The notes under the pieces: generated by a model | Database searches by the model: none | What the model saw: only the letters and a program-made list of their open reading frames with translations | What the model was told of the DNA's origin: nothing | Part shown: positions 1 through 51,169 of the stretch, in pieces | Numbering within the stretch: the stretch's first letter is position 1 | Layout: every line of letters begins with the position of its first letter | Virus record (IMG/VR): IMGVR_UViG_2526164628_000012 | From: a virus | Lineage: Duplodnaviria; Heunggongvirae; Uroviricota; Caudoviricetes | Reading direction: 5' to 3' (one strand) | Length of the DNA stretch: 51,169 bases | Translations under genes and position numbers: made by a program

Positions 1-1131
1 TCAAATGACCAGTTTTTTCCATTCCTTACCGCGTGCGTCGTTGTAAATATCGGTCATTTTTTGATTCGAATGGCCTAGCAAAATTTTGGTATCAACCCCC
101 TGCTCTCTGAACAATCGCTCTGATAAAGATCTCTGCTCATGGAAAGAGGGTGGGGTGCCATTAGCACGCCAGTTGTAATCCACAGAATCCCGGGCTTTTT
201 TAAATGCAACGGTTAATGTTGCTGGCTTAACCATCCCGCCGCGCTTAGCTGTCCCTTTCGCGTGATGGTGGTGCAATAGCCACGGACTAAGAACGCAATC
301 GCGGCAGGATGACACTACATCATCCAGGGTGAGATTTAATTTATCGCAACGCAGAGCCAGAGGGATGGCAATCCGGGTTCCTGTTTTTTGCTGTTCGACA
401 TGAAGATAACCATCCCGGATATCCGAAAATTGCATTTTGCAAATATCTGAAAGGCGCTGGCCTGTCATCAGTGCCAGCAGCATACCGCGCTGTAAAAAGT
501 AACCATCCTTTTCCGCTGCGTTATAAATCATCATCCACTCATCAAAAGTCAGTCGCTGTCTTGATATCCGCACCTGCGGTTTTTTTGCCGATTCTGCAGG
601 GTTAAAGCCTGGCGGGACATCGCCCGTTTGCTGAGCTTCCCGGAAAACATCGATCAGTACCTTCCTGAAAATTTGTCCCATTCTGTTATGTCCTCTGGCC
701 TTGTACTCTTCCAGTACTGATACCACATCTTTTACGGTTATGGCATCTAACGGTCTGGTGCCAAAACGTTCATCAAATACCCTGAGAGGGGCCGCTTTCT
801 GTTTCAGCGTGTTGAGTTTGATCTCGCCGTTTTCATATCTTTCCTGTTGAATTTTTCTGTAATTATTCAGAAAAATGGTAACGGTTGATGAACCGCCGGT
901 ATCACTAATAATTTTCTCCTGCAGACTGAGCATTTGTTCCATTTGCTGCCGGGCAAGACGGCTGTTCGCTTCTGCTGCAATAGTTTCTGCCAGTTTCTGG
1001 TCAATACTGCCGAGACCGTGATTTTTGCCTGTTATGGGATGCCTGTAACGCCAGTAAACTTTGTTATTTCTTTTGTCAAAATACGGAGATAATCCCGGAA
1101 CATTGGTTTTATATTTTCGCGGGCGCGCCAT
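1..1131 (-). CDS. int: Phage integrase (tyrosine recombinase), 376 aa
   Basis: Full ORF with stop at 1-3; lambdoid-integrase-like N-terminus (MARPRKYKT...); sits at prophage end with xis overlapping its 5' end. Confidence 0.85.
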   Translation of the reverse strand: MARPRKYKTNVPGLSPYFDKRNNKVYWRYRHPITGKNHGLGSIDQKLAETIAAEANSRLARQQMEQMLSLQEKIISDTGGSSTVTIFLNNYRKIQQERYENGEIKLNTLKQKAAPLRVFDERFGTRPLDAITVKDVVSVLEEYKARGHNRMGQIFRKVLIDVFREAQQTGDVPPGFNPAESAKKPQVRISRQRLTFDEWMMIYNAAEKDGYFLQRGMLLALMTGQRLSDICKMQFSDIRDGYLHVEQQKTGTRIAIPLALRCDKLNLTLDDVVSSCRDCVLSPWLLHHHHAKGTAKRGGMVKPATLTVAFKKARDSVDYNWRANGTPPSFHEQRSLSERLFREQGVDTKILLGHSNQKMTDIYNDARGKEWKKLVI

Positions 1132-1357
1132 CTTCCAGTATCCTCTTCAAAGCAGGGTGATCTGTGGCGATCACCTCCGGCTTGTTTACCATTCCGACAA
1201 AGCGAGCTTGCGGATCCACTCGCCAGCGTCTTCCAACTTTTTTGGGGAGAGGAAATATCATTCCGGCTTTAGCGTATTTACTTAACGTACTCGGAGTTGG
1301 GACCGGTTCACTGAATTCCTCTTTTGCCCACTCAGTGAGCAGAATAAGTCTTGCCAT
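1109..1357 (-). CDS. xis: Excisionase-like protein, 82 aa
   Basis: Small basic ORF immediately upstream of and overlapping int start; position and size typical of Xis. Confidence 0.6.
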   Translation of the reverse strand: MARLILLTEWAKEEFSEPVPTPSTLSKYAKAGMIFPLPKKVGRRWRVDPQARFVGMVNKPEVIATDHPALKRILEDGAPAKI

Positions 1358-1421
1358 GAGCGTCGTTCGCTAATCATGGTCGCCGCCACTATAGCTGGTG
1401 GGCAACGACCGGGGTTGAACA

Positions 1422-3893
1422 TTAAAAATCAGCCTGATTCGGGATCAGTTTTTGCCAGATAACTGAAACGTATTTTGCCTGGTAACGGGCGTCATCAAGT
1501 GCATTATGGCGCTCACCTTCGAATGGAATAGCCGTTCTGGCATCGAAGTCTATGGCTTTCCCCAGCTCAACGATTGTGCGTACATCGCGATCGTTGTAGT
1601 AACGCCACGGGCAGGGGATCCCCTGCCGTTCGTATGAACGGCGCAAAATCGTGTTGTCGAAGTTGGCTCCATTTCCCCAGACCTGAACAAAAAATTCACC
1701 GGAGTTTTCGTCGATAAATTCCCGCAATTGTAACAGTGCATCATCTAACGGGATTTCATCGGTCATAATGGCAGACTGCGCTTCACGTGATTGCTTCAGC
1801 CACCTTTTAATGACGTCACGATCAATGACTCCGCCAGCAGTTTCCAGATCGATAGTCTTACTAAATTCCGGTCCCATATCTCCGGTTTGCGGATCGAAAA
1901 ATATTGCACCTATTGAGATAATCGGGGCATCAGGATTTTTTCCCATGGTTTCAAGGTCGATCATTAGATGGTCACACGTCCTGCTGGTGGATGTGATAAC
2001 GTGATGACCGTTCATCGCAATTAAGGGATCTGCCGTCTCGCCAGTTTCACTATCGCTGGCGTGATCCTGAGCGCTACCAGCATTCTCCTTGTGTGGATGT
2101 TCAGCGCCTTCGATTTCCTTCGGATCATTTTCCTGAACTTCAACCTGATTCTCTTCATCGAATGTTTCCTGGTATGTTGCGTCACCCATCACCGCGCCAC
2201 AATCAGGGCAGTTGCCGCCACCGCTTTGACCGCAGGCGGTGCAGACTTTTTCCGGTTCCTGTTGCGCTACTGGCTCAGGTTGTTTCGTTTCTGGCTCGTT
2301 TTGTTGCGTATTTGGGCTGTTTTGTTCCGCTTTCTGGTCGTTCTGTTCCGATTCTTGCTGGTTCTGGTTTACAGAATCGCGGGTTTCAATCCCCTTTACC
2401 CATTTCGGATCATTCGGGTCGCTAATCCCTGCAACAAATTCTCCGCGAGAGGCAGCAAGCAACTTATCGGCGTCAGGCTGGCTGATATTGGCTGCCTGCA
2501 TAATTTTGTTTACTTCGTCAGCGGTAACTTTTACCGGCTCTGGTTGTGCGGTCGTGTCAGATGCACCAGTATTTTGTTGTGAACCTGAGTACGTGCCGTT
2601 TTTACGTGCGAAGTATTCCTCTTTTGTGATTTCCGTAGCTCCCAGGGCTAGTGCTTTTTCCAGACCAGAAAGTTTGTTTGCGCGACCGTATTTTTCGCCA
2701 TCCTTGTCGGTGAAGAGGAAGTAGAACGGCCCCTCACGCTCTACAGATGGTTCGACTTCCACTTTGCATTCGGTTTTTTCGTTGCCCGGAATTGCCGTTT
2801 CCACTGCATCAGTTTCTGGTACTGGCGACGAGAGAGTATCAGTTGCGCTCTGATTTCTTCCTTCATCTTCAAACACGCCCTTTGTAGTCAGGTATTCAGT
2901 AATGTATTTGTTCAGTGCCACAGGGTCTTTGTGAATGTCGATCGGACGTTCACGGACAAGGCCAAAAATAGTCTGGCGGTCGTAGCGAAGGGCATCAGGC
3001 TGTTTGCGCATTGATGCCGAGATACGCTTCCAGTCTTCGCGGTCGTTGTCGATAACTTCATTTTTTGCCCAGCGATGGATGCTGCCGTCAATGTTTCCGG
3101 CATCCACATCACCAGGCCAGAGAGCGTAGGCCAGTTCGTCATCCAGTGTTTTCCATGTCTGCTTGTATTCGCGATGAATGGCAGCAATGACCGGGCTGAT
3201 TTTTCCTGTTGAATTTTCACTGTGCTGTTGATTGGTTCTGGCGCGGGCGAGATCAACAACAGACGTGTATTTTCCGGTTTCCTTGCGTTCACCTTCGCGA
3301 CGTTTTTTCCAGATGCGCATCTCTGCCTGAATTTCGGGCCATTTGGCACCAGGCTTACATTTATGCTTAACCCACCCGATGGCATGCAGCTTAAGCTCCG
3401 GATACATGGCGTTAACTTCTGGCATTTTCATCAACGCTTCAACGATATGTCCGTCGAATGTTGCCATGTCTTCCTGCAACAATTCCTGTGCGCTAATAAC
3501 CATATCAACGGTGATGTTTTCACATGTGTCGAACTTAACCATGACAGCGTTCTGTACTTCAGGGGCCAGCTTGTCAAAAGTGACGTTCATCGGATCGGAT
3601 TCAGTCTCAACCGGGACAAAGGAAGCAGACTCCTCATCCCAGCGGTTTTCCTGCATATATTCAGCATCCCAGGAATCGAGGGCAGGGCGGGGTATACCGG
3701 GTTTATCCTCGCAGACAAGAAATTTATAAGCGCAGTCCTGAGCAGCCGGATAATGTTCCAGGAATTGCCAGTGAAATTTTGCGCGGGCGCGACGTTCATC
3801 ACCGGCTTCAATGGCAGTGGCTACAGCGACGGCACCTTCTTCCTTTATTGCCTGTTCGTCCGGAATGGCGGCGCAAATAAAGACTTTACTCAT
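1422..3893 (-). CDS. Exodeoxyribonuclease VIII-like protein, 823 aa, C-terminal DnaQ/DEDDh-type exonuclease domain
   Basis: Long ORF; C-terminal region (MIDLETMG...HNALDDARY) looks like a DEDD 3'-5' exonuclease; central Gln-rich low-complexity stretch and CxxC...CxxC motif; position between xis and dicB as in Qin/Rac-type prophages. Confidence 0.7.
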   Translation of the reverse strand: MSKVFICAAIPDEQAIKEEGAVAVATAIEAGDERRARAKFHWQFLEHYPAAQDCAYKFLVCEDKPGIPRPALDSWDAEYMQENRWDEESASFVPVETESDPMNVTFDKLAPEVQNAVMVKFDTCENITVDMVISAQELLQEDMATFDGHIVEALMKMPEVNAMYPELKLHAIGWVKHKCKPGAKWPEIQAEMRIWKKRREGERKETGKYTSVVDLARARTNQQHSENSTGKISPVIAAIHREYKQTWKTLDDELAYALWPGDVDAGNIDGSIHRWAKNEVIDNDREDWKRISASMRKQPDALRYDRQTIFGLVRERPIDIHKDPVALNKYITEYLTTKGVFEDEGRNQSATDTLSSPVPETDAVETAIPGNEKTECKVEVEPSVEREGPFYFLFTDKDGEKYGRANKLSGLEKALALGATEITKEEYFARKNGTYSGSQQNTGASDTTAQPEPVKVTADEVNKIMQAANISQPDADKLLAASRGEFVAGISDPNDPKWVKGIETRDSVNQNQQESEQNDQKAEQNSPNTQQNEPETKQPEPVAQQEPEKVCTACGQSGGGNCPDCGAVMGDATYQETFDEENQVEVQENDPKEIEGAEHPHKENAGSAQDHASDSETGETADPLIAMNGHHVITSTSRTCDHLMIDLETMGKNPDAPIISIGAIFFDPQTGDMGPEFSKTIDLETAGGVIDRDVIKRWLKQSREAQSAIMTDEIPLDDALLQLREFIDENSGEFFVQVWGNGANFDNTILRRSYERQGIPCPWRYYNDRDVRTIVELGKAIDFDARTAIPFEGERHNALDDARYQAKYVSVIWQKLIPNQADF

Positions 3894-3985
3894 TTTGTTT
3901 TACCTCATTACAGATTTAAGGGTGAACAAATCCCTGCCATTGCTGGCATATAAGAATGAAACCGGATATTTATTACGGAACTGTT

Positions 3986-4177
3986 TTAAAGACCTGCCGG
4001 GATTTCGTTATTATCCTGGTGAATAACTTTATCGACCGGGTAACAGTTACCGGGAATTTTCTGTTCGGTTGCTGCAGTCACACACTCCTGCATTGTCCTG
4101 TGAACACTGACTGCAATATCAACTGGCTCTCCGGAAACAAGAAAAACTGTCAGAACAAGTGCAAATGCTGTATTCAT
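3986..4177 (-). CDS. ydfD: YdfD-like small membrane (lysis) protein, 63 aa
   Basis: ATG overlaps dicB stop (ATGA); N-terminal hydrophobic segment MNTAFALVLTVFLVSG; matches recalled Qin YdfD size and sequence. Confidence 0.55.
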   Translation of the reverse strand: MNTAFALVLTVFLVSGEPVDIAVSVHRTMQECVTAATEQKIPGNCYPVDKVIHQDNNEIPAGL

Positions 4178-4362
4178 TGCCAGCATCCTTTTTGTATCGG
4201 ACGTAAACGGGCCAGCATTGAAAGAATGCATATTTTATTTAATAGCTCCCGTTCGTGTTTTCTCTTGTTAATGGCATCTTCAGTAAATACAGGGTTACTG
4301 ATAGTGACACCAATTTCAAAACAACCTTCAGACGTATTAACGTTTGGTAATAACGTTTCCAT
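4174..4362 (-). CDS. dicB: Cell-division inhibitor DicB, 62 aa
   Basis: Internal Met of the 97-aa track ORF gives METLLPNVNTSEGCFEIGVTISNPVFTEDAINKRK..., near-identical to recalled DicB; immediately downstream of DicF. Confidence 0.85.
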   Translation of the reverse strand: METLLPNVNTSEGCFEIGVTISNPVFTEDAINKRKHERELLNKICILSMLARLRPIQKGCWQ

Positions 4363-4536
4363 TATCGCGTCCTCAACAATGAATTTTGTGATGCGGTGCC
4401 TGGTGCCTCCAGGTGACGTTAACCAGTTAACAATTAACGCCGGATACAGAGAATCCACCCATAACACTGTTTTTGGTTTTAACTGTTCCGCGTGCGCTCA
4501 GCCGCATTCACCACATCACAAAATTCACTTTAAAAA

Positions 4537-4589
4537 GGGCGGCAGAGCAGTCACGGAGTAAAACTGATACCGCCAAACGTCACCAGAAA
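4537..4589 (-). ncRNA. dicF: DicF small regulatory RNA (ftsZ-targeting)
   Basis: Reverse complement reads TTTCTGGTGACGTTTGGCGGTATCAGTTTTACTCCGTGACTGCTCTGCCGCCC followed by a T-run, matching recalled DicF; located directly upstream of dicB. Confidence 0.85.
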
Positions 4590-4921
4590 ATTGATAACAG
4601 AGGGCGTTGCAGCGGGGTTGTCACTTAAGCGTATGGTCAACCTGACAACCCGGTGTCCTCAACGGGGGAAGGAATAACCCCGCCATACTTACCGCCGCAC
4701 CATTTCGCGGATTGCCACAACCGGAAGCGCACGGTCGAACTAAATTTAACGACACCGTACAGAGAGACCAATTTCGCCGTGCGCTTTCGCGTTATGCCCT
4801 GACTTTTCAGGGACATATCCTTTCAGTAAACTGTCAGTGCCGGATGTTCACCCGTGTCCGGCGCACGCACTCCACCTGACCCGTGGAGAACTCCTTAATT
4901 ACCAACCCTCAGGAGGGTGAA

Positions 4922-5200
4922 ATGGATAAAAAGCAAATTGAGGCCCTGCAATCTATTATTGAAAAACAAGATGAAGCTATCAGGATTCTTTCATATCGCA
5001 CTGATATGATACTAAATATGCTTTCTGCATTAACGGCTGCGCTTGGTGGTACAAAAACAAACGTATACCGCGAAGTTGTTATTCAACAGATAGATAAATT
5101 TGAAAAAACCATACCAGGTATTAATGCTCATCTTGCAGAACAAGAGAAAGACCATGCTCTTATGGCAATTTCTTCAGTAGCTCTCCCGAAAGTTGAGTAG
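4922..5200 (+). CDS. Hypothetical protein, 92 aa, AT-rich gene convergent with the dicB operon
   Basis: ATG at 4922 preceded by AGGAGGGTGAA; about 37% GC versus about 55% in flanking DNA; 3' end overlaps the convergent minus-strand ORF by about 40 bp. Confidence 0.45.
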   Translation: MDKKQIEALQSIIEKQDEAIRILSYRTDMILNMLSALTAALGGTKTNVYREVVIQQIDKFEKTIPGINAHLAEQEKDHALMAISSVALPKVE

Positions 5201-5573
5201 TTTTAATTGTTGTTTTGAAATAATCACTGCTTTCACATTTGAGTGATTTCATGGCAATCCAAATGCGGGCCTCTGTGCCTGCATTTGGTTCCAGTTGCTG
5301 TAGACGTTTTGCGTCTTCCAAAAGTAAGGCGATAATGTGTTTCAGCTTCTCATCATTTGCTTGATTCTTGTTTTCAGGCGAATTCTGTCCGCCGAATAGG
5401 CGCTTCTCTTCATACAGACCTATAAAGGCACGACGCACGTTACCGGATATAGTATCGATGGTTTCTTTTTCTACGGTACTCAGGTCAAGAGTCGCCAGTT
5501 GAGAGCGAACCACATTCGATGCCATTTCCTGGAATGGTACTGGTAAATCTTTAAATTCCATCGTCAACCTCAT
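5160..5573 (-). CDS. Hypothetical protein, 133-137 aa
   Basis: Start ATG overlaps ydfA-like stop (TGATG coupling); alternative start 5561 with GAGG RBS; no recognisable motifs. Confidence 0.5.
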   Translation of the reverse strand: MRLTMEFKDLPVPFQEMASNVVRSQLATLDLSTVEKETIDTISGNVRRAFIGLYEEKRLFGGQNSPENKNQANDEKLKHIIALLLEDAKRLQQLEPNAGTEARIWIAMKSLKCESSDYFKTTIKTTQLSGELLKKLP

Positions 5574-5725
5574 CAGTCAGTGTTTCTGGTTAACCAGCGA
5601 CGCGCGCCAGCTTCAGTTTTAAACGTTTTGCTTCTGGTATACGTCATCGCGGTAAACGTGCCGTCCTGGTTGGGGAACACGCCACATACCAGAGATTCGT
5701 TGTTGCCAAGATTGAGCATATCCAT
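5573..5725 (-). CDS. ydfA: YdfA-like small protein, 50 aa
   Basis: Hand translation of minus strand: MDMLNLGNNESLVCGVFPNQDGTFTAMTYTRSKTFKTEAGARRWLTRNTD; GAGG RBS 5 nt upstream; not in supplied ORF track (below 60 aa); resembles recalled Qin YdfA. Confidence 0.5.
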   Translation of the reverse strand: MDMLNLGNNESLVCGVFPNQDGTFTAMTYTRSKTFKTEAGARRWLTRNTD

Positions 5726-5797
5726 GTTGACCTCATTTCCCCTTAACGCCGGGGTAGCGGAACAAAAGTAAGCGGCTCGTCAGAACCGTATTGATAT

Positions 5798-7369
5798 TTA
5801 CTGAGAGCTCAGATCAACTTTCCAGGGCAACAGATCGCGTACCCGGTTTGCCGGCCAGTCCTGGATATGTTCAATGACGTAGCGCAGCCACTTTTCTGGC
5901 TCCACATTGTTCAGACGGCATGTGCCGATCAGCGAGTACAACACCGCCGCATGTTCACCACCGCTGTCGGAACCCGCGAACATCCAGTTTTTCCGGCCTA
6001 CGGCCACTCCCCGTAAGGCGTTCTCTGCGATGTTGTTGTCGATTTCCACCCAGCCATTACTGCAGTACACGTTCAGTGCATCCCACTGTTTCAGCAGGTA
6101 TGCGAACGCTTTTGCCGTATCTGAGTGACGCGACAGTGTTTTCATCTGTTGCTGTATCCAGTCATACAGTGACTGCATCAGTGGCGCGGCTCTGGTTTTT
6201 CTTGCCGCCAGACGCTGTTCTGCTGAACAGCCCCGGACCTCTGCCTCGATGGCATACAGTTCACCGATACGCTGCAGGGCTTCCGTGGTGATGTCGGTGG
6301 GCGCTCTTGCATGCACATCGTGGATTTTTCTCCGGGCATGAGCCATACACGCGGCTTCCGTTATTCTGCCGGATTCGTATAACGCCCGGTAACCACCGTA
6401 AGCATCGGCCTGAAGCACACCGCTGTAACCGGCCAGGTGATTTTGTGGATGGATACCTTTCCGGTCCGGACTGTACGCGAACCAGACCGCCGGGGGCATC
6501 TGTGAACCGGCGTTACGGTCATCACGGACGTAGACCCACAGCCGGGCTGTCCGGGTTTTACCGCTGCCCGGCTCCTGGACCGGGACGGGGATATCATCAG
6601 CATGGACTTTACCGGGCATCAGCACATACTGGCGCAGGACGTCATACAGCGGCTCCAGTAGTTCAGCAACGGCACCTGTCCAGCGCCCCAGTGTGGCACG
6701 GCTCAGCTCCACACCCTGACGGCGGTATATCTCTGACTGGCGGTATAACGGCAGATGGTCTGCATATTTTCCGGTGACGACATGGGCCAGGAGCCCCGCT
6801 CCGGCATAACTGCGTGCAATGGGTTTTGAAGGTACTGGTGCCTGCACGATATGGTCGCACCGACAACAGGCCAGTTTCGGACGTTGTGTTTCGATAACCT
6901 TAAAGGCGCTGCTGATAAGCTCCAGTTGCTCTGACACATCACATCCCAGAGAACTGAGTTCACCACCACAGGCAGGACAGCATTCCTCTTCCGGCCGGAT
7001 AACCCGGGTTTCACGGGGAAGTGAGGCCGGTAACGGTTTACGGGCTGAAGACTGGCGCAGGGCGGATGGCAGTACCGGGTCATATTGCTCACCCAGCGTT
7101 TCCGCCATTTCTTCCTGAAGTGCGCTGATTCGCTCCTGTGCTTCCTGTATCTGCCGTTCGGTTTTTGCACGAAGTTTTTCTGAGCTTTTACCGAACTGCA
7201 TACGTTGCAGTTTCGCAACCAGCGCCTTCAGCCGGTTGATTTCGGAAGCATAAGCCGCCACCCGCTGTGAGAGCAGGCGGTTGTATTCAGCCATCTGGCG
7301 TATGGTGTCCTGTTGCGTCTGCAACAGTGCCCGCAGGCGGGCGTTCTCATGAGCAAGTGAGGTGTCCAT
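5798..7369 (-). CDS. IS66-family transposase (orf3/TnpC), 523 aa
   Basis: Characteristic IS66 transposase length and arrangement; identical protein in second copy. Confidence 0.85.
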
Positions 7370-7388
7370 ATCCTCACTTTACAACGGG

Positions 7389-7736
7389 TTATATGCGGAT
7401 TCCAGCGCGTTCCGTTCGTTTCGGGTGCTTCCAGTTGATACCTTCAAGAAGCATGGATAACTGAGCCGGAGTAAGGTGCACCTTGCCGTCACGGGTGACT
7501 GGCCAGACGAAGCGGCCCCGCTCCAGGCGTTTGGTGAAGAGGCACAGTCCGTCACTGTCAGCCCACAACACTTTTATCTGGTCACCCCGGCGTCCGCGGA
7601 AGATGAACAGGTGTCCGGAGAACGGGTCATCCTTCAGGACGTTCTGAACTTTTGATGCCAGGCCGTTAAAGCCATTTCGCATATCGGTGATACCTGCAAC
7701 CAGCCAGATACGCGAACCTGCAGGGAGAGATATCAT
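7389..7736 (-). CDS. IS66-family Orf2 (TnpB), 115 aa
   Basis: Middle ORF of IS66 three-gene arrangement. Confidence 0.8.
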   Translation of the reverse strand: MISLPAGSRIWLVAGITDMRNGFNGLASKVQNVLKDDPFSGHLFIFRGRRGDQIKVLWADSDGLCLFTKRLERGRFVWPVTRDGKVHLTPAQLSMLLEGINWKHPKRTERAGIRI

Positions 7737-8413
7737 CAGTGGCTGCTCCCTTTTATTTCGCGGATAAGTGTCTGTAATAACGCCGGCGTCAGTTTACCTT
7801 TAAGCCTGAGAGTTCCGGCCGGCAGAACCAGCTCACAACACAGACTGTCGGACGGTGTATTTATCTGCTCTGGTTCCTGTGCGGGGGCCGGGATTTTATT
7901 ATCCGGCTCCGGCGTTAACGTCACGGGAAGCAGTGCCGGCATATTTTTTCCGGAAGGCAGCAGGCCACCTTTCCGGTATTGATGGCGCCAGTTGAAGAGC
8001 AGGTTATCGTTGATTCCGTTTTCCCGGGCGATCTGCGCCACACAGGCTCCGGGCTGCAGTGACTGCTCCACTAAGGCGATTTTAAACTCATAAGGGAAGT
8101 TGGGCCGCCGGGGACGTTTTTTTACCACGGGGGCTTCGGATATAACGGTGCTTTCAGGACGTACGACTGGTACCGTGGAAAATTGTCCGTAAAGGCAGGC
8201 ATCAAGTTCCTGCTCCGACATGCCTGCGGGCAAAGGCCACGAAAGGCCAGCTCTCCGAAAGCGCACGAACATACTACAAACTGTTGATTTTGGTACACCC
8301 AGGCGACGCCCGGCCACAACCCGGGGTAAATGTTCTTCAAAGTGAAGACGTAAAGCTTCAGTGATCCAGGTCCGGTGTTTCATACGATAGTGTCCATTAA
8401 AAATGATGGACAT
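7736..8413 (-). CDS. IS66-family Orf1 (TnpA), 225 aa
   Basis: First ORF of IS66 arrangement; overlaps orf2 start. Confidence 0.8.
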   Translation of the reverse strand: MSIIFNGHYRMKHRTWITEALRLHFEEHLPRVVAGRRLGVPKSTVCSMFVRFRRAGLSWPLPAGMSEQELDACLYGQFSTVPVVRPESTVISEAPVVKKRPRRPNFPYEFKIALVEQSLQPGACVAQIARENGINDNLLFNWRHQYRKGGLLPSGKNMPALLPVTLTPEPDNKIPAPAQEPEQINTPSDSLCCELVLPAGTLRLKGKLTPALLQTLIREIKGSSH

Positions 8414-8618
8414 TATTTTTGTAGAGCCGGAGGAAACAGACCAGACGGTTTAAATGAGCCGGTTACGAACAAAAACCTGCTGCATAGTTATTAAAGTTGA
8501 ACCCTGCCGTCATGTTCTTACGCCTCGGGCTGGCTACTTAACCCCTGACCACTGCCTGGTAACTCGAAGTATTGCCCTGCATTCTGTGGGGCGGGGGGGG
8601 TTGGTATGAAAAGAAGGA

Positions 8619-8655
8619 TACCCATAGGTATTTAAAAAGTAAATACCCATGGGTA
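8619..8655. promoter_or_regulatory. Two palindromic operator-like sites TACCCATAGGTA and TACCCATGGGTA
   Basis: Two 12-bp TACC-N4-GGTA palindromes about 25 bp apart, downstream of the repressor gene and upstream (before IS insertion) of ydfA-DicF-dicB. Confidence 0.4.
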
Positions 8656-8697
8656 AATTTTTGCGGTGTCTTAACTGGTGACTAGTTGTTTGGTGAG

Positions 8698-9116
8698 CTA
8701 TGATGCGTTTTGTGCTTTCTTTTTACGGATTTCTTCGTAGATCATATTGTAATACTGTTTTTTCTCTTCAAGAGTTTTTAATAATTTATCCGCTTCACTT
8801 TCTGGCAGTTCGTCTAAGAGATCTAAAAAAATACGTTGTCGTGGCGTTAGAACCCTTGTTTCATAACTGGAGGCTGTGTTCGTTGATGATGAAACGATAC
8901 CATCCATCCATCCCCGGGGTAACCCAAAGGACTCTTCGATAATCTCCACCATATCATCAGCGATCCGTTTTTTCCCTTTTTCCCCTCTGGGTACAACATT
9001 CTTGATACATAAGAAGGCTCGCGCCCGATCTTTCTGGCCACGTTAACCGCTTTACCATCGCATTTCTCATCACGAATTTTGATGAGTTGCTGTCGTCTAA
9101 ATTCATATTTGTCCAT
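8698..9116 (-). pseudogene. DicA/CI-like HTH repressor, frameshifted
   Basis: Two overlapping ORFs (8847-9116 and 8698-8952) form one repressor-like protein if one base is added to the A6 run in GGGAAAAAAC (plus-strand T6 near 8967-8972); C-terminus resembles DicA. Confidence 0.55.
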
Positions 9117-9136
9117 AGGTAAATAATAGATGCGAT

Positions 9137-9187
9137 TACCGCAAGGTAAACAACCTGTGGGTATTGACTTTTGTTTACCTGTGGGTA
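9137..9187. promoter_or_regulatory. Divergent promoter/operator region with three TACC-N4-GGTA-type sites
   Basis: TACCGCAAGGTA (9137-9148), AACCTGTGGGTA (9152-9163), TACCTGTGGGTA (9176-9187) between divergent repressor and cro-like genes. Confidence 0.45.
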
Positions 9188-9216
9188 TTCTTTGCTGTGT
9201 TTACTAAGGAGTAGCT

Positions 9217-9498
9217 ATGGAAGAATTAAGAATATTTCTCAATTCTCTTTCGTCAGATGAACAGCGTATGTTTGCATGCGAGTGTGGTACCAGCATCGGT
9301 TATCTAAGAAAGGCATTGAGTAAAGGTCAAGTGTTAGGGGCATCGTTATGTGTCCTTATTGAGCGAGCCAGTAATGGTGAAGTTACACGTCAGCAACTAA
9401 GGCCTTTTGATTGGATGAATATTTGGCCCGAGCTGGAAGATACCAAAACGTTAACACAACCACTTTCTAGGAGCTTGATTCATGAAAATCAAGCATGA
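9217..9498 (+). CDS. Cro/DicC/YdaS-like HTH regulator, 93 aa
   Basis: Divergent from repressor; motif pattern resembles DicC/YdaS family. Confidence 0.6.
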   Translation: MEELRIFLNSLSSDEQRMFACECGTSIGYLRKALSKGQVLGASLCVLIERASNGEVTRQQLRPFDWMNIWPELEDTKTLTQPLSRSLIHENQA

Positions 9499-9907
9499 AC
9501 ACATCCGCATGGCGATGAATGTCTGGGCGCATCCGGACGGCGAAAAAGTGCCGGCTGCGAAAATTACCAAAGCGTATTTCGAGCTGGGAATGACGTTCCC
9601 GGAACTGTATGACGACAGCCATCCGGAAGCCCTGGCCCGTAATACCCAGAAAATTTTCCGTTGGCTGGATAAAGACACCCCTGATGCTGTTGAAAAAATG
9701 CAGGCTCTGTTACCGGCGATCGAAAAGGCGATGCCGCCTTTGCTGGTGGCCCGTATGCGTAGCCACAGTTCTGAATATTACCGTGATATCGTCGAACGGA
9801 GGGATCGGCTGGTGAAGGATGTCGATGATTTTGTTGCGTCAGCGGTTGTTTTGTATGACCAGATGAATCGCGGCGGCCCGGCAGGGAATGCTGTGGTGAT
9901 GCACTAA
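9482..9907 (+). CDS. YdaT-like protein (CII-analogue position), 141 aa
   Basis: N-terminus MKIKHEHI and C-terminal VVMH resemble recalled Rac YdaT; follows the cro-like gene as in Rac. Confidence 0.55.
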   Translation: MKIKHEHIRMAMNVWAHPDGEKVPAAKITKAYFELGMTFPELYDDSHPEALARNTQKIFRWLDKDTPDAVEKMQALLPAIEKAMPPLLVARMRSHSSEYYRDIVERRDRLVKDVDDFVASAVVLYDQMNRGGPAGNAVVMH

Positions 9908-9914
9908 AAGCACG

Positions 9915-10892
9915 GTGTTCGGGGGTTTTATGAGCAGCAAGCTTCATGGTCTTGTCTGGGAAGGGTGCGCCTTCACCGGCATGATCTTATCCAGGGTGGC
10001 GGTTATGGCCCGTCTTGCAGACTACAGCAATGACGAGGGCGTGTCATGGCCTGCCATTGAAACTATCCGGCGTCAGATCGGTGCAAGAAGTGAATCCACA
10101 GTGAAATCGGCTATTGCAGAACTGGCGAAAGAGGGCTGGCTGACGAAGGAAGAGCGTAAGGTCGGTGGGCGTAATGTAAGCAATATCTATCGGCTTAATG
10201 TGGAAAAACTCGAAGCAGCTGCGGCGGCGGCGCGTGAGTCATATAAACCGAAAAGAAAAATTAGCCCGGCAAAAAATGACCCGTTAACAGTTGACCCGTC
10301 AAATATTGACCCCTCAACGGTTGACCCGTCAAATTTTGATGGATCAACTGTTGATAAAAAACTGCCGATTAGGGGGCCGATGATTGACCCCGATCCGTCA
10401 GTATTAAAACCTGATCCGTCAGATAAAAGATCTTCTTGTCCGGACGCTTCGCAACCGGACCCGCAGACGGCTGAACAGGATTTTTTAACCCGACACCCTG
10501 ACGCGGTTGTGTTCAGTGCGAAAAAACGCCAGTGGGGAAGTCAGGAAGATTTGGTGTGCGCACAGTGGATCTGGGGACGAATCGTGAGTCTTTACGAGCA
10601 GGCGGCCAGCTATGATGGCGAGATCACTAGACCGAAAGAACCCAACTGGACAGCATGGGCCAATGACGTTCGCACAATGCGGATGCTGGATGGCAGAACT
10701 CACAGACAAATTTGTGAAATGTTTGGGCGTCTCCAGCGGGATTCGTTCTGGGTAAAAAACATCATGAGTCCGGCAAAACTCCGGGAAAAATGGGATGAAC
10801 TGGTTATCCGCCTGGGGCGTTCGCCTGCGCAGCGTTGCGTGAATCACATTTCTGAACCGGACACTGAAATTCCGCCGGGCTTCAGGGGGTAA
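9915..10892 (+). CDS. Replication initiator (O-like) with embedded origin iterons
   Basis: Winged-helix-like N-terminus; internal 15-bp iterons encode VDPSN peptide repeats; probable true start ATG 9930. Confidence 0.6.
   Translation: MFGGFMSSKLHGLVWEGCAFTGMILSRVAVMARLADYSNDEGVSWPAIETIRRQIGARSESTVKSAIAELAKEGWLTKEERKVGGRNVSNIYRLNVEKLEAAAAAARESYKPKRKISPAKNDPLTVDPSNIDPSTVDPSNFDGSTVDKKLPIRGPMIDPDPSVLKPDPSDKRSSCPDASQPDPQTAEQDFLTRHPDAVVFSAKKRQWGSQEDLVCAQWIWGRIVSLYEQAASYDGEITRPKEPNWTAWANDVRTMRMLDGRTHRQICEMFGRLQRDSFWVKNIMSPAKLREKWDELVIRLGRSPAQRCVNHISEPDTEIPPGFRG
10277..10425 (+). repeat. Origin-like iterons: TGACCCNTNAAC repeated at 15-bp spacing plus additional GATCCGTCAG repeats
   Basis: Direct repeats at 10277, 10292, 10307, 10322 (and degenerate 10337), further repeats 10383-10421, inside the initiator gene as in lambda O/ori. 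Confidence 0.5.
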
Positions 10893-10932
10893 GTGTTAAT
10901 TTCTGGTCATGAGGTAATTTTCAGGAGGGCTT

Positions 10933-11355
10933 GTGGCAAAAGTTTTTACACAAGAAGAGCGGGAAAAAATTAAAGGGCAGGTTGTTGAACTCGTACGCCA
11001 GAGTGGGCGCGAGACGTTACGACAACTGGAAACTAAAACTGGGGCAACAAGATATCTGATGAGCGTTCTGGCCAGAGAGCTGGTTGCCAGTGGCGATGTA
11101 TACAACTCTGGTTACGGGTTATTCCCGTCTGAACAGGCGCGTAAGGACTGGCAAAATGCCCGTAAAAAGCTCTCAAGGGCAAAGCTGAAGAAACCATCTG
11201 CGGTTGATCCGGACCTTATCTGGTCATTACCTGACGGAGAAATACGTCGCTACGACAGGCGCCTAAACATAATCTGTCGCGAGTGCCGGAAGAGTGAAGC
11301 TATGCAGCGTGTACTGGCGTTTTATCAGGGGAATTTTGAGGAGGTGGTGCGGTGA
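10933..11355 (+). CDS. Hypothetical phage protein, 140 aa
   Basis: ORF following replication initiator; no Walker motifs seen. Confidence 0.45.
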   Translation: MAKVFTQEEREKIKGQVVELVRQSGRETLRQLETKTGATRYLMSVLARELVASGDVYNSGYGLFPSEQARKDWQNARKKLSRAKLKKPSAVDPDLIWSLPDGEIRRYDRRLNIICRECRKSEAMQRVLAFYQGNFEEVVR

Positions 11356-11606
11356 GTGAATCAAAATGCCAGGTTAATGGCAACAAGATAGAACCATGTG
11401 CAGCACTGGCAAAGTCCCTTGAGCGTGATGCTGAATACACGATGCGAAAAGGTCTGCTGATATACAAAATCTGGAATGAGAGTTTAACTCGCGGTCCTGA
11501 TTTTGTGATGTTGCGTTCCGGTGAATTTTCTAAATTACCAGTTCGGGTTTCATTTTGTCCGTTCTGTGGTGAAAGTCTGAAAACGTGGGAGAACAGAAAT
11601 GAATGA
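11352..11606 (+). CDS. Hypothetical protein, 84 aa, CxxC-containing
   Basis: Overlapping start/stop with neighbours; C-terminal CPFCGE motif. Confidence 0.45.
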   Translation: MSESKCQVNGNKIEPCAALAKSLERDAEYTMRKGLLIYKIWNESLTRGPDFVMLRSGEFSKLPVRVSFCPFCGESLKTWENRNE

Positions 11607-11910
11607 AATTAAAGAAATACCAGTAGTACGTGATGAATATGGCTACTGGACGCATCCTGAATATGAAAAATTCTGTGACGGTCGGGAATATATTTCAACG
11701 GAAGAGTTTAACGCCTGGATGGAGGAAAATAATCTTCAATACGTCCTCTGCTTCAGAGATGAAGGATGTGCTGACCTTGATGCGTGTGATGCTGATATTT
11801 CTGCATGGGAACCGGAACGACCAGAGGGCAATGGATGGTTTATTGGTTCAATACATGACACCGAAGATGGCCCGGTTTGTGTATGGCTGAGAAATAAGGC
11901 CGAAGCATAA
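11599..11910 (+). CDS. Hypothetical protein, 103 aa, Cys-rich
   Basis: ORF in nin-like small-gene array. Confidence 0.45.
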   Translation: MNEIKEIPVVRDEYGYWTHPEYEKFCDGREYISTEEFNAWMEENNLQYVLCFRDEGCADLDACDADISAWEPERPEGNGWFIGSIHDTEDGPVCVWLRNKAEA

Positions 11911-12038
11911 AGGCTATAAACCGACTAACAACTAAATACTGAAGATTTAAATCAGAAACGATTTTTATTAAATCCTTAACCGGAGGGATTCCTGCACCCT
12001 CAGAACATCAGGAGGCCGTCCGAAAGGGCGGTAGTGAA

Positions 12039-12221
12039 ATGCGAAAATTCAAAATAATTATTGAAACGGGAATAGCCGGTGGAGATTTCGAGGATGAATT
12101 CGAAGTGGATGATGATGCAACACCAGATGAAATACAGGATGAAGCTAAAGATATTTTCTTTAACTACTGCAATTACTCATACCACGAAATAAAAGACGAA
12201 GAGGAAGAACAAAATGGCTGA
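12039..12221 (+). CDS. Very acidic small protein, 60 aa (candidate DNA mimic)
   Basis: About one third Asp/Glu (DFEDEFEVDDDATPDEIQDEAKD...EEEEQ); RBS GGAGG upstream. Confidence 0.4.
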   Translation: MRKFKIIIETGIAGGDFEDEFEVDDDATPDEIQDEAKDIFFNYCNYSYHEIKDEEEEQNG

Positions 12222-12390
12222 TTTTGGTTCAACTAAATATAACGCCAGTTTTGAAGAATGGCATGAACTGTTAATGGATTATGCAGAGTTACGCGGTGGA
12301 AGTGCCGCTGATGCTGAAGCATGGCGTGATGATTATGAAGCAGGGAAAACACCGGTCGAAGCATATTGTGATGAGTGGGGCGATGAATGA
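12214..12390 (+). CDS. Acidic small protein, 58 aa
   Basis: Hand-found ORF MADFGSTKYNASFEEWHELLMDYAELRGGSAADAEAWRDDYEAGKTPVEAYCDEWGDE; overlaps neighbours at both ends; below track threshold. Confidence 0.3.
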   Translation: MADFGSTKYNASFEEWHELLMDYAELRGGSAADAEAWRDDYEAGKTPVEAYCDEWGDE

Positions 12391-12746
12391 GCGAGATTAA
12401 TTATCAGGAAGGGCATGAAAAGGCAGGGCAGGCAAAACCAGTGGCATGGCGATATCGCTACGTGAAAAAAGGCGTTACAGACTTTCAGGGGAAGCAGTGG
12501 GTTGGTGACTGGAAATATGTCCCGACAAAAGAGGATTGTAACGACAGACCAAACTATGAAATTCAGGCGTTATTCACGGCCCCGCCAGCTTCGGTGACAT
12601 CAGAAGGACTGGTTAAAGCTGTGCGCTTTTATGAACAGGTACGGCGTGAGGATCCGCCAGTTGAAACCGGAGCATGGAAAGACGCTATTGACTGGGTACT
12701 CAAGGAGGCCTGCCTGGTTGTAAACACGGGCATCAAAGGAGGCTGA
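12387..12746 (+). CDS. Hypothetical protein, 119 aa
   Basis: ORF in nin-like array, start overlaps previous stop. Confidence 0.45.
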   Translation: MSEINYQEGHEKAGQAKPVAWRYRYVKKGVTDFQGKQWVGDWKYVPTKEDCNDRPNYEIQALFTAPPASVTSEGLVKAVRFYEQVRREDPPVETGAWKDAIDWVLKEACLVVNTGIKGG

Positions 12747-12962
12747 ATGGGTATTGCCGCAAGTTATACCATGCATCTCTATTGTGATTGCCGCCAGTGT
12801 ACGGATGGCAAATATCAGTCGCCAGATTTTGGTGAGTATATCGGTACGTCATGGGCTGGCTGTGCAAAAGAGGCACGTAAAGATGGGTGGCGAATAAGTG
12901 CCGACAAAACGCGTGCTTTTGCGCCAGGGCATAAAATTTTGAGGAGCAACAAAGGAGAGTGA
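12747..12962 (+). CDS. Hypothetical Cys-rich protein, 71 aa
   Basis: ORF in array. Confidence 0.4.
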   Translation: MGIAASYTMHLYCDCRQCTDGKYQSPDFGEYIGTSWAGCAKEARKDGWRISADKTRAFAPGHKILRSNKGE

Positions 12963-12963
12963 T

Positions 12964-13182
12964 GTGCCTACATTATTCAGAAAAGAATATCCGCGAAAAA
13001 GTAGAGCGACAGAATTTTTGTTTCTCATTCTGTTTATCGTGTTGATGATACCGATATCCCCGTTAATTCTGGTATGGGGAATCGGAAAAATAATTGAGCC
13101 AGTTATTGAATTGTATAACGACGTGGTATGGGCTCCGTTCAACACACTGCACAATAAAATTAATCCGTATAAGGAAAACTGA
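12964..13182 (+). CDS. Small membrane protein, 72 aa
   Basis: Long hydrophobic segment FLFLILFIVLMIPISPLILVWGIG; AT-rich. Confidence 0.4.
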   Translation: MPTLFRKEYPRKSRATEFLFLILFIVLMIPISPLILVWGIGKIIEPVIELYNDVVWAPFNTLHNKINPYKEN

Positions 13183-13183
13183 T

Positions 13184-13447
13184 ATGGCAACTTTGACAAA
13201 AAAAGAACAGGCATGGTTGAACGAATTACAGGACGTTCTTGATCGCTGTCCATCACCGAAAAAAATTGGTTTTTACACCATTGGCGATAAAAGCATTTAC
13301 CTGTATGACCTGCGCCGCATGGATGAAATCATGGAGGCTCTTGATAATCGTTCGTCAATGGATTGGTGTGTTGCTGTCCATGATATGAATGCAGGGTTTG
13401 ATGAAAAGATTTTGTTCCCCTCATCAGTTGAAAGCACTGCGGGTTAA
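13184..13447 (+). CDS. Hypothetical protein, 87 aa
   Basis: ATG 13184 directly after previous stop; track ORF 13094-13447 trimmed to this start. Confidence 0.4.
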   Translation: MATLTKKEQAWLNELQDVLDRCPSPKKIGFYTIGDKSIYLYDLRRMDEIMEALDNRSSMDWCVAVHDMNAGFDEKILFPSSVESTAG

Positions 13448-13457
13448 GGAGTAACAC

Positions 13458-13625
13458 ATGACCACTATTACCAAAGAACGTATTGAATTGTTCATTAAAA
13501 ACCCGCTTGAAAACGGGCTTACCCGTGGTGAACAAATGGAACTGGCACGGATTGCGCTGGCATCGCTGGAAGCAGAGCCGGTTGTGTTCTGGTTTGAAAA
13601 ATATCAAGAAGGTGCTACGGCATGA
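13458..13625 (+). CDS. Hypothetical protein, 55 aa
   Basis: Hand-found [58 protein letters not shown]; N-terminus similar to next gene. Confidence 0.3.
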
Positions 13626-13966
13626 CGACTTTTACCAGAGAGCAGTTAATAGCTCACGCAGAGGAGACTATTGAAGCACAGAGACTGTGCATACCGGGCA
13701 CAATCGACCATGACATCATCCGCACATATAAGATGGATATTGCTGTTCTGGAAATCGCACTGGTATCGCTGGCAGCAGAGCCAGCCGGTAAATTGCATGA
13801 ATACAAACCAGTGGGATATCAGCGTCTGGTCGATGAGTTAACCATGCTGGTAAAGCAGTTAACCTGGCAACTGAGGAAAGCGAAGCCAGACTGCAAATTA
13901 CCGGATAAGGCGATGAGTTATCTGGAGCGGAACGGACTGATAAGCGTGGAGGATATTTTACGATGA
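13622..13966 (+). CDS. Hypothetical protein, 114 aa
   Basis: ORF, ATGA overlap with previous. Confidence 0.45.
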
Positions 13967-14046
13967 CCTGGCCTGAAGCATTAACAACGGTAGGAATTGC
14001 GATGGCGGTGGCGCTGGTGGTGTATTCGATTTGCCGCTGGGGATAA
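13963..14046 (+). CDS. Putative 27-aa membrane peptide
   Basis: Hand-found [34 protein letters not shown]-coupled to upstream gene. Confidence 0.2.
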
Positions 14047-14257
14047 AAACGGTTTGCGGGAAAAGGAGAGTTAAGTAGAATTGCAGCGGGTGCTTGAGGC
14101 TATCTGTCTCAGGCATGAACACCAAAAGGCAGATAGAGAAAAGCCCCAGTTAACATTACGCGTCCGGCAAGACGCTTAACATTAATCTGAGGCCATATCT
14201 ATGCTCTACACACGTAGGTTAGCCTCTTACGTGCCGAAAGGCAAGGAGAAGCAGGCT

Positions 14258-14413
14258 ATGAAGCAGCAAAAGGCGATGCTAATCGCCCTGATCGTCATCT
14301 GTTTAACCGTCATTGTGACGGCACTGGTAACGAGGAAAGACCTCTGCGAGGTACGAATCCGAACCGGCCAGACGGAGGTCGCTGTCTTCACAGCTTACGA
14401 ACCTGAGGAGTAA
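14258..14413 (+). CDS. hok: Hok/Gef-family type I toxin, 51 aa
   Basis: MKQQKAMLIALIVICLTVIVTALVTRKDLCEVRIRTGQTEVAVFTAYEPEE matches the Hok family (HokD/RelF-like); terminator follows. Confidence 0.8.
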   Translation: MKQQKAMLIALIVICLTVIVTALVTRKDLCEVRIRTGQTEVAVFTAYEPEE

Positions 14414-14483
14414 GAGACCTGGCGGGGGAGAAATCCCTCGCCACCTCTGATGTGTCAGGCATCCTCAACGCACCCGCACTTAA

Positions 14484-14508
14484 CCCGCTTCGGCGGGTTT
14501 TGTTTTTT
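14484..14508 (+). terminator. Rho-independent terminator after hok
   Basis: CCCGCTTCGGCGGG hairpin followed by TTTTGTTTTTT. Confidence 0.6.
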
Positions 14509-14580
14509 CCTGGCATTCTGGTTTACAATTCGCACGTCAGCCTGAACACCTGACACCTGCTGCGCCAGCAGAGAAAACAG

Positions 14581-14853
14581 ATGGCGCACAAAACCAAATT
14601 TCACAATTCTGATACCGACCTTGCCATCCGGCATGAGCGGCGTTCACACGCATTTAAAACCGACTGGTACCAACACCCACCATGTACTGAAGAACAGGCC
14701 GAATGGCTGATTCATAACTACCGCAGACGTGGATATGAGTTTAGGAAAGCCCTCACCCTCGATTATCGTCACTGGATAATCTACGTCAGACTCCCTTATT
14801 CCGAACGCCCACCGCGTCCGTCCCGCACATTCCAGCAACGGATCTGGAGGTAA
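14581..14853 (+). CDS. Hypothetical protein, 90 aa
   Basis: ORF upstream of DUF968 gene. Confidence 0.4.
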   Translation: MAHKTKFHNSDTDLAIRHERRSHAFKTDWYQHPPCTEEQAEWLIHNYRRRGYEFRKALTLDYRHWIIYVRLPYSERPPRPSRTFQQRIWR

Positions 14854-14854
14854 C

Positions 14855-15913
14855 GTGCGGGTATTACTTCGATCTGTTCCGGTACCGGAACTTGGGCTGG
14901 TGGTCCTTAAGCCTGGTCGTGAATCCATGCAGGTATTCCGCAGCGGTCGTGTACTGGTGGAGCCGGAACCGAAAAGCATGCGCGGTCTGCCGTCCGGAGT
15001 CGTTCCTGCCGTTCGCCAGCCATTGGCGGAGGATAAATCACTACTGCCATTTTTCAGCGATGAGCGGGTGATTCGTGCTGCTGGCGGTGCTGGTGCGCTG
15101 TCTGACTGGCTGTTACGCCACGTTAAATCCTGCCAGTGGCCTCATGGTGACTATCATCACAGTGAAATCGTCATACATCGTTACGGTACCGGCGCGATGG
15201 TGTTGTGCTGGCACTGCGACAACCAGCTGCGTGACCAGACCTCCGAATCACTCGGGCAACTTGCTCATCAAAACCTGTCAGCATGGATGATTGACGTCAT
15301 ACGCCATGCAGTGAATGGCACGCAGGAGCGGGAATTATCGCTGGCTGAATTGTGCTGCTGGGCTTCTGTAAATGATGTAGTGGATGCCATGACCGAAAAT
15401 ATGGCGCGTCGAATCCTGAAGCTTCCGGGTGAAAAAATCCGCTCAGTATACCGCGAGAGCGACATCGTACCGGGAGAGCAGACCGCCATCAGCATACTGA
15501 AGCAGCGCACAAAAAATATTGCGCCGTTGCCTCACGCCCACCAGCAACAGAATCCACCACAGGAAAAGACGGTGGTCAGCATTGCCGTTGATCCGGAGTC
15601 ACCGGCTCAGTATCTCCAGCGCCAGAAACCACAACGGGAAGAGATGCCTGTATACACGCGCTGGGTAAAAACGCAGAAATGCATGACGTGTGGCAATCAG
15701 GCAGATGATCCGCATCACATCATTGGTCATGGACTGGGAGGGATGGGAACAAAGGCTGATGATTTGTTTGTTATTCCGCTGTGCCGTAAATGCCATAGCG
15801 AACTACACGCCGGGGTAAAAGATTTTGAAGAAAAACACGGCAGCCAGCTGTTGTTGCTGATTCGTTTTTTAATGCACGCGAGAAATTCGGGTGTCCTGAA
15901 GTGGAAAGCATGA
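14855..15913 (+). CDS. DUF968 (YdfU-like) protein with C-terminal HNH-like zinc-finger motif, 352 aa
   Basis: C-terminal CMTCGN...HHIIGHG...CRKCHSELH pattern; position next to rusA as in Qin. Confidence 0.55.
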   Translation: MRVLLRSVPVPELGLVVLKPGRESMQVFRSGRVLVEPEPKSMRGLPSGVVPAVRQPLAEDKSLLPFFSDERVIRAAGGAGALSDWLLRHVKSCQWPHGDYHHSEIVIHRYGTGAMVLCWHCDNQLRDQTSESLGQLAHQNLSAWMIDVIRHAVNGTQERELSLAELCCWASVNDVVDAMTENMARRILKLPGEKIRSVYRESDIVPGEQTAISILKQRTKNIAPLPHAHQQQNPPQEKTVVSIAVDPESPAQYLQRQKPQREEMPVYTRWVKTQKCMTCGNQADDPHHIIGHGLGGMGTKADDLFVIPLCRKCHSELHAGVKDFEEKHGSQLLLLIRFLMHARNSGVLKWKA

Positions 15914-16279
15914 ATGACTGAACGCATAGAATTTGTTTTGCCTTACCCGCCAACGGTGAACACTTACTGGCGACGTCGTGGCAGCACATATTTTGTATCA
16001 AAAGCCGGTGAGCGTTATCGCCGTGATGTGGCGCTTATTGTTCGCCAGCAGCGGCTGAAATTAAACCTGTCCGGAAGGCTGGCGATAAAGATTATTGCAG
16101 AGCCACCGGATAAACGTCGTCGTGACCTGGACAATATCCTGAAAGCACCACTGGATGCGCTGACGCATGCCGGACTTCTCATAGACGACGAGCAGTTTGA
16201 TGAAATTAATATTGTGCGCGGTCAGCTCGTTCCTGGGGGGCGGCTGGGCGTGAAGATTTACAAAATTGAGAGTGAGTGA
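15914..16279 (+). CDS. rusA: Holliday-junction resolvase RusA, 121 aa
   Basis: Size and motifs (PPTVNTYWRRRG, RRRDLDN) match RusA; ATGA overlap with upstream gene. Confidence 0.8.
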   Translation: MTERIEFVLPYPPTVNTYWRRRGSTYFVSKAGERYRRDVALIVRQQRLKLNLSGRLAIKIIAEPPDKRRRDLDNILKAPLDALTHAGLLIDDEQFDEINIVRGQLVPGGRLGVKIYKIESE

Positions 16280-16287
16280 TCGTAAAT

Positions 16288-16830
16288 ATGATATATCCGG
16301 AAATTACAGGCAAAAGCGGCGAGCATTTACGTCTAAAAACGCTGGAAGCCGTCTGGATCCAGGGGAAATTACGGATGTGGGGGCGTTGGTCGTATATAGG
16401 TGGTGGCAAACCAGGAAATATGTTCAATCAGTTGCTGGCATCCAAAAAACTGACAAAAACCGCGGTCAATGAAGCCCTGCGTAGAATCAGGGAGTCAGGG
16501 ATTGATAAACCAGAGCTGGAAGCATTCTTGCGAGAGATGATCGCTGGCAGACAGAAGAGCTGGTTGTCTCACTGTACTGATGCAGAGGCGTTACGCATTG
16601 ATGGGGTGATAAGTAAAGCGCTTGCACGTTATCCTGGATTGATTGATATCCTGCGGCAAAGGTACGAAGGGCGGGGGATGAGTAAACGCAAAATGGCTGA
16701 ATTGTTGAATGAGGTTCACCCTGAGTGGTGCTATGCAACATGCCGCAATCGTATAGATATGTGGCTGAGAATAGCTGAGTTTATTCTGTATCCACTGATG
16801 CGAGATGCATTTTCTTTTACTGACGCTTAG
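16288..16830 (+). CDS. Putative late-gene antiterminator (Q-like), about 180 aa
   Basis: Position after rusA and before a strong terminator, tRNAs and lysis genes; MWGRWS motif resembles phage 21/933W-type Q; track start GTG 16276 possible. Confidence 0.45.
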   Translation: MIYPEITGKSGEHLRLKTLEAVWIQGKLRMWGRWSYIGGGKPGNMFNQLLASKKLTKTAVNEALRRIRESGIDKPELEAFLREMIAGRQKSWLSHCTDAEALRIDGVISKALARYPGLIDILRQRYEGRGMSKRKMAELLNEVHPEWCYATCRNRIDMWLRIAEFILYPLMRDAFSFTDA

Positions 16831-16995
16831 AATCTGGAGGGCGTTTGTTGTTGCACGAAGAGGATTTTTGGCTGGTAGTAAGGTTTGTGCAGTTTTAGAA
16901 AAAAAGCTTGTATTTTTAGCCATAAACTGTTTCAATCCAGCTACGCTTCGCAAAGCTGTACCGCGAGGCGAATAGCAGACATGGACACCTGAAAG

Positions 16996-17019
16996 AACCC
17001 GCTTTATGCGGGTTTTTTT
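16996..17019 (+). terminator. Rho-independent terminator (candidate Q-modified tR-prime)
   Basis: AACCCGC TTTAT GCGGGTT hairpin followed by T7. Confidence 0.6.
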
Positions 17020-17142
17020 ATGCCTGAAAAACGGCACAGAACATTAAACGCGCTGGTAGTTGTGAATACTGGTCTTTCAGCTTGCTGGCTTTTTCGACAA
17101 GAGGTATTGGTATGTCACGTTAACCAGAAAAGGGAAAAAGGC

Positions 17143-17340
17143 ATGCTAAAACAGCAGGATATGACCGAAACCGCCAGAGTGGTGTTTAATGAATTAAGCG
17201 TCACCGAACCGGCGACCGTCGGGGAAATTGCGCAGAATACTTACCTTTCACGCGAACGCTGCCAGTTAATACTGACTCAGCTTGTTATGGCGGGTCTGGC
17301 AGATTATCAGTTCGGTTGTTACAGACGCCTTCCGCAGTGA
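17143..17340 (+). CDS. Hypothetical small winged-helix-like protein, 65 aa
   Basis: Internal Met of track ORF 17020-17340 after the terminator. Confidence 0.35.
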   Translation: MLKQQDMTETARVVFNELSVTEPATVGEIAQNTYLSRERCQLILTQLVMAGLADYQFGCYRRLPQ

Positions 17341-18131
17341 AGGCTTTTTAATTTGTGGTAATGGGCGGCTGGTGGGTGTTAGCGGCACCTGCCAGCCATC
17401 TGCTCATGCGTTGGGGTCACAAGCAAACCTCAGGCCCATCTGCTTTGCGCAAAAGCGGTATGAGCCTATCAGAGAAGTGCTTATTGATCTATGATTAATA
17501 CTGTAAAAATATCCAGTTGTGAGTTAATCAACGCTGATTGCCTGGAGTTTATCCAGACCTTACCGGAAAACTCTGTCGATCTGATAGTCACAGACCCGCC
17601 ATACTTTAAAGTGAAGCCCGAGGGCTGGGATAACCAGTGGGAGGGCGACGATGATTACCTGAAATGGCTGGACCAGTGTCTGGCGCAGTTCTGGCGGGTA
17701 CTGAAGCCTGCCGGAAGTCTTTACCTGTTCTGTGGTCATCGCCTGGCATCTGACACCGAAATCATGATGCGTGAGCGCTTTAATGTGCTGAACCACATTA
17801 TCTGGGCGAAGCCGTCCGGACGCTGGAACGGGTGCAATAAGGAAAGTCTGCGGGCGTATTTTCCGGCAACAGAGCGCATTCTGTTTGCAGAACATTATCA
17901 GGGACCGTATCGCCCGAAAGATGATGGCTATGTGGAGCAGGGGCGCGAGCTAAAACAGCACGTCATGGCCCCGCTGATTTCTTACTTTCGTGATGCGCGT
18001 AAATCACTGGGAATAACGTCAAAACAGATAGCGGAAGCCACCGGAAAGAAAAACATGGCTTCGCACTGGTTTGGTGCTGAACCGCCCCGGGAATCCTGGA
18101 GACTAAACTCCCTGAGAAAGAGGTAAACAGG

Positions 18132-18458
18132 ATGACTAAAAATACTCGTTTTTCCCCCGAAGTCCGTCAGAGGGCGATTCGTATGGTTCTGGAAAGTCAG
18201 GGCGAATATGACTCACAGTGGGCGGCAATTTGTTCCATTGCCCCAAAGATTGACTGTACACCGGAGACTCTGCGTGTCTGGGTACGCCAGCATGAGCGGG
18301 ATACCGGAGGCGGTGATGGCGGGCTCACCACCGCTGAACGTCAGCGTCTGAAAGAGCTGGAACGTGAAAATCGTGAACTGCGCCGCAGTAACGATATCCT
18401 TCGCCAGGCTTCCGCTTATTTTGCGAAGGCGGAGTTCGACCGCCTCTGGAAAAAGTGA
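18132..18458 (+). CDS. IS3-family transposase OrfA, 108 aa
   Basis: HTH/leucine-zipper OrfA typical of IS3 family; recalled as IS629 OrfA. Confidence 0.8.
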
Positions 18459-19345
18459 TGCCACTGCTGGATAAGCTGCGTAAGCTGTACGGGGTCGGAC
18501 CGGTATGCAGTGAACTACATATTGCCCCGTCAACGTATTACCACTGTCAGCAACAGCGACATCATCCTGATAAACGCAGTGCCCGTGCGCAGCGCGATGA
18601 CTGGCTGAAGAAAGAGATACTGCGCGTATACGATGGGAATCATCAGGTATACGGTGTGCGTAAAGTCTGGCGTCAGTTGTTACGGGAAGGAATCAGGGTA
18701 GCCAGATGTACAGTGGCGCGCCTCATGGCGGTTATGGGACTTGCCGGTGTTCTCCGGGGTAAAAAGGTCCGCACTACCGTCAGCCGGAAAGCCGTTGCCG
18801 CAGGCGACCGCGTAAACCGTCAGTTTGTGGCAGAACGTCCTGACCAGTTGTGGGTGGCTGATTTTACTTACGTCAGCACATGGCAGGGGGTCGTCTATGT
18901 GGCGTTCATCATTGATGTGTTTGCCGGATACATCGTGGGGTGGCGGGTCTCATCGTCTATGGAAACGACATTCGTGCTGGATGCTCTGGAGCAGGCGTTA
19001 TGGGCCCGTCGACCGTCCGGCACAGTCCATCACAGTGATAAAGGTTCTCAGTATGTATCGCTGGCCTACACACAGCGGCTTAAGGAAGCCGGATTACTGG
19101 CATCAACAGGAAGTACTGGTGACTCGTATGACAACGCGATGGCGGAGAGCATCAATGGCCTTTACAAAGCGGAGGTAATACACCGTAAGAGCTGGAAAAA
19201 CCGGACAGAAGTGGAACTGGCCACACTCACGTGGGTGGACTGGTATAACAATCGACGATTGCTGGAAAGGCTGGGCCATATCCCACCGGCAGAAGCAGAA
19301 AAAGCTTATTATGCTTCCATCGGAAACGATGATCTGGCAGCCTGA
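18455..19345 (+). CDS. IS3-family transposase OrfB (DDE), 296 aa
   Basis: DDE integrase-like catalytic ORF overlapping orfA. Confidence 0.8.
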
Positions 19346-19903
19346 GTTCACAGATAAAACACTCTCCAGGAAACCCGGGGCGGTTCAGTGCCAGTCAGTG
19401 GCAGTTACCGAACGAGGGTGATTACAATAAATTGCAGGCGTTGTTTGCGCGTGTTGCGGCAGAAAAACATCAGCGCGGGGAACTGGAAAAGCCACACCAC
19501 CAGCTGGTCAGCACATACAGTGAGCTGAACCGGCAGTATACGGAACTGCTGAGTGAATATAAAAATTTGCGGCGGTATTTCGGTGTGACGGCGCAGGTTC
19601 CGTACACCGATGTCTGGACGCATAAACCGGTGCAGTACTATCCAGGGAAACATCCGTGCGAAAAACCGGCAGAAATGCTGCAGCAGATAATCAACGCGAG
19701 CAGTCGTCCGGGAGACCTGGTTGCAGATTTTTTTATGGGTTCAGGTTCAACGGTAAAAGCGGCGATGGCACTGGGGCGTTGTGCGATTGGTGTTGAGCTG
19801 GAGACCGGACGTTTTGAACAGACAGTCAGGGAAGTTCAGGATTTAATCGTTTGAAACGGATGAGATTGCAGAATTAATTACGCACCATTATTATTCTGCT
19901 CCC

Positions 19904-19979
19904 GGCCCTTTAGCTCAGTGGTGAGAGCGAGCGACTCATAATCGCCAGGTCGCTGGTTCAAATCCAGCAAGGGCCACCA
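19904..19979 (+). tRNA. tRNA with CAU anticodon (Ile2/Met-type, ileZ-like)
   Basis: Cloverleaf folded by hand: acceptor GGCCCTT/AAGGGCC, anticodon loop CTCATAA, CCA end. Confidence 0.8.
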
Positions 19980-19986
19980 TCACATA

Positions 19987-20063
19987 CCGCCATTAGCTCA
20001 TCAGGATAGAGCGCCAGCCTTCGAAGCTGGTTGCGCGGGGTTCGAGTCCTCGATGGCGGTCCA
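19987..20063 (+). tRNA. tRNA-Arg (anticodon UCG)
   Basis: Acceptor CCGCCAT/ATGGCGG, anticodon stem CCAGC/GCTGG with loop CTTCGAA, TTCGAGT T-loop, CCA end. Confidence 0.75.
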
Positions 20064-20076
20064 TTATCTGTACCCT

Positions 20077-20153
20077 GCGTTGTTAGCTCAGCCGGACAGA
20101 GCAATTGCCTTCTAAGCAATCGGTCACTGGTTCGAATCCAGTACAACGCGCCA
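20077..20153 (+). tRNA. tRNA-Arg (anticodon UCU)
   Basis: Acceptor GCGTTGT/ACAACGC, anticodon loop CTTCTAA, TTCGAAT T-loop, CCA end. Confidence 0.8.
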
Positions 20154-20328
20154 CGCTTATTTTTCCAGGCTCGCTTCGGCGGGCCTTTTTCATATCCGCG
20201 CCACGCCCGGCGCACATCAAAAAACCACAGAGCCTTTCAGGGGTGAGCTTACGGGATGGTCAGTGTGACTTTCTCTGTGGGCTGGTCACCCCCGGGCGCA
20301 GGCTCACCCACTAAAAGGAAAAGTCACG

Positions 20329-20754
20329 ATGTTTGGTATTTTCAAAAAGAAAACCCGCAAGGTCATTACCGAGGTGAAGAAGATGGAGAACCGTGACGCA
20401 GTGGAGGCGACCGTCTGGGGCGCGTACTCCATTGCATACGCTGACGGCACCTGTGACGCGAAAGAAATCGCGGTACTGGAAAAAACCATTGCAGCACTTC
20501 CTGTCTTTGCGCCGTTCTCCGGTGAGATTGCACAAATGAGTGCAAATATCCGCGCCCGTTATGAAGCGTCGCCGCGTTCTGCCAATGCCGAAGCTCTTCG
20601 TCAGCTGGCTGATGTTGCCGGTACTGATGATGCAGTTAATGTGCTGTGCCTGTGTCTGGATATCGCTGACCAGGACGGTATCGGTCAGGAAGAAGAAGCG
20701 CAACTGAAGAAAATTGCGCAGGCGCTGCAGTTGCCGCTGGAGCAGTACCTGTGA
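20329..20754 (+). CDS. TerB-like domain protein, 141 aa
   Basis: Pattern resembles tellurite-resistance TerB family (paired DG/acidic helices); good RBS AAGGAAAAG; sits where stx lies in Stx phages. Confidence 0.4.
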   Translation: MFGIFKKKTRKVITEVKKMENRDAVEATVWGAYSIAYADGTCDAKEIAVLEKTIAALPVFAPFSGEIAQMSANIRARYEASPRSANAEALRQLADVAGTDDAVNVLCLCLDIADQDGIGQEEEAQLKKIAQALQLPLEQYL

Positions 20755-20903
20755 AAAGTGCGCGCCTTGTGCTGGCTGTCATCCTGTTGTTTCTGGTAGT
20801 GGTGGTTGATTTCACCGGACGACTGATGTCGGTGCTGGCAGATGGTGTGCTGGTGGCGATGGCGCTGGTCGTGCTCCGGCCTTTACTGCGTAAATCTGAA
20901 TAA
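20751..20903 (+). CDS. Putative small membrane peptide, 50 aa (GTG start)
   Basis: GTGA overlap with TerB-like stop; very hydrophobic (LVLAVILLFLVVVVDF...VLVAMALVVL); followed by two hairpin terminators. Confidence 0.3.
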   Translation: MKSARLVLAVILLFLVVVVDFTGRLMSVLADGVLVAMALVVLRPLLRKSE

Positions 20904-20913
20904 CATCACACAA

Positions 20914-20976
20914 AAGGCATCTGCGGATGCCTTTGACGGGGTGTTTTTTACGGGTCGCTGGTGGCCCTTTTTTATT
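20914..20976 (+). terminator. Tandem hairpin terminators
   Basis: AAGGCATC TGCG GATGCCTT hairpin and GGGTCGCTGGTGGCCC followed by T-run. Confidence 0.5.
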
Positions 20977-20989
20977 TTCAGGAGGAAGT

Positions 20990-21382
20990 ATGTCTGAACC
21001 CTTATCCGGTTCCGGCACGGCTGCGGCGCTGGGTGGCGCGACGGTATTCGGGCTGTTTACCGGGATGGATTTCGGGATTGTGTTTGGCGCGTTCGCCGGG
21101 GCGTTATTTGTGGCAACGATGCCGCAGTCACTTTCAGTCTGGCGCGTGGTGGCACATTTTCTGGTGTCGTTTATTGTCGGCGTGCTGGGAGCGCGTGTGC
21201 TGTCAGCCTGGATTGCATCAAAAACAGGGTATGACGGTACATCAGCAGATGCGCTTTGCGCGGTGCTGGTCTCGGTGGTGTCGGTGAAGATTCTCTCGTT
21301 CATCCACCAGCAGGATATTGCATCGCTGGTGTCCGGTGTGTTCTCCCGCCTGCGGGGTGGAGGAGGCGGCAATGTTAAGTAA
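20990..21382 (+). CDS. Putative holin, 130 aa
   Basis: Multi-TM Gly-rich membrane protein at start of lysis cassette; strong RBS GGAGGAAG. Confidence 0.5.
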   Translation: MSEPLSGSGTAAALGGATVFGLFTGMDFGIVFGAFAGALFVATMPQSLSVWRVVAHFLVSFIVGVLGARVLSAWIASKTGYDGTSADALCAVLVSVVSVKILSFIHQQDIASLVSGVFSRLRGGGGGNVK

Positions 21383-21647
21383 CCTTCCCGAATTGCTGAA
21401 TGTGGCGTTATGCATGGTTATCGTGCTGACGCTCTTTTTTTATCGTCGCCGTGATTCCAGACATAAACCGCTGGTGTCATGGCTGGCCTGGCTGCTGATG
21501 CTGCTGTATGCCTTTGCGCCCCTCAGCTATCTGTGTGGTCGCCCGTTAGCAACGGGCTGGCTGGAAGTGTTTTTTAATCTGCTGTTCTGCGTGCTGGTGA
21601 TACGCGCACGCGGGAACGTCACAAAAATCTTTCCATTGTTGAGGTGA
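21372..21647 (+). CDS. Second lysis-cassette membrane protein (holin/antiholin-like), 91 aa
   Basis: Three hydrophobic segments; RBS AGGAGG; overlaps holin stop and endolysin start. Confidence 0.45.
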   Translation: MLSNLPELLNVALCMVIVLTLFFYRRRDSRHKPLVSWLAWLLMLLYAFAPLSYLCGRPLATGWLEVFFNLLFCVLVIRARGNVTKIFPLLR

Positions 21648-22027
21648 ATATGCCGGGTAAATTCAGATTCAGCCGTCGCAGTGAAAAAAATCTGGAGGGT
21701 GTCAAACCACAGCTGGTTGCTGTAGTTCGCCGTGCGCTGGAGCTGACGGAGGTTGATTTCGGTATTACGGAAGGCCTGCGCAGTAAGTATCGCCAGAAAC
21801 AGCTGGTTGCGGAAGGGAAAAGCCAGACCATGAACAGCCGCCACCTGACCGGTGATGCGGTGGATGTTGTGGCCTACATTGGCAGTCAGGTGTCATGGGA
21901 GTGGCCTCTGTACGAGAAAATCGCACAGGCATTTAAGCAGGCTGCCGCAGAGCTGGGGATCGCTATCGAATGGGGCGGGGACTGGAAAACGCTGAAAGAC
22001 GGACCTCACTTTCAGCTGAAGCGATAA
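21644..22027 (+). CDS. Endolysin, peptidase M15 family (L-alanyl-D-glutamate peptidase-like), 127 aa
   Basis: Resembles T5-type M15 endolysin (VKPQLVAVVRRALEL...HLTGDAVDV...GGDW). Confidence 0.75.
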   Translation: MNMPGKFRFSRRSEKNLEGVKPQLVAVVRRALELTEVDFGITEGLRSKYRQKQLVAEGKSQTMNSRHLTGDAVDVVAYIGSQVSWEWPLYEKIAQAFKQAAAELGIAIEWGGDWKTLKDGPHFQLKR

Positions 22028-22035
22028 GTAAAACA

Positions 22036-22069
22036 AAACCCCGGCTGGGGGAACAGTCCGGGGTTTTTA
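22036..22069 (+). terminator. Rho-independent terminator after endolysin
   Basis: AAACCCCGG...CCGGGGTTTTT hairpin. Confidence 0.6.
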
Positions 22070-22159
22070 GTTTTCACGTCAAAGGGGAAATTGTGATTAG
22101 TGAGTAGGGAGAAAATCCTCGTGGGAAAGTATAAAAGATTCTTTTTGAGGTTGTCCATT

Positions 22160-22273
22160 ATGAAAGGTATTGAAATGGAAACTCCCGCGAGCCTTGATTT
22201 GACAAGGGCTGCGGCCTTTGCAATTCGCCTTGTGGCGGTCGCTGTTCTGATTTGGGCTGTGCGTTGGTGGTGA
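22160..22273 (+). CDS. Putative 37-aa membrane peptide
   Basis: Hand-found ORF MKGIEMETPASLDLTRAAAFAIRLVAVAVLIWAVRWW; stop immediately precedes next ATG. Confidence 0.2.
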   Translation: MKGIEMETPASLDLTRAAAFAIRLVAVAVLIWAVRWW

Positions 22274-22274
22274 T

Positions 22275-22457
22275 ATGGCGCGAAAACACTGGACACACAG
22301 AATGCCGCGAACGGCGGTGAAACGGGCACTGGTAGCGATACTGGTGCCTTTTTTATTGGTGGGGTGCGTCAGCCTGGATAAGGCGCGCCAGCTTTTCGAT
22401 ACCGCGTCTCAGGTCTGTGAAATTGTCGACGGTGTTCGGCAGTGTCTGCAGAACTGA
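22275..22457 (+). CDS. Putative small lipoprotein, 60 aa
   Basis: Signal-like N-terminus with lipobox-like LVGC. Confidence 0.35.
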   Translation: MARKHWTHRMPRTAVKRALVAILVPFLLVGCVSLDKARQLFDTASQVCEIVDGVRQCLQN

Positions 22458-22628
22458 TCGCCTGTAAGAGCAGAATATTTTGCTGAAAAATGAAGGATGC
22501 GCCAGCGTCCGGTAAGCATGAAATTCTGTGTTTGTGGCTACTCAATAAAATAAATTCTTTCTGTCGCCGCGAATACTCAAATGTTGATCAGTGCCCGGTG
22601 CGGCGACGGGCTTCGATATCAGGAGACG

Positions 22629-23024
22629 ATGATGGAAAAAACAGAAAACAAACCGATTGTAATTGGTGCTGATGCTGCTCCGTTTAAGTTTGAGTTGTCT
22701 CAACTGGTGGAGATGCGTATCAGTGATGAATGGGGTGAGGTTAAAGCCCGCGCGCAGTATGCGGATGGCGAAAACCAGTACTTGATCCACTACAAAGCAG
22801 CTGATGGTCGCGCCACGACGGAGTGGTTTGGTGAGTCAATGCTGGAAGCAACAGAAGATGATCGTCATCCGGGTTGTCCGGTATTTGCCGGTATGAAATT
22901 ACCGGAAGGTGCAGTTGAACTGCAGCCGGGTGAGGTGTTCGTAATGACAGACATCATTGATGGTAAACCGCAGTATTCGCGTATTGAAATGAATAGTAAG
23001 AGTGCTCGCCTGATTCGTGAGTAA
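22629..23024 (+). CDS. Hypothetical protein, 131 aa
   Basis: ATG at 22629 after GGAGA; hairpin terminator follows at about 23030-23070. Confidence 0.45.
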   Translation: MMEKTENKPIVIGADAAPFKFELSQLVEMRISDEWGEVKARAQYADGENQYLIHYKAADGRATTEWFGESMLEATEDDRHPGCPVFAGMKLPEGAVELQPGEVFVMTDIIDGKPQYSRIEMNSKSARLIRE

Positions 23025-23394
23025 CAGGCATTACAGCAGCCCTTCACTCTAAGGGGTTGCTGTAATGTGAGAAATAAAAAACCGGTCACAGGGAGCAGCT
23101 ACACAGAAGCGGCCGGCGAAGACCGCCAATACCACCCATGCATTGATGCAACATACTAATGACAATAGCCGCTATTGATGTAAATGCAATGTTATGCATC
23201 GACGAAAATAAAAAACCGGCAGGGGAAATCCATTGAAGATTTGCCGGTGGCAAAAGAGGGCCATGTTTTTAACCTTAGTCGCAGAGTTACGGAGTGCAAC
23301 TACGAATGCTGCCGGTATATGGCTGAATGGCGTTTCAATGATGTACGTCATCTTATCTGTAAATGTTAATGACAAACGCTCTCATTTGTGCGGG

Positions 23395-23600
23395 TCCTTC
23401 CGGTGGGGTGGCCTGCCACGGGGCGGAAGGCGCGCGGGTTTTCGCTATTTATGAAAATTTTCCGGGGAAAATCATGTCGGTACTTCTCGAACATAACTAT
23501 TTGTTTTTTCTAATATCGAATCCGTAAAAGGTCCGACATGAAAACGCCTAAAAAAGTCATTTTCGGGCACTTTCATGTCGGACCCTGTGTTTGTTGTGAG
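23395..23600 (+). promoter_or_regulatory. cos site (cosN with flanking terminase-binding inverted repeats)
   Basis: ACGGGGCGGAAGGCGCGCGGGTTTTCGCTATTTATGAAAATTTTCCGG resembles lambda cos except for the cohesive-end 12-mer; inverted repeats GTCCGACATGAAA / TTTCATGTCGGAC just upstream of Nu1. Confidence 0.55.
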
Positions 23601-23608
23601 ACTGTTTC

Positions 23609-24128
23609 ATGAAGGTTAATAAAAAGAAACTTGCCGAAATTTTCAACGTGGATCCGCGAACGATTGAACGCTGGCAGTCTCAGGGACTCCCTTGCGTCTC
23701 CGGAGGTGGTAAGGGCGTTGAATCTGTATTTGATACCTCCATGGCAATTCAGTGGTATGCGCAGAGGGAGGCTGATATCGAAAATGAAAAACTCCGTAAA
23801 GAGGTTGAGGATTACAGAGCTGCCAGTGAGGCAGATCTCCAGCCTGGGACTATTGAGTACGAACGCCATCGACTTACGCGTGCGCAGGCCGACGCACAGG
23901 AGCTGAAGAATGCCAGAGACTCCGCAGAAGTGGTGGAAACCGCATTCTGTACTTTCGTGCTGTCACGGATCGCAGGTGAAATTGCCAGTATTCTTGACGG
24001 GATCCCTCTCTCGGTACAGCGGCGTTTTCCGGAACTGGAAAACCGACATGTTGATTTCCTGAAACGGGATATCATCAAAGCCATGAACAAAGCAGCCGCG
24101 CTGGATGAACTGATACCGGGGTTGCTGA

Positions 24129-24154
<26 letters not shown>
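23609..24154 (+). CDS. Nu1: Terminase small subunit Nu1
   Basis: Near-identical to recalled lambda gpNu1. Confidence 0.9.
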
Positions 24155-27835
<3,681 letters not shown>

Positions 27836-27855
<20 letters not shown>

Positions 27856-29155
27856 TCTCCCGCATATTGCCAGTATGGCCTTTAATGAGCCGCTGATGCT
27901 TGAACCCGCCTATGCGCGGGTTTTCTTTTGTGCGCTTGCAGGCCAGCTTGGGATCAGCCGCCTGACGGATGCGGTGTCCGGCGACAGCCTGACTGCCGGA
28001 GAGGCACCCGCGGCGCTGGCGTTATCCGTTGATGATGACGGACCACGACAGGCCCGCAGTTATCAGGTCATGAACGGCATCGCCGTGCTGCCGGTGTCCG
28101 GCACGCTGGTCAGCCGGACGCGGGCGCTGCAGCCGTATTCGGGGATGACCGGTTACAACGGCATTATCGCCCGTCTGCAACAGGCTGCCAGCGATCCGAT
28201 GGTGGACGGCATTCTGCTCGATATGGACACGCCCGGCGGGATGGTGGCGGGGGCATTTGACTGCGCTGACATCATCGCCCGTGTGCGTGACATAAAACCG
28301 GTATGGGCGCTGGCCAACGACATGAACTGCAGTGCAGGTCAGCTGCTTGCCAGTGCCGCCTCCCGGCGTCTGGTCACGCAGACCGCCCGGACAGGCTCCA
28401 TCGGCGTCATGATGGCTCACAGTAATTACGGTGCTGCGCTGGAGAAACAGGGTGTGGAAATCACTCTGATTTACAGCGGCAGCCATAAGGTGGATGGCAA
28501 CCCCTACAGCCATCTTCCGGATGACGTCCGGGAGACACTGCAGTCCCGGATGGACGCAACCCGCCAGATGTTTGCGCAGAAGGTGTCGGCATATACCGGC
28601 CTGTCCGTGCAGGCTGTGCTGGATACCGAGGCTGCAGTGTACAGCGGTCAGGAGGCCATTGATGCCGGACTGGCTGATGAACTTGTTAACAGCACCGATG
28701 CGATCACCGTCATGCGTGATGCACTGGATGCACGTAAATCCCGTCTCTCAGGAGGGCGAATGACCAAAGAGACTCAATCAACAACTGTTTCAGCCACTGC
28801 TTCGCAGGCTGACGTTACTGACGTGGTGCCAGCGACGGAGGGCGAAAACGCCAGCGCGGCGCAGCCGGACGTGAACGCGCAGATCACCGCAGCGGTTGCG
28901 GCAGAAAACAGCCGCATTATGGGGATCCTCAACTGTGAGGAGGCTCACGGACGCGAAGAACAGGCACGCGTGCTGGCAGAAACCCCCGGTATGACCGTGG
29001 AAACGGCCCGCCGCATTCTGGCCGCAGCACCACAGAGTGCACAGGCGCGCAGTGACACTGCGCTGGATCGTCTGATGCAGGGGGCACCGGCACCGCTGGC
29101 TGCAGGTAACCCGGCATCTGATGCCGTTAACGATTTGCTGAACACACCAGTGTAA
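27836..29155 (+). CDS. C: Prohead protease/minor capsid protein C (GTG start)
   Basis: 439 aa from GTG 27836, lambda gpC-like; overlaps B end. Confidence 0.9.
28550..29155 (+). CDS. Nu3: Scaffold protein Nu3 (nested in-frame within C)
   Basis: In-frame ATG at 28550 gives a 606-bp nested ORF ending at the C stop, as in lambda. Confidence 0.7.
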   Translation: MDATRQMFAQKVSAYTGLSVQAVLDTEAAVYSGQEAIDAGLADELVNSTDAITVMRDALDARKSRLSGGRMTKETQSTTVSATASQADVTDVVPATEGENASAAQPDVNAQITAAVAAENSRIMGILNCEEAHGREEQARVLAETPGMTVETARRILAAAPQSAQARSDTALDRLMQGAPAPLAAGNPASDAVNDLLNTPV

Positions 29156-29164
29156 GGGATGTTT

Positions 29165-29497
29165 ATGACGAGCAAAGAAACCTTTACCCATTACCAGCCG
29201 CAGGGCAACAGTGACCCGGCTCATACCGCAACCGCGCCCGGCGGATTGAGTGCGAAAGCGCCTGCAATGACCCCGCTGATGCTGGACACCTCCAGCCGTA
29301 AGCTGGTTGCGTGGGATGGCACCACCGACGGTGCTGCCGTTGGCATTCTTGCGGTTGCTGCTGACCAGACCAGCACCACGCTGACATTCTACAAGTCCGG
29401 CACGTTCCGTTATGAGGATGTGCTCTGGCCGGAGGCTGCCAGCGACGAGACGAAAAAACGGACCGCGTTTGCCGGAACGGCAATCAGCATCGTTTAA
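29165..29497 (+). CDS. D: Head decoration protein D
   Basis: 110 aa, [15 protein letters not shown]..., lambda gpD-like. Confidence 0.9.
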
Positions 29498-29515
29498 CTT
29501 TACCCTTCATCACTA

Positions 29516-29540
29516 AAGGCCGCCTGTGCGGCTTTTTTTA
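29516..29540 (+). terminator. Rho-independent terminator after D
   Basis: GGCCGC CTGT GCGGC followed by T7. Confidence 0.6.
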
Positions 29541-29552
29541 CGGGATTTTTTT

Positions 29553-30578
29553 ATGTCGATGTACACAACCGCCCAGCTGCTGGCGGCAAATGAGCAGAAA
29601 TTTAAGTTTGATCCGCTGTTTCTGCGTCTCTTTTTCCGTGAGAGCTATCCCTTCACCACGGAGAAAGTCTATCTCTCACAAATTCCGGGACTGGTAAACA
29701 TGGCGCTGTACGTTTCGCCGATTGTTTCCGGTGAGGTTATCCGTTCCCGTGGCGGCTCCACCTCTGAATTTACGCCGGGATATGTCAAGCCGAAGCATGA
29801 AGTGAATCCGCAGATGACCCTGCGTCGCCTGCCGGATGAAGATCCGCAGAATCTGGCGGACCCGGCTTACCGCCGCCGTCGCATCATCATGCAGAACATG
29901 CGTGACGAAGAGCTGGCCATTGCTCAGGTCGAAGAGATGCAGGCAGTTTCTGCCGTGCTCAAGGGCAAATACACCATGACCGGTGAAGCCTTCGATCCGG
30001 TTGAGGTGGATATGGGCCGCAGTGCGGCGAACAACATCACGCAGTCCGGCGGCACGGAGTGGAGCAAGCGTGACAAGTCCACGTATGACCCGACCGACGA
30101 TATCGAAGCCTACGCGCTGAACGCCAGCGGCGTGGTGAATATCATCGTGTTTGACCCGAAAGGCTGGGCGCTGTTCCGTTCCTTCAAAGCCGTCAGGGAG
30201 AAGCTGGATACCCGTCGCGGCTCTCATTCCGAACTGGAGACAGCGGTAAAAGACCTGGGCAAAGCGGTGTCTTATAAGGGAATGTATGGCGATGTGGCCA
30301 TCGTCGTGTATTCCGGACAGTACGTGGAAAACGGCGTCAAAAAGAACTTCCTGCCGGACAACACGATGGTGCTGGGTAACACTCATGCACGCGGTCTGCG
30401 CACCTATGGCTGTATTCAGGATGCAGATGCATTGAGTGAGGGTATTAATGCGTCTCCCCGTTATCCGAAAAACTGGAAGACATCCGGCGATCCGGCGCGA
30501 GAGTTCACCATGATTCAGTCAGCACCGCTGATGCTGCTGGCTGATCCTGATGAGTTCGTGTCCGTTCAACTGGCGTAA
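29553..30578 (+). CDS. E: Major capsid protein E
   Basis: 341 aa from ATG 29553, lambda gpE-like. Confidence 0.95.
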   Translation: MSMYTTAQLLAANEQKFKFDPLFLRLFFRESYPFTTEKVYLSQIPGLVNMALYVSPIVSGEVIRSRGGSTSEFTPGYVKPKHEVNPQMTLRRLPDEDPQNLADPAYRRRRIIMQNMRDEELAIAQVEEMQAVSAVLKGKYTMTGEAFDPVEVDMGRSAANNITQSGGTEWSKRDKSTYDPTDDIEAYALNASGVVNIIVFDPKGWALFRSFKAVREKLDTRRGSHSELETAVKDLGKAVSYKGMYGDVAIVVYSGQYVENGVKKNFLPDNTMVLGNTHARGLRTYGCIQDADALSEGINASPRYPKNWKTSGDPAREFTMIQSAPLMLLADPDEFVSVQLA

Positions 30579-30619
30579 TCATGGCCCTTCGGGGCCATTT
30601 TCTCTCTGTGGAGGAGTCC

Positions 30620-31015
30620 ATGACGAAAGATGAACTGATTGCCCGTCTCCGTTCGCTGGGTGAGCAACTGAACCGTGATGTCAGCCTGACGGGGACGAAA
30701 GAAGAACTGGCGCTCCGTGTGGCAGAGCTGGAAGAGGAGCTTGATGACACGGATGACGCAGCCGGTCAGGACACGTCTGTCAGCCCGGAAAATGTGCTGA
30801 CCGTGCATGAAAATGAGGTGGTATCAGCGCAGCCGGATACCGTGACTGATACGGCTGAACTGGTCACGGTCGTGGCACTGGTGACGCTGCATACTGATGC
30901 ACTTCACGCCACGCGGGATGAACCTGTGGCATTTGTGCTGCCGGGAACGGCGTTTCGTGTCTCTGCCGGTATGGCAGCCGAAATGACAGAGCGCGGCCTG
31001 GCCAGAATGCAATAA
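30620..31015 (+). CDS. FI: DNA-packaging protein FI
   Basis: MTKDELIARLRSLGEQL..., lambda gpFI-like. Confidence 0.9.
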   Translation: MTKDELIARLRSLGEQLNRDVSLTGTKEELALRVAELEEELDDTDDAAGQDTSVSPENVLTVHENEVVSAQPDTVTDTAELVTVVALVTLHTDALHATRDEPVAFVLPGTAFRVSAGMAAEMTERGLARMQ

Positions 31016-31026
31016 CGGGAGGCGCT

Positions 31027-31380
31027 GTGGCTGATTTCGATAACCTGTTCGATGCTGCCATTGCCTGCGCCGATGAAACGATACGCGGGTACATGGGAAC
31101 GTCAGCCACCATGACATCCGGTGAGCAGTCCGGTGCTGTGATACGTGGTGTTTTTGATGACCCTGAAAATATCAGCTATGCCGGACAGGGCGTGCGCGTT
31201 GAAGGCTCCAGCCCGTCCCTGTTTGTCCGGACTGATGATGTGCGGCAGCTGCGGCGCGGCGACACGCTGACCATCGGTGAGGAAAACTTCTGGATAGACC
31301 GGATTTCGCCGGATGATGGCGGAAGCTGTCATCTCTGGCTTGGGCGGGGCGTACCGCCTGCCGTTAACCGTCGCCGCTGA
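31027..31380 (+). CDS. FII: Head-tail connector FII
   Basis: 117 aa, lambda gpFII-like. Confidence 0.9.
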   Translation: MADFDNLFDAAIACADETIRGYMGTSATMTSGEQSGAVIRGVFDDPENISYAGQGVRVEGSSPSLFVRTDDVRQLRRGDTLTIGEENFWIDRISPDDGGSCHLWLGRGVPPAVNRRR

Positions 31381-31391
31381 AAGGGGGATGT

Positions 31392-31970
31392 ATGGCCATA
31401 AAAGGTCTTGAGCAGGCCGTTGAAAACCTCAGCCGTATCAGCAGAACGGCGGTGCCCGGTGCCGCCGCAATGGCCATTAACCGCGTTGCTTCATCCGCGA
31501 TATCGCAGTCGGTGTCACAGGTTGCCCGTGAGACAAAGGTACGCCGGAAACTGGTAAAGGAAAGGGCCAGGCTGAAAAGGGCCACGGTCAAAAATCCGCA
31601 GGCCAGAATCAAGGTTAACCGGGGGGATTTGCCCGTAATCAAGCTGGGTAATGCGCGGGTTGTCCTTTCGCGCCGCAGGCGTCGTAAAAAGGGGCAGCGT
31701 TCATCCCTGAAAGGTGGCGGCAGCGTGCTTGTGGTGGGTAACCGTCGTATTCCCGGCGCGTTTATTCAGCAACTGAAAAATGGCCGGTGGCATGTCATGC
31801 AGCGTGTGGCCGGGAAAAACCGTTACCCCATTGATGTGGTGAAAATCCCGATGGCGGTGCCGCTGACCACGGCGTTTAAACAAAATATTGAGCGGATACG
31901 GCGTGAACGTCTTCCGAAAGAGCTGGGCTATGCGCTGCAGCATCAACTGAGGATGGTAATAAAGCGATGA
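31392..31970 (+). CDS. Z: Tail completion protein Z
   Basis: 192 aa, lambda gpZ-like. Confidence 0.9.
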   Translation: MAIKGLEQAVENLSRISRTAVPGAAAMAINRVASSAISQSVSQVARETKVRRKLVKERARLKRATVKNPQARIKVNRGDLPVIKLGNARVVLSRRRRRKKGQRSSLKGGGSVLVVGNRRIPGAFIQQLKNGRWHVMQRVAGKNRYPIDVVKIPMAVPLTTAFKQNIERIRRERLPKELGYALQHQLRMVIKR

Positions 31971-32162
31971 AACATACTGAATTCCGTGCAGCCGTACTGG
32001 ATGCACTGGAGAAGCATGACACCGGGGCGACGTTTTTTGATGGTCGCCCCGCTGTTTTTGATGAGGCGGATTTTCCGGCAGTTGCCGTTTATCTCACCGG
32101 CGCTGAATACACGGGCGAAGAGCTGGACAGCGGTAAGCGGCTCGTCAGAACCGTATTGATAT

Positions 32163-33734
32163 TTACTGAGAGCTCAGATCAACTTTCCAGGGCAACAGAT
32201 CGCGTACCCGGTTTGCCGGCCAGTCCTGGATATGTTCAATGACGTAGCGCAGCCACTTTTCTGGCTCCACATTGTTCAGACGGCATGTGCCGATCAGCGA
32301 GTACAACACCGCCGCATGTTCACCACCGCTGTCGGAACCCGCGAACATCCAGTTTTTCCGGCCTACGGCCACTCCCCGTAAGGCGTTCTCTGCGATGTTG
32401 TTGTCGATTTCCACCCAGCCATTACTGCAGTACACGTTCAGTGCATCCCACTGTTTCAGCAGGTATGCGAACGCTTTTGCCGTATCTGAGTGACGCGACA
32501 GTGTTTTCATCTGTTGCTGTATCCAGTCATACAGTGACTGCATCAGTGGCGCGGCTCGGGTTTTTCTTGCCGCCAGACGCTGTTCTGCTGAACAGCCCCG
32601 GACCTCTGCCTCGATGGCATACAGTTCACCGATACGCTGCAGGGCTTCCGTGGTGATGTCGGTGGGCGCTCTTGCATGCACATCGTGGATTTTTCTCCGG
32701 GCATGAGCCATACACGCGGCTTCCGTTATTCTGCCGGATTCGTATAACGCCCGGTAACCACCGTAAGCATCGGCCTGAAGCACACCGCTGTAACCGGCCA
32801 GGTGATTTTGTGGATGGATACCTTTCCGGTCCGGACTGTACGCGAACCAGACCGCCGGGGGCATCTGTGAACCGGCGTTACGGTCATCACGGACGTAGAC
32901 CCACAGCCGGGCTGTCCGGGTTTTACCGCTGCCCGGCTCCTGGACCGGGACGGGGATATCATCAGCATGGACTTTACCGGGCATCAGCACATACTGGCGC
33001 AGGACGTCATACAGCGGCTCCAGTAGTTCAGCAACGGCACCTGTCCAGCGCCCCAGTGTGGCACGGCTCAGCTCCACACCCTGACGGCGGTATATCTCTG
33101 ACTGGCGGTATAACGGCAGATGGTCTGCATATTTTCCGGTGACGACATGGGCCAGGAGCCCCGCTCCGGCATAACTGCGTGCAATGGGTTTTGAAGGTAC
33201 TGGTGCCTGCACGATATGGTCGCACCGACAACAGGCCAGTTTCGGACGTTGTGTTTCGATAACCTTAAAGGCGCTGCTGATAAGCTCCAGTTGCTCTGAC
33301 ACATCACATCCCAGAGAACTGAGTTCACCACCACAGGCAGGACAGCATTCCTCTTCCGGCCGGATAACCCGGGTTTCACGGGGAAGTGAGGCCGGTAACG
33401 GTTTACGGGCTGAAGACTGGCGCAGGGCGGATGGCAGTACCGGGTCATATTGCTCACCCAGCGTTTCCGCCATTTCTTCCTGAAGTGCGCTGATTCGCTC
33501 CTGTGCTTCCTGTATCTGCCGTTCGGTTTTTGCACGAAGTTTTTCTGAGCTTTTACCGAACTGCATACGTTGCAGTTTCGCAACCAGCGCCTTCAGCCGG
33601 TTGATTTCGGAAGCATAAGCCGCCACCCGCTGTGAGAGCAGGCGGTTGTATTCAGCCATCTGGCGTATGGTGTCCTGTTGCGTCTGCAACAGTGCCCGCA
33701 GGCGGGCGTTCTCATGAGCAAGTGAGGTGTCCAT
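32163..33734 (-). CDS. IS66-family transposase (orf3/TnpC), 523 aa
   Basis: Identical protein to copy 1. Confidence 0.85.
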
Positions 33735-33753
33735 ATCCTCACTTTACAACGGG

Positions 33754-34101
33754 TTATATGCGGATTCCAGCGCGTTCCGTTCGTTTCGGGTGCTTCCAGT
33801 TGATACCTTCAAGAAGCATGGATAACTGAGCCGGAGTAAGGTGCACCTTGCCGTCACGGGTGACTGGCCAGACGAAGCGGCCCCGCTCCAGGCGTTTGGT
33901 GAAGAGGCACAGTCCGTCACTGTCAGCCCACAACACTTTTATCTGGTCACCCCGGCGTCCGCGGAAGATGAACAGGTGTCCGGAGAACGGGTCATCCTTC
34001 AGGACGTTCTGAACTTTTGATGCCAGGCCGTTAAAGCCATTTCGCATATCGGTGATACCTGCAACCAGCCAGATACGCGAACCTGCAGGGAGAGATATCA
34101 T
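33754..34101 (-). CDS. IS66-family Orf2 (TnpB), 115 aa
   Basis: Identical to copy 1. Confidence 0.8.
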   Translation of the reverse strand: MISLPAGSRIWLVAGITDMRNGFNGLASKVQNVLKDDPFSGHLFIFRGRRGDQIKVLWADSDGLCLFTKRLERGRFVWPVTRDGKVHLTPAQLSMLLEGINWKHPKRTERAGIRI

Positions 34102-34778
34102 CAGTGGCTGCTCCCTTTTATTTCGCGGATAAGTGTCTGTAATAACGCCGGCGTCAGTTTACCTTTAAGCCTGAGAGTTCCGGCCGGCAGAACCAGCTCA
34201 CAACACAGACTGTCGGACGGTGTATTTATCTGCTCTGGTTCCTGTGCGGGGGCCGGGATTTTATTATCCGGCTCCGGCGTTAACGTCACGGGAAGCAGTG
34301 CCGGCATATTTTTTCCGGAAGGCAGCAGGCCACCTTTCCGGTATTGATGGCGCCAGTTGAAGAGCAGGTTATCGTTGATTCCGTTTTCCCGGGCGATCTG
34401 CGCCACACAGGCTCCGGGCTGCAGTGACTGCTCCACTAAGGCGATTTTAAACTCATAAGGGAAGTTGGGCCGCCGGGGACGTTTTTTTACCACGGGGGCT
34501 TCGGATATAACGGTGCTTTCAGGACGTACGACTGGTACCGTGGAAAATTGTCCGTAAAGGCAGGCATCAAGTTCCTGCTCCGACATGCCTGCGGGCAAAG
34601 GCCACGAAAGGCCAGCTCTCCGAAAGCGCACGAACATACTACAAACTGTTGATTTTGGTACACCCAGGCGACGCCCGGCCACAACCCGGGGTAAATGTTC
34701 TTCAAAGTGAAGACGTAAAGCTTCAGTGATCCAGGTCCGGTGTTTCATACGATAGTGTCCATTAAAAATGATGGACAT
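34101..34778 (-). CDS. IS66-family Orf1 (TnpA), 225 aa
   Basis: Identical to copy 1. Confidence 0.8.
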   Translation of the reverse strand: MSIIFNGHYRMKHRTWITEALRLHFEEHLPRVVAGRRLGVPKSTVCSMFVRFRRAGLSWPLPAGMSEQELDACLYGQFSTVPVVRPESTVISEAPVVKKRPRRPNFPYEFKIALVEQSLQPGACVAQIARENGINDNLLFNWRHQYRKGGLLPSGKNMPALLPVTLTPEPDNKIPAPAQEPEQINTPSDSLCCELVLPAGTLRLKGKLTPALLQTLIREIKGSSH

Positions 34779-35076
34779 TATTTTTGTAGAGCCGGAGGAA
34801 ACAGACCAGACGGTTTAAATGAGCCGGTTACGGACAGCGATACCTGGCAGGCGGAGCTGCATATCGAAGTTTTCCTGCCTGCTCAGGTGCCGGATTCAGA
34901 GCTGGATGCGTGGATGGAGTCCCGGATTTATCCGGTGATGAGCGATATCCCGGCACTGTCAGATTTGATCACCAGTATGGTGGCCAGCGGCTATGACTAC
35001 CGGCGCGACGATGATGCGGGCCTGTGGAGTTCAGCCGATCTGACTTATGTCATTACCTATGAAATGTGAGGACGCT

Positions 35077-35817
35077 ATGCCTGTACCAAATCCTACAATG
35101 CCGGTGAAAGGTGCCGGGACCACCCTGTGGGTTTATAAGGGGAGCGGTGACCCTTATGCGAATCCGCTTTCAGACGTTGACTGGTCGCGTCTGGCAAAAG
35201 TTAAAGACCTGACGCCCGGCGAACTGACCGCTGAGTCCTATGACGACAGCTATCTCGATGATGAAGATGCAGACTGGACTGCGACCGGGCAGGGGCAGAA
35301 ATCTGCCGGAGATACCAGCTTCACGCTGGCGTGGATGCCCGGAGAGCAGGGGCAGCAGGCGCTGCTGGCGTGGTTTAATGAAGGCGATACCCGTGCCTAT
35401 AAAATCCGCTTCCCGAACGGCACGGTCGATGTGTTCCGTGGCTGGGTCAGCAGTATCGGTAAGGCGGTGACGGCGAAGGAAGTGATCACCCGCACGGTGA
35501 AAGTCACCAATGTGGGACGTCCGTCGATGGCAGAAGATCGCAGCATGGTAACAGCGGCAACCGGCATGACCGTGACGCCTGCCAGCACCTCGGTGGTGAA
35601 AGGGCAGAGCACCACGCTGACCGTGGCCTTCCAGCCGGAGGGCGTAACCGACAAGAGCTTTCGTGCGGTGTCTGCGGATAAAACAAAAGCCACCGTGTCG
35701 GTCAGTGGTATGACCATCACCGTGAACGGCGTTGCTGCAGGCAAGGTCAACATTCCGGTTGTATCCGGTAATGGTGAGTTTGCTGCGGTTGCAGAAATTA
35801 CCGTCACCGCCAGTTAA
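35077..35817 (+). CDS. V: Major tail protein V
   Basis: 246 aa from ATG 35077, lambda gpV-like. Confidence 0.9.
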
Positions 35818-35832
35818 TCCGGAGAGTCAGCG

Positions 35833-36255
35833 ATGTTCCTGAAAACCGAATCATTTGAACATAACGGTGTGACCGTCACGCTTTCTGAACTGTCAGCCCT
35901 GCAGCGCATTGAGCATCTCGCCCTGATGAAACGGCAGGCAGAACAGGCGGAGTCAGACAGCAACCGGAAGTTTACTGTGGAAGACGCCATCAGAACCGGC
36001 GCGTTTCTGGTGGCGATGTCCCTGTGGCATAACCATCCGCAGAAGACGCAGATGCCGTCCATGAATGAAGCCGTTAAACAGATTGAGCAGGAAGTGCTTA
36101 CCACCTGGCCCACGGAGGCAATTTCTCATGCTGAAAACGTGGTGTACCGGCTGTCTGGTATGTATGAGTTTGTGGTGAATGATGCCCCTGAACAGGCAGA
36201 GGACGCCGGGCCTGCAGAGCCTGTTTCTGCGGGAAAGTGTTCGACGGTGAGCTGA
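35833..36255 (+). CDS. G: Tail assembly chaperone G
   Basis: 140 aa, lambda gpG-like; slippery GGGAAAG at 36231-36237. Confidence 0.9.
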   Translation: MFLKTESFEHNGVTVTLSELSALQRIEHLALMKRQAEQAESDSNRKFTVEDAIRTGAFLVAMSLWHNHPQKTQMPSMNEAVKQIEQEVLTTWPTEAISHAENVVYRLSGMYEFVVNDAPEQAEDAGPAEPVSAGKCSTVS

Positions 36256-36671
36256 GTTTTGCCCTGAAACTGGCGCGCGAGATGGGGCGACCCGACTGGC
36301 GTGCCATGCTTGCCGGGATGTCATCCACGGAGTATGCCGACTGGCACCGCTTTTACAGTACCCATTATTTTCATGATGTTCTGCTGGATATGCACTTTTC
36401 CGGGCTGACGTACACCGTGCTCAGCCTGTTTTTCAGCGATCCGGATATGCATCCGCTGGATTTCAGTCTGCTGAACCGGCGCGAGGCTGACGAAGAGCCT
36501 GAAGATGATGTGCTGATGCAGAAAGCGGCAGGGCTTGCCGGAGGCGTTCGTTTTGGCCCGGACGGGAATGAAGTTATCCCCGCTTCCCCGGATGTGGCGG
36601 ACATGACGGAGGATGACGTAATGCTGATGACAGTATCAGAAGGGATCGCAGGAGGAGTCCGGTATGGCTGA
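36237..36671 (+). CDS. T: Tail assembly protein T (expressed as G-T fusion by programmed -1 frameshift)
   Basis: -1 frame ORF downstream of slippery heptamer GGGAAAG, as in lambda. Confidence 0.75.
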   Translation: MFDGELSFALKLAREMGRPDWRAMLAGMSSTEYADWHRFYSTHYFHDVLLDMHFSGLTYTVLSLFFSDPDMHPLDFSLLNRREADEEPEDDVLMQKAAGLAGGVRFGPDGNEVIPASPDVADMTEDDVMLMTVSEGIAGGVRYG

Positions 36672-39225
36672 ACCGGTAGGCGATCTGGTCGTTGATTTAA
36701 GTCTGGATGCGGCCAGATTTGACGAGCAGATGGCCAGAGTCAGGCGTCATTTTTCCGGTACGGAAACTGATGCGAAAAAAACAGCGGCAGTCGTTGAACA
36801 GTCGCTGAGCCGACAGGCGCTGGCTGCACAGAAAGCGGGGATTTCCGTCGGGCAGTATAAAGCCGCCATGCGTATGCTGCCTGCACAGTTCACCGACGTG
36901 GCCACGCAGCTTGCAGGCGGGCAAAGTCCGTGGCTGATCCTGCTGCAACAGGGGGGTCAGGTGAAGGACTCCTTCGGCGGGATGATCCCCATGTTCCGGG
37001 GGCTTGCCGGTGCGATCACCCTGCCGATGGTGGGGGCCACCTCGCTGGCGGTGGCGACCGGTGCGCTGGCGTATGCCTGGTATCAGGGCAACTCAACCCT
37101 GTCCGATTTCAACAAAACGCTGGTCCTTTCCGGCAATCAGGCGGGACTGACGGCAGATCGTATTCTGGCCCTGTCCAGAGCCGGGCAGGCGGCAGGGCTG
37201 ACGTTTAACCAGACCAGCGAGTCACTCAGCGCACTGGTTAAGGCGGGGGTAAGCGGTGAGGCTCAGATTGCGTCCATCAGCCAGAGTGTGGCGCGTTTCT
37301 CCTCTGCATCCGGCGTGGAGGTGGACAAGGTCGCTGAAGCCTTCGGGAAGCTGACCACAGACCCGACGTCGGGGCTGACGGCGATGGCACGCCAGTTCCA
37401 TAACGTGACGGCGGAGCAGATTGCGTATGTTGCTCAGTTGCAGCGTTCCGGCGATGAAGCCGGGGCATTGCAGGCGGCGAACGAGGCCGCAACGAAAGGG
37501 TTTGATGACCAGACCCGCCGCCTGAAAGAGAACATGGGCACGCTGGAGACCTGGGCAGACAGGACAGCACGGGCATTCAAATCCATGTGGGATGCGGTGC
37601 TGGATATTGGTCGTCCTGATACCGCGCAGGAGATGCTGATTAAGGCAGAGGCTGCGTTTAAGAAAGCAGACGACATCTGGAATCTGCGCAAGGATGATTA
37701 TTTTGTTAACGATGAAGCGCGGGCGCGTTACTGGGATGATCGTGAAAAGGCCCGTCTTGCGCTTGAAGCCGCCCGAAAGAAGGCTGAGCAGCAGACTCAA
37801 CAGGACAAAAATGCGCAGCAGCAGAGCGATACCGAAGCGTCACGGCTGAAATATACCGAAGAGGCGCAGAAGGCTTACGAACGGCTGCAGACGCCGCTGG
37901 AGAAATATACCGCCCGTCAGGAAGAACTGAACAAGGCACTGAAAGACGGGAAAATCCTGCAGGCGGATTACAACACGCTGATGGCGGCGGCGAAAAAGGA
38001 TTATGAAGCGACGCTGAAAAAGCCGAAACAGTCCGGCGTGAAGGTGTCTGCGGGCGATCGTCAGGAAGACAGTGCTCATGCTGCCCTGCTGACGCTTCAG
38101 GCAGAACTCCGGACGCTGGAGAAGCATGCCGGAGCAAATGAGAAAATCAGCCAGCAGCGCCGGGATTTGTGGAAGGCAGAAAGTCAGTTCGCGGTACTGG
38201 AGGAGGCGGCACAACGTCGCCAGCTGTCCGCACAGGAGAAATCCCTGCTGGCGCATAAAGATGAGACGCTGGAGTACAAACGCCAGCTGGCTGCACTTGG
38301 CGACAAGGTTACGTATCAGGAGCACCTGAATGCGCTGGCGCAGCAGGCGGATAAGTTCGCACAGCAACAACGGGCAAAACGGGCAGCCATTGAGGCGAAA
38401 AACCGGGGGCTGACTGACCGGCAGGCAGCGCGGGAAGCCACAGAACAGCGCCTGAAGGAACAGTATGGCGATAATTCGCTGGCGCTGAATAACGTCATGT
38501 CAGAGCAGAAAAAGACCTGGGCGGCTGAAGACCAGCTTCGCGGGAGCTGGATGGCAGGCCTCAGGTCCGGCTGGAGTGAGTGGGAAGAGAGCGCCACGGA
38601 CAGTATGTCGCAGGTTAAAAGTGCAGCCACGCAGACCTTTGATGGTATTGCGCAGAATATGGCGGCGATGCTGACCGGCAGTGAACAGAACTGGCGCAGC
38701 TTCACCCGCTCCGTGCTGTCCATGATGACAGAAATTCTGCTTAAGCAGGCAATGGTGGGGATTGTCGGGAGTATCGGCAGCGCCATTGGCGGGGCTGTTG
38801 GTGGCGGCGCATCAGCGTCAGGCGGTACAGCCATTCAGGCAGCTGCGGCGAAATTCCATTTTGCGACCGGAGGATTTACGGGAACCGGCGGCAAATATGA
38901 GCCAGCGGGGATTGTTCACCGTGGTGAATTTGTCTTCACTAAGGAGGCAACCAGCCGGATTGGCGTGGGGAATCTCTACCGGCTGATGCGCGGCTATGCC
39001 ACCGGCGGTTATGTCGGTACACCGGGCAGCATGGCGGACAGCCGCTCGCAGGCGTCCGGGAAGTTTGAGCAGAATAACCATGTGGTGATTAACAACGACG
39101 GCACGAACGGTCAGATAGGGCCACAGGCGCTGAAGGCGGTTTATGACGTAGCCCGTAAGGCGGCAATGGATGTTGTGACCGGGCAGATGCGCGATGGTGG
39201 TCTGTTCTCCGGAGGTGGACGATGA
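36664..39225 (+). CDS. H: Tail tape-measure protein H
   Basis: 853 aa, same length as lambda gpH. Confidence 0.9.
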   Translation: MAEPVGDLVVDLSLDAARFDEQMARVRRHFSGTETDAKKTAAVVEQSLSRQALAAQKAGISVGQYKAAMRMLPAQFTDVATQLAGGQSPWLILLQQGGQVKDSFGGMIPMFRGLAGAITLPMVGATSLAVATGALAYAWYQGNSTLSDFNKTLVLSGNQAGLTADRILALSRAGQAAGLTFNQTSESLSALVKAGVSGEAQIASISQSVARFSSASGVEVDKVAEAFGKLTTDPTSGLTAMARQFHNVTAEQIAYVAQLQRSGDEAGALQAANEAATKGFDDQTRRLKENMGTLETWADRTARAFKSMWDAVLDIGRPDTAQEMLIKAEAAFKKADDIWNLRKDDYFVNDEARARYWDDREKARLALEAARKKAEQQTQQDKNAQQQSDTEASRLKYTEEAQKAYERLQTPLEKYTARQEELNKALKDGKILQADYNTLMAAAKKDYEATLKKPKQSGVKVSAGDRQEDSAHAALLTLQAELRTLEKHAGANEKISQQRRDLWKAESQFAVLEEAAQRRQLSAQEKSLLAHKDETLEYKRQLAALGDKVTYQEHLNALAQQADKFAQQQRAKRAAIEAKNRGLTDRQAAREATEQRLKEQYGDNSLALNNVMSEQKKTWAAEDQLRGSWMAGLRSGWSEWEESATDSMSQVKSAATQTFDGIAQNMAAMLTGSEQNWRSFTRSVLSMMTEILLKQAMVGIVGSIGSAIGGAVGGGASASGGTAIQAAAAKFHFATGGFTGTGGKYEPAGIVHRGEFVFTKEATSRIGVGNLYRLMRGYATGGYVGTPGSMADSRSQASGKFEQNNHVVINNDGTNGQIGPQALKAVYDVARKAAMDVVTGQMRDGGLFSGGGR

Positions 39226-39551
39226 AAACCTTCCGCTGGAAAGTGAAACCCGGTATGGATGTGGCTTCGGCCCCTTCTGTAAGAAAGGTGCGCTTTGGTG
39301 ATGGCTATTCCCAGCGAGCGCCTGCCGGGCTGAATGCCAACCTGAAAACGTACAGCGTGACGCTTTCTGTTCCCCGTTGGGAGGCCACGGTACTGGAGTC
39401 GTTTCTGGAAGAGCACGGGGGCTGGAAAGCCTTTCTGTGGACGCCGCCTTATGAGTGGCGGCAGATAAAGGTGACCTGCGCAAAATGGTCGTCGCGGGTC
39501 AGTATGCTGCGTGTTGAGTTCAGCGCAGAGTTTGAACAGGTGGTGAACTGA
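39222..39551 (+). CDS. M: Minor tail protein M
   Basis: 109 aa. Confidence 0.9.
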   Translation: MKTFRWKVKPGMDVASAPSVRKVRFGDGYSQRAPAGLNANLKTYSVTLSVPRWEATVLESFLEEHGGWKAFLWTPPYEWRQIKVTCAKWSSRVSMLRVEFSAEFEQVVN

Positions 39552-40249
39552 TGCAGGATATCCGGCAGGAAACACTGAATGAATGCACCCGTGCGGAGCA
39601 GTCGGCCAGCGTGGTGCTCTGGGAAATCGACCTGACAGAGGTCGGTGGAGAACGTTATTTTTTCTGTAATGAGCAGAACGAAAAAGGTGAGCCGGTCACC
39701 TGGCAGGGGCGACAGTATCAGCCGTATCCCATTCAGGGGAGTGGTTTTGAACTGAATGGCAAAGGCACCAGTACGCGCCCCACGCTGACGGTTTCTAACC
39801 TGTACGGTATGGTCACCGGGATGGCGGAAGATCTGCAGAGTCTGGTCGGCGGAACGGTGGTCCGGCGTAAGGTTTACGCCCGTTTTCTGGATGCGGTGAA
39901 CTTCGTCAACGGAAACAGTGACGCCGATCCGGAGCAGGAGGTGATCAGCCGCTGGCGCATCGAGCAGTGCAGCGAACTGAGCGCGGTGAGTGCCTCCTTT
40001 GTACTGTCCACGCCGACGGAAACAGATGGCGCTGTTTTTCCGGGACGTATCATGCTGGCCAACACCTGCACCTGGACCTATCGCGGCGATGAGTGCGGTT
40101 ATCACGGTCCGGCGGTCGCGGATGAATATGACCAGCCAACGTCCGATATCACGAAGGATAAATGCAGCAAATGCCTGAGTGGCTGTAAGTTTCGCAATAA
40201 CGTCGGCAACTTTGGCGGCTTCCTTTCCATTAACAAACTTTCGCAGTAA
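39551..40249 (+). CDS. L: Minor tail protein L
   Basis: 232 aa. Confidence 0.9.
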   Translation: MQDIRQETLNECTRAEQSASVVLWEIDLTEVGGERYFFCNEQNEKGEPVTWQGRQYQPYPIQGSGFELNGKGTSTRPTLTVSNLYGMVTGMAEDLQSLVGGTVVRRKVYARFLDAVNFVNGNSDADPEQEVISRWRIEQCSELSAVSASFVLSTPTETDGAVFPGRIMLANTCTWTYRGDECGYHGPAVADEYDQPTSDITKDKCSKCLSGCKFRNNVGNFGGFLSINKLSQ

Positions 40250-40254
40250 ATCCC

Positions 40255-40998
40255 ATGACACAGACAGAATCAGCGATTCTGGCGCACGCCCGGCGATGTG
40301 CGCCAGCGGAGTCGTGCGGCTTCGTGGTGAGAGCGCCGGAGGGGGAAAGCTATTTTCCCTGCGTGAATATCTCCGGTGAGCCGGAGGCGTATTTCCGGAT
40401 GGCTCCGGAGGACTGGCTGCAGGCAGAGATGCAGGGTGAGATTGTGGCGCTGGTCCACAGCCACCCCGGTGGTCTGCCCAGGCTGAGTGAGGCTGACCGG
40501 CGGCTGCAGGTGCAGAGTGATTTGCCGTGGTGGCTGGTCTGCCGGGGGGCGATTCACAAGTTCCGCTGTGTGCCGCATCTCACCGGGCGGCGCTTTGAGC
40601 ACGGGGTGACGGACTGTTACACGCTGTTCCGGGATGCTTATCATCTGGCGGGGATTGAGATGCCGGATTTTCATCGCGGGGATGACTGGTGGCGTAACGG
40701 TCAGAATCTCTATCTTGACAATATGGAGGCGACTGGTTTTTACCGTGTCGCACTGACAGAGGCGCAGCCTGGCGACGTGCTGCTGTGCTGCTTTGGTTCA
40801 TCGGTGCCGAATCATGCCGCCATTTACTGTGGTGACGGCGAGCTGCTGCACCATATTCCTGAACAACTGAGCAAACGAGAGAGGTATACCGACAAATGGC
40901 AGCGACGCACACACTCCCTCTGGCGTCACCGGGCATGGCGCGCATCTGCCTTTACGGGGATTTACAACGATTTGGCCGCCGCATCGACCTTCGTGTGA
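40255..40998 (+). CDS. K: Tail assembly protein K (JAMM/MPN plus NlpC/P60-like)
   Basis: HSHPGG JAMM-type motif; classical lambda-annotated start corresponds to ATG 40399 (199 aa). Confidence 0.85.
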   Translation: MTQTESAILAHARRCAPAESCGFVVRAPEGESYFPCVNISGEPEAYFRMAPEDWLQAEMQGEIVALVHSHPGGLPRLSEADRRLQVQSDLPWWLVCRGAIHKFRCVPHLTGRRFEHGVTDCYTLFRDAYHLAGIEMPDFHRGDDWWRNGQNLYLDNMEATGFYRVALTEAQPGDVLLCCFGSSVPNHAAIYCGDGELLHHIPEQLSKRERYTDKWQRRTHSLWRHRAWRASAFTGIYNDLAAASTFV

Positions 40999-41567
40999 AA
41001 ACGGGGGCTGAAGCCATTCGGGCGCTGGCCACACAGCTCCCGGCGTTTCGTCAGAAACTGAGCGACGGCTGGTATCAGGTACGGATTGCCGGGCAGGATG
41101 TCAGCACGTCCGGATTAACGGCGCAGTTACATGAGACTCTGCCTGATGGCGCTGTGATTCATATTGTTCCCAGAGTCGCCGGGGCCAAGTCAGGTGGCGT
41201 ATTCCAGATTGTCCTGGGGGCTGCCGCCATTGCCGGATCATTCTTTACCGCCGGGGCCACCCTTGCAGCATGGGGGGCAGCCATTGGGGCCGGTGGTATG
41301 ACCGGCATCCTGTTTTCTCTCGGTGCCAGTATGGTGCTCGGTGGTGTGGCGCAGATGCTGGCACCGAAAGCCAGAACTCCCCGTACACAGACAACGGATA
41401 ACGGCAAACAGAACACCTATTTCTCCTCACTGGATAACATGGTTGCCCAGGGCAATGTTCTGCCGGTTCTGTACGGTGAAATGCGCGTGGGGTCGCGGGT
41501 GGTCTCTCAGGAGATCAGCACGGCAGACGAAGGGGATGGTGGTCAGGTTGTGGTGATTGGTCGCTGA
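40896..41567 (+). CDS. I: Tail assembly protein I
   Basis: 223 aa, overlaps K 3' end as in lambda. Confidence 0.9.
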   Translation: MAATHTLPLASPGMARICLYGDLQRFGRRIDLRVKTGAEAIRALATQLPAFRQKLSDGWYQVRIAGQDVSTSGLTAQLHETLPDGAVIHIVPRVAGAKSGGVFQIVLGAAAIAGSFFTAGATLAAWGAAIGAGGMTGILFSLGASMVLGGVAQMLAPKARTPRTQTTDNGKQNTYFSSLDNMVAQGNVLPVLYGEMRVGSRVVSQEISTADEGDGGQVVVIGR

Positions 41568-41626
41568 TGAAAAACGTTTATGTGAAACCGCCTCCGGGCG
41601 GTTTTGTCGTTTATGGAGCGTGAGGA

Positions 41627-44600
41627 ATGGGTAAAGGCAGCAGTAAGGGGCATACCCCGCGCGAAGCGAAGGACAACCTGAAATCCACGCAGTTGCTGAG
41701 TGTGATTGATGCCATCAGTGAAGGGCCGATTGAAGGTCCGGTGGATGGATTAAAAAGCGTGCTGCTGAACAGTACGCCGGTGCTGGACACTGAGGGGAAT
41801 ACCAACATCTCCGGTGTCACGGTGGTGTTCCGGGCAGGTGAGCAGGAGCAGATTCCGCCGGAGGGATTTGAATCCTCCGGCTCCGAGACGGTGCTGGGTA
41901 CGGAAGTGAAATATGACACGCCGATCACCCGGACCATCACGTCTGCAAATATCGACCGTCTGCGCTTTACCTTCGGTGTGCAGGCACTGGTGGAAACCAC
42001 CTCAAAGGGGGACAGGAATCCGTCGGAAGTCCGCCTGCTGGTTCAGATACAACGTAACGGTGGCTGGGTGACAGAAAAAGACATCACCATTAAGGGCAAA
42101 ACCACGTCGCAGTATCTGGCCTCAGTGGTGGTGGATAACCTGCCGCCGCGCCCGTTTAATATCCGGATGCGCAGGATGACGCCGGACAGCACCACAGACC
42201 AGCTGCAGAACAAAACGCTCTGGTCGTCATACACCGAAATTATCGATGTGAAACAGTGCTACCCGAACACGGCACTGGTCGGCGTGCAGGTGGACTCGGA
42301 GCAGTTCGGCAGCCAGCAGGTGAGCCGTAATTATCATCTGCGCGGGCGTATTCTGCAGGTGCCGTCGAATTATAACCCGCAGACGCGGCAATACAGCGGT
42401 ATCTGGGACGGAACGTTTAAACCGGCATACAGCAACAACATGGCCTGGTGTCTGTGGGATATGCTGACCCACCCGCGCTACGGCATGGGGAAACGTCTTG
42501 GTGCGGCAGATGTGGATAAATGGGCGCTGTATGTTATCGGCCACTACTGCGACCAGTCGGTGCCGGACGGCTTTGGCAGCACGGAGCCGCGCATCACCTG
42601 TAATGCCTGGCTGACCACACAGCGCAAGGCGTGGGATGTGCTCAGTGATTTCTGCTCGGCGATGCGCTGTATGCCGGTATGGAACGGGCAGACGCTGACG
42701 TTCGTGCAGGACCGACCATCAGATAAGGTGTGGACCTATAACCGCAGTAATGTGGTGATGCCGGATGATGGCGCGCCGTTCCGCTACAGCTTCAGCGCCC
42801 TGAAGGACCGCCATAATGCCGTTGAGGTGAACTGGATTGACCCGAACAACGGCTGGGAGACGGCGACAGAGCTTGTTGAAGATACGCAGGCCATTGCCCG
42901 TTACGGTCGTAACGTCACGAAGATGGATGCCTTTGGCTGTACCAGCCGGGGGCAGGCGCACCGCGCCGGGCTGTGGCTGATTAAAACGGAACTGCTGGAA
43001 ACGCAGACCGTGGACTTCAGCGTGGGTGCGGAAGGGCTTCGCCATGTACCGGGGGATGTCATTGAAATCTGCGATGATGACTATGCGGGTATCAGCATCG
43101 GCGGGCGCGTGCTGGCGGTGAACAGCCAAACCCGGACGCTGACGCTCGACCGTGAAATCACGCTGCCATCCTCCGGTACCACGCTGATAAGCCTGGTTGA
43201 CGGTCAGGGTAATCCGGTCAGCGTGGAGGTCCAGTCCGTCACCGACGGCGTGAAGGTGAAAGTGAGCCGGGTTCCTGACGGCGTTGCAGAATACAGCGTG
43301 TGGGGGCTGAAGCTGCCGACGCTGCGCCAGCGCCTGTTCCGCTGTGTGAGTATCCGTGAGAACGACGACGGCACGTATGCCATCACTGCCGTGCAGCATG
43401 TACCGGAGAAAGAAGCCATCGTGGATAACGGGGCGCACTTTGACGGCGACCAGAGCGGCACGGTGAATGGTGTCACGCCGCCAGCGGTGCAGCACCTGAC
43501 CGCCGAAGTCACCGCAGACAGCGGGGAATATCGGGTGCTGGCGCGCTGGGACACGCCGAAGGTGGTGAAGGGCGTGAGCTTCCTGCTCCGTCTGACCGTA
43601 ACAGCGGATGACGGCAGTGAGCGGCTGGTCAGCACGGCCCGGACGACGGAAACCACATACCGCTTCACGCAACTGGCGCTGGGGCGGTACACGCTGACAG
43701 TCCGGGCGGTAAATGCGTGGGGACAGCAGGGCGATCCGGCGTCGGTATCGTTCCGGATTGCCGCACCGGTAGCACCGTCGCGGATTGAGCTGACGCCGGG
43801 CTATTTTCAGATAACCGCCACGCCGCATCTTGCGGTTTATGATCCGACGGTACAGTTTGAGTTCTGGTTCTCGGAAAAGCGGATTACCGATATCAGGCAG
43901 GTTGAAACCAGCGCGCGTTATCTTGGTACGGGGCTGTACTGGATAGCTGCCAGTATCAATATCAAACCGGGCCATAATTATTATTTTTACGTTCGCAGTG
44001 TGAACACCGTTGGCAAATCGGCATTCGTGGAGGCTGTTGGTCAGCCGAGTGATGACGCATCCGGCTATCTGGATTTTTTCAAAGGCGAGATAGGGAAAAC
44101 CCATCTGGCTCAGGAGCTGTGGACGCAGATTGATAACGGTCAGCTTGCGCCTGACCTGGCTGAAATCAGGACATCCATTACGGATGTCAGCAATGAAATC
44201 ACGCAGACTGTCAATAAGAAACTGGAAGACCAGAGTGCAGCGATCCAGCAGATACAGAAGGTTCAGGTTGATACAAATAATAATCTGAACAGCATGTGGG
44301 CTGTGAAGCTGCAGCAGATGCAGGACGGACGCCTTTATATTGCGGGTATCGGTGCCGGTATTGAGAACACCCCCGACGGCATGCAGAGTCAGGTGCTGCT
44401 GGCGGCAGACAGGATTGCGATGATTAATCCTGCAAATGGCAACACAAAACCGATGTTTGTTGGTCAGGGTGATCAGATATTCATGAACGACGTGTTCCTG
44501 AAACGCCTGACGGCCCCCACCATTACCAGCGGCGGTAATCCTCCGGCATTTTCCCTGACACCGGACGGGCGGCTGACGGCGAAAAATGCCGATATCAGCG

Positions 44601-45106
44601 GTAACGTGAATGCGAACTCCGGGACGCTCAACAACGTCACGATTAACGAGAACTGTCGGGTTCTGGGAAAACTGTCCGCGAACCAGATTGAAGGCGATCT
44701 CGTTAAAACAGTGGGCAAAGCTTTCCCCCGTGACTCCCGGGCACCGGAGCGGTGGCCATCAGGGACCATTACCGTCAGGGTTTATGACGATCAGCCGTTT
44801 GACCGGCAAATTGTTATTCCGGCTGTGGCATTCAGTGGCGCTAAGCATGAGAGAGAGCATACTGATATTTACTCCTCATGCCGTCTGATAGTGCGGAAAA
44901 ACGGTGCTGAAATTTATAACCGTACCGCGCTGGATAATACGCTGATTTACAGTGGCGTTATTGATATGCCTGCCGGTCACGGTCACATGACACTGGAGTT
45001 TTCGGTGTCAGCATGGCTGGTAAATGGCTGGTATCCCACAGCAAGTATCAGCGATTTGCTGGTTGTTGTGATGAAGAAAGCCACTGCAGGCATCACGATT
45101 AGCTGA
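41627..45106 (+). CDS. J: Host-specificity (central tail fibre) protein J
   Basis: 1159 aa, lambda gpJ-like. Confidence 0.9.
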
Positions 45107-45125
45107 ATTTTATAACCCAGATACG

Positions 45126-45150
45126 GGCACCAGAAATGGTGCCTTTTTTA
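45126..45150 (+). terminator. Rho-independent terminator after J
   Basis: GGCACC AGAAAT GGTGCC followed by T6. Confidence 0.55.
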
Positions 45151-45173
45151 TTGCAGAAAAGCGAGAGGTAATT

Positions 45174-45773
45174 ATGCGTAAATTATGTGCTGTTATTCTG
45201 TCCGCAGTAGTCTGGCTGGTTGCCGCTGGTACGCCAGCGAGCGCAGCAGAGCATCAGTCCACACTAAGCGCCGGGTATCTTCAGACCCATACTGATATGC
45301 CAGGCAGTGATGACCTGAAGGGCATTAACGTGAAATACCGTTATGAGTTTACGGACACGCTGGGGCTGGTGACGTCATTCAGTTATGCCAATGCCAAAGA
45401 TGAGCAAAAAACGCATTACAGCGATACCCGCTGGCATGAGGATTCCGTGCGTAATCGCTGGTTCAGCGTGATGGCGGGGCCGTCTGTGCGCGTGAATGAA
45501 TGGTTCAGCGCGTATGCGATGGCGGGTATGGCTTACAGCCGTGTTTCGACTTTCTCCGGGGATTATATCCGCGTAACTGACAACAAGGGGAAAACGCACG
45601 ATGTGCTGACCGGAAGTGATGACGGTCGCCACAGCAACACGTCTCTGGCGTGGGGAGCTGGCGTGCAGTTTAACCCGACCGAATCCGTGGCCGTTGACGT
45701 CGCTTATGAAGGCTCCGGCAGCGGTGACTGGCGTACCAACAGTTTCATCGTGGGTGTCGGTTATAAATTCTGA
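45174..45773 (+). CDS. lom: Outer-membrane protein Lom (Ail/PagC family)
   Basis: 199 aa with signal peptide and beta-barrel pattern ending in aromatic residue (GYKF). Confidence 0.85.
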   Translation: MRKLCAVILSAVVWLVAAGTPASAAEHQSTLSAGYLQTHTDMPGSDDLKGINVKYRYEFTDTLGLVTSFSYANAKDEQKTHYSDTRWHEDSVRNRWFSVMAGPSVRVNEWFSAYAMAGMAYSRVSTFSGDYIRVTDNKGKTHDVLTGSDDGRHSNTSLAWGAGVQFNPTESVAVDVAYEGSGSGDWRTNSFIVGVGYKF

Positions 45774-45799
45774 TTAGCCAGGTAACACAGTGTTATGAC

Positions 45800-45826
45800 A
45801 GCCCGCCGGTTCAGGCGGGCTTTTTT
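45800..45826 (+). terminator. Rho-independent terminator after lom
   Basis: AGCCCGCC GGTTCAG GCGGGCT followed by T6. Confidence 0.6.
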
Positions 45827-45831
45827 GTGGG

Positions 45832-48800
45832 GTGAATATGGCAGTAAAGATTTCAGGTGTACTGAAAGACGGCACAGGAAAACCGGTACAGAACTGCACA
45901 ATCCAGCTGAAAGCAAAACGTAACAGCACCACGGTGGTGGTGAACACGCTGGCCTCAGAAAATCCGGATGAAGCCGGGCGTTACAGTATGGACGTTGAGT
46001 ACGGTCAGTACAGCGTTATTCTGTTGGTGGAAGGATTCCCGCCGTCACATGCCGGGACCATCACCGTGTATGAAGATTCCCGACCCGGTACGCTGAATGA
46101 TTTTCTCGGTGCCATGACGGAGGATGATGCCCGTCCGGAGGCACTGCGCCGTTTTGAGCTGATGGTGGAAGAGGTGGCGCGTAACGCGTCCGCGGTGGCA
46201 CAGAACACGGCAGCCGCGAAGAAGTCAGCCGGCGATGCCGGCACATCAGCCCGTGAGGCGGCAACCCATGCGACTGATGCTGCAGGCTCAGCACGCGCAG
46301 CCAGCACATCAGCCGGGCAGGCCGCGACGTCGGCTCAGTCAGCGTCTTCCAGCGCAGGAACGGCATCAACAAAGGCTACTGAAGCATCAAAAAGTGCTGC
46401 CGCTGCAGAGTCCTCAAAAAGCGCGGCAGCTACCAGTGCCGGTGCGGCGAAAACGTCAGAAACGAATGCGGCAGCGTCACAAAAATCTGCAGCCACTTCT
46501 GCATCCGCAGCGACCACAAAGGCGTCAGAAGCTGCCACCTCAGCCCGGGATGCGGCGGCCTCAAAAGAGGCAGCGAAATCATCAGAAACGAACGCATCAT
46601 CAAGCGCCAGTAGTGCCGCTTCCTCGGCAACGGCGGCAGGAAATTCCGCGAAGGCGGCAAAGACGTCCGAGACGAACGCCAGGTCTTCTGAAACGGCAGC
46701 GGGACAGAGTGCCTCAGCTGCGGCAGGCTCAAAAACAGCGGCAGCATCATCTGCCAGTGCCGCGTCAACAAGTGCCGGGCAGGCCTCAGCCAGTGCCACC
46801 GCTGCCGGAAAGTCGGCAGAAAGTGCCGCCTCGTCTGCTTCAACAGCCACAACGAAGGCTGGCGAAGCCACTGAACAGGCCAGTGCAGCAGCGAGGTCTG
46901 CTTCCGCAGCGAAGACATCCGAGACGAACGCGAAAGCGTCGGAAACCAGCGCAGAATCCTCAAAAACGGCTGCCGCATCGTCCGCCAGTTCGGCGGCGTC
47001 ATCGGCATCATCGGCGTCAGCTTCAAAAGATGAGGCGACCAGACAGGCGTCAGCAGCGAAGGGCAGCGCCACGACAGCATCCACGAAGGCGACAGAGGCA
47101 GCTGGCAGTGCGACGGCGGCAGCACAGAGCAAAAGTACGGCGGAATCCGCGGCAACGCGCGCCGAGACAGCAGCTAAACGGGCAGAGGATATTGCATCCG
47201 CCGTGGCGCTTGAGGATGCAAGTACGACGAAAAAGGGGATAGTACAGCTCAGCAGTGCGACCAACAGTACGTCTGAAACGCTGGCGGCAACGCCAAAGGC
47301 AGTAAAATCAGCCTATGACAATGCAGAGAAACGTCTGCAGAAAGACCAGAACGGCGCTGATATACCCGATAAGGGACGCTTCCTGAACAACATTAACGCG
47401 GTCAGTAAAACAGACTTTGCTGATAAGCGTGGTATGCGTTATGTGCGGGTTAACGCTCCTGCAGGTGCAACATCTGGAAAATATTACCCTGTTGTTGTTA
47501 TGCGTTCTGCTGGCTCAGTAAGCGAACTGGCATCAAGGGTCATTATCACCACGGCACCGCGAACCGCAGGCGATCCGATGAATAACTGCGAGTTTAACGG
47601 ATTTGTTATGCCTGGTGGCTGGACTGACAGGGGGCGTTATGCTTATGGAATGTTCTGGCAATATCAAAACAATGAACGAGCCATCCACTCAATAATGATG
47701 AGTAATAAGGGCGATGATTTGCGCTCTGTGTTCTATGTTGATGGCGCTGCTTTCCCTGTTTTTGCGTTTATCGAAGATGGCCTGTCAATATCCGCACCTG
47801 GTGCTGATCTCGTTGTTAATGATACGACCTATAAGTTTGGGGCAACAAATCCAGCGACTGAATGTATCGCGGCGGACGTTATCCTTGATTTTAAGAGTGG
47901 GCGTGGTTTTTATGAGTCTCATTCGTTAATCGTTAACGATAACTTGTCGTGCAAAAAACTTTTTGCCACAGACGAAATTGTAGCGCGTGGTGGTAATCAG
48001 ATTCGAATGATAGGTGGGGAGTATGGTGCATTATGGCGTAATGATGGCGCTAAAACTTACCTGCTGCTTACCAATCAAGGTGATGTTTATGGTGGCTGGA
48101 ATACATTAAGACCGTTTGCTATTGATAACGCAACCGGCGAACTGGTTATTGGAACCAAACTGTCCGCAAGTCTGAACGGTAATGCATTAACAGCAACAAA
48201 GCTGCAAACGCCAAGACGGGTTTCTGGTGTTGAGTTTGATGGTTCCAAAGATATTACTTTAACCGCCGCGCATGTGGCTGCTTTTGCCAGAAGGGCAACG
48301 GATACATATGCCGATGCGGATGGTGGCGTTCCCTGGAATGCCGAATCAGGCGCTTACAATGTCACCCGCTCTGGCAACAGCTATATTCTGGTTAACTTCT
48401 ATACCGGAGTCGGAAGTTGCCGGACATTGCAGATGAAGGCGCATTACAGAAATGGAGGTCTGTTCTACCGTTCCTCAAGAGATGGCTATGGTTTTGAGGA
48501 AGACTGGGCAGAAGTTTATACCTCGAAAAATCTTCCACCAGAAAGCTACCCAGTCGGTGCACCAATCCCGTGGCCATCAGATACCGTTCCGTCTGGTTAT
48601 GCCCTGATGCAGGGGCAGACTTTTGACAAATCTGCTTACCCGAAACTTGCAGCCGCTTATCCGTCAGGCGTGATCCCTGATATGCGTGGCTGGACGATTA
48701 AGGGCAAACCTGCCAGTGGTCGGGCCGTATTGTCTCAGGAACAGGACGGCATTAAATCGCACACCCACAGCGCCAGCGCATCCAGTACGGATTTGGGGAC

Positions 48801-49251
48801 GAAAACCACATCGTCGTTTGATTACGGCACTAAATCCACGAATAACACCGGGGCGCATACGCACAGTCTGAGTGGCTCTACGGGGTCTGCCGGTGTTCAT
48901 ACTCATGGTAATGGTATTCGTTGGCCAGGAGGCGGCGGTTCTGCGTTAGCATTTTATGATGGCGGTGGGTTCACTTATGTCCAGAATTCACAGTATCAAG
49001 TAAGCCCGGAGACTTCTTCCTATAGATCGTATTATCAACGTATTCAGACACAGTCAGCAGGTGCTCATACCCACTCGCTGTCTGGTACTGCAGCAAGTTC
49101 TGGCGCACATGCACATACTGTAGGTATTGGTGCGCATACGCACTCCGTTGCGATTGGTTCACATGGACACACCATCACCGTTAACGCTGCGGGTAACGCG
49201 GAAAACACCGTCAAAAACATCGCATTTAACTATATTGTGAGGCTTGCATAA
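45832..49251 (+). CDS. stf: Side tail fibre protein (Stf-like), 1139 aa
   Basis: N-terminal lambda Stf-like region, long Ala/Ser/Thr-rich repeat tract, C-terminal region with repeated GAHTHS motifs. Confidence 0.85.
46180..47220 (+). repeat. GC-rich degenerate tandem repeats encoding Ala/Ser/Thr-rich tract of Stf
   Basis: Recurrent peptide units such as [12 protein letters not shown], SSASAAS; generates long spurious ORFs in all other frames. Confidence 0.7.
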
Positions 49252-49835
49252 TGGCATTCAGAATGAGTGAACAAGCACGGACCATAAAAATTTATAATCT
49301 GCTGGCCGGAACTAATGAATTTATTGGTGAAGGTGACGCATATATTCCGCCTCATACAGGTCTGCCAGCAAACAGTACCGATATTGCACCACCAGATATT
49401 CCTGCTGGCTTTGTGGCTGTTTTCAACAGTGATGAGGCATCGTGGCATCTCGTTGAAGACCATCGGGGTAAAACGGTTTATGACGTAGCGTCAGGGGACG
49501 AGTTATTTATTTCTGAACTCGGTCCGTTACCGGAAAATGTTACCTGGTTATCGCCGGAAGGGGAGTTTCAGAAGTGGAACGGCACAGCCTGGGTGAAGGA
49601 TACGGAAGCAGAAAAACTGTTCCGGATCCGGGAGGCGGAAGAAACAAAAAACAACCTGATGCAGGTAGCCAGTGAGCATATTGCGCCGCTTCAGGATGCT
49701 GCAGATCTGGAAATTGCAACGGAGGAAGAAACCTCATTGCTGGAAGCCTGGAAAAAGTATCGGGTGTTGCTGAACCGTGTTGATACATCAACTGCACCTG
49801 ATATTGAGTGGCCTACGAACCCTGTCAGGGAGTAA
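49251..49835 (+). CDS. tfa: Tail fibre assembly protein (Tfa), 194 aa
   Basis: Immediately follows stf with ATGA-type overlap; lambda Tfa-like. Confidence 0.85.
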
Positions 49836-49884
49836 TCATTGGGATTATGCCGCAGCACGTCTTAAGCAAGAACGTGCTGCGGTT
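49670..49884 (+). repeat. Direct repeat copy 1 (tfa 3' end plus hairpin), about 215 bp
   Basis: About 88% identical to 50720-50934; includes hairpin GCCGCAGCACGT...ACGTGCTGCGGT. Confidence 0.75.
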
Positions 49885-49889
49885 GGATG

Positions 49890-50558
49890 CTATTTTTTCC
49901 CTGAAGCGGAAAACATTACTACAGTACCTTGAACCTTGGTTTTAACATTCTCGAAATGCTCTGAGAGTATATGTGTTAAGCCTTCTTCGGAATCTTTTGT
50001 GTTTGAAAAGATGCCTTTCTGATTGTAAATGCGCATCAGTTTTTGACCGAAGCTATTGTGCACAACTCCATCGCCAAGAATTGTGGCTCCGTATAGAGTT
50101 CCATCGTCAGTTAAGGCCTGCGCCGCATTGCGTATTACACAGCTTTTTGTAGATATATTTCCAGGCAGGCAGTGAAGAAGGTAAAACATGGAAATGGAAT
50201 CAAATTGACCATGTAACGCCGCGGGATAAGGTTCAAAAACATCATGGCTAATTTTATGTTTAATTTTTGATTCCCCAGCCCTTGTAGATGCCGCGTTCAG
50301 GCTAGCTTCGTTCAAATCCATTAAAGATATCAGACTACTCTCAGGTACGTGAGTAAGGTAAAACCCAGTTCCAACACCAATATCCAGATGGTTGTTACCT
50401 ACATGTTCCAGAAAGTGTGGAAGAAGGTGTTCCTTTGTAGGACATCCCCATGCAAGCCGATTTGATACTCCCAAAACCCACCAGTCATAAAGCTTTAGGG
50501 TAAGTGGTGTGTAAATTTTAGCCCCATCATCTGTGTTTTTTTTCATTGATTTCACCAT
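49890..50558 (-). CDS. Class I SAM-dependent methyltransferase, 222 aa (moron)
   Basis: Motif I HLDIGVGTGFY; opposite strand to late operon; about 40% GC; bracketed by the 215-bp tfa direct repeats. Confidence 0.6.
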   Translation of the reverse strand: MVKSMKKNTDDGAKIYTPLTLKLYDWWVLGVSNRLAWGCPTKEHLLPHFLEHVGNNHLDIGVGTGFYLTHVPESSLISLMDLNEASLNAASTRAGESKIKHKISHDVFEPYPAALHGQFDSISMFYLLHCLPGNISTKSCVIRNAAQALTDDGTLYGATILGDGVVHNSFGQKLMRIYNQKGIFSNTKDSEEGLTHILSEHFENVKTKVQGTVVMFSASGKK

Positions 50559-50614
50559 GTTATAGTTTTATTTGTGAATTAAATCAATTATGGCGATGAA
50601 TTACAAGGGGTTAA

Positions 50615-50884
50615 ATGCTGCCGCAGCATAGCGATATTGAAATAGCCTGGTATGCTTCGATACAGCAGGAGCCGAATGGCTGGAAGACCGTCACCACACA
50701 GTTCTACATCCAGGAATTCAGTGAGTATATTGCGCCACTGCAGGATGCTGTAGATCTGGAAATCGCAACGGAGGAAGAAAGATCGTTGCTGGAGGCATGG
50801 AATAAATATCGGGTATTGTTGAATCGTGTTGATACATCAACTGCACCTGATATTGAGTGGCCTGCAAATCCTGTCAGGGAGTAA
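50615..50884 (+). pseudogene. Tfa C-terminal remnant fused to unrelated N-terminus
   Basis: Only the last 45 codons resemble Tfa; upstream 44 codons unrelated. Confidence 0.45.
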
Positions 50885-50934
50885 TCATTGGGATTATGCC
50901 GCAGACACGTCGTATGCAGGAACGTGCTGCGGTT
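50720..50934 (+). repeat. Direct repeat copy 2 (tfa 3' end remnant plus hairpin)
   Basis: Matches 49670-49884; encodes C-terminal 45 aa of a Tfa-like protein. Confidence 0.75.
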
Positions 50935-51169
50935 AGTTTGTGAGCTTTCGATAGTGGTTGTTATTTTTGCCCTTATTTGTTCCGGAGGCCATGGTTCAAT
51001 GGTCCGTCTGCCCCCTGTGGTGATGTCAGCAAAATCAGCCACTGCGCGAACCACAATAGCCCGGGAAGATGCTGAAGATCACCAGGTAAAGCTATCAGCG
51101 CAGAAACTGGAAGAACTGCTCGCATCAATGGTTAAGGATGAGGTTGATCGCAATGATGGGATTTATTGA
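50888..51169 (+). CDS. Partial ORF running off the window end (unknown product)
   Basis: No stop before window end; likely true start at internal Met (about 51023, MSAKSATARTT...). Confidence 0.3.
   Translation: MGLCRRHVVCRNVLRLVCELSIVVVIFALICSGGHGSMVRLPPVVMSAKSATARTTIAREDAEDHQVKLSAQKLEELLASMVKDEVDRNDGIY

Follow-up and report, generated by a model that had tools for sequence, protein, structure and literature searches.

The DNA analysed here, referred to below as the window, is a stretch of 51,169 nucleotides from the virus record IMGVR_UViG_2526164628_000012, and it carries a lambda-like prophage whose tail genes, as assigned using Pfam and the annotation of E. coli H10407, follow the order Z-U-V-G-T-H-M-L-K-I-J. 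The tail gene Z (31392-31970, + strand; 192 aa) is intact, matches the Pfam profile Minor_tail_Z over its full length (E = 5e-82) and overlaps with the start of the tail terminator gene U at 31967 in the motif ATGA. The 5' fragment of U (31967-32132, + strand) comprises codons 1-55 and one further nucleotide, and its translation is identical to residues 1-55 of the lambda gpU except for L6F. This fragment ends with the octamer GGACAGCG (32125-32132; nt 159-166 of U), a second, perfect copy of which lies at 34832-34839 and is followed by the 3' fragment of U (34840-35069, + strand), which extends from the remainder of codon 56 to the stop codon and encodes residues 56-131. The intact gene V of the major tail tube (35077-35817, + strand; Pfam Phage_TTP_12, 3e-70, and Big_2) begins with an ATG at 35077, 8 nt 3' of the U stop codon. 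The sequence between the two octamers (32133-34831) is an insertion sequence of 2699 bp, and the probability that an exact 8-mer repeat would abut both of its ends by chance is approximately 1.5e-5 (4^-8). The open reading frame of the 5' fragment runs into this element and yields a product of 91 aa (31967-32242). These base-exact observations confirm that U is split by an ISCro1-type element with an 8-bp target site duplication (TSD), and the first-pass annotation was correct in describing a 2699-bp element of the IS66 family that was flanked by an intact 8-bp duplication and cut U after codon 55 or, more exactly, after codon 55 plus one base (nt 166).

The assignment of the element, hereafter copy B (- strand), to the IS66 family was based on both its ends and its genes. 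Its imperfect terminal inverted repeats, GTAAGCGGCTC... and GTAACCGGCTC... (32133-32158 and 34806-34831), have the GTAAGCG-like start and match at 17 of the first 26 bases and at 10 of the first 11, and they are accompanied by the 8-bp TSD. Three intact genes are encoded on the - strand, and all three match Pfam profiles. The DDE transposase gene tnpC (32163-33734; 523 aa) contains the Pfam domains DDE_Tnp_IS66, zf-IS66, LZ_Tnp_IS66 and IS66_C, aligns with 283 of the 284 positions of PF03050 (DDE_Tnp_IS66; E = 8e-104), and its product differs from WP_000381395.1 by 3 aa. The IS66 Orf2 accessory protein TnpB (33754-34101; 115 aa; PF05717 TnpB_IS66, 5e-40) is identical to WP_000624622.1, and the helix-turn-helix accessory protein TnpA (34101-34778; 225 aa; PF01527 HTH_Tnp_1, 9e-15) is identical to WP_001339397.1. 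At 34101, the stop codon of tnpA overlaps with the start of tnpB, and tnpC follows 19 nt further. Copy B shares 99.4% nucleotide identity with RefSeq copies that were labelled "IS66-like element ISCro1 family" by PGAP, these labelled copies and not the ISfinder entry being the reference for the name. ISCro1 is an IS66-family element that takes its name from Citrobacter rodentium and is widespread in E. coli. In its length of 2699 bp, the order tnpA-tnpB-tnpC and the 8-bp TSD, copy B shows no structural difference from the known element, and only its insertion site is new.

U is not an uninterrupted, expressible gene of the gpU family in the window; it is split by 2707 bp and is therefore a pseudogene. 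The in-silico excision of 32133-34839, i.e., the element and one copy of the TSD, followed by translation, restored an open reading frame of 396 nt that encodes 131 aa. This protein matched the Pfam profile Phage_tail_U (PF06141) over its full length (1-130 of 130; E = 2e-61) and was identical to the lambda gpU of PDB 1Z1Z at 130 of 131 residues (E = 1e-84), which bears out the earlier expectation that such an excision would give a full gpU-like protein; we take the entries 1Z1Z, 3FZ2 and 3FZB to represent the phage lambda gpU tail terminator. The DNA of the Z-U-V region is 99.5% identical to that of phage lambda, in which the same site is empty (J02459, 7985-9678) and the flanks of the insertion abut with an 8-bp overlap; in the window, the gene is interrupted.

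An empty site was also found in a much closer relative. The ETEC strain TW10590 (NZ_CP035850.1) carries a near-isogenic prophage at ompW with approximately 11 mismatches over approximately 48 kb, and its U gene is intact, with flanks that overlap by exactly the 8-bp TSD. The insertion in U is recent and lineage-specific because this near-isogenic prophage has the empty site. An assembly artefact, in which a mis-join placed a repeated element into a U gene that is in reality intact, has to be weighed here, as ISCro1 is a multi-copy element that occurs twice in the window and at a median of several places in each genome, and the exact junction between the element and U was found in none of the 5,426 complete E. 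coli genomes, in which apparent full-coverage matches consisted of two pieces with the element located elsewhere. An exact search with the left-junction 39-mer gave 0 matches in the GTDB species representatives, among which the source strain is therefore not included. Both absences are also counted in favour of the account of the insertion given below. However, a mis-join would not yield a perfect target duplication at both ends together with a seamless restoration of the reading frame. Moreover, the two copies in the window differ by one nucleotide and each has its own TSD, and perfect 8-bp TSDs flank not only these two but also about 20 further copies that were mapped in finished genomes. 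We consider such an artefact to be very unlikely. Even less credible is a reversible switch, in which precise excision of the element would restore U upon induction. Although recombination between the 8-bp repeats could restore the frame, the prophage of TW10590 simply lacks the element, and other genomes carry it at many positions, some of which leave U intact, which indicates random decay rather than a conserved switch. We also know of no precise excision at useful rates in the IS66 family. A true transposition of ISCro1 into U is the reading that is followed below.

The prophage has been damaged at other places as well, and together with the insertion in U it has taken at least three hits by insertion sequences. 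The second ISCro1 copy, copy A (5768-8466, - strand), is flanked by the TSD GAACAAAA (5760-5767 and 8467-8474) and is located in the leftward early region, in the intergenic space between a repressor-like gene and a DUF1391 gene. It has the same orientation as copy B, from which it is distinguished by a single synonymous nucleotide (T/G at IS position 426). Copy A is shared with TW10590, where it occupies the same site with an identical sequence. Additionally, an IS3-family element of 1310 bp (18078-19387, + strand; orfA 18132-18458, orfB 18455-19345; flanked by GTGC) splits a phage N6/N4 DNA methyltransferase gene (17491-18126 and 19432-19854) that is uninterrupted in TW10590. The DicA-like repressor gene (8698-9116, - strand) has lost one nucleotide of a homopolymer and is thereby broken; the run is T6 at 8968-8973 on the + strand compared to A7 in relatives, whose version of the gene encodes 139 aa. 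The TW10590 prophage thus differs from that in the window in having U, the methylase and the repressor-like gene all intact, and further in carrying ISEc62 (IS21 family) in a replication HTH gene, an element that the window prophage lacks. The prophage is approximately 51.6 kb long including 6.7 kb of insertion sequences; the window ends approximately 0.3-0.4 kb before the ompW fragment and does not include attR. The earlier suggestion that the prophage is likely cryptic is strengthened by copy A, the IS3 insertion in the methylase gene, the repressor frameshift and this length. We propose that the prophage be annotated as defective, with a U pseudogene and three lesions besides. The data allow the strain to be placed beside ETEC TW10590, and the insertions may serve as fine-scale lineage markers.

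Direct observation establishes how the insertion is built, that its removal restores the gene, that the site is empty in a near-isogenic relative, and in what order the events took place. The course that we propose is that a resident ISCro1, acting through its DDE transposase TnpC and the accessory proteins TnpA and TnpB, would have transposed into the U gene of a lambda-like prophage at ompW in an ETEC-like E. coli, and that a staggered cut at the target and its repair would have duplicated GGACAGCG. Copy B may itself be competent for transposition, as is hinted by its intact open reading frames and by its being new relative to TW10590. The donor is presumed to have been copy A, at a distance of 26 kb; this is not provable because further identical ISCro1 copies may sit elsewhere in the genome. 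The predicted products of the split gene are a 55-residue N-terminal stub of gpU that continues into 36 residues encoded by the element, and a C-terminal fragment that would have neither a promoter nor a start. gpU terminates the tail tube as a hexamer, which closes the tube and offers the surface to which the head is joined (PMC11784142, PMC3224144). Neither fragment would be expected to form this hexameric ring, which closes the V tube and connects it with the head, and therefore the prophage alone would make no finished tails or infectious particles. That tail termination has been lost is inferred from the established biology of lambda, and there is good support for the conclusion that the prophage, when acting alone, would be defective. 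The insertion in U would then represent one step in the ongoing, IS-driven decay of a prophage that was already compromised. Taken as a whole, this account, from the transposition of ISCro1 into U of the ompW prophage to the disabling of tail completion and continuing decay, is very probably correct. In itself, the event is an ordinary one and leaves the picture of phage and transposon biology unchanged.

The first-pass annotation went further and stated that the lesion in U alone should stop the production of infectious particles. For a prophage acting alone, this agrees with the biology of the lambda gpU, but it need not hold where a helper prophage is present, as lambdoid prophages that share a cell are able to compensate for one another's defects in morphogenesis (PMC2669165). 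In O157 Sakai, Asadulghani et al. (2009) found that defective lambdoid prophages were released as particles and transferred via such inter-prophage complementation (PMC2669165). Those prophages are likewise lambda-like, with insertion sequences, frameshifts and deletions in essential genes; they differ in the types of elements, the genes and the strains, and their activity was measured, whereas the window prophage is known from its sequence alone. In the window, late transcription that is antiterminated by Q might read through the element so that V to J are still expressed, and gpU could come in trans from a second lambdoid prophage. Because of this read-through and a possible helper U, it is not certain that the cell as a whole would lack infectious particles. 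The lesion could be masked in this way, with the element still being packaged and transferred, and it would fit such masking that lambda-type U genes were found at least once in 3,539 of the 5,426 E. coli genomes, at up to seven places per genome, and that the remaining late genes of the window prophage look intact, the lengths of Z, V, G, T, H, M, L, K, I, J, lom, stf, tfa and the head and terminase genes being as in lambda and H10407. However, a helper would lie in the rest of the genome, outside the window, and the frameshifted repressor and the copy beside the repressor-like and DUF1391 genes suggest a wider decay. Moreover, the upper limit of lambda cos packaging is approximately 105% of 48.5 kb, and a prophage of approximately 51.6 kb lies at or above it. 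Functional masking appears improbable on balance, if clearly less so than an artefact or a switch.

As a kind of lesion, the interruption of gpU by ISCro1 is already known from RefSeq pseudogenes, for example, in ETEC H10407. There, a lambda-like prophage adjacent to prfC (NC_017633, ETEC_RS25705/RS31090) carries the same element in the same orientation and the same gene, annotated in RefSeq as a split "phage tail terminator protein", and its late region is 97% identical to that of the window prophage. The insertion is nevertheless independent, with the TSD CGATATCC at nt 270-277 of U as opposed to GGACAGCG at nt 159-166, and the early region and the chromosomal site of the two prophages also differ. 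When an independent event was defined by a distinct TSD or orientation, the 5,426 complete E. coli genomes revealed no fewer than 16 independent ISCro1 insertions within approximately 870 bp around U (-353 to +514 relative to its start), 11 of which fall into a 180-bp stretch at the U/V junction. With the same queries, the 5.4 kb of flanks yielded at most approximately 13 events, some flank matches being unmapped. An apparently uniform orientation near U proved to be an artefact that arose because pieces were joined on a single strand; a reverse-complemented IS query found 32 more genomes, and the insertions are therefore not biased in orientation.

The IS66 family is generally considered to show no marked target specificity, and within the library searched, nothing relevant was found on the target choice of ISCro1 or IS66. 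The clustering at the U/V junction suggests a target preference that has not been described. Whether the choice of U in the window reflects a regional or site preference of ISCro1 for Z-U-V of lambda-type late operons, and was hence not random, we regard as evenly balanced. The excess of events near U over the flanks argues for it, as do three target octamers that were used in both orientations, where approximately 0.04 such coincidences would be expected by chance. On the other side, the site in the window lies outside the densest core, selection instead of targeting could produce the clustering, and none of the 22 ISCro1 ends from IMG/VR viral contigs was in U, these ends being scattered and drawn from a sample with few lambda-like contigs. 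Two possible causes of targeting were also considered: no sequence resembling the inverted repeats matched above background in the hot region, and the low GC content of the hot 100-bp bin (50% compared to a background of 57%) explains the clustering only in part, since nearby bins that are equally AT-rich were not hit. A stronger version, which we put forward tentatively and hold to be somewhat less probable, is that ISCro1 has a strong preference for the short segment that runs from the 3' end of U across the U/V junction into the 5' end of V, with more hot octamers at the 3' end of Z and the 5' end of E, and so repeatedly and independently disables lambdoid tail modules across E. coli. In that case, the TnpA/B/C machinery would recognise a structural or protein-bound feature of the preferred DNA. 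Targeting of this type would offer a small but concrete handle on the poorly understood target choice of IS66 elements and would bear on the contribution of insertion sequences to prophage domestication. The target consensus, which also speaks for a preference, is weak, consisting of C at -2, G at TSD position 1 and A/T at TSD positions 3 and 6.

The U reading frame, the lambda-type tail terminator gene, starts at 31967 on the plus strand, where its ATG overlaps the Z stop codon, and foreign DNA has entered it one base past codon 55, behind nt 166, so that residues 1-55 of the product are parted from residues 56-131. The octamer GGACAGCG is present in two copies, at 32125-32132 and 34832-34839, and the 2699 bp between them start with GTAAGCGGCTC and terminate in a near-complement of it, the terminal inverted repeats (IRs) being imperfect, with 10 matches in the outer 11 bases and 17 in the outer 26. 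The chance of a perfect 8-mer repeat abutting both ends is about 1 in 65,000 (4^-8). In-silico removal of 32133-34839 gave a 396-nt ORF, whose 131-aa product covered the entire Pfam Phage_tail_U profile (E = 2e-61) and was identical to lambda gpU (PDB 1Z1Z, 3FZ2, 3FZB) at 130 of 131 residues. Phage lambda itself (J02459, 7985-9678) represents the empty site, with Z-U-V flanks that are 99.5% identical and abut with an 8-bp overlap. The first-pass annotation had described the break after codon 55, the 2699-bp element with its 8-bp direct repeat and the restoration of gpU by excision, and all of these were confirmed; its IS66-family assignment was borne out by the minus-strand genes tnpA (34101-34778; HTH_Tnp_1), tnpB (33754-34101; IS66 Orf2) and tnpC (32163-33734; DDE_Tnp_IS66 together with zinc-finger, leucine-zipper and C-terminal IS66 domains), which are all intact. 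TnpA is identical to WP_001339397.1 and TnpB to WP_000624622.1, and TnpC differs from WP_000381395.1 by three residues. Based on these matches and on the 99.4% identity to RefSeq copies labelled "IS66-like element ISCro1 family", the element would be an ordinary and apparently functional copy of ISCro1. The sequence thus shows the insertion into U of an IS66-family element whose transposition genes are intact, with an 8-bp target-site duplication (TSD).

A second ISCro1 copy, copy A, lies at 5768-8466 in the same orientation, with the TSD GAACAAAA at 5760-5767 and 8467-8474, between a repressor-like gene and a DUF1391 gene. The copy in U differs from it only at IS position 426, where it has G in place of T, a synonymous change. 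The same prophage is found at ompW in the ETEC strain TW10590 (NZ_CP035850.1, ~4.100-4.150 Mb), which matches window positions 1-10007 with no mismatches and one gap, and 10641-18077, 19382-32132 and 34832-51169 at 99.96-99.99% identity (overall, ~11 mismatches in ~48 kb). Its U is intact, the window flanks overlapping there by exactly the 8-bp TSD, and it carries an ISCro1 at the copy A site that is identical in sequence to copy A. Since copy A is common to both prophages and U is intact in TW10590, the comparison indicates that the ancestral ompW prophage had copy A and that the U insertion came later in the window lineage; copy A is thus the earlier of the two and could plausibly have been the donor of the copy in U. 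Homologous recombination between these direct copies, which are 26 kb apart, could delete the intervening 23.7 kb.

Further lesions were found in the window. A 1310-bp IS3-family element (18078-19387; IRs TGAACCGCCCCGGG..., flanked by GTGC) splits a phage N6/N4 DNA methyltransferase gene into fragments at 17491-18126 and 19432-19854; the gene is uninterrupted in the TW10590 prophage, and the element has 100% identical copies, both plasmid-borne and chromosomal, in ETEC (strains 300709 and TW10590). The DicA-like repressor gene (8698-9116, minus strand) is reduced to two overlapping ORFs through a 1-nt homopolymer deletion, with T6 at 8968-8973 (A6 on the coding strand) as against A7 in relatives, whose repressor is intact (WP_000362153.1, 139 aa). 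Either the immunity repressor is truly inactivated by this deletion or the deletion is a sequencing error in the homopolymer. From the alignments, the methylase-gene insertion and, if real, the repressor deletion were likewise gained in the window lineage, and TW10590 gained instead an ISEc62 (IS21 family) in the replication HTH gene. These sister prophages are decaying through different IS hits.

Lambda without functional U produces aberrant tails that do not join to heads, as was established by classical genetics. IS DNA amounts to ~6.7 kb of the prophage, whose length is probably ~51.6 kb because the window stops ~0.3-0.4 kb short of attR, as marked in TW10590 by an ompW fragment; this equals or exceeds the upper packaging limit of lambda. 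The prototype tail terminator, gpU, forms a hexameric ring that ends polymerisation of the V tube and gives the head-attachment surface (PMC11784142, PMC3224144). Infectious particles would therefore be beyond the prophage acting alone. It had been proposed that the U lesion stops particle production and that the prophage is likely cryptic; for the prophage alone this is supported and the additional lesions strengthen the case for a defective phage, but co-resident lambdoid prophages can complement defective ones (PMC2669165), and 3,539 of the 5,426 E. coli genomes searched have lambda-type U genes. For this reason, the prophage is very likely cryptic as to autonomous growth, and its mobilisation via a helper prophage is possible.

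IS-disrupted prophage genes are commonplace, and the lesion in the window is of an already known kind and nothing new in itself. In the reference ETEC strain H10407 (NC_017633), RefSeq already annotates gpU as split by ISCro1, as in the window, but that event is independent: its TSD, CGATATCC, spans U nt 270-277, and the prophage is another one, adjoining prfC. The exact U junction of the window was absent from the 5,426 complete E. coli genomes and the GTDB representatives. In E. coli NZ_OZ547043.1 (3114559-3115695), gpU is split by an IS200C element, and hence ISCro1 is not the sole IS found in U. The prophage of strain GXU-23-25-310 (NZ_CM171611.1), which is of the same type, carries an ISCro1 at the U/V junction together with an IS621 (IS110 family) that splits the major capsid gene.

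The Z-U / IS / U-V configuration was searched with the IS as found and reverse-complemented, since the search joins pieces on one strand only, and ISCro1 lay within ~2.7 kb of Z-U-V in 21 and 32 genomes, respectively. Exact mapping of the loci of 24 of these genomes placed the IS in Z-U-V in 20, and all had perfect 8-bp TSDs. Counted from the U start, and with + or - for the same or the opposite orientation as the window copy, the TSDs began upstream at -353(-), -26(+) and -26(-), in the window at 159(+), and elsewhere at 270(+), 334(+), 339(+), 355(-), 377(-), 389(+) (at least three genomes; U left intact), 397(-), 410(+), 410(-), 457(-), 478(-) and 507(-). This amounts to at least 16 independent events in ~870 bp around U, 11 of which fall within 180 bp at the U/V junction, where ~0.7 would be expected (~29 events over 7.1 kb); the flanks (5.4 kb, same searches) held at most ~13. 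The window insertion is at the margin of this cluster, outside its core. In other E. coli genomes, sites were located at window-equivalent positions 29606, 31030-31038, 31613, 31940, 34943-35180 and 37284. Clustering of this kind may reflect either targeting or selection. Three octamers, at window-equivalent 29606 (5' end of E), 31940 (Z) and 35083 (V), were used in both orientations (~0.04 expected by chance), and the target consensus is weak (C at -2, G at TSD position 1, A/T at TSD positions 3 and 6). No IR-like sequence that could serve as a targeting cue was found in the hot region, its AT-richness is only modestly above that of its surroundings, and 22 ISCro1 ends in IMG/VR contigs, a small unbiased sample, were scattered with none in U. 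The literature searched gave no account of target choice by ISCro1 or IS66. The cluster is a modestly interesting lead.

The window, a lambda-like prophage, opens with the stop codon of a lambda-type integrase gene, followed in order by exonuclease VIII-like, dicB/DUF1482/DUF1391 and DicA-like repressor genes, ydaS/ydaT-like and replication genes, DUF968, RusA, a Q-like DUF1133 protein, the DNA methylase, three tRNA genes, holins, endolysin and a complete lambda-type module (Nu1-A-W-B-C-D-E-FI-FII-Z-U-V-G-T-H-M-L-K-I-J-lom-stf-tfa). The phage-borne tRNA genes (19904-20153) lie downstream of the interrupted methylase gene, an arrangement shared with many lambdoid and Stx-type prophages, and comprise Arg-TCG, Arg-TCT and one with a CAT anticodon, which is Met according to ARAGORN and Ile according to PGAP in relatives. 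At the right end, a class I SAM-dependent methyltransferase gene (49890-50558, minus strand), antisense to the tail-fibre genes, precedes a partial second copy of the tail fibre assembly gene (50590-50870), and this region (49890-50870) looks like cargo or a remnant.

Follow-up and report, generated by a model that had tools for sequence, protein, structure and literature searches.

The right end of this prophage raised the question of why a methyltransferase gene is flanked on both sides by the end of a tail-fibre assembly gene and points against the late operon. The window, which is the whole stretch of DNA that was analysed, comprises 51,169 nucleotides (IMG/VR record IMGVR_UViG_2526164628_000012). 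In it, tfa was the final gene of the late operon (PGAP product WP_000885577.1), and the features around it are collected in Table 1. The DUF4376 remnant at the window end was a PGAP pseudogene in TW10590 and UTI89 and matched PHROG 1141, a tail fiber protein family, with E 7e-10. In the source genome it was followed by a duplicated 3' fragment of ompW (attR). We read the locus as a moron cassette with ybcY as its cargo, located at the right end of a lambdoid prophage that is integrated at ompW, with a probability of about 0.7. This is a joint figure for the whole explanation: the identity of the gene, its capture, the origin of the repeats from two alleles, the loss of the cassette, and a small-molecule or lipid-type enzyme expressed in the lysogen.

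Table 1. Coordinates of the features at the right end of the prophage (positions in the window)
Feature	Position	Strand	Evidence or remark
tfa, tail-fibre assembly chaperone, 194 aa	49251..49835	+	Pfam Caudo_TAP E 1.9e-44
Rfam IS009 (RF02111) match within the tfa CDS	49594..49792	+	225 bits; gathering score 117
Left direct repeat	49659..49884	+	last 177 nt of tfa plus hairpin; 88.5% identity to 50708-50934
Left hairpin	49849..49883		12-bp stem; folding
ybcY-family class I SAM-dependent methyltransferase ORF	49890..50558	-	Pfam, PHROG 2132
Promoter region, putatively captured with ybcY	50559..50615	-	DNA homology to non-phage homologues; candidate hexamers
Spacer accompanying ybcY	50616..50702		retained in phage Ayreon
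Right direct repeat, 5'-truncated tfa (tfaX-like) plus hairpin	50708..50934	+	coding part 50708-50884
Right hairpin	50898..50933		34-nt core identical to the lambda hairpin
Conserved tail 3' of the right hairpin, GTGAnCTTTCGATAGTG	50934..50960		part of a boundary element of ~75 bp
DUF4376 / tail-fibre-type gene remnant, interrupted by the window end	50981..51169	+	PHROG 1141

The arrangement is real but ordinary, and it was already known. In the DLP12 prophage of E. coli K-12 the same three parts are annotated as tfaD-ybcY-tfaX (b0561-b0563), which means that the novelty implied by the original prediction was overstated. Positions 49397-50861, a span that takes in the promoter spacer, the hairpin and both copies of tfa, were 97% identical to K-12 581.7-583.1 kb. 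The K-12 gene is a pseudogene that has lost its start codon and carries a 2-nt deletion at an A-tract, whereas the window copy is intact. DLP12 is a remnant followed by ompT and appY, whereas the window prophage is near-complete and sits at ompW. The anatomy of the locus contains nothing unexpected for lambdoid phage mosaicism. An invertible tail-fibre segment of the Gin/Cin/Pin type, as in Mu, P1 and e14, was rejected because the repeats are direct and not inverted; the annotation from stf to attR shows no invertase gene.

The identity of the gene was established from its product. Residues 5-222 of the 222-residue ORF matched positions 1-218 of the 218 in PHROG 2132, a function-unknown family (E 4.2e-157). 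Since both this profile and the family alignment begin at residue 5, translation probably starts at the ATG at 50546. A minus-strand methyltransferase with the motif HLDIGVGTGFY and about 40% GC had been proposed, and this was confirmed by the Pfam matches and a GC content of 41.1% (tfa 48%, window 52.8%). The proposed length of 222 residues is probably too long, and 218 residues is the likely length. The product, WP_000240999.1, was 100% identical to cluster P0002 (6589 members), and one phage record annotates it 'YbcY'. The Pfam scores lay above the cut-offs for Methyltransf_12 (37.5 against 30), Methyltransf_23 (29 against 27), Methyltransf_25 (27.7 against 27) and Methyltransf_11 (24.6 against 21.2). 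Motif I, which reads HLDIGVGTGFY in the window copy and HLDIGVGTG(F/Y)Y in the family (residue 66 being F or Y), was invariant together with D81, H105-D106 and D120-S121 in 21 homologues down to 56% identity. YbcY showed the SAM motifs and the seven-stranded beta sheet fold of class I SAM-dependent methyltransferases, and its AF2 model had a pLDDT of 88. As expected for a gene conserved in relatives, 35/37 full-length copies in related viral contigs were intact, and dN/dS against relatives was 0.11-0.17. The sequence and the model suggested that YbcY is intact and catalytically competent, and that this class I SAM-dependent methyltransferase belongs to the small-molecule or lipid type.

The view that the enzyme is not a DNA methyltransferase and resembles small-molecule methyltransferases was supported by Pfam and by the best sequence and fold matches, which were JHAMT, UbiG, BelI, DhpI, RebM and PmtA. 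No match to the DNA methyltransferase families N6_Mtase, N6_N4_Mtase and DNA_methylase was obtained at E up to 0.01. For comparison, the Dcm-like gene of the related locus L089 gave 263 bits on DNA_methylase. The DPPY/NPPY, PCQ and ENV motifs were absent from the YbcY family alignment. However, the sequence identity of YbcY to JHAMT (7ebs/7ec0), UbiG (4kdr), BelI (9fce), DhpI (3ou2) and PmtA (8ys9) was just 12-21%, and the family-invariant motifs YDWWVL, YLLHCLPG and YNxKGIFSN were unmatched in these structures. Therefore, no substrate could be transferred from them. The NCBIfam equivalogs PmtA (15.7 bits against 390), RquA (16.9 against 175) and CpaM (18 against 180) scored far below their cut-offs, and these assignments were rejected.

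The upstream region was consistent with a gene that has its own promoter. On the minus strand, candidate hexamers were found as TTGATT (50587-50582) and TATAAC (50564-50559) with a 17-nt spacing, and a second candidate pair as TTAACC (50614-50609) and CATAAT (50592-50587) with a 16-nt spacing. A weak Shine-Dalgarno sequence, GGTGA, lay 5 nt upstream of the ATG at 50546. For K-12 ybcY, TTGATT-17-TATAAC is listed as an RpoD constitutive promoter, and RNAP-RpoD binding has been reported in the ybcY/tfaX spacer, with HNS noted (PMC3946193). This evidence is from in vitro SELEX with K-12, and the hexamers in the window are predictions. Most likely, the H-NS-bound promoter of ybcY itself would drive its expression in the lysogen, where the gene would serve a conversion or accessory function.

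The distribution of ybcY was wide. At >=95% identity, the gene and its promoter were present in 3798/5426 complete E. coli genomes, and a single genome carried up to 4 copies. This places ybcY among the most widespread cargo genes of E. coli prophages, often in multiple copies. It was also present in inducible lambdoid phages, and phages 2G7b, ev243, Turner, Kati and the PhiR series carry it. On hypervirulent Klebsiella pneumoniae virulence plasmids, the methyltransferase WP_011251259.1 next to rmpA was 64% identical to YbcY over the full length. The Klebsiella methyltransferase BAH65943.1 adjoins RmpA BAH65944.1 (PMC5126061), and it was equated with WP_011251259.1 by position. Like ybcY, the Klebsiella gene stands alone on a mobile element. 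The Klebsiella gene differs in being plasmid-borne, divergent from rmpADC and without tfa repeats, and reports on it are limited to its association, as a marker, with liver-abscess isolates. Literature naming ybcY gave context only (the ompT neighbourhood, the SELEX promoter and no Hha phenotype). Searches for tail fiber assembly with a prophage SAM-dependent methyltransferase returned nothing, as did those for WP_000240999 and for lambda late-operon terminators, and searches on tfaX/tfaD returned unrelated acronyms only.

Other roles for the enzyme were weighed against these data. Phages frequently carry methyltransferases, the equivalent slot of a related prophage holds an EcoRII-type restriction-modification system, and a few tRNA enzymes (CmoA, METTL6) were among the fold matches of YbcY. 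These points would suit an anti-defence or epigenetic enzyme that methylates DNA or RNA and so protects the phage or modifies the host. We consider this quite unlikely in view of the Pfam and motif results above and of PADLOC, which gave no defence-system match (the sole hit had 12.9 bits). In addition, a separate DNA methyltransferase is already encoded near the tRNA genes of the prophage, and the homologues of YbcY are stand-alone chromosomal genes in non-phage contexts. The gene opposes the late operon and its spacer is marked HNS in K-12 (PMC3946193), which fits expression in the lysogen rather than during infection. A cassette that is only a selfish or neutral hitch-hiker at a recombination hot spot, with no role for phage or host, would agree with the deletion of ybcY in phage Ayreon, the null allele in K-12, its absence from sister prophages and the lack of a reported phenotype in the literature that mentions it. 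The purifying selection and the intact copies described above make this improbable, as do its occurrence in 70% of the complete E. coli genomes and the conservation of the family from Enterobacterales to Rhodococcus plasmids. The top Foldseek match was Rubellimicrobium PmtA 8ys9 (E 2.8e-11, TM 0.61-0.65, similar length), a weak NCBIfam match to Legionella-type PmtA was obtained, and the N-terminal helix is Trp-rich and amphipathic, with the invariant YDWWVL. These results would suit a PmtA-like phospholipid N-methyltransferase or another envelope modifier that alters the lysogen surface, and the position of ybcY beside receptor-binding genes agrees with an envelope modifier. We regard this more specific assignment as very unlikely. 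For the small-molecule or lipid-type enzyme expressed in the lysogen, our guess is that the substrate is a diffusible metabolite or xenobiotic, because ybcY is a self-contained single-gene unit on phages, plasmids and distant bacterial chromosomes.

Several properties marked ybcY as cargo, as had been proposed. It opposes the late operon, has a low GC content and brings a promoter region with it, and the same prophage exists without it. Lambdoid morons, as Juhala and Hendrix are said to have described them in 2000, are independent transcription units between genes that are adjacent in relatives. Reportedly, they have a deviant base composition, their own promoter and a flanking hairpin, and are not needed for lytic growth. 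The ybcY locus differs from this definition in its long direct repeats of the end of a structural gene and in its hairpin, which does not have the form of a canonical terminator. DNA homology to non-phage homologues was confined to 49884-50615 and ended at 50608-50615; identity was 87.6% to the Salmonella copies in plasmid and IS contexts and 69% to an Enterobacter chromosomal copy. The promoter region was common to the non-phage homologues. The captured unit was probably the gene with about 57 bp of promoter only (49885-50615, about 730 bp). More distant homologues (56-65% amino acid identity) were stand-alone genes in non-prophage chromosomal contexts. The neighbours of the homologues in Salmonella, Enterobacter, Erwinia, pVAPN and Rhodococcus were unrelated to these stand-alone genes and gave no clue to function. 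A stand-alone gene with its own sigma-70 promoter may have been captured from an enterobacterial chromosomal or plasmid methyltransferase family. It lies 5 nt past the conserved hairpin at the end of the tfa transcription unit, facing the late operon.

The direct repeats probably have two sources. Repeats of about 88% identity had been predicted at 49670-49884 and 50720-50934, each comprising the 3' end of tfa and the same hairpin. The pairwise alignment confirmed both points, with 193/216 identical positions (89.4%) and one 1-nt indel. Over the longer span listed in Table 1 the edges were sharp because identity dropped to 40-49% in the immediate flanks; weak homology reached 49654-49889 and 50703-50941. 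The right tfa fragment matched Pfam Caudo_TAP with E 6e-25 and is annotated by PGAP as a pseudogene, 'tail fiber assembly protein, missing N-terminus'. The two copies differed at 12.5 synonymous and 9.5 non-synonymous sites (dN/dS 0.18, binomial p about 0.001 or lower). The differences were mostly synonymous, and we therefore infer that the repeats come from two different, once-functional tfa alleles. Recombination between phage genomes may have joined these alleles, or a circular fragment may have been integrated through a single crossover. A full-length phage tfa with the complete right-type 3' end was not found in phage records outside the cassette, where the best match was 91%.

A tandem duplication of the tfa 3' end in situ within one phage, with ybcY inserted later and the right copy decaying, would explain why the N-terminal two thirds of tfa are missing from the right copy and why PGAP calls this copy a pseudogene. 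It would also be compatible with the variable 3' side of the right copy, which ends at 132, 155 or 177 bp among prophages. This course of events is unlikely because neutral decay would give a ratio near 1, and no stop codon or frameshift was found in the 59 codons of the right copy. The copies are 11% different, yet the ybcY module is 99-100% identical across hosts. The 155-bp 'truncation' was a switch to another natural tfa 3' allele, which ends in EEPDTV and has its own hairpin. The spacer accompanying ybcY corresponds to the N-terminal 30 codons of an 89-aa ORF (50615-50884) that matched PHROG 2341 over its full length (E 4e-61). In phage records, these 30 residues were found only with the ybcY cassette or in Ayreon, and the idea that they belong to some full-length protein was dropped. 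Ayreon keeps the spacer at 90.6% identity, though the right tfa copy is missing there. A second Rfam IS009 match, at 50638-50841 in the right copy, had 112.5 bits and was slightly below the gathering score of 117. An independent sRNA at the IS009 match is doubtful because the match falls inside the tfa coding sequence.

The same prophage without ybcY was found at the same ompW site in four genomes (EFF60, 190693, NMBU-W13E19 and JP538), in which tfa led straight into the right hairpin and the DUF4376 remnant. In these genomes the 5' part of tfa was of the left type and the 3' part of the right type, and the switch points and conversion patches differed. Such hybrids, with crossovers at different positions, suggested that ybcY was lost by repeat-mediated deletion. 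Together with the dN/dS of the repeats, they supported the proposed recombination at tfa. The hybrid alleles could instead reflect general tfa mosaicism or an ancestral state. The homology between the repeats would permit deletion of the cassette with a hybrid tfa left behind, and it would let the cassette enter any phage with a lambda-type tfa. In phage Ayreon, 49926-50584 was deleted and the last 12 codons of ybcY remained. Ayreon was rejected as an ancestral 'empty site' and is a deletion scar, because the terminal 36 nt of ybcY persist and encode the family-conserved C-terminus GTVVMFSASGKK. Since the gene is deleted in Ayreon and lacks its start codon in K-12, it is probably dispensable for phage growth.

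The ybcY locus offers a clean natural example of cargo gain and loss at the tail-fibre end of lambdoid phages, in which duplicated gene ends provide homology for exchange and a short conserved hairpin element marks the slot. A broader reading, which is speculative and rather unlikely, is that the YbcY family is a mobile methyltransferase altering a small molecule or an envelope lipid as a carrier trait, with the tfa-end/hairpin repeats as a homology 'handle'. YbcY would then confer a trait related to fitness or virulence on the lysogens or plasmid carriers. This would explain its recurrence on virulence-associated mobile elements; the settings of the family include ExPEC prophage ends, the ompT-proximal DLP12 remnant, rmpA-adjacent positions on hypervirulent Klebsiella plasmids, and actinobacterial plasmids. 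With such a handle, the cassette could circularise by pop-out and re-enter any lambda-type phage by a single crossover, as a recombinase-free system of cassette mobility at the tail-fibre end. Identification of the substrate would annotate thousands of genomes.

The hairpin itself was stable and conserved. The left copy begins 13 nt past the tfa stop codon and ends 6 nt from the ybcY stop codon. Its folding energy was -24 to -29 kcal/mol (z -4.4 on the plus strand and -3.8 on the minus strand), and that of the right copy was -19 to -24 kcal/mol. Among 12 variants, 95.8% of pair cells were paired, with compensatory changes at 2 pairs. The original prediction had taken it for a bidirectional terminator, a role that is unproven because no U-tract lies directly 3' of the stem on either strand. 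The terminator scan did not call the left hairpin, and the T6 run 10 nt downstream of it represents Lys-Lys codons of ybcY. Rfam CssrB also matched here with 32.6 bits, below its gathering score of 76, and this was put down to a shared hairpin or to chance. The element, with the pattern CCGCAG-N20-22-CTGCGG and the tail GTGAACTTTCGATAGTG, is a general conserved boundary element, and it was also found at loci without convergent genes. The tail was homologous to lambda 24196-24219 and to the post-hairpin sequence in four loci without ybcY (L015, L038, L058 and L089). In lambda, the same hairpin comes after tfa/orf-194, which is 92.6% identical at the DNA level to the window tfa. A second lambda hairpin (24162-24195, between ea47 and ea31) is identical at 34/34 positions to the right hairpin, and the pair brackets a minus-strand accessory gene as in the window. 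The lambda cargo is ea47 and not a methyltransferase, and the duplication in lambda is restricted to the hairpin element of ~60 bp and does not include the tfa 3' end. The slot marked by the hairpin contains ybcY here and ea47 in lambda; in relatives it is occupied by an EcoRII restriction-modification system or by a Sit-type metal transporter.

Two copies of the tfa 3' end enclosed the ybcY methyltransferase gene and its putative promoter at the end of the window.

Features in the last 2 kb of the window (window positions; left and right refer to the two tfa copies)
Feature	Position	Strand	Details
stf, side tail fibre gene	45832-49251		only its end within the last 2 kb
tfa	49251-49835		194 aa; Pfam Caudo_TAP, E 1.9e-44
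Rfam IS009 (RF02111), left	49594-49792		tfa 3' coding region; 225 bits, above gathering
Rfam IS009 (RF02111), right	50638-50841		112.5 bits, slightly under gathering
Direct repeat block 1, left and right	49659-49855 and 50708-50904		89% identity
Direct repeat block 2, left and right	49856-49884 and 50906-50934		90% identity; 1-nt indel between blocks 1 and 2
Hairpin, left	49849-49883
Hairpin, right	50898-50933
ybcY ORF	49890-50558	minus	passes four Pfam methyltransferase gathering thresholds
ybcY probable start ATG	50546		preceded by GGTGA
ybcY start ATG followed by A8 tract	50535-50546
Predicted promoter, TTGATT and TATAAC	50587-50582 and 50564-50559		hexamers as in K-12
Second candidate promoter, TTAACC-16-CATAAT	50614-50587
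89-aa ORF	50615-50884	plus	last 59 codons Caudo_TAP (E 6e-25)
Tail-fibre-related remnant			after the 89-aa ORF; continues past window end

The original prediction described an AT-rich, minus-strand methyltransferase gene between tfa direct repeats closed by the same hairpin. The repeats as originally drawn aligned at 89.4%, and beyond the repeat edges the identity between left and right fell to 40-49%. The GC content of the ORF was 41.1%, against 52.8% for the window. These results, together with the shared hairpin and the Pfam matches, confirmed the observation. IS009 is an 'sRNA' family. Because it matched both copies, its model seems to represent the terminal part of a tail-fibre chaperone gene as well as the tfaX-like duplicate.

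The feature is the ybcY cassette, which had been annotated before and is a typical moron of lambdoid phages, located where cargo is known to be carried. An identical protein was named 'YbcY' in a phage record. In the K-12 prophage DLP12, tfaD, ybcY (a pseudogene) and tfaX are followed by appY and ompT, and window positions 49397-50861 aligned with this stretch at 97% identity. Among 5426 complete E. coli genomes, 3798 carried the gene and promoter (49885-50615) at no less than 95% identity, and no genome had more than four copies. The entire arrangement, including the downstream remnant, was found in 1113 genomes. Among temperate phages, ybcY also occurred in 2G7b, ev243, Turner, Kati and the PhiR series. 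YbcY and the 89-aa ORF belonged to PHROG 2132 and PHROG 2341, neither of which has an assigned function. In UPEC, the distance between ybcY and ompT is 272 bp (PMC6854850). Deletion of ybcY left Hha toxicity unchanged (PMC2408971), and an RpoD 'constitutive' promoter, TTGATT-17-TATAAC, was placed in the K-12 ybcY/tfaX spacer, with HNS noted (PMC3946193). ompT (omptin) followed the cassette in 2G7b-type phages (compared locus L003, 5212-7836) and in DLP12 (L006, 11682-13634), with an alpha/beta hydrolase gene or appY in between. This placed E. coli ompT in the same prophage cargo region.

Both hairpins had a 12-bp stem with folding energies of -19 to -29 kcal/mol (z -2.2 to -4.4). The proposed role as a bidirectional terminator gained no clear support: no U-tract directly followed the stem on either strand, and the left copy was not among the calls of a consensus terminator scan. 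Six T residues downstream of the left hairpin (T6) corresponded to codons of the Lys-Lys end of the protein. Lambda carries one hairpin after tfa at 22573-22606 (lambda locus L013, 4574-4607) and a second at 24162-24195 (L013 6163-6196). The pair brackets the minus-strand gene ea47, and the second was identical at 34 of 34 positions to the right hairpin core here (50899-50932). In lambda copy 2, the right copy of the window and ybcY-less loci, a conserved tail of roughly 20 bp, GTGAnCTTTCGATAGTG, came after the hairpin; between the second lambda copy and the window, homology extended about 25 bp downstream. Across 12 hairpin variants, 95.8% of pair cells were paired, with compensatory changes at two pairs. 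The hairpin is a conserved element. Prophages with near-identical tfa carried varied cargo after it. L089 (slot 5600-9800) held a GIY-YIG gene (LEM-3-like) and a restriction-modification pair of EcoRII endonuclease and Dcm-like C5 methylase, flanked by two hairpin copies. L090 (5097-6175) held a GIY-YIG gene only, and L038 (5600-9250) a SitABCD-like ZnuA/ABC-3 metal ABC transporter. The hairpin thus marks a cargo slot, where it may terminate transcription, stabilise 3' ends or simply supply homology.

The core of the cassette moved as a single unit. 2G7b and PhiR49_1 have other tail-fibre genes upstream and matched window positions 49715-50839 at 98.9% identity, which indicated that both tfa fragments travel with ybcY. 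Between the coding parts of the left and right repeats, 12.5 differences were synonymous and 9.5 non-synonymous (dN/dS 0.18; binomial p about 0.001 or lower). Neither a stop codon nor a frameshift interrupted the right copy. These results indicated that the copies diverged mostly while both were functional tfa genes. We infer that two tfa alleles were joined via recombination, as opposed to a recent duplication in situ, and this agrees with the proposed recombination at tfa. The right copy stopped at 132 bp in some prophages, changed at 155 bp to a different natural tfa 3' allele in others, and elsewhere was complete and included the hairpin.

The survey covered 80 viral contigs whose tfa allele was at least 95% identical to that of the window. 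About 50 carried at least part of the cassette. The cassette-less loci mostly ended at or just past tfa, and about 15 loci had some sequence past tfa without it. In phage Ayreon, 49925 was joined straight to 50585, the spacer 50585-50701 ran on into unrelated sequence and the right tfa copy was absent. Ayreon was rejected as an empty site because the last 12 ybcY codons were retained, which marks a deletion scar. A synthetic query mimicking a deletion product, with tfa fused directly to the right hairpin and the sequence that follows it, identified the same ompW prophage without ybcY in four genomes (EFF60, 190693, NMBU-W13E19 and JP538). In all four, the 5' end of tfa was of the left type and its 3' end of the right type. 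The changeover lay within alignment columns 167-203 in one genome and 122-162 in the other three, and short right-type patches occurred farther upstream in three of the four. General tfa mosaicism may produce such hybrids. Independent homologous recombination between the repeats best explains the pattern.

Against Salmonella copies from plasmid and IS contexts, DNA homology (87.6%) was confined to 49884-50615; against a chromosomal copy from Enterobacter it was 69% and stopped at 50608. These edges indicated that the imported unit was the gene with about 57 bp of promoter. The ybcY stop codon lay 5 nt from the left repeat end, and the C-terminus GTVVMFSASGKK was kept in chromosomal homologues. 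More distant homologues (56-65% aa) stood alone in ordinary chromosomal surroundings in Salmonella, Enterobacter and Erwinia. The true start is probably the ATG at 50546, because both the family alignment and the PHROG profile match begin at residue 5. In the K-12 copy this ATG was missing and the A8 tract was shortened by 1-2 nt. The same type of lesion was found in one of the two disrupted viral-contig copies open to inspection, which points to a null allele, either recurrent or inherited, at a site prone to slippage.

Motif I (HLDIGVGTG[F/Y]Y), D81, H105-D106 and D120-S121 were kept in 21 homologues down to 56% identity, as were the family-specific motifs YDWWVL, YLLHCLPG and YNxKGIFSN. The gene appeared to be maintained: 35 of 37 full-length copies in viral contigs were intact and dN/dS against the Salmonella and Enterobacter alleles was 0.11-0.17, contrary to a gene unconserved or damaged in relatives. 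The AlphaFold model was confident (pLDDT 88.4), and its best Foldseek matches were PmtA (8ys9), JHAMT, SgvM and NodS. A profile search against PDB sequences gave JHAMT (E 5e-6), then UbiG. The closest matches were small-molecule or lipid methyltransferases, and YbcY had no DNA-methylase Pfam family or motif, in line with the enzyme type originally predicted. Since these matches shared 12-21% identity and none stood out, a substrate could not be transferred from them. YbcY missed the NCBIfam equivalog cut-offs widely, and a PADLOC defence-system search gave no match.

By tblastn, the family was found on 761 plasmids, 603 from Klebsiella. On the hypervirulent K. pneumoniae virulence plasmid NZ_CP144338.1 (L098, 7010-7663), a 64%-identical gene adjoined rmpA divergently, with rmpD, rmpC, peg-344 and iroN as neighbours. 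This homologue is listed only as a liver-abscess-associated marker (PMC5126061, PMC9372168). Stand-alone homologues of about 40% identity occurred on Rhodococcus plasmids and the Prescottella equi pVAPN plasmid. The closest non-E. coli alleles were from Salmonella (79-87% aa; L094 2856-4411, L096 1582-6442). They adjoined perC-like genes and transposases or sat on a ccdAB/KfrA plasmid-type contig, contexts indicating that the family also moves outside phages.

Sequence identity to the region was 100% in E. coli TW10590 and 99.9% in UTI89, S88, APEC O1 and ATCC 11775. There it forms the right arm of a lambdoid prophage within ompW, beside yciE and trp, in the order J, lom, stf, tfa, methyltransferase, tfa pseudogene, DUF4376 pseudogene and duplicated ompW 3' fragment. 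The annotation of the ybcY product in these genomes was 'class I SAM-dependent methyltransferase' (WP_000240999.1). The remaining window is the prophage, whose integrase adjoins intact ompW. It carried two IS insertions and is probably defective, although its structural gene set is complete. IS21-like ISEc62 split a helix-turn-helix gene, whose two partial pseudogene fragments flank it, and IS66-like ISCro1 was inserted nearby; this region spans approximately 10650-16300 (locus L100 35293-41527, strand reversed). A separate DNA methyltransferase, WP_000611212.1, lay upstream of the lysis cassette (approximately 22900-25600; L100 25755-27704), so the DNA-modification function of the prophage is encoded elsewhere than in ybcY. 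It was accompanied by two tRNA-Arg genes, one tRNA-Ile gene and a gene of the TerB family.
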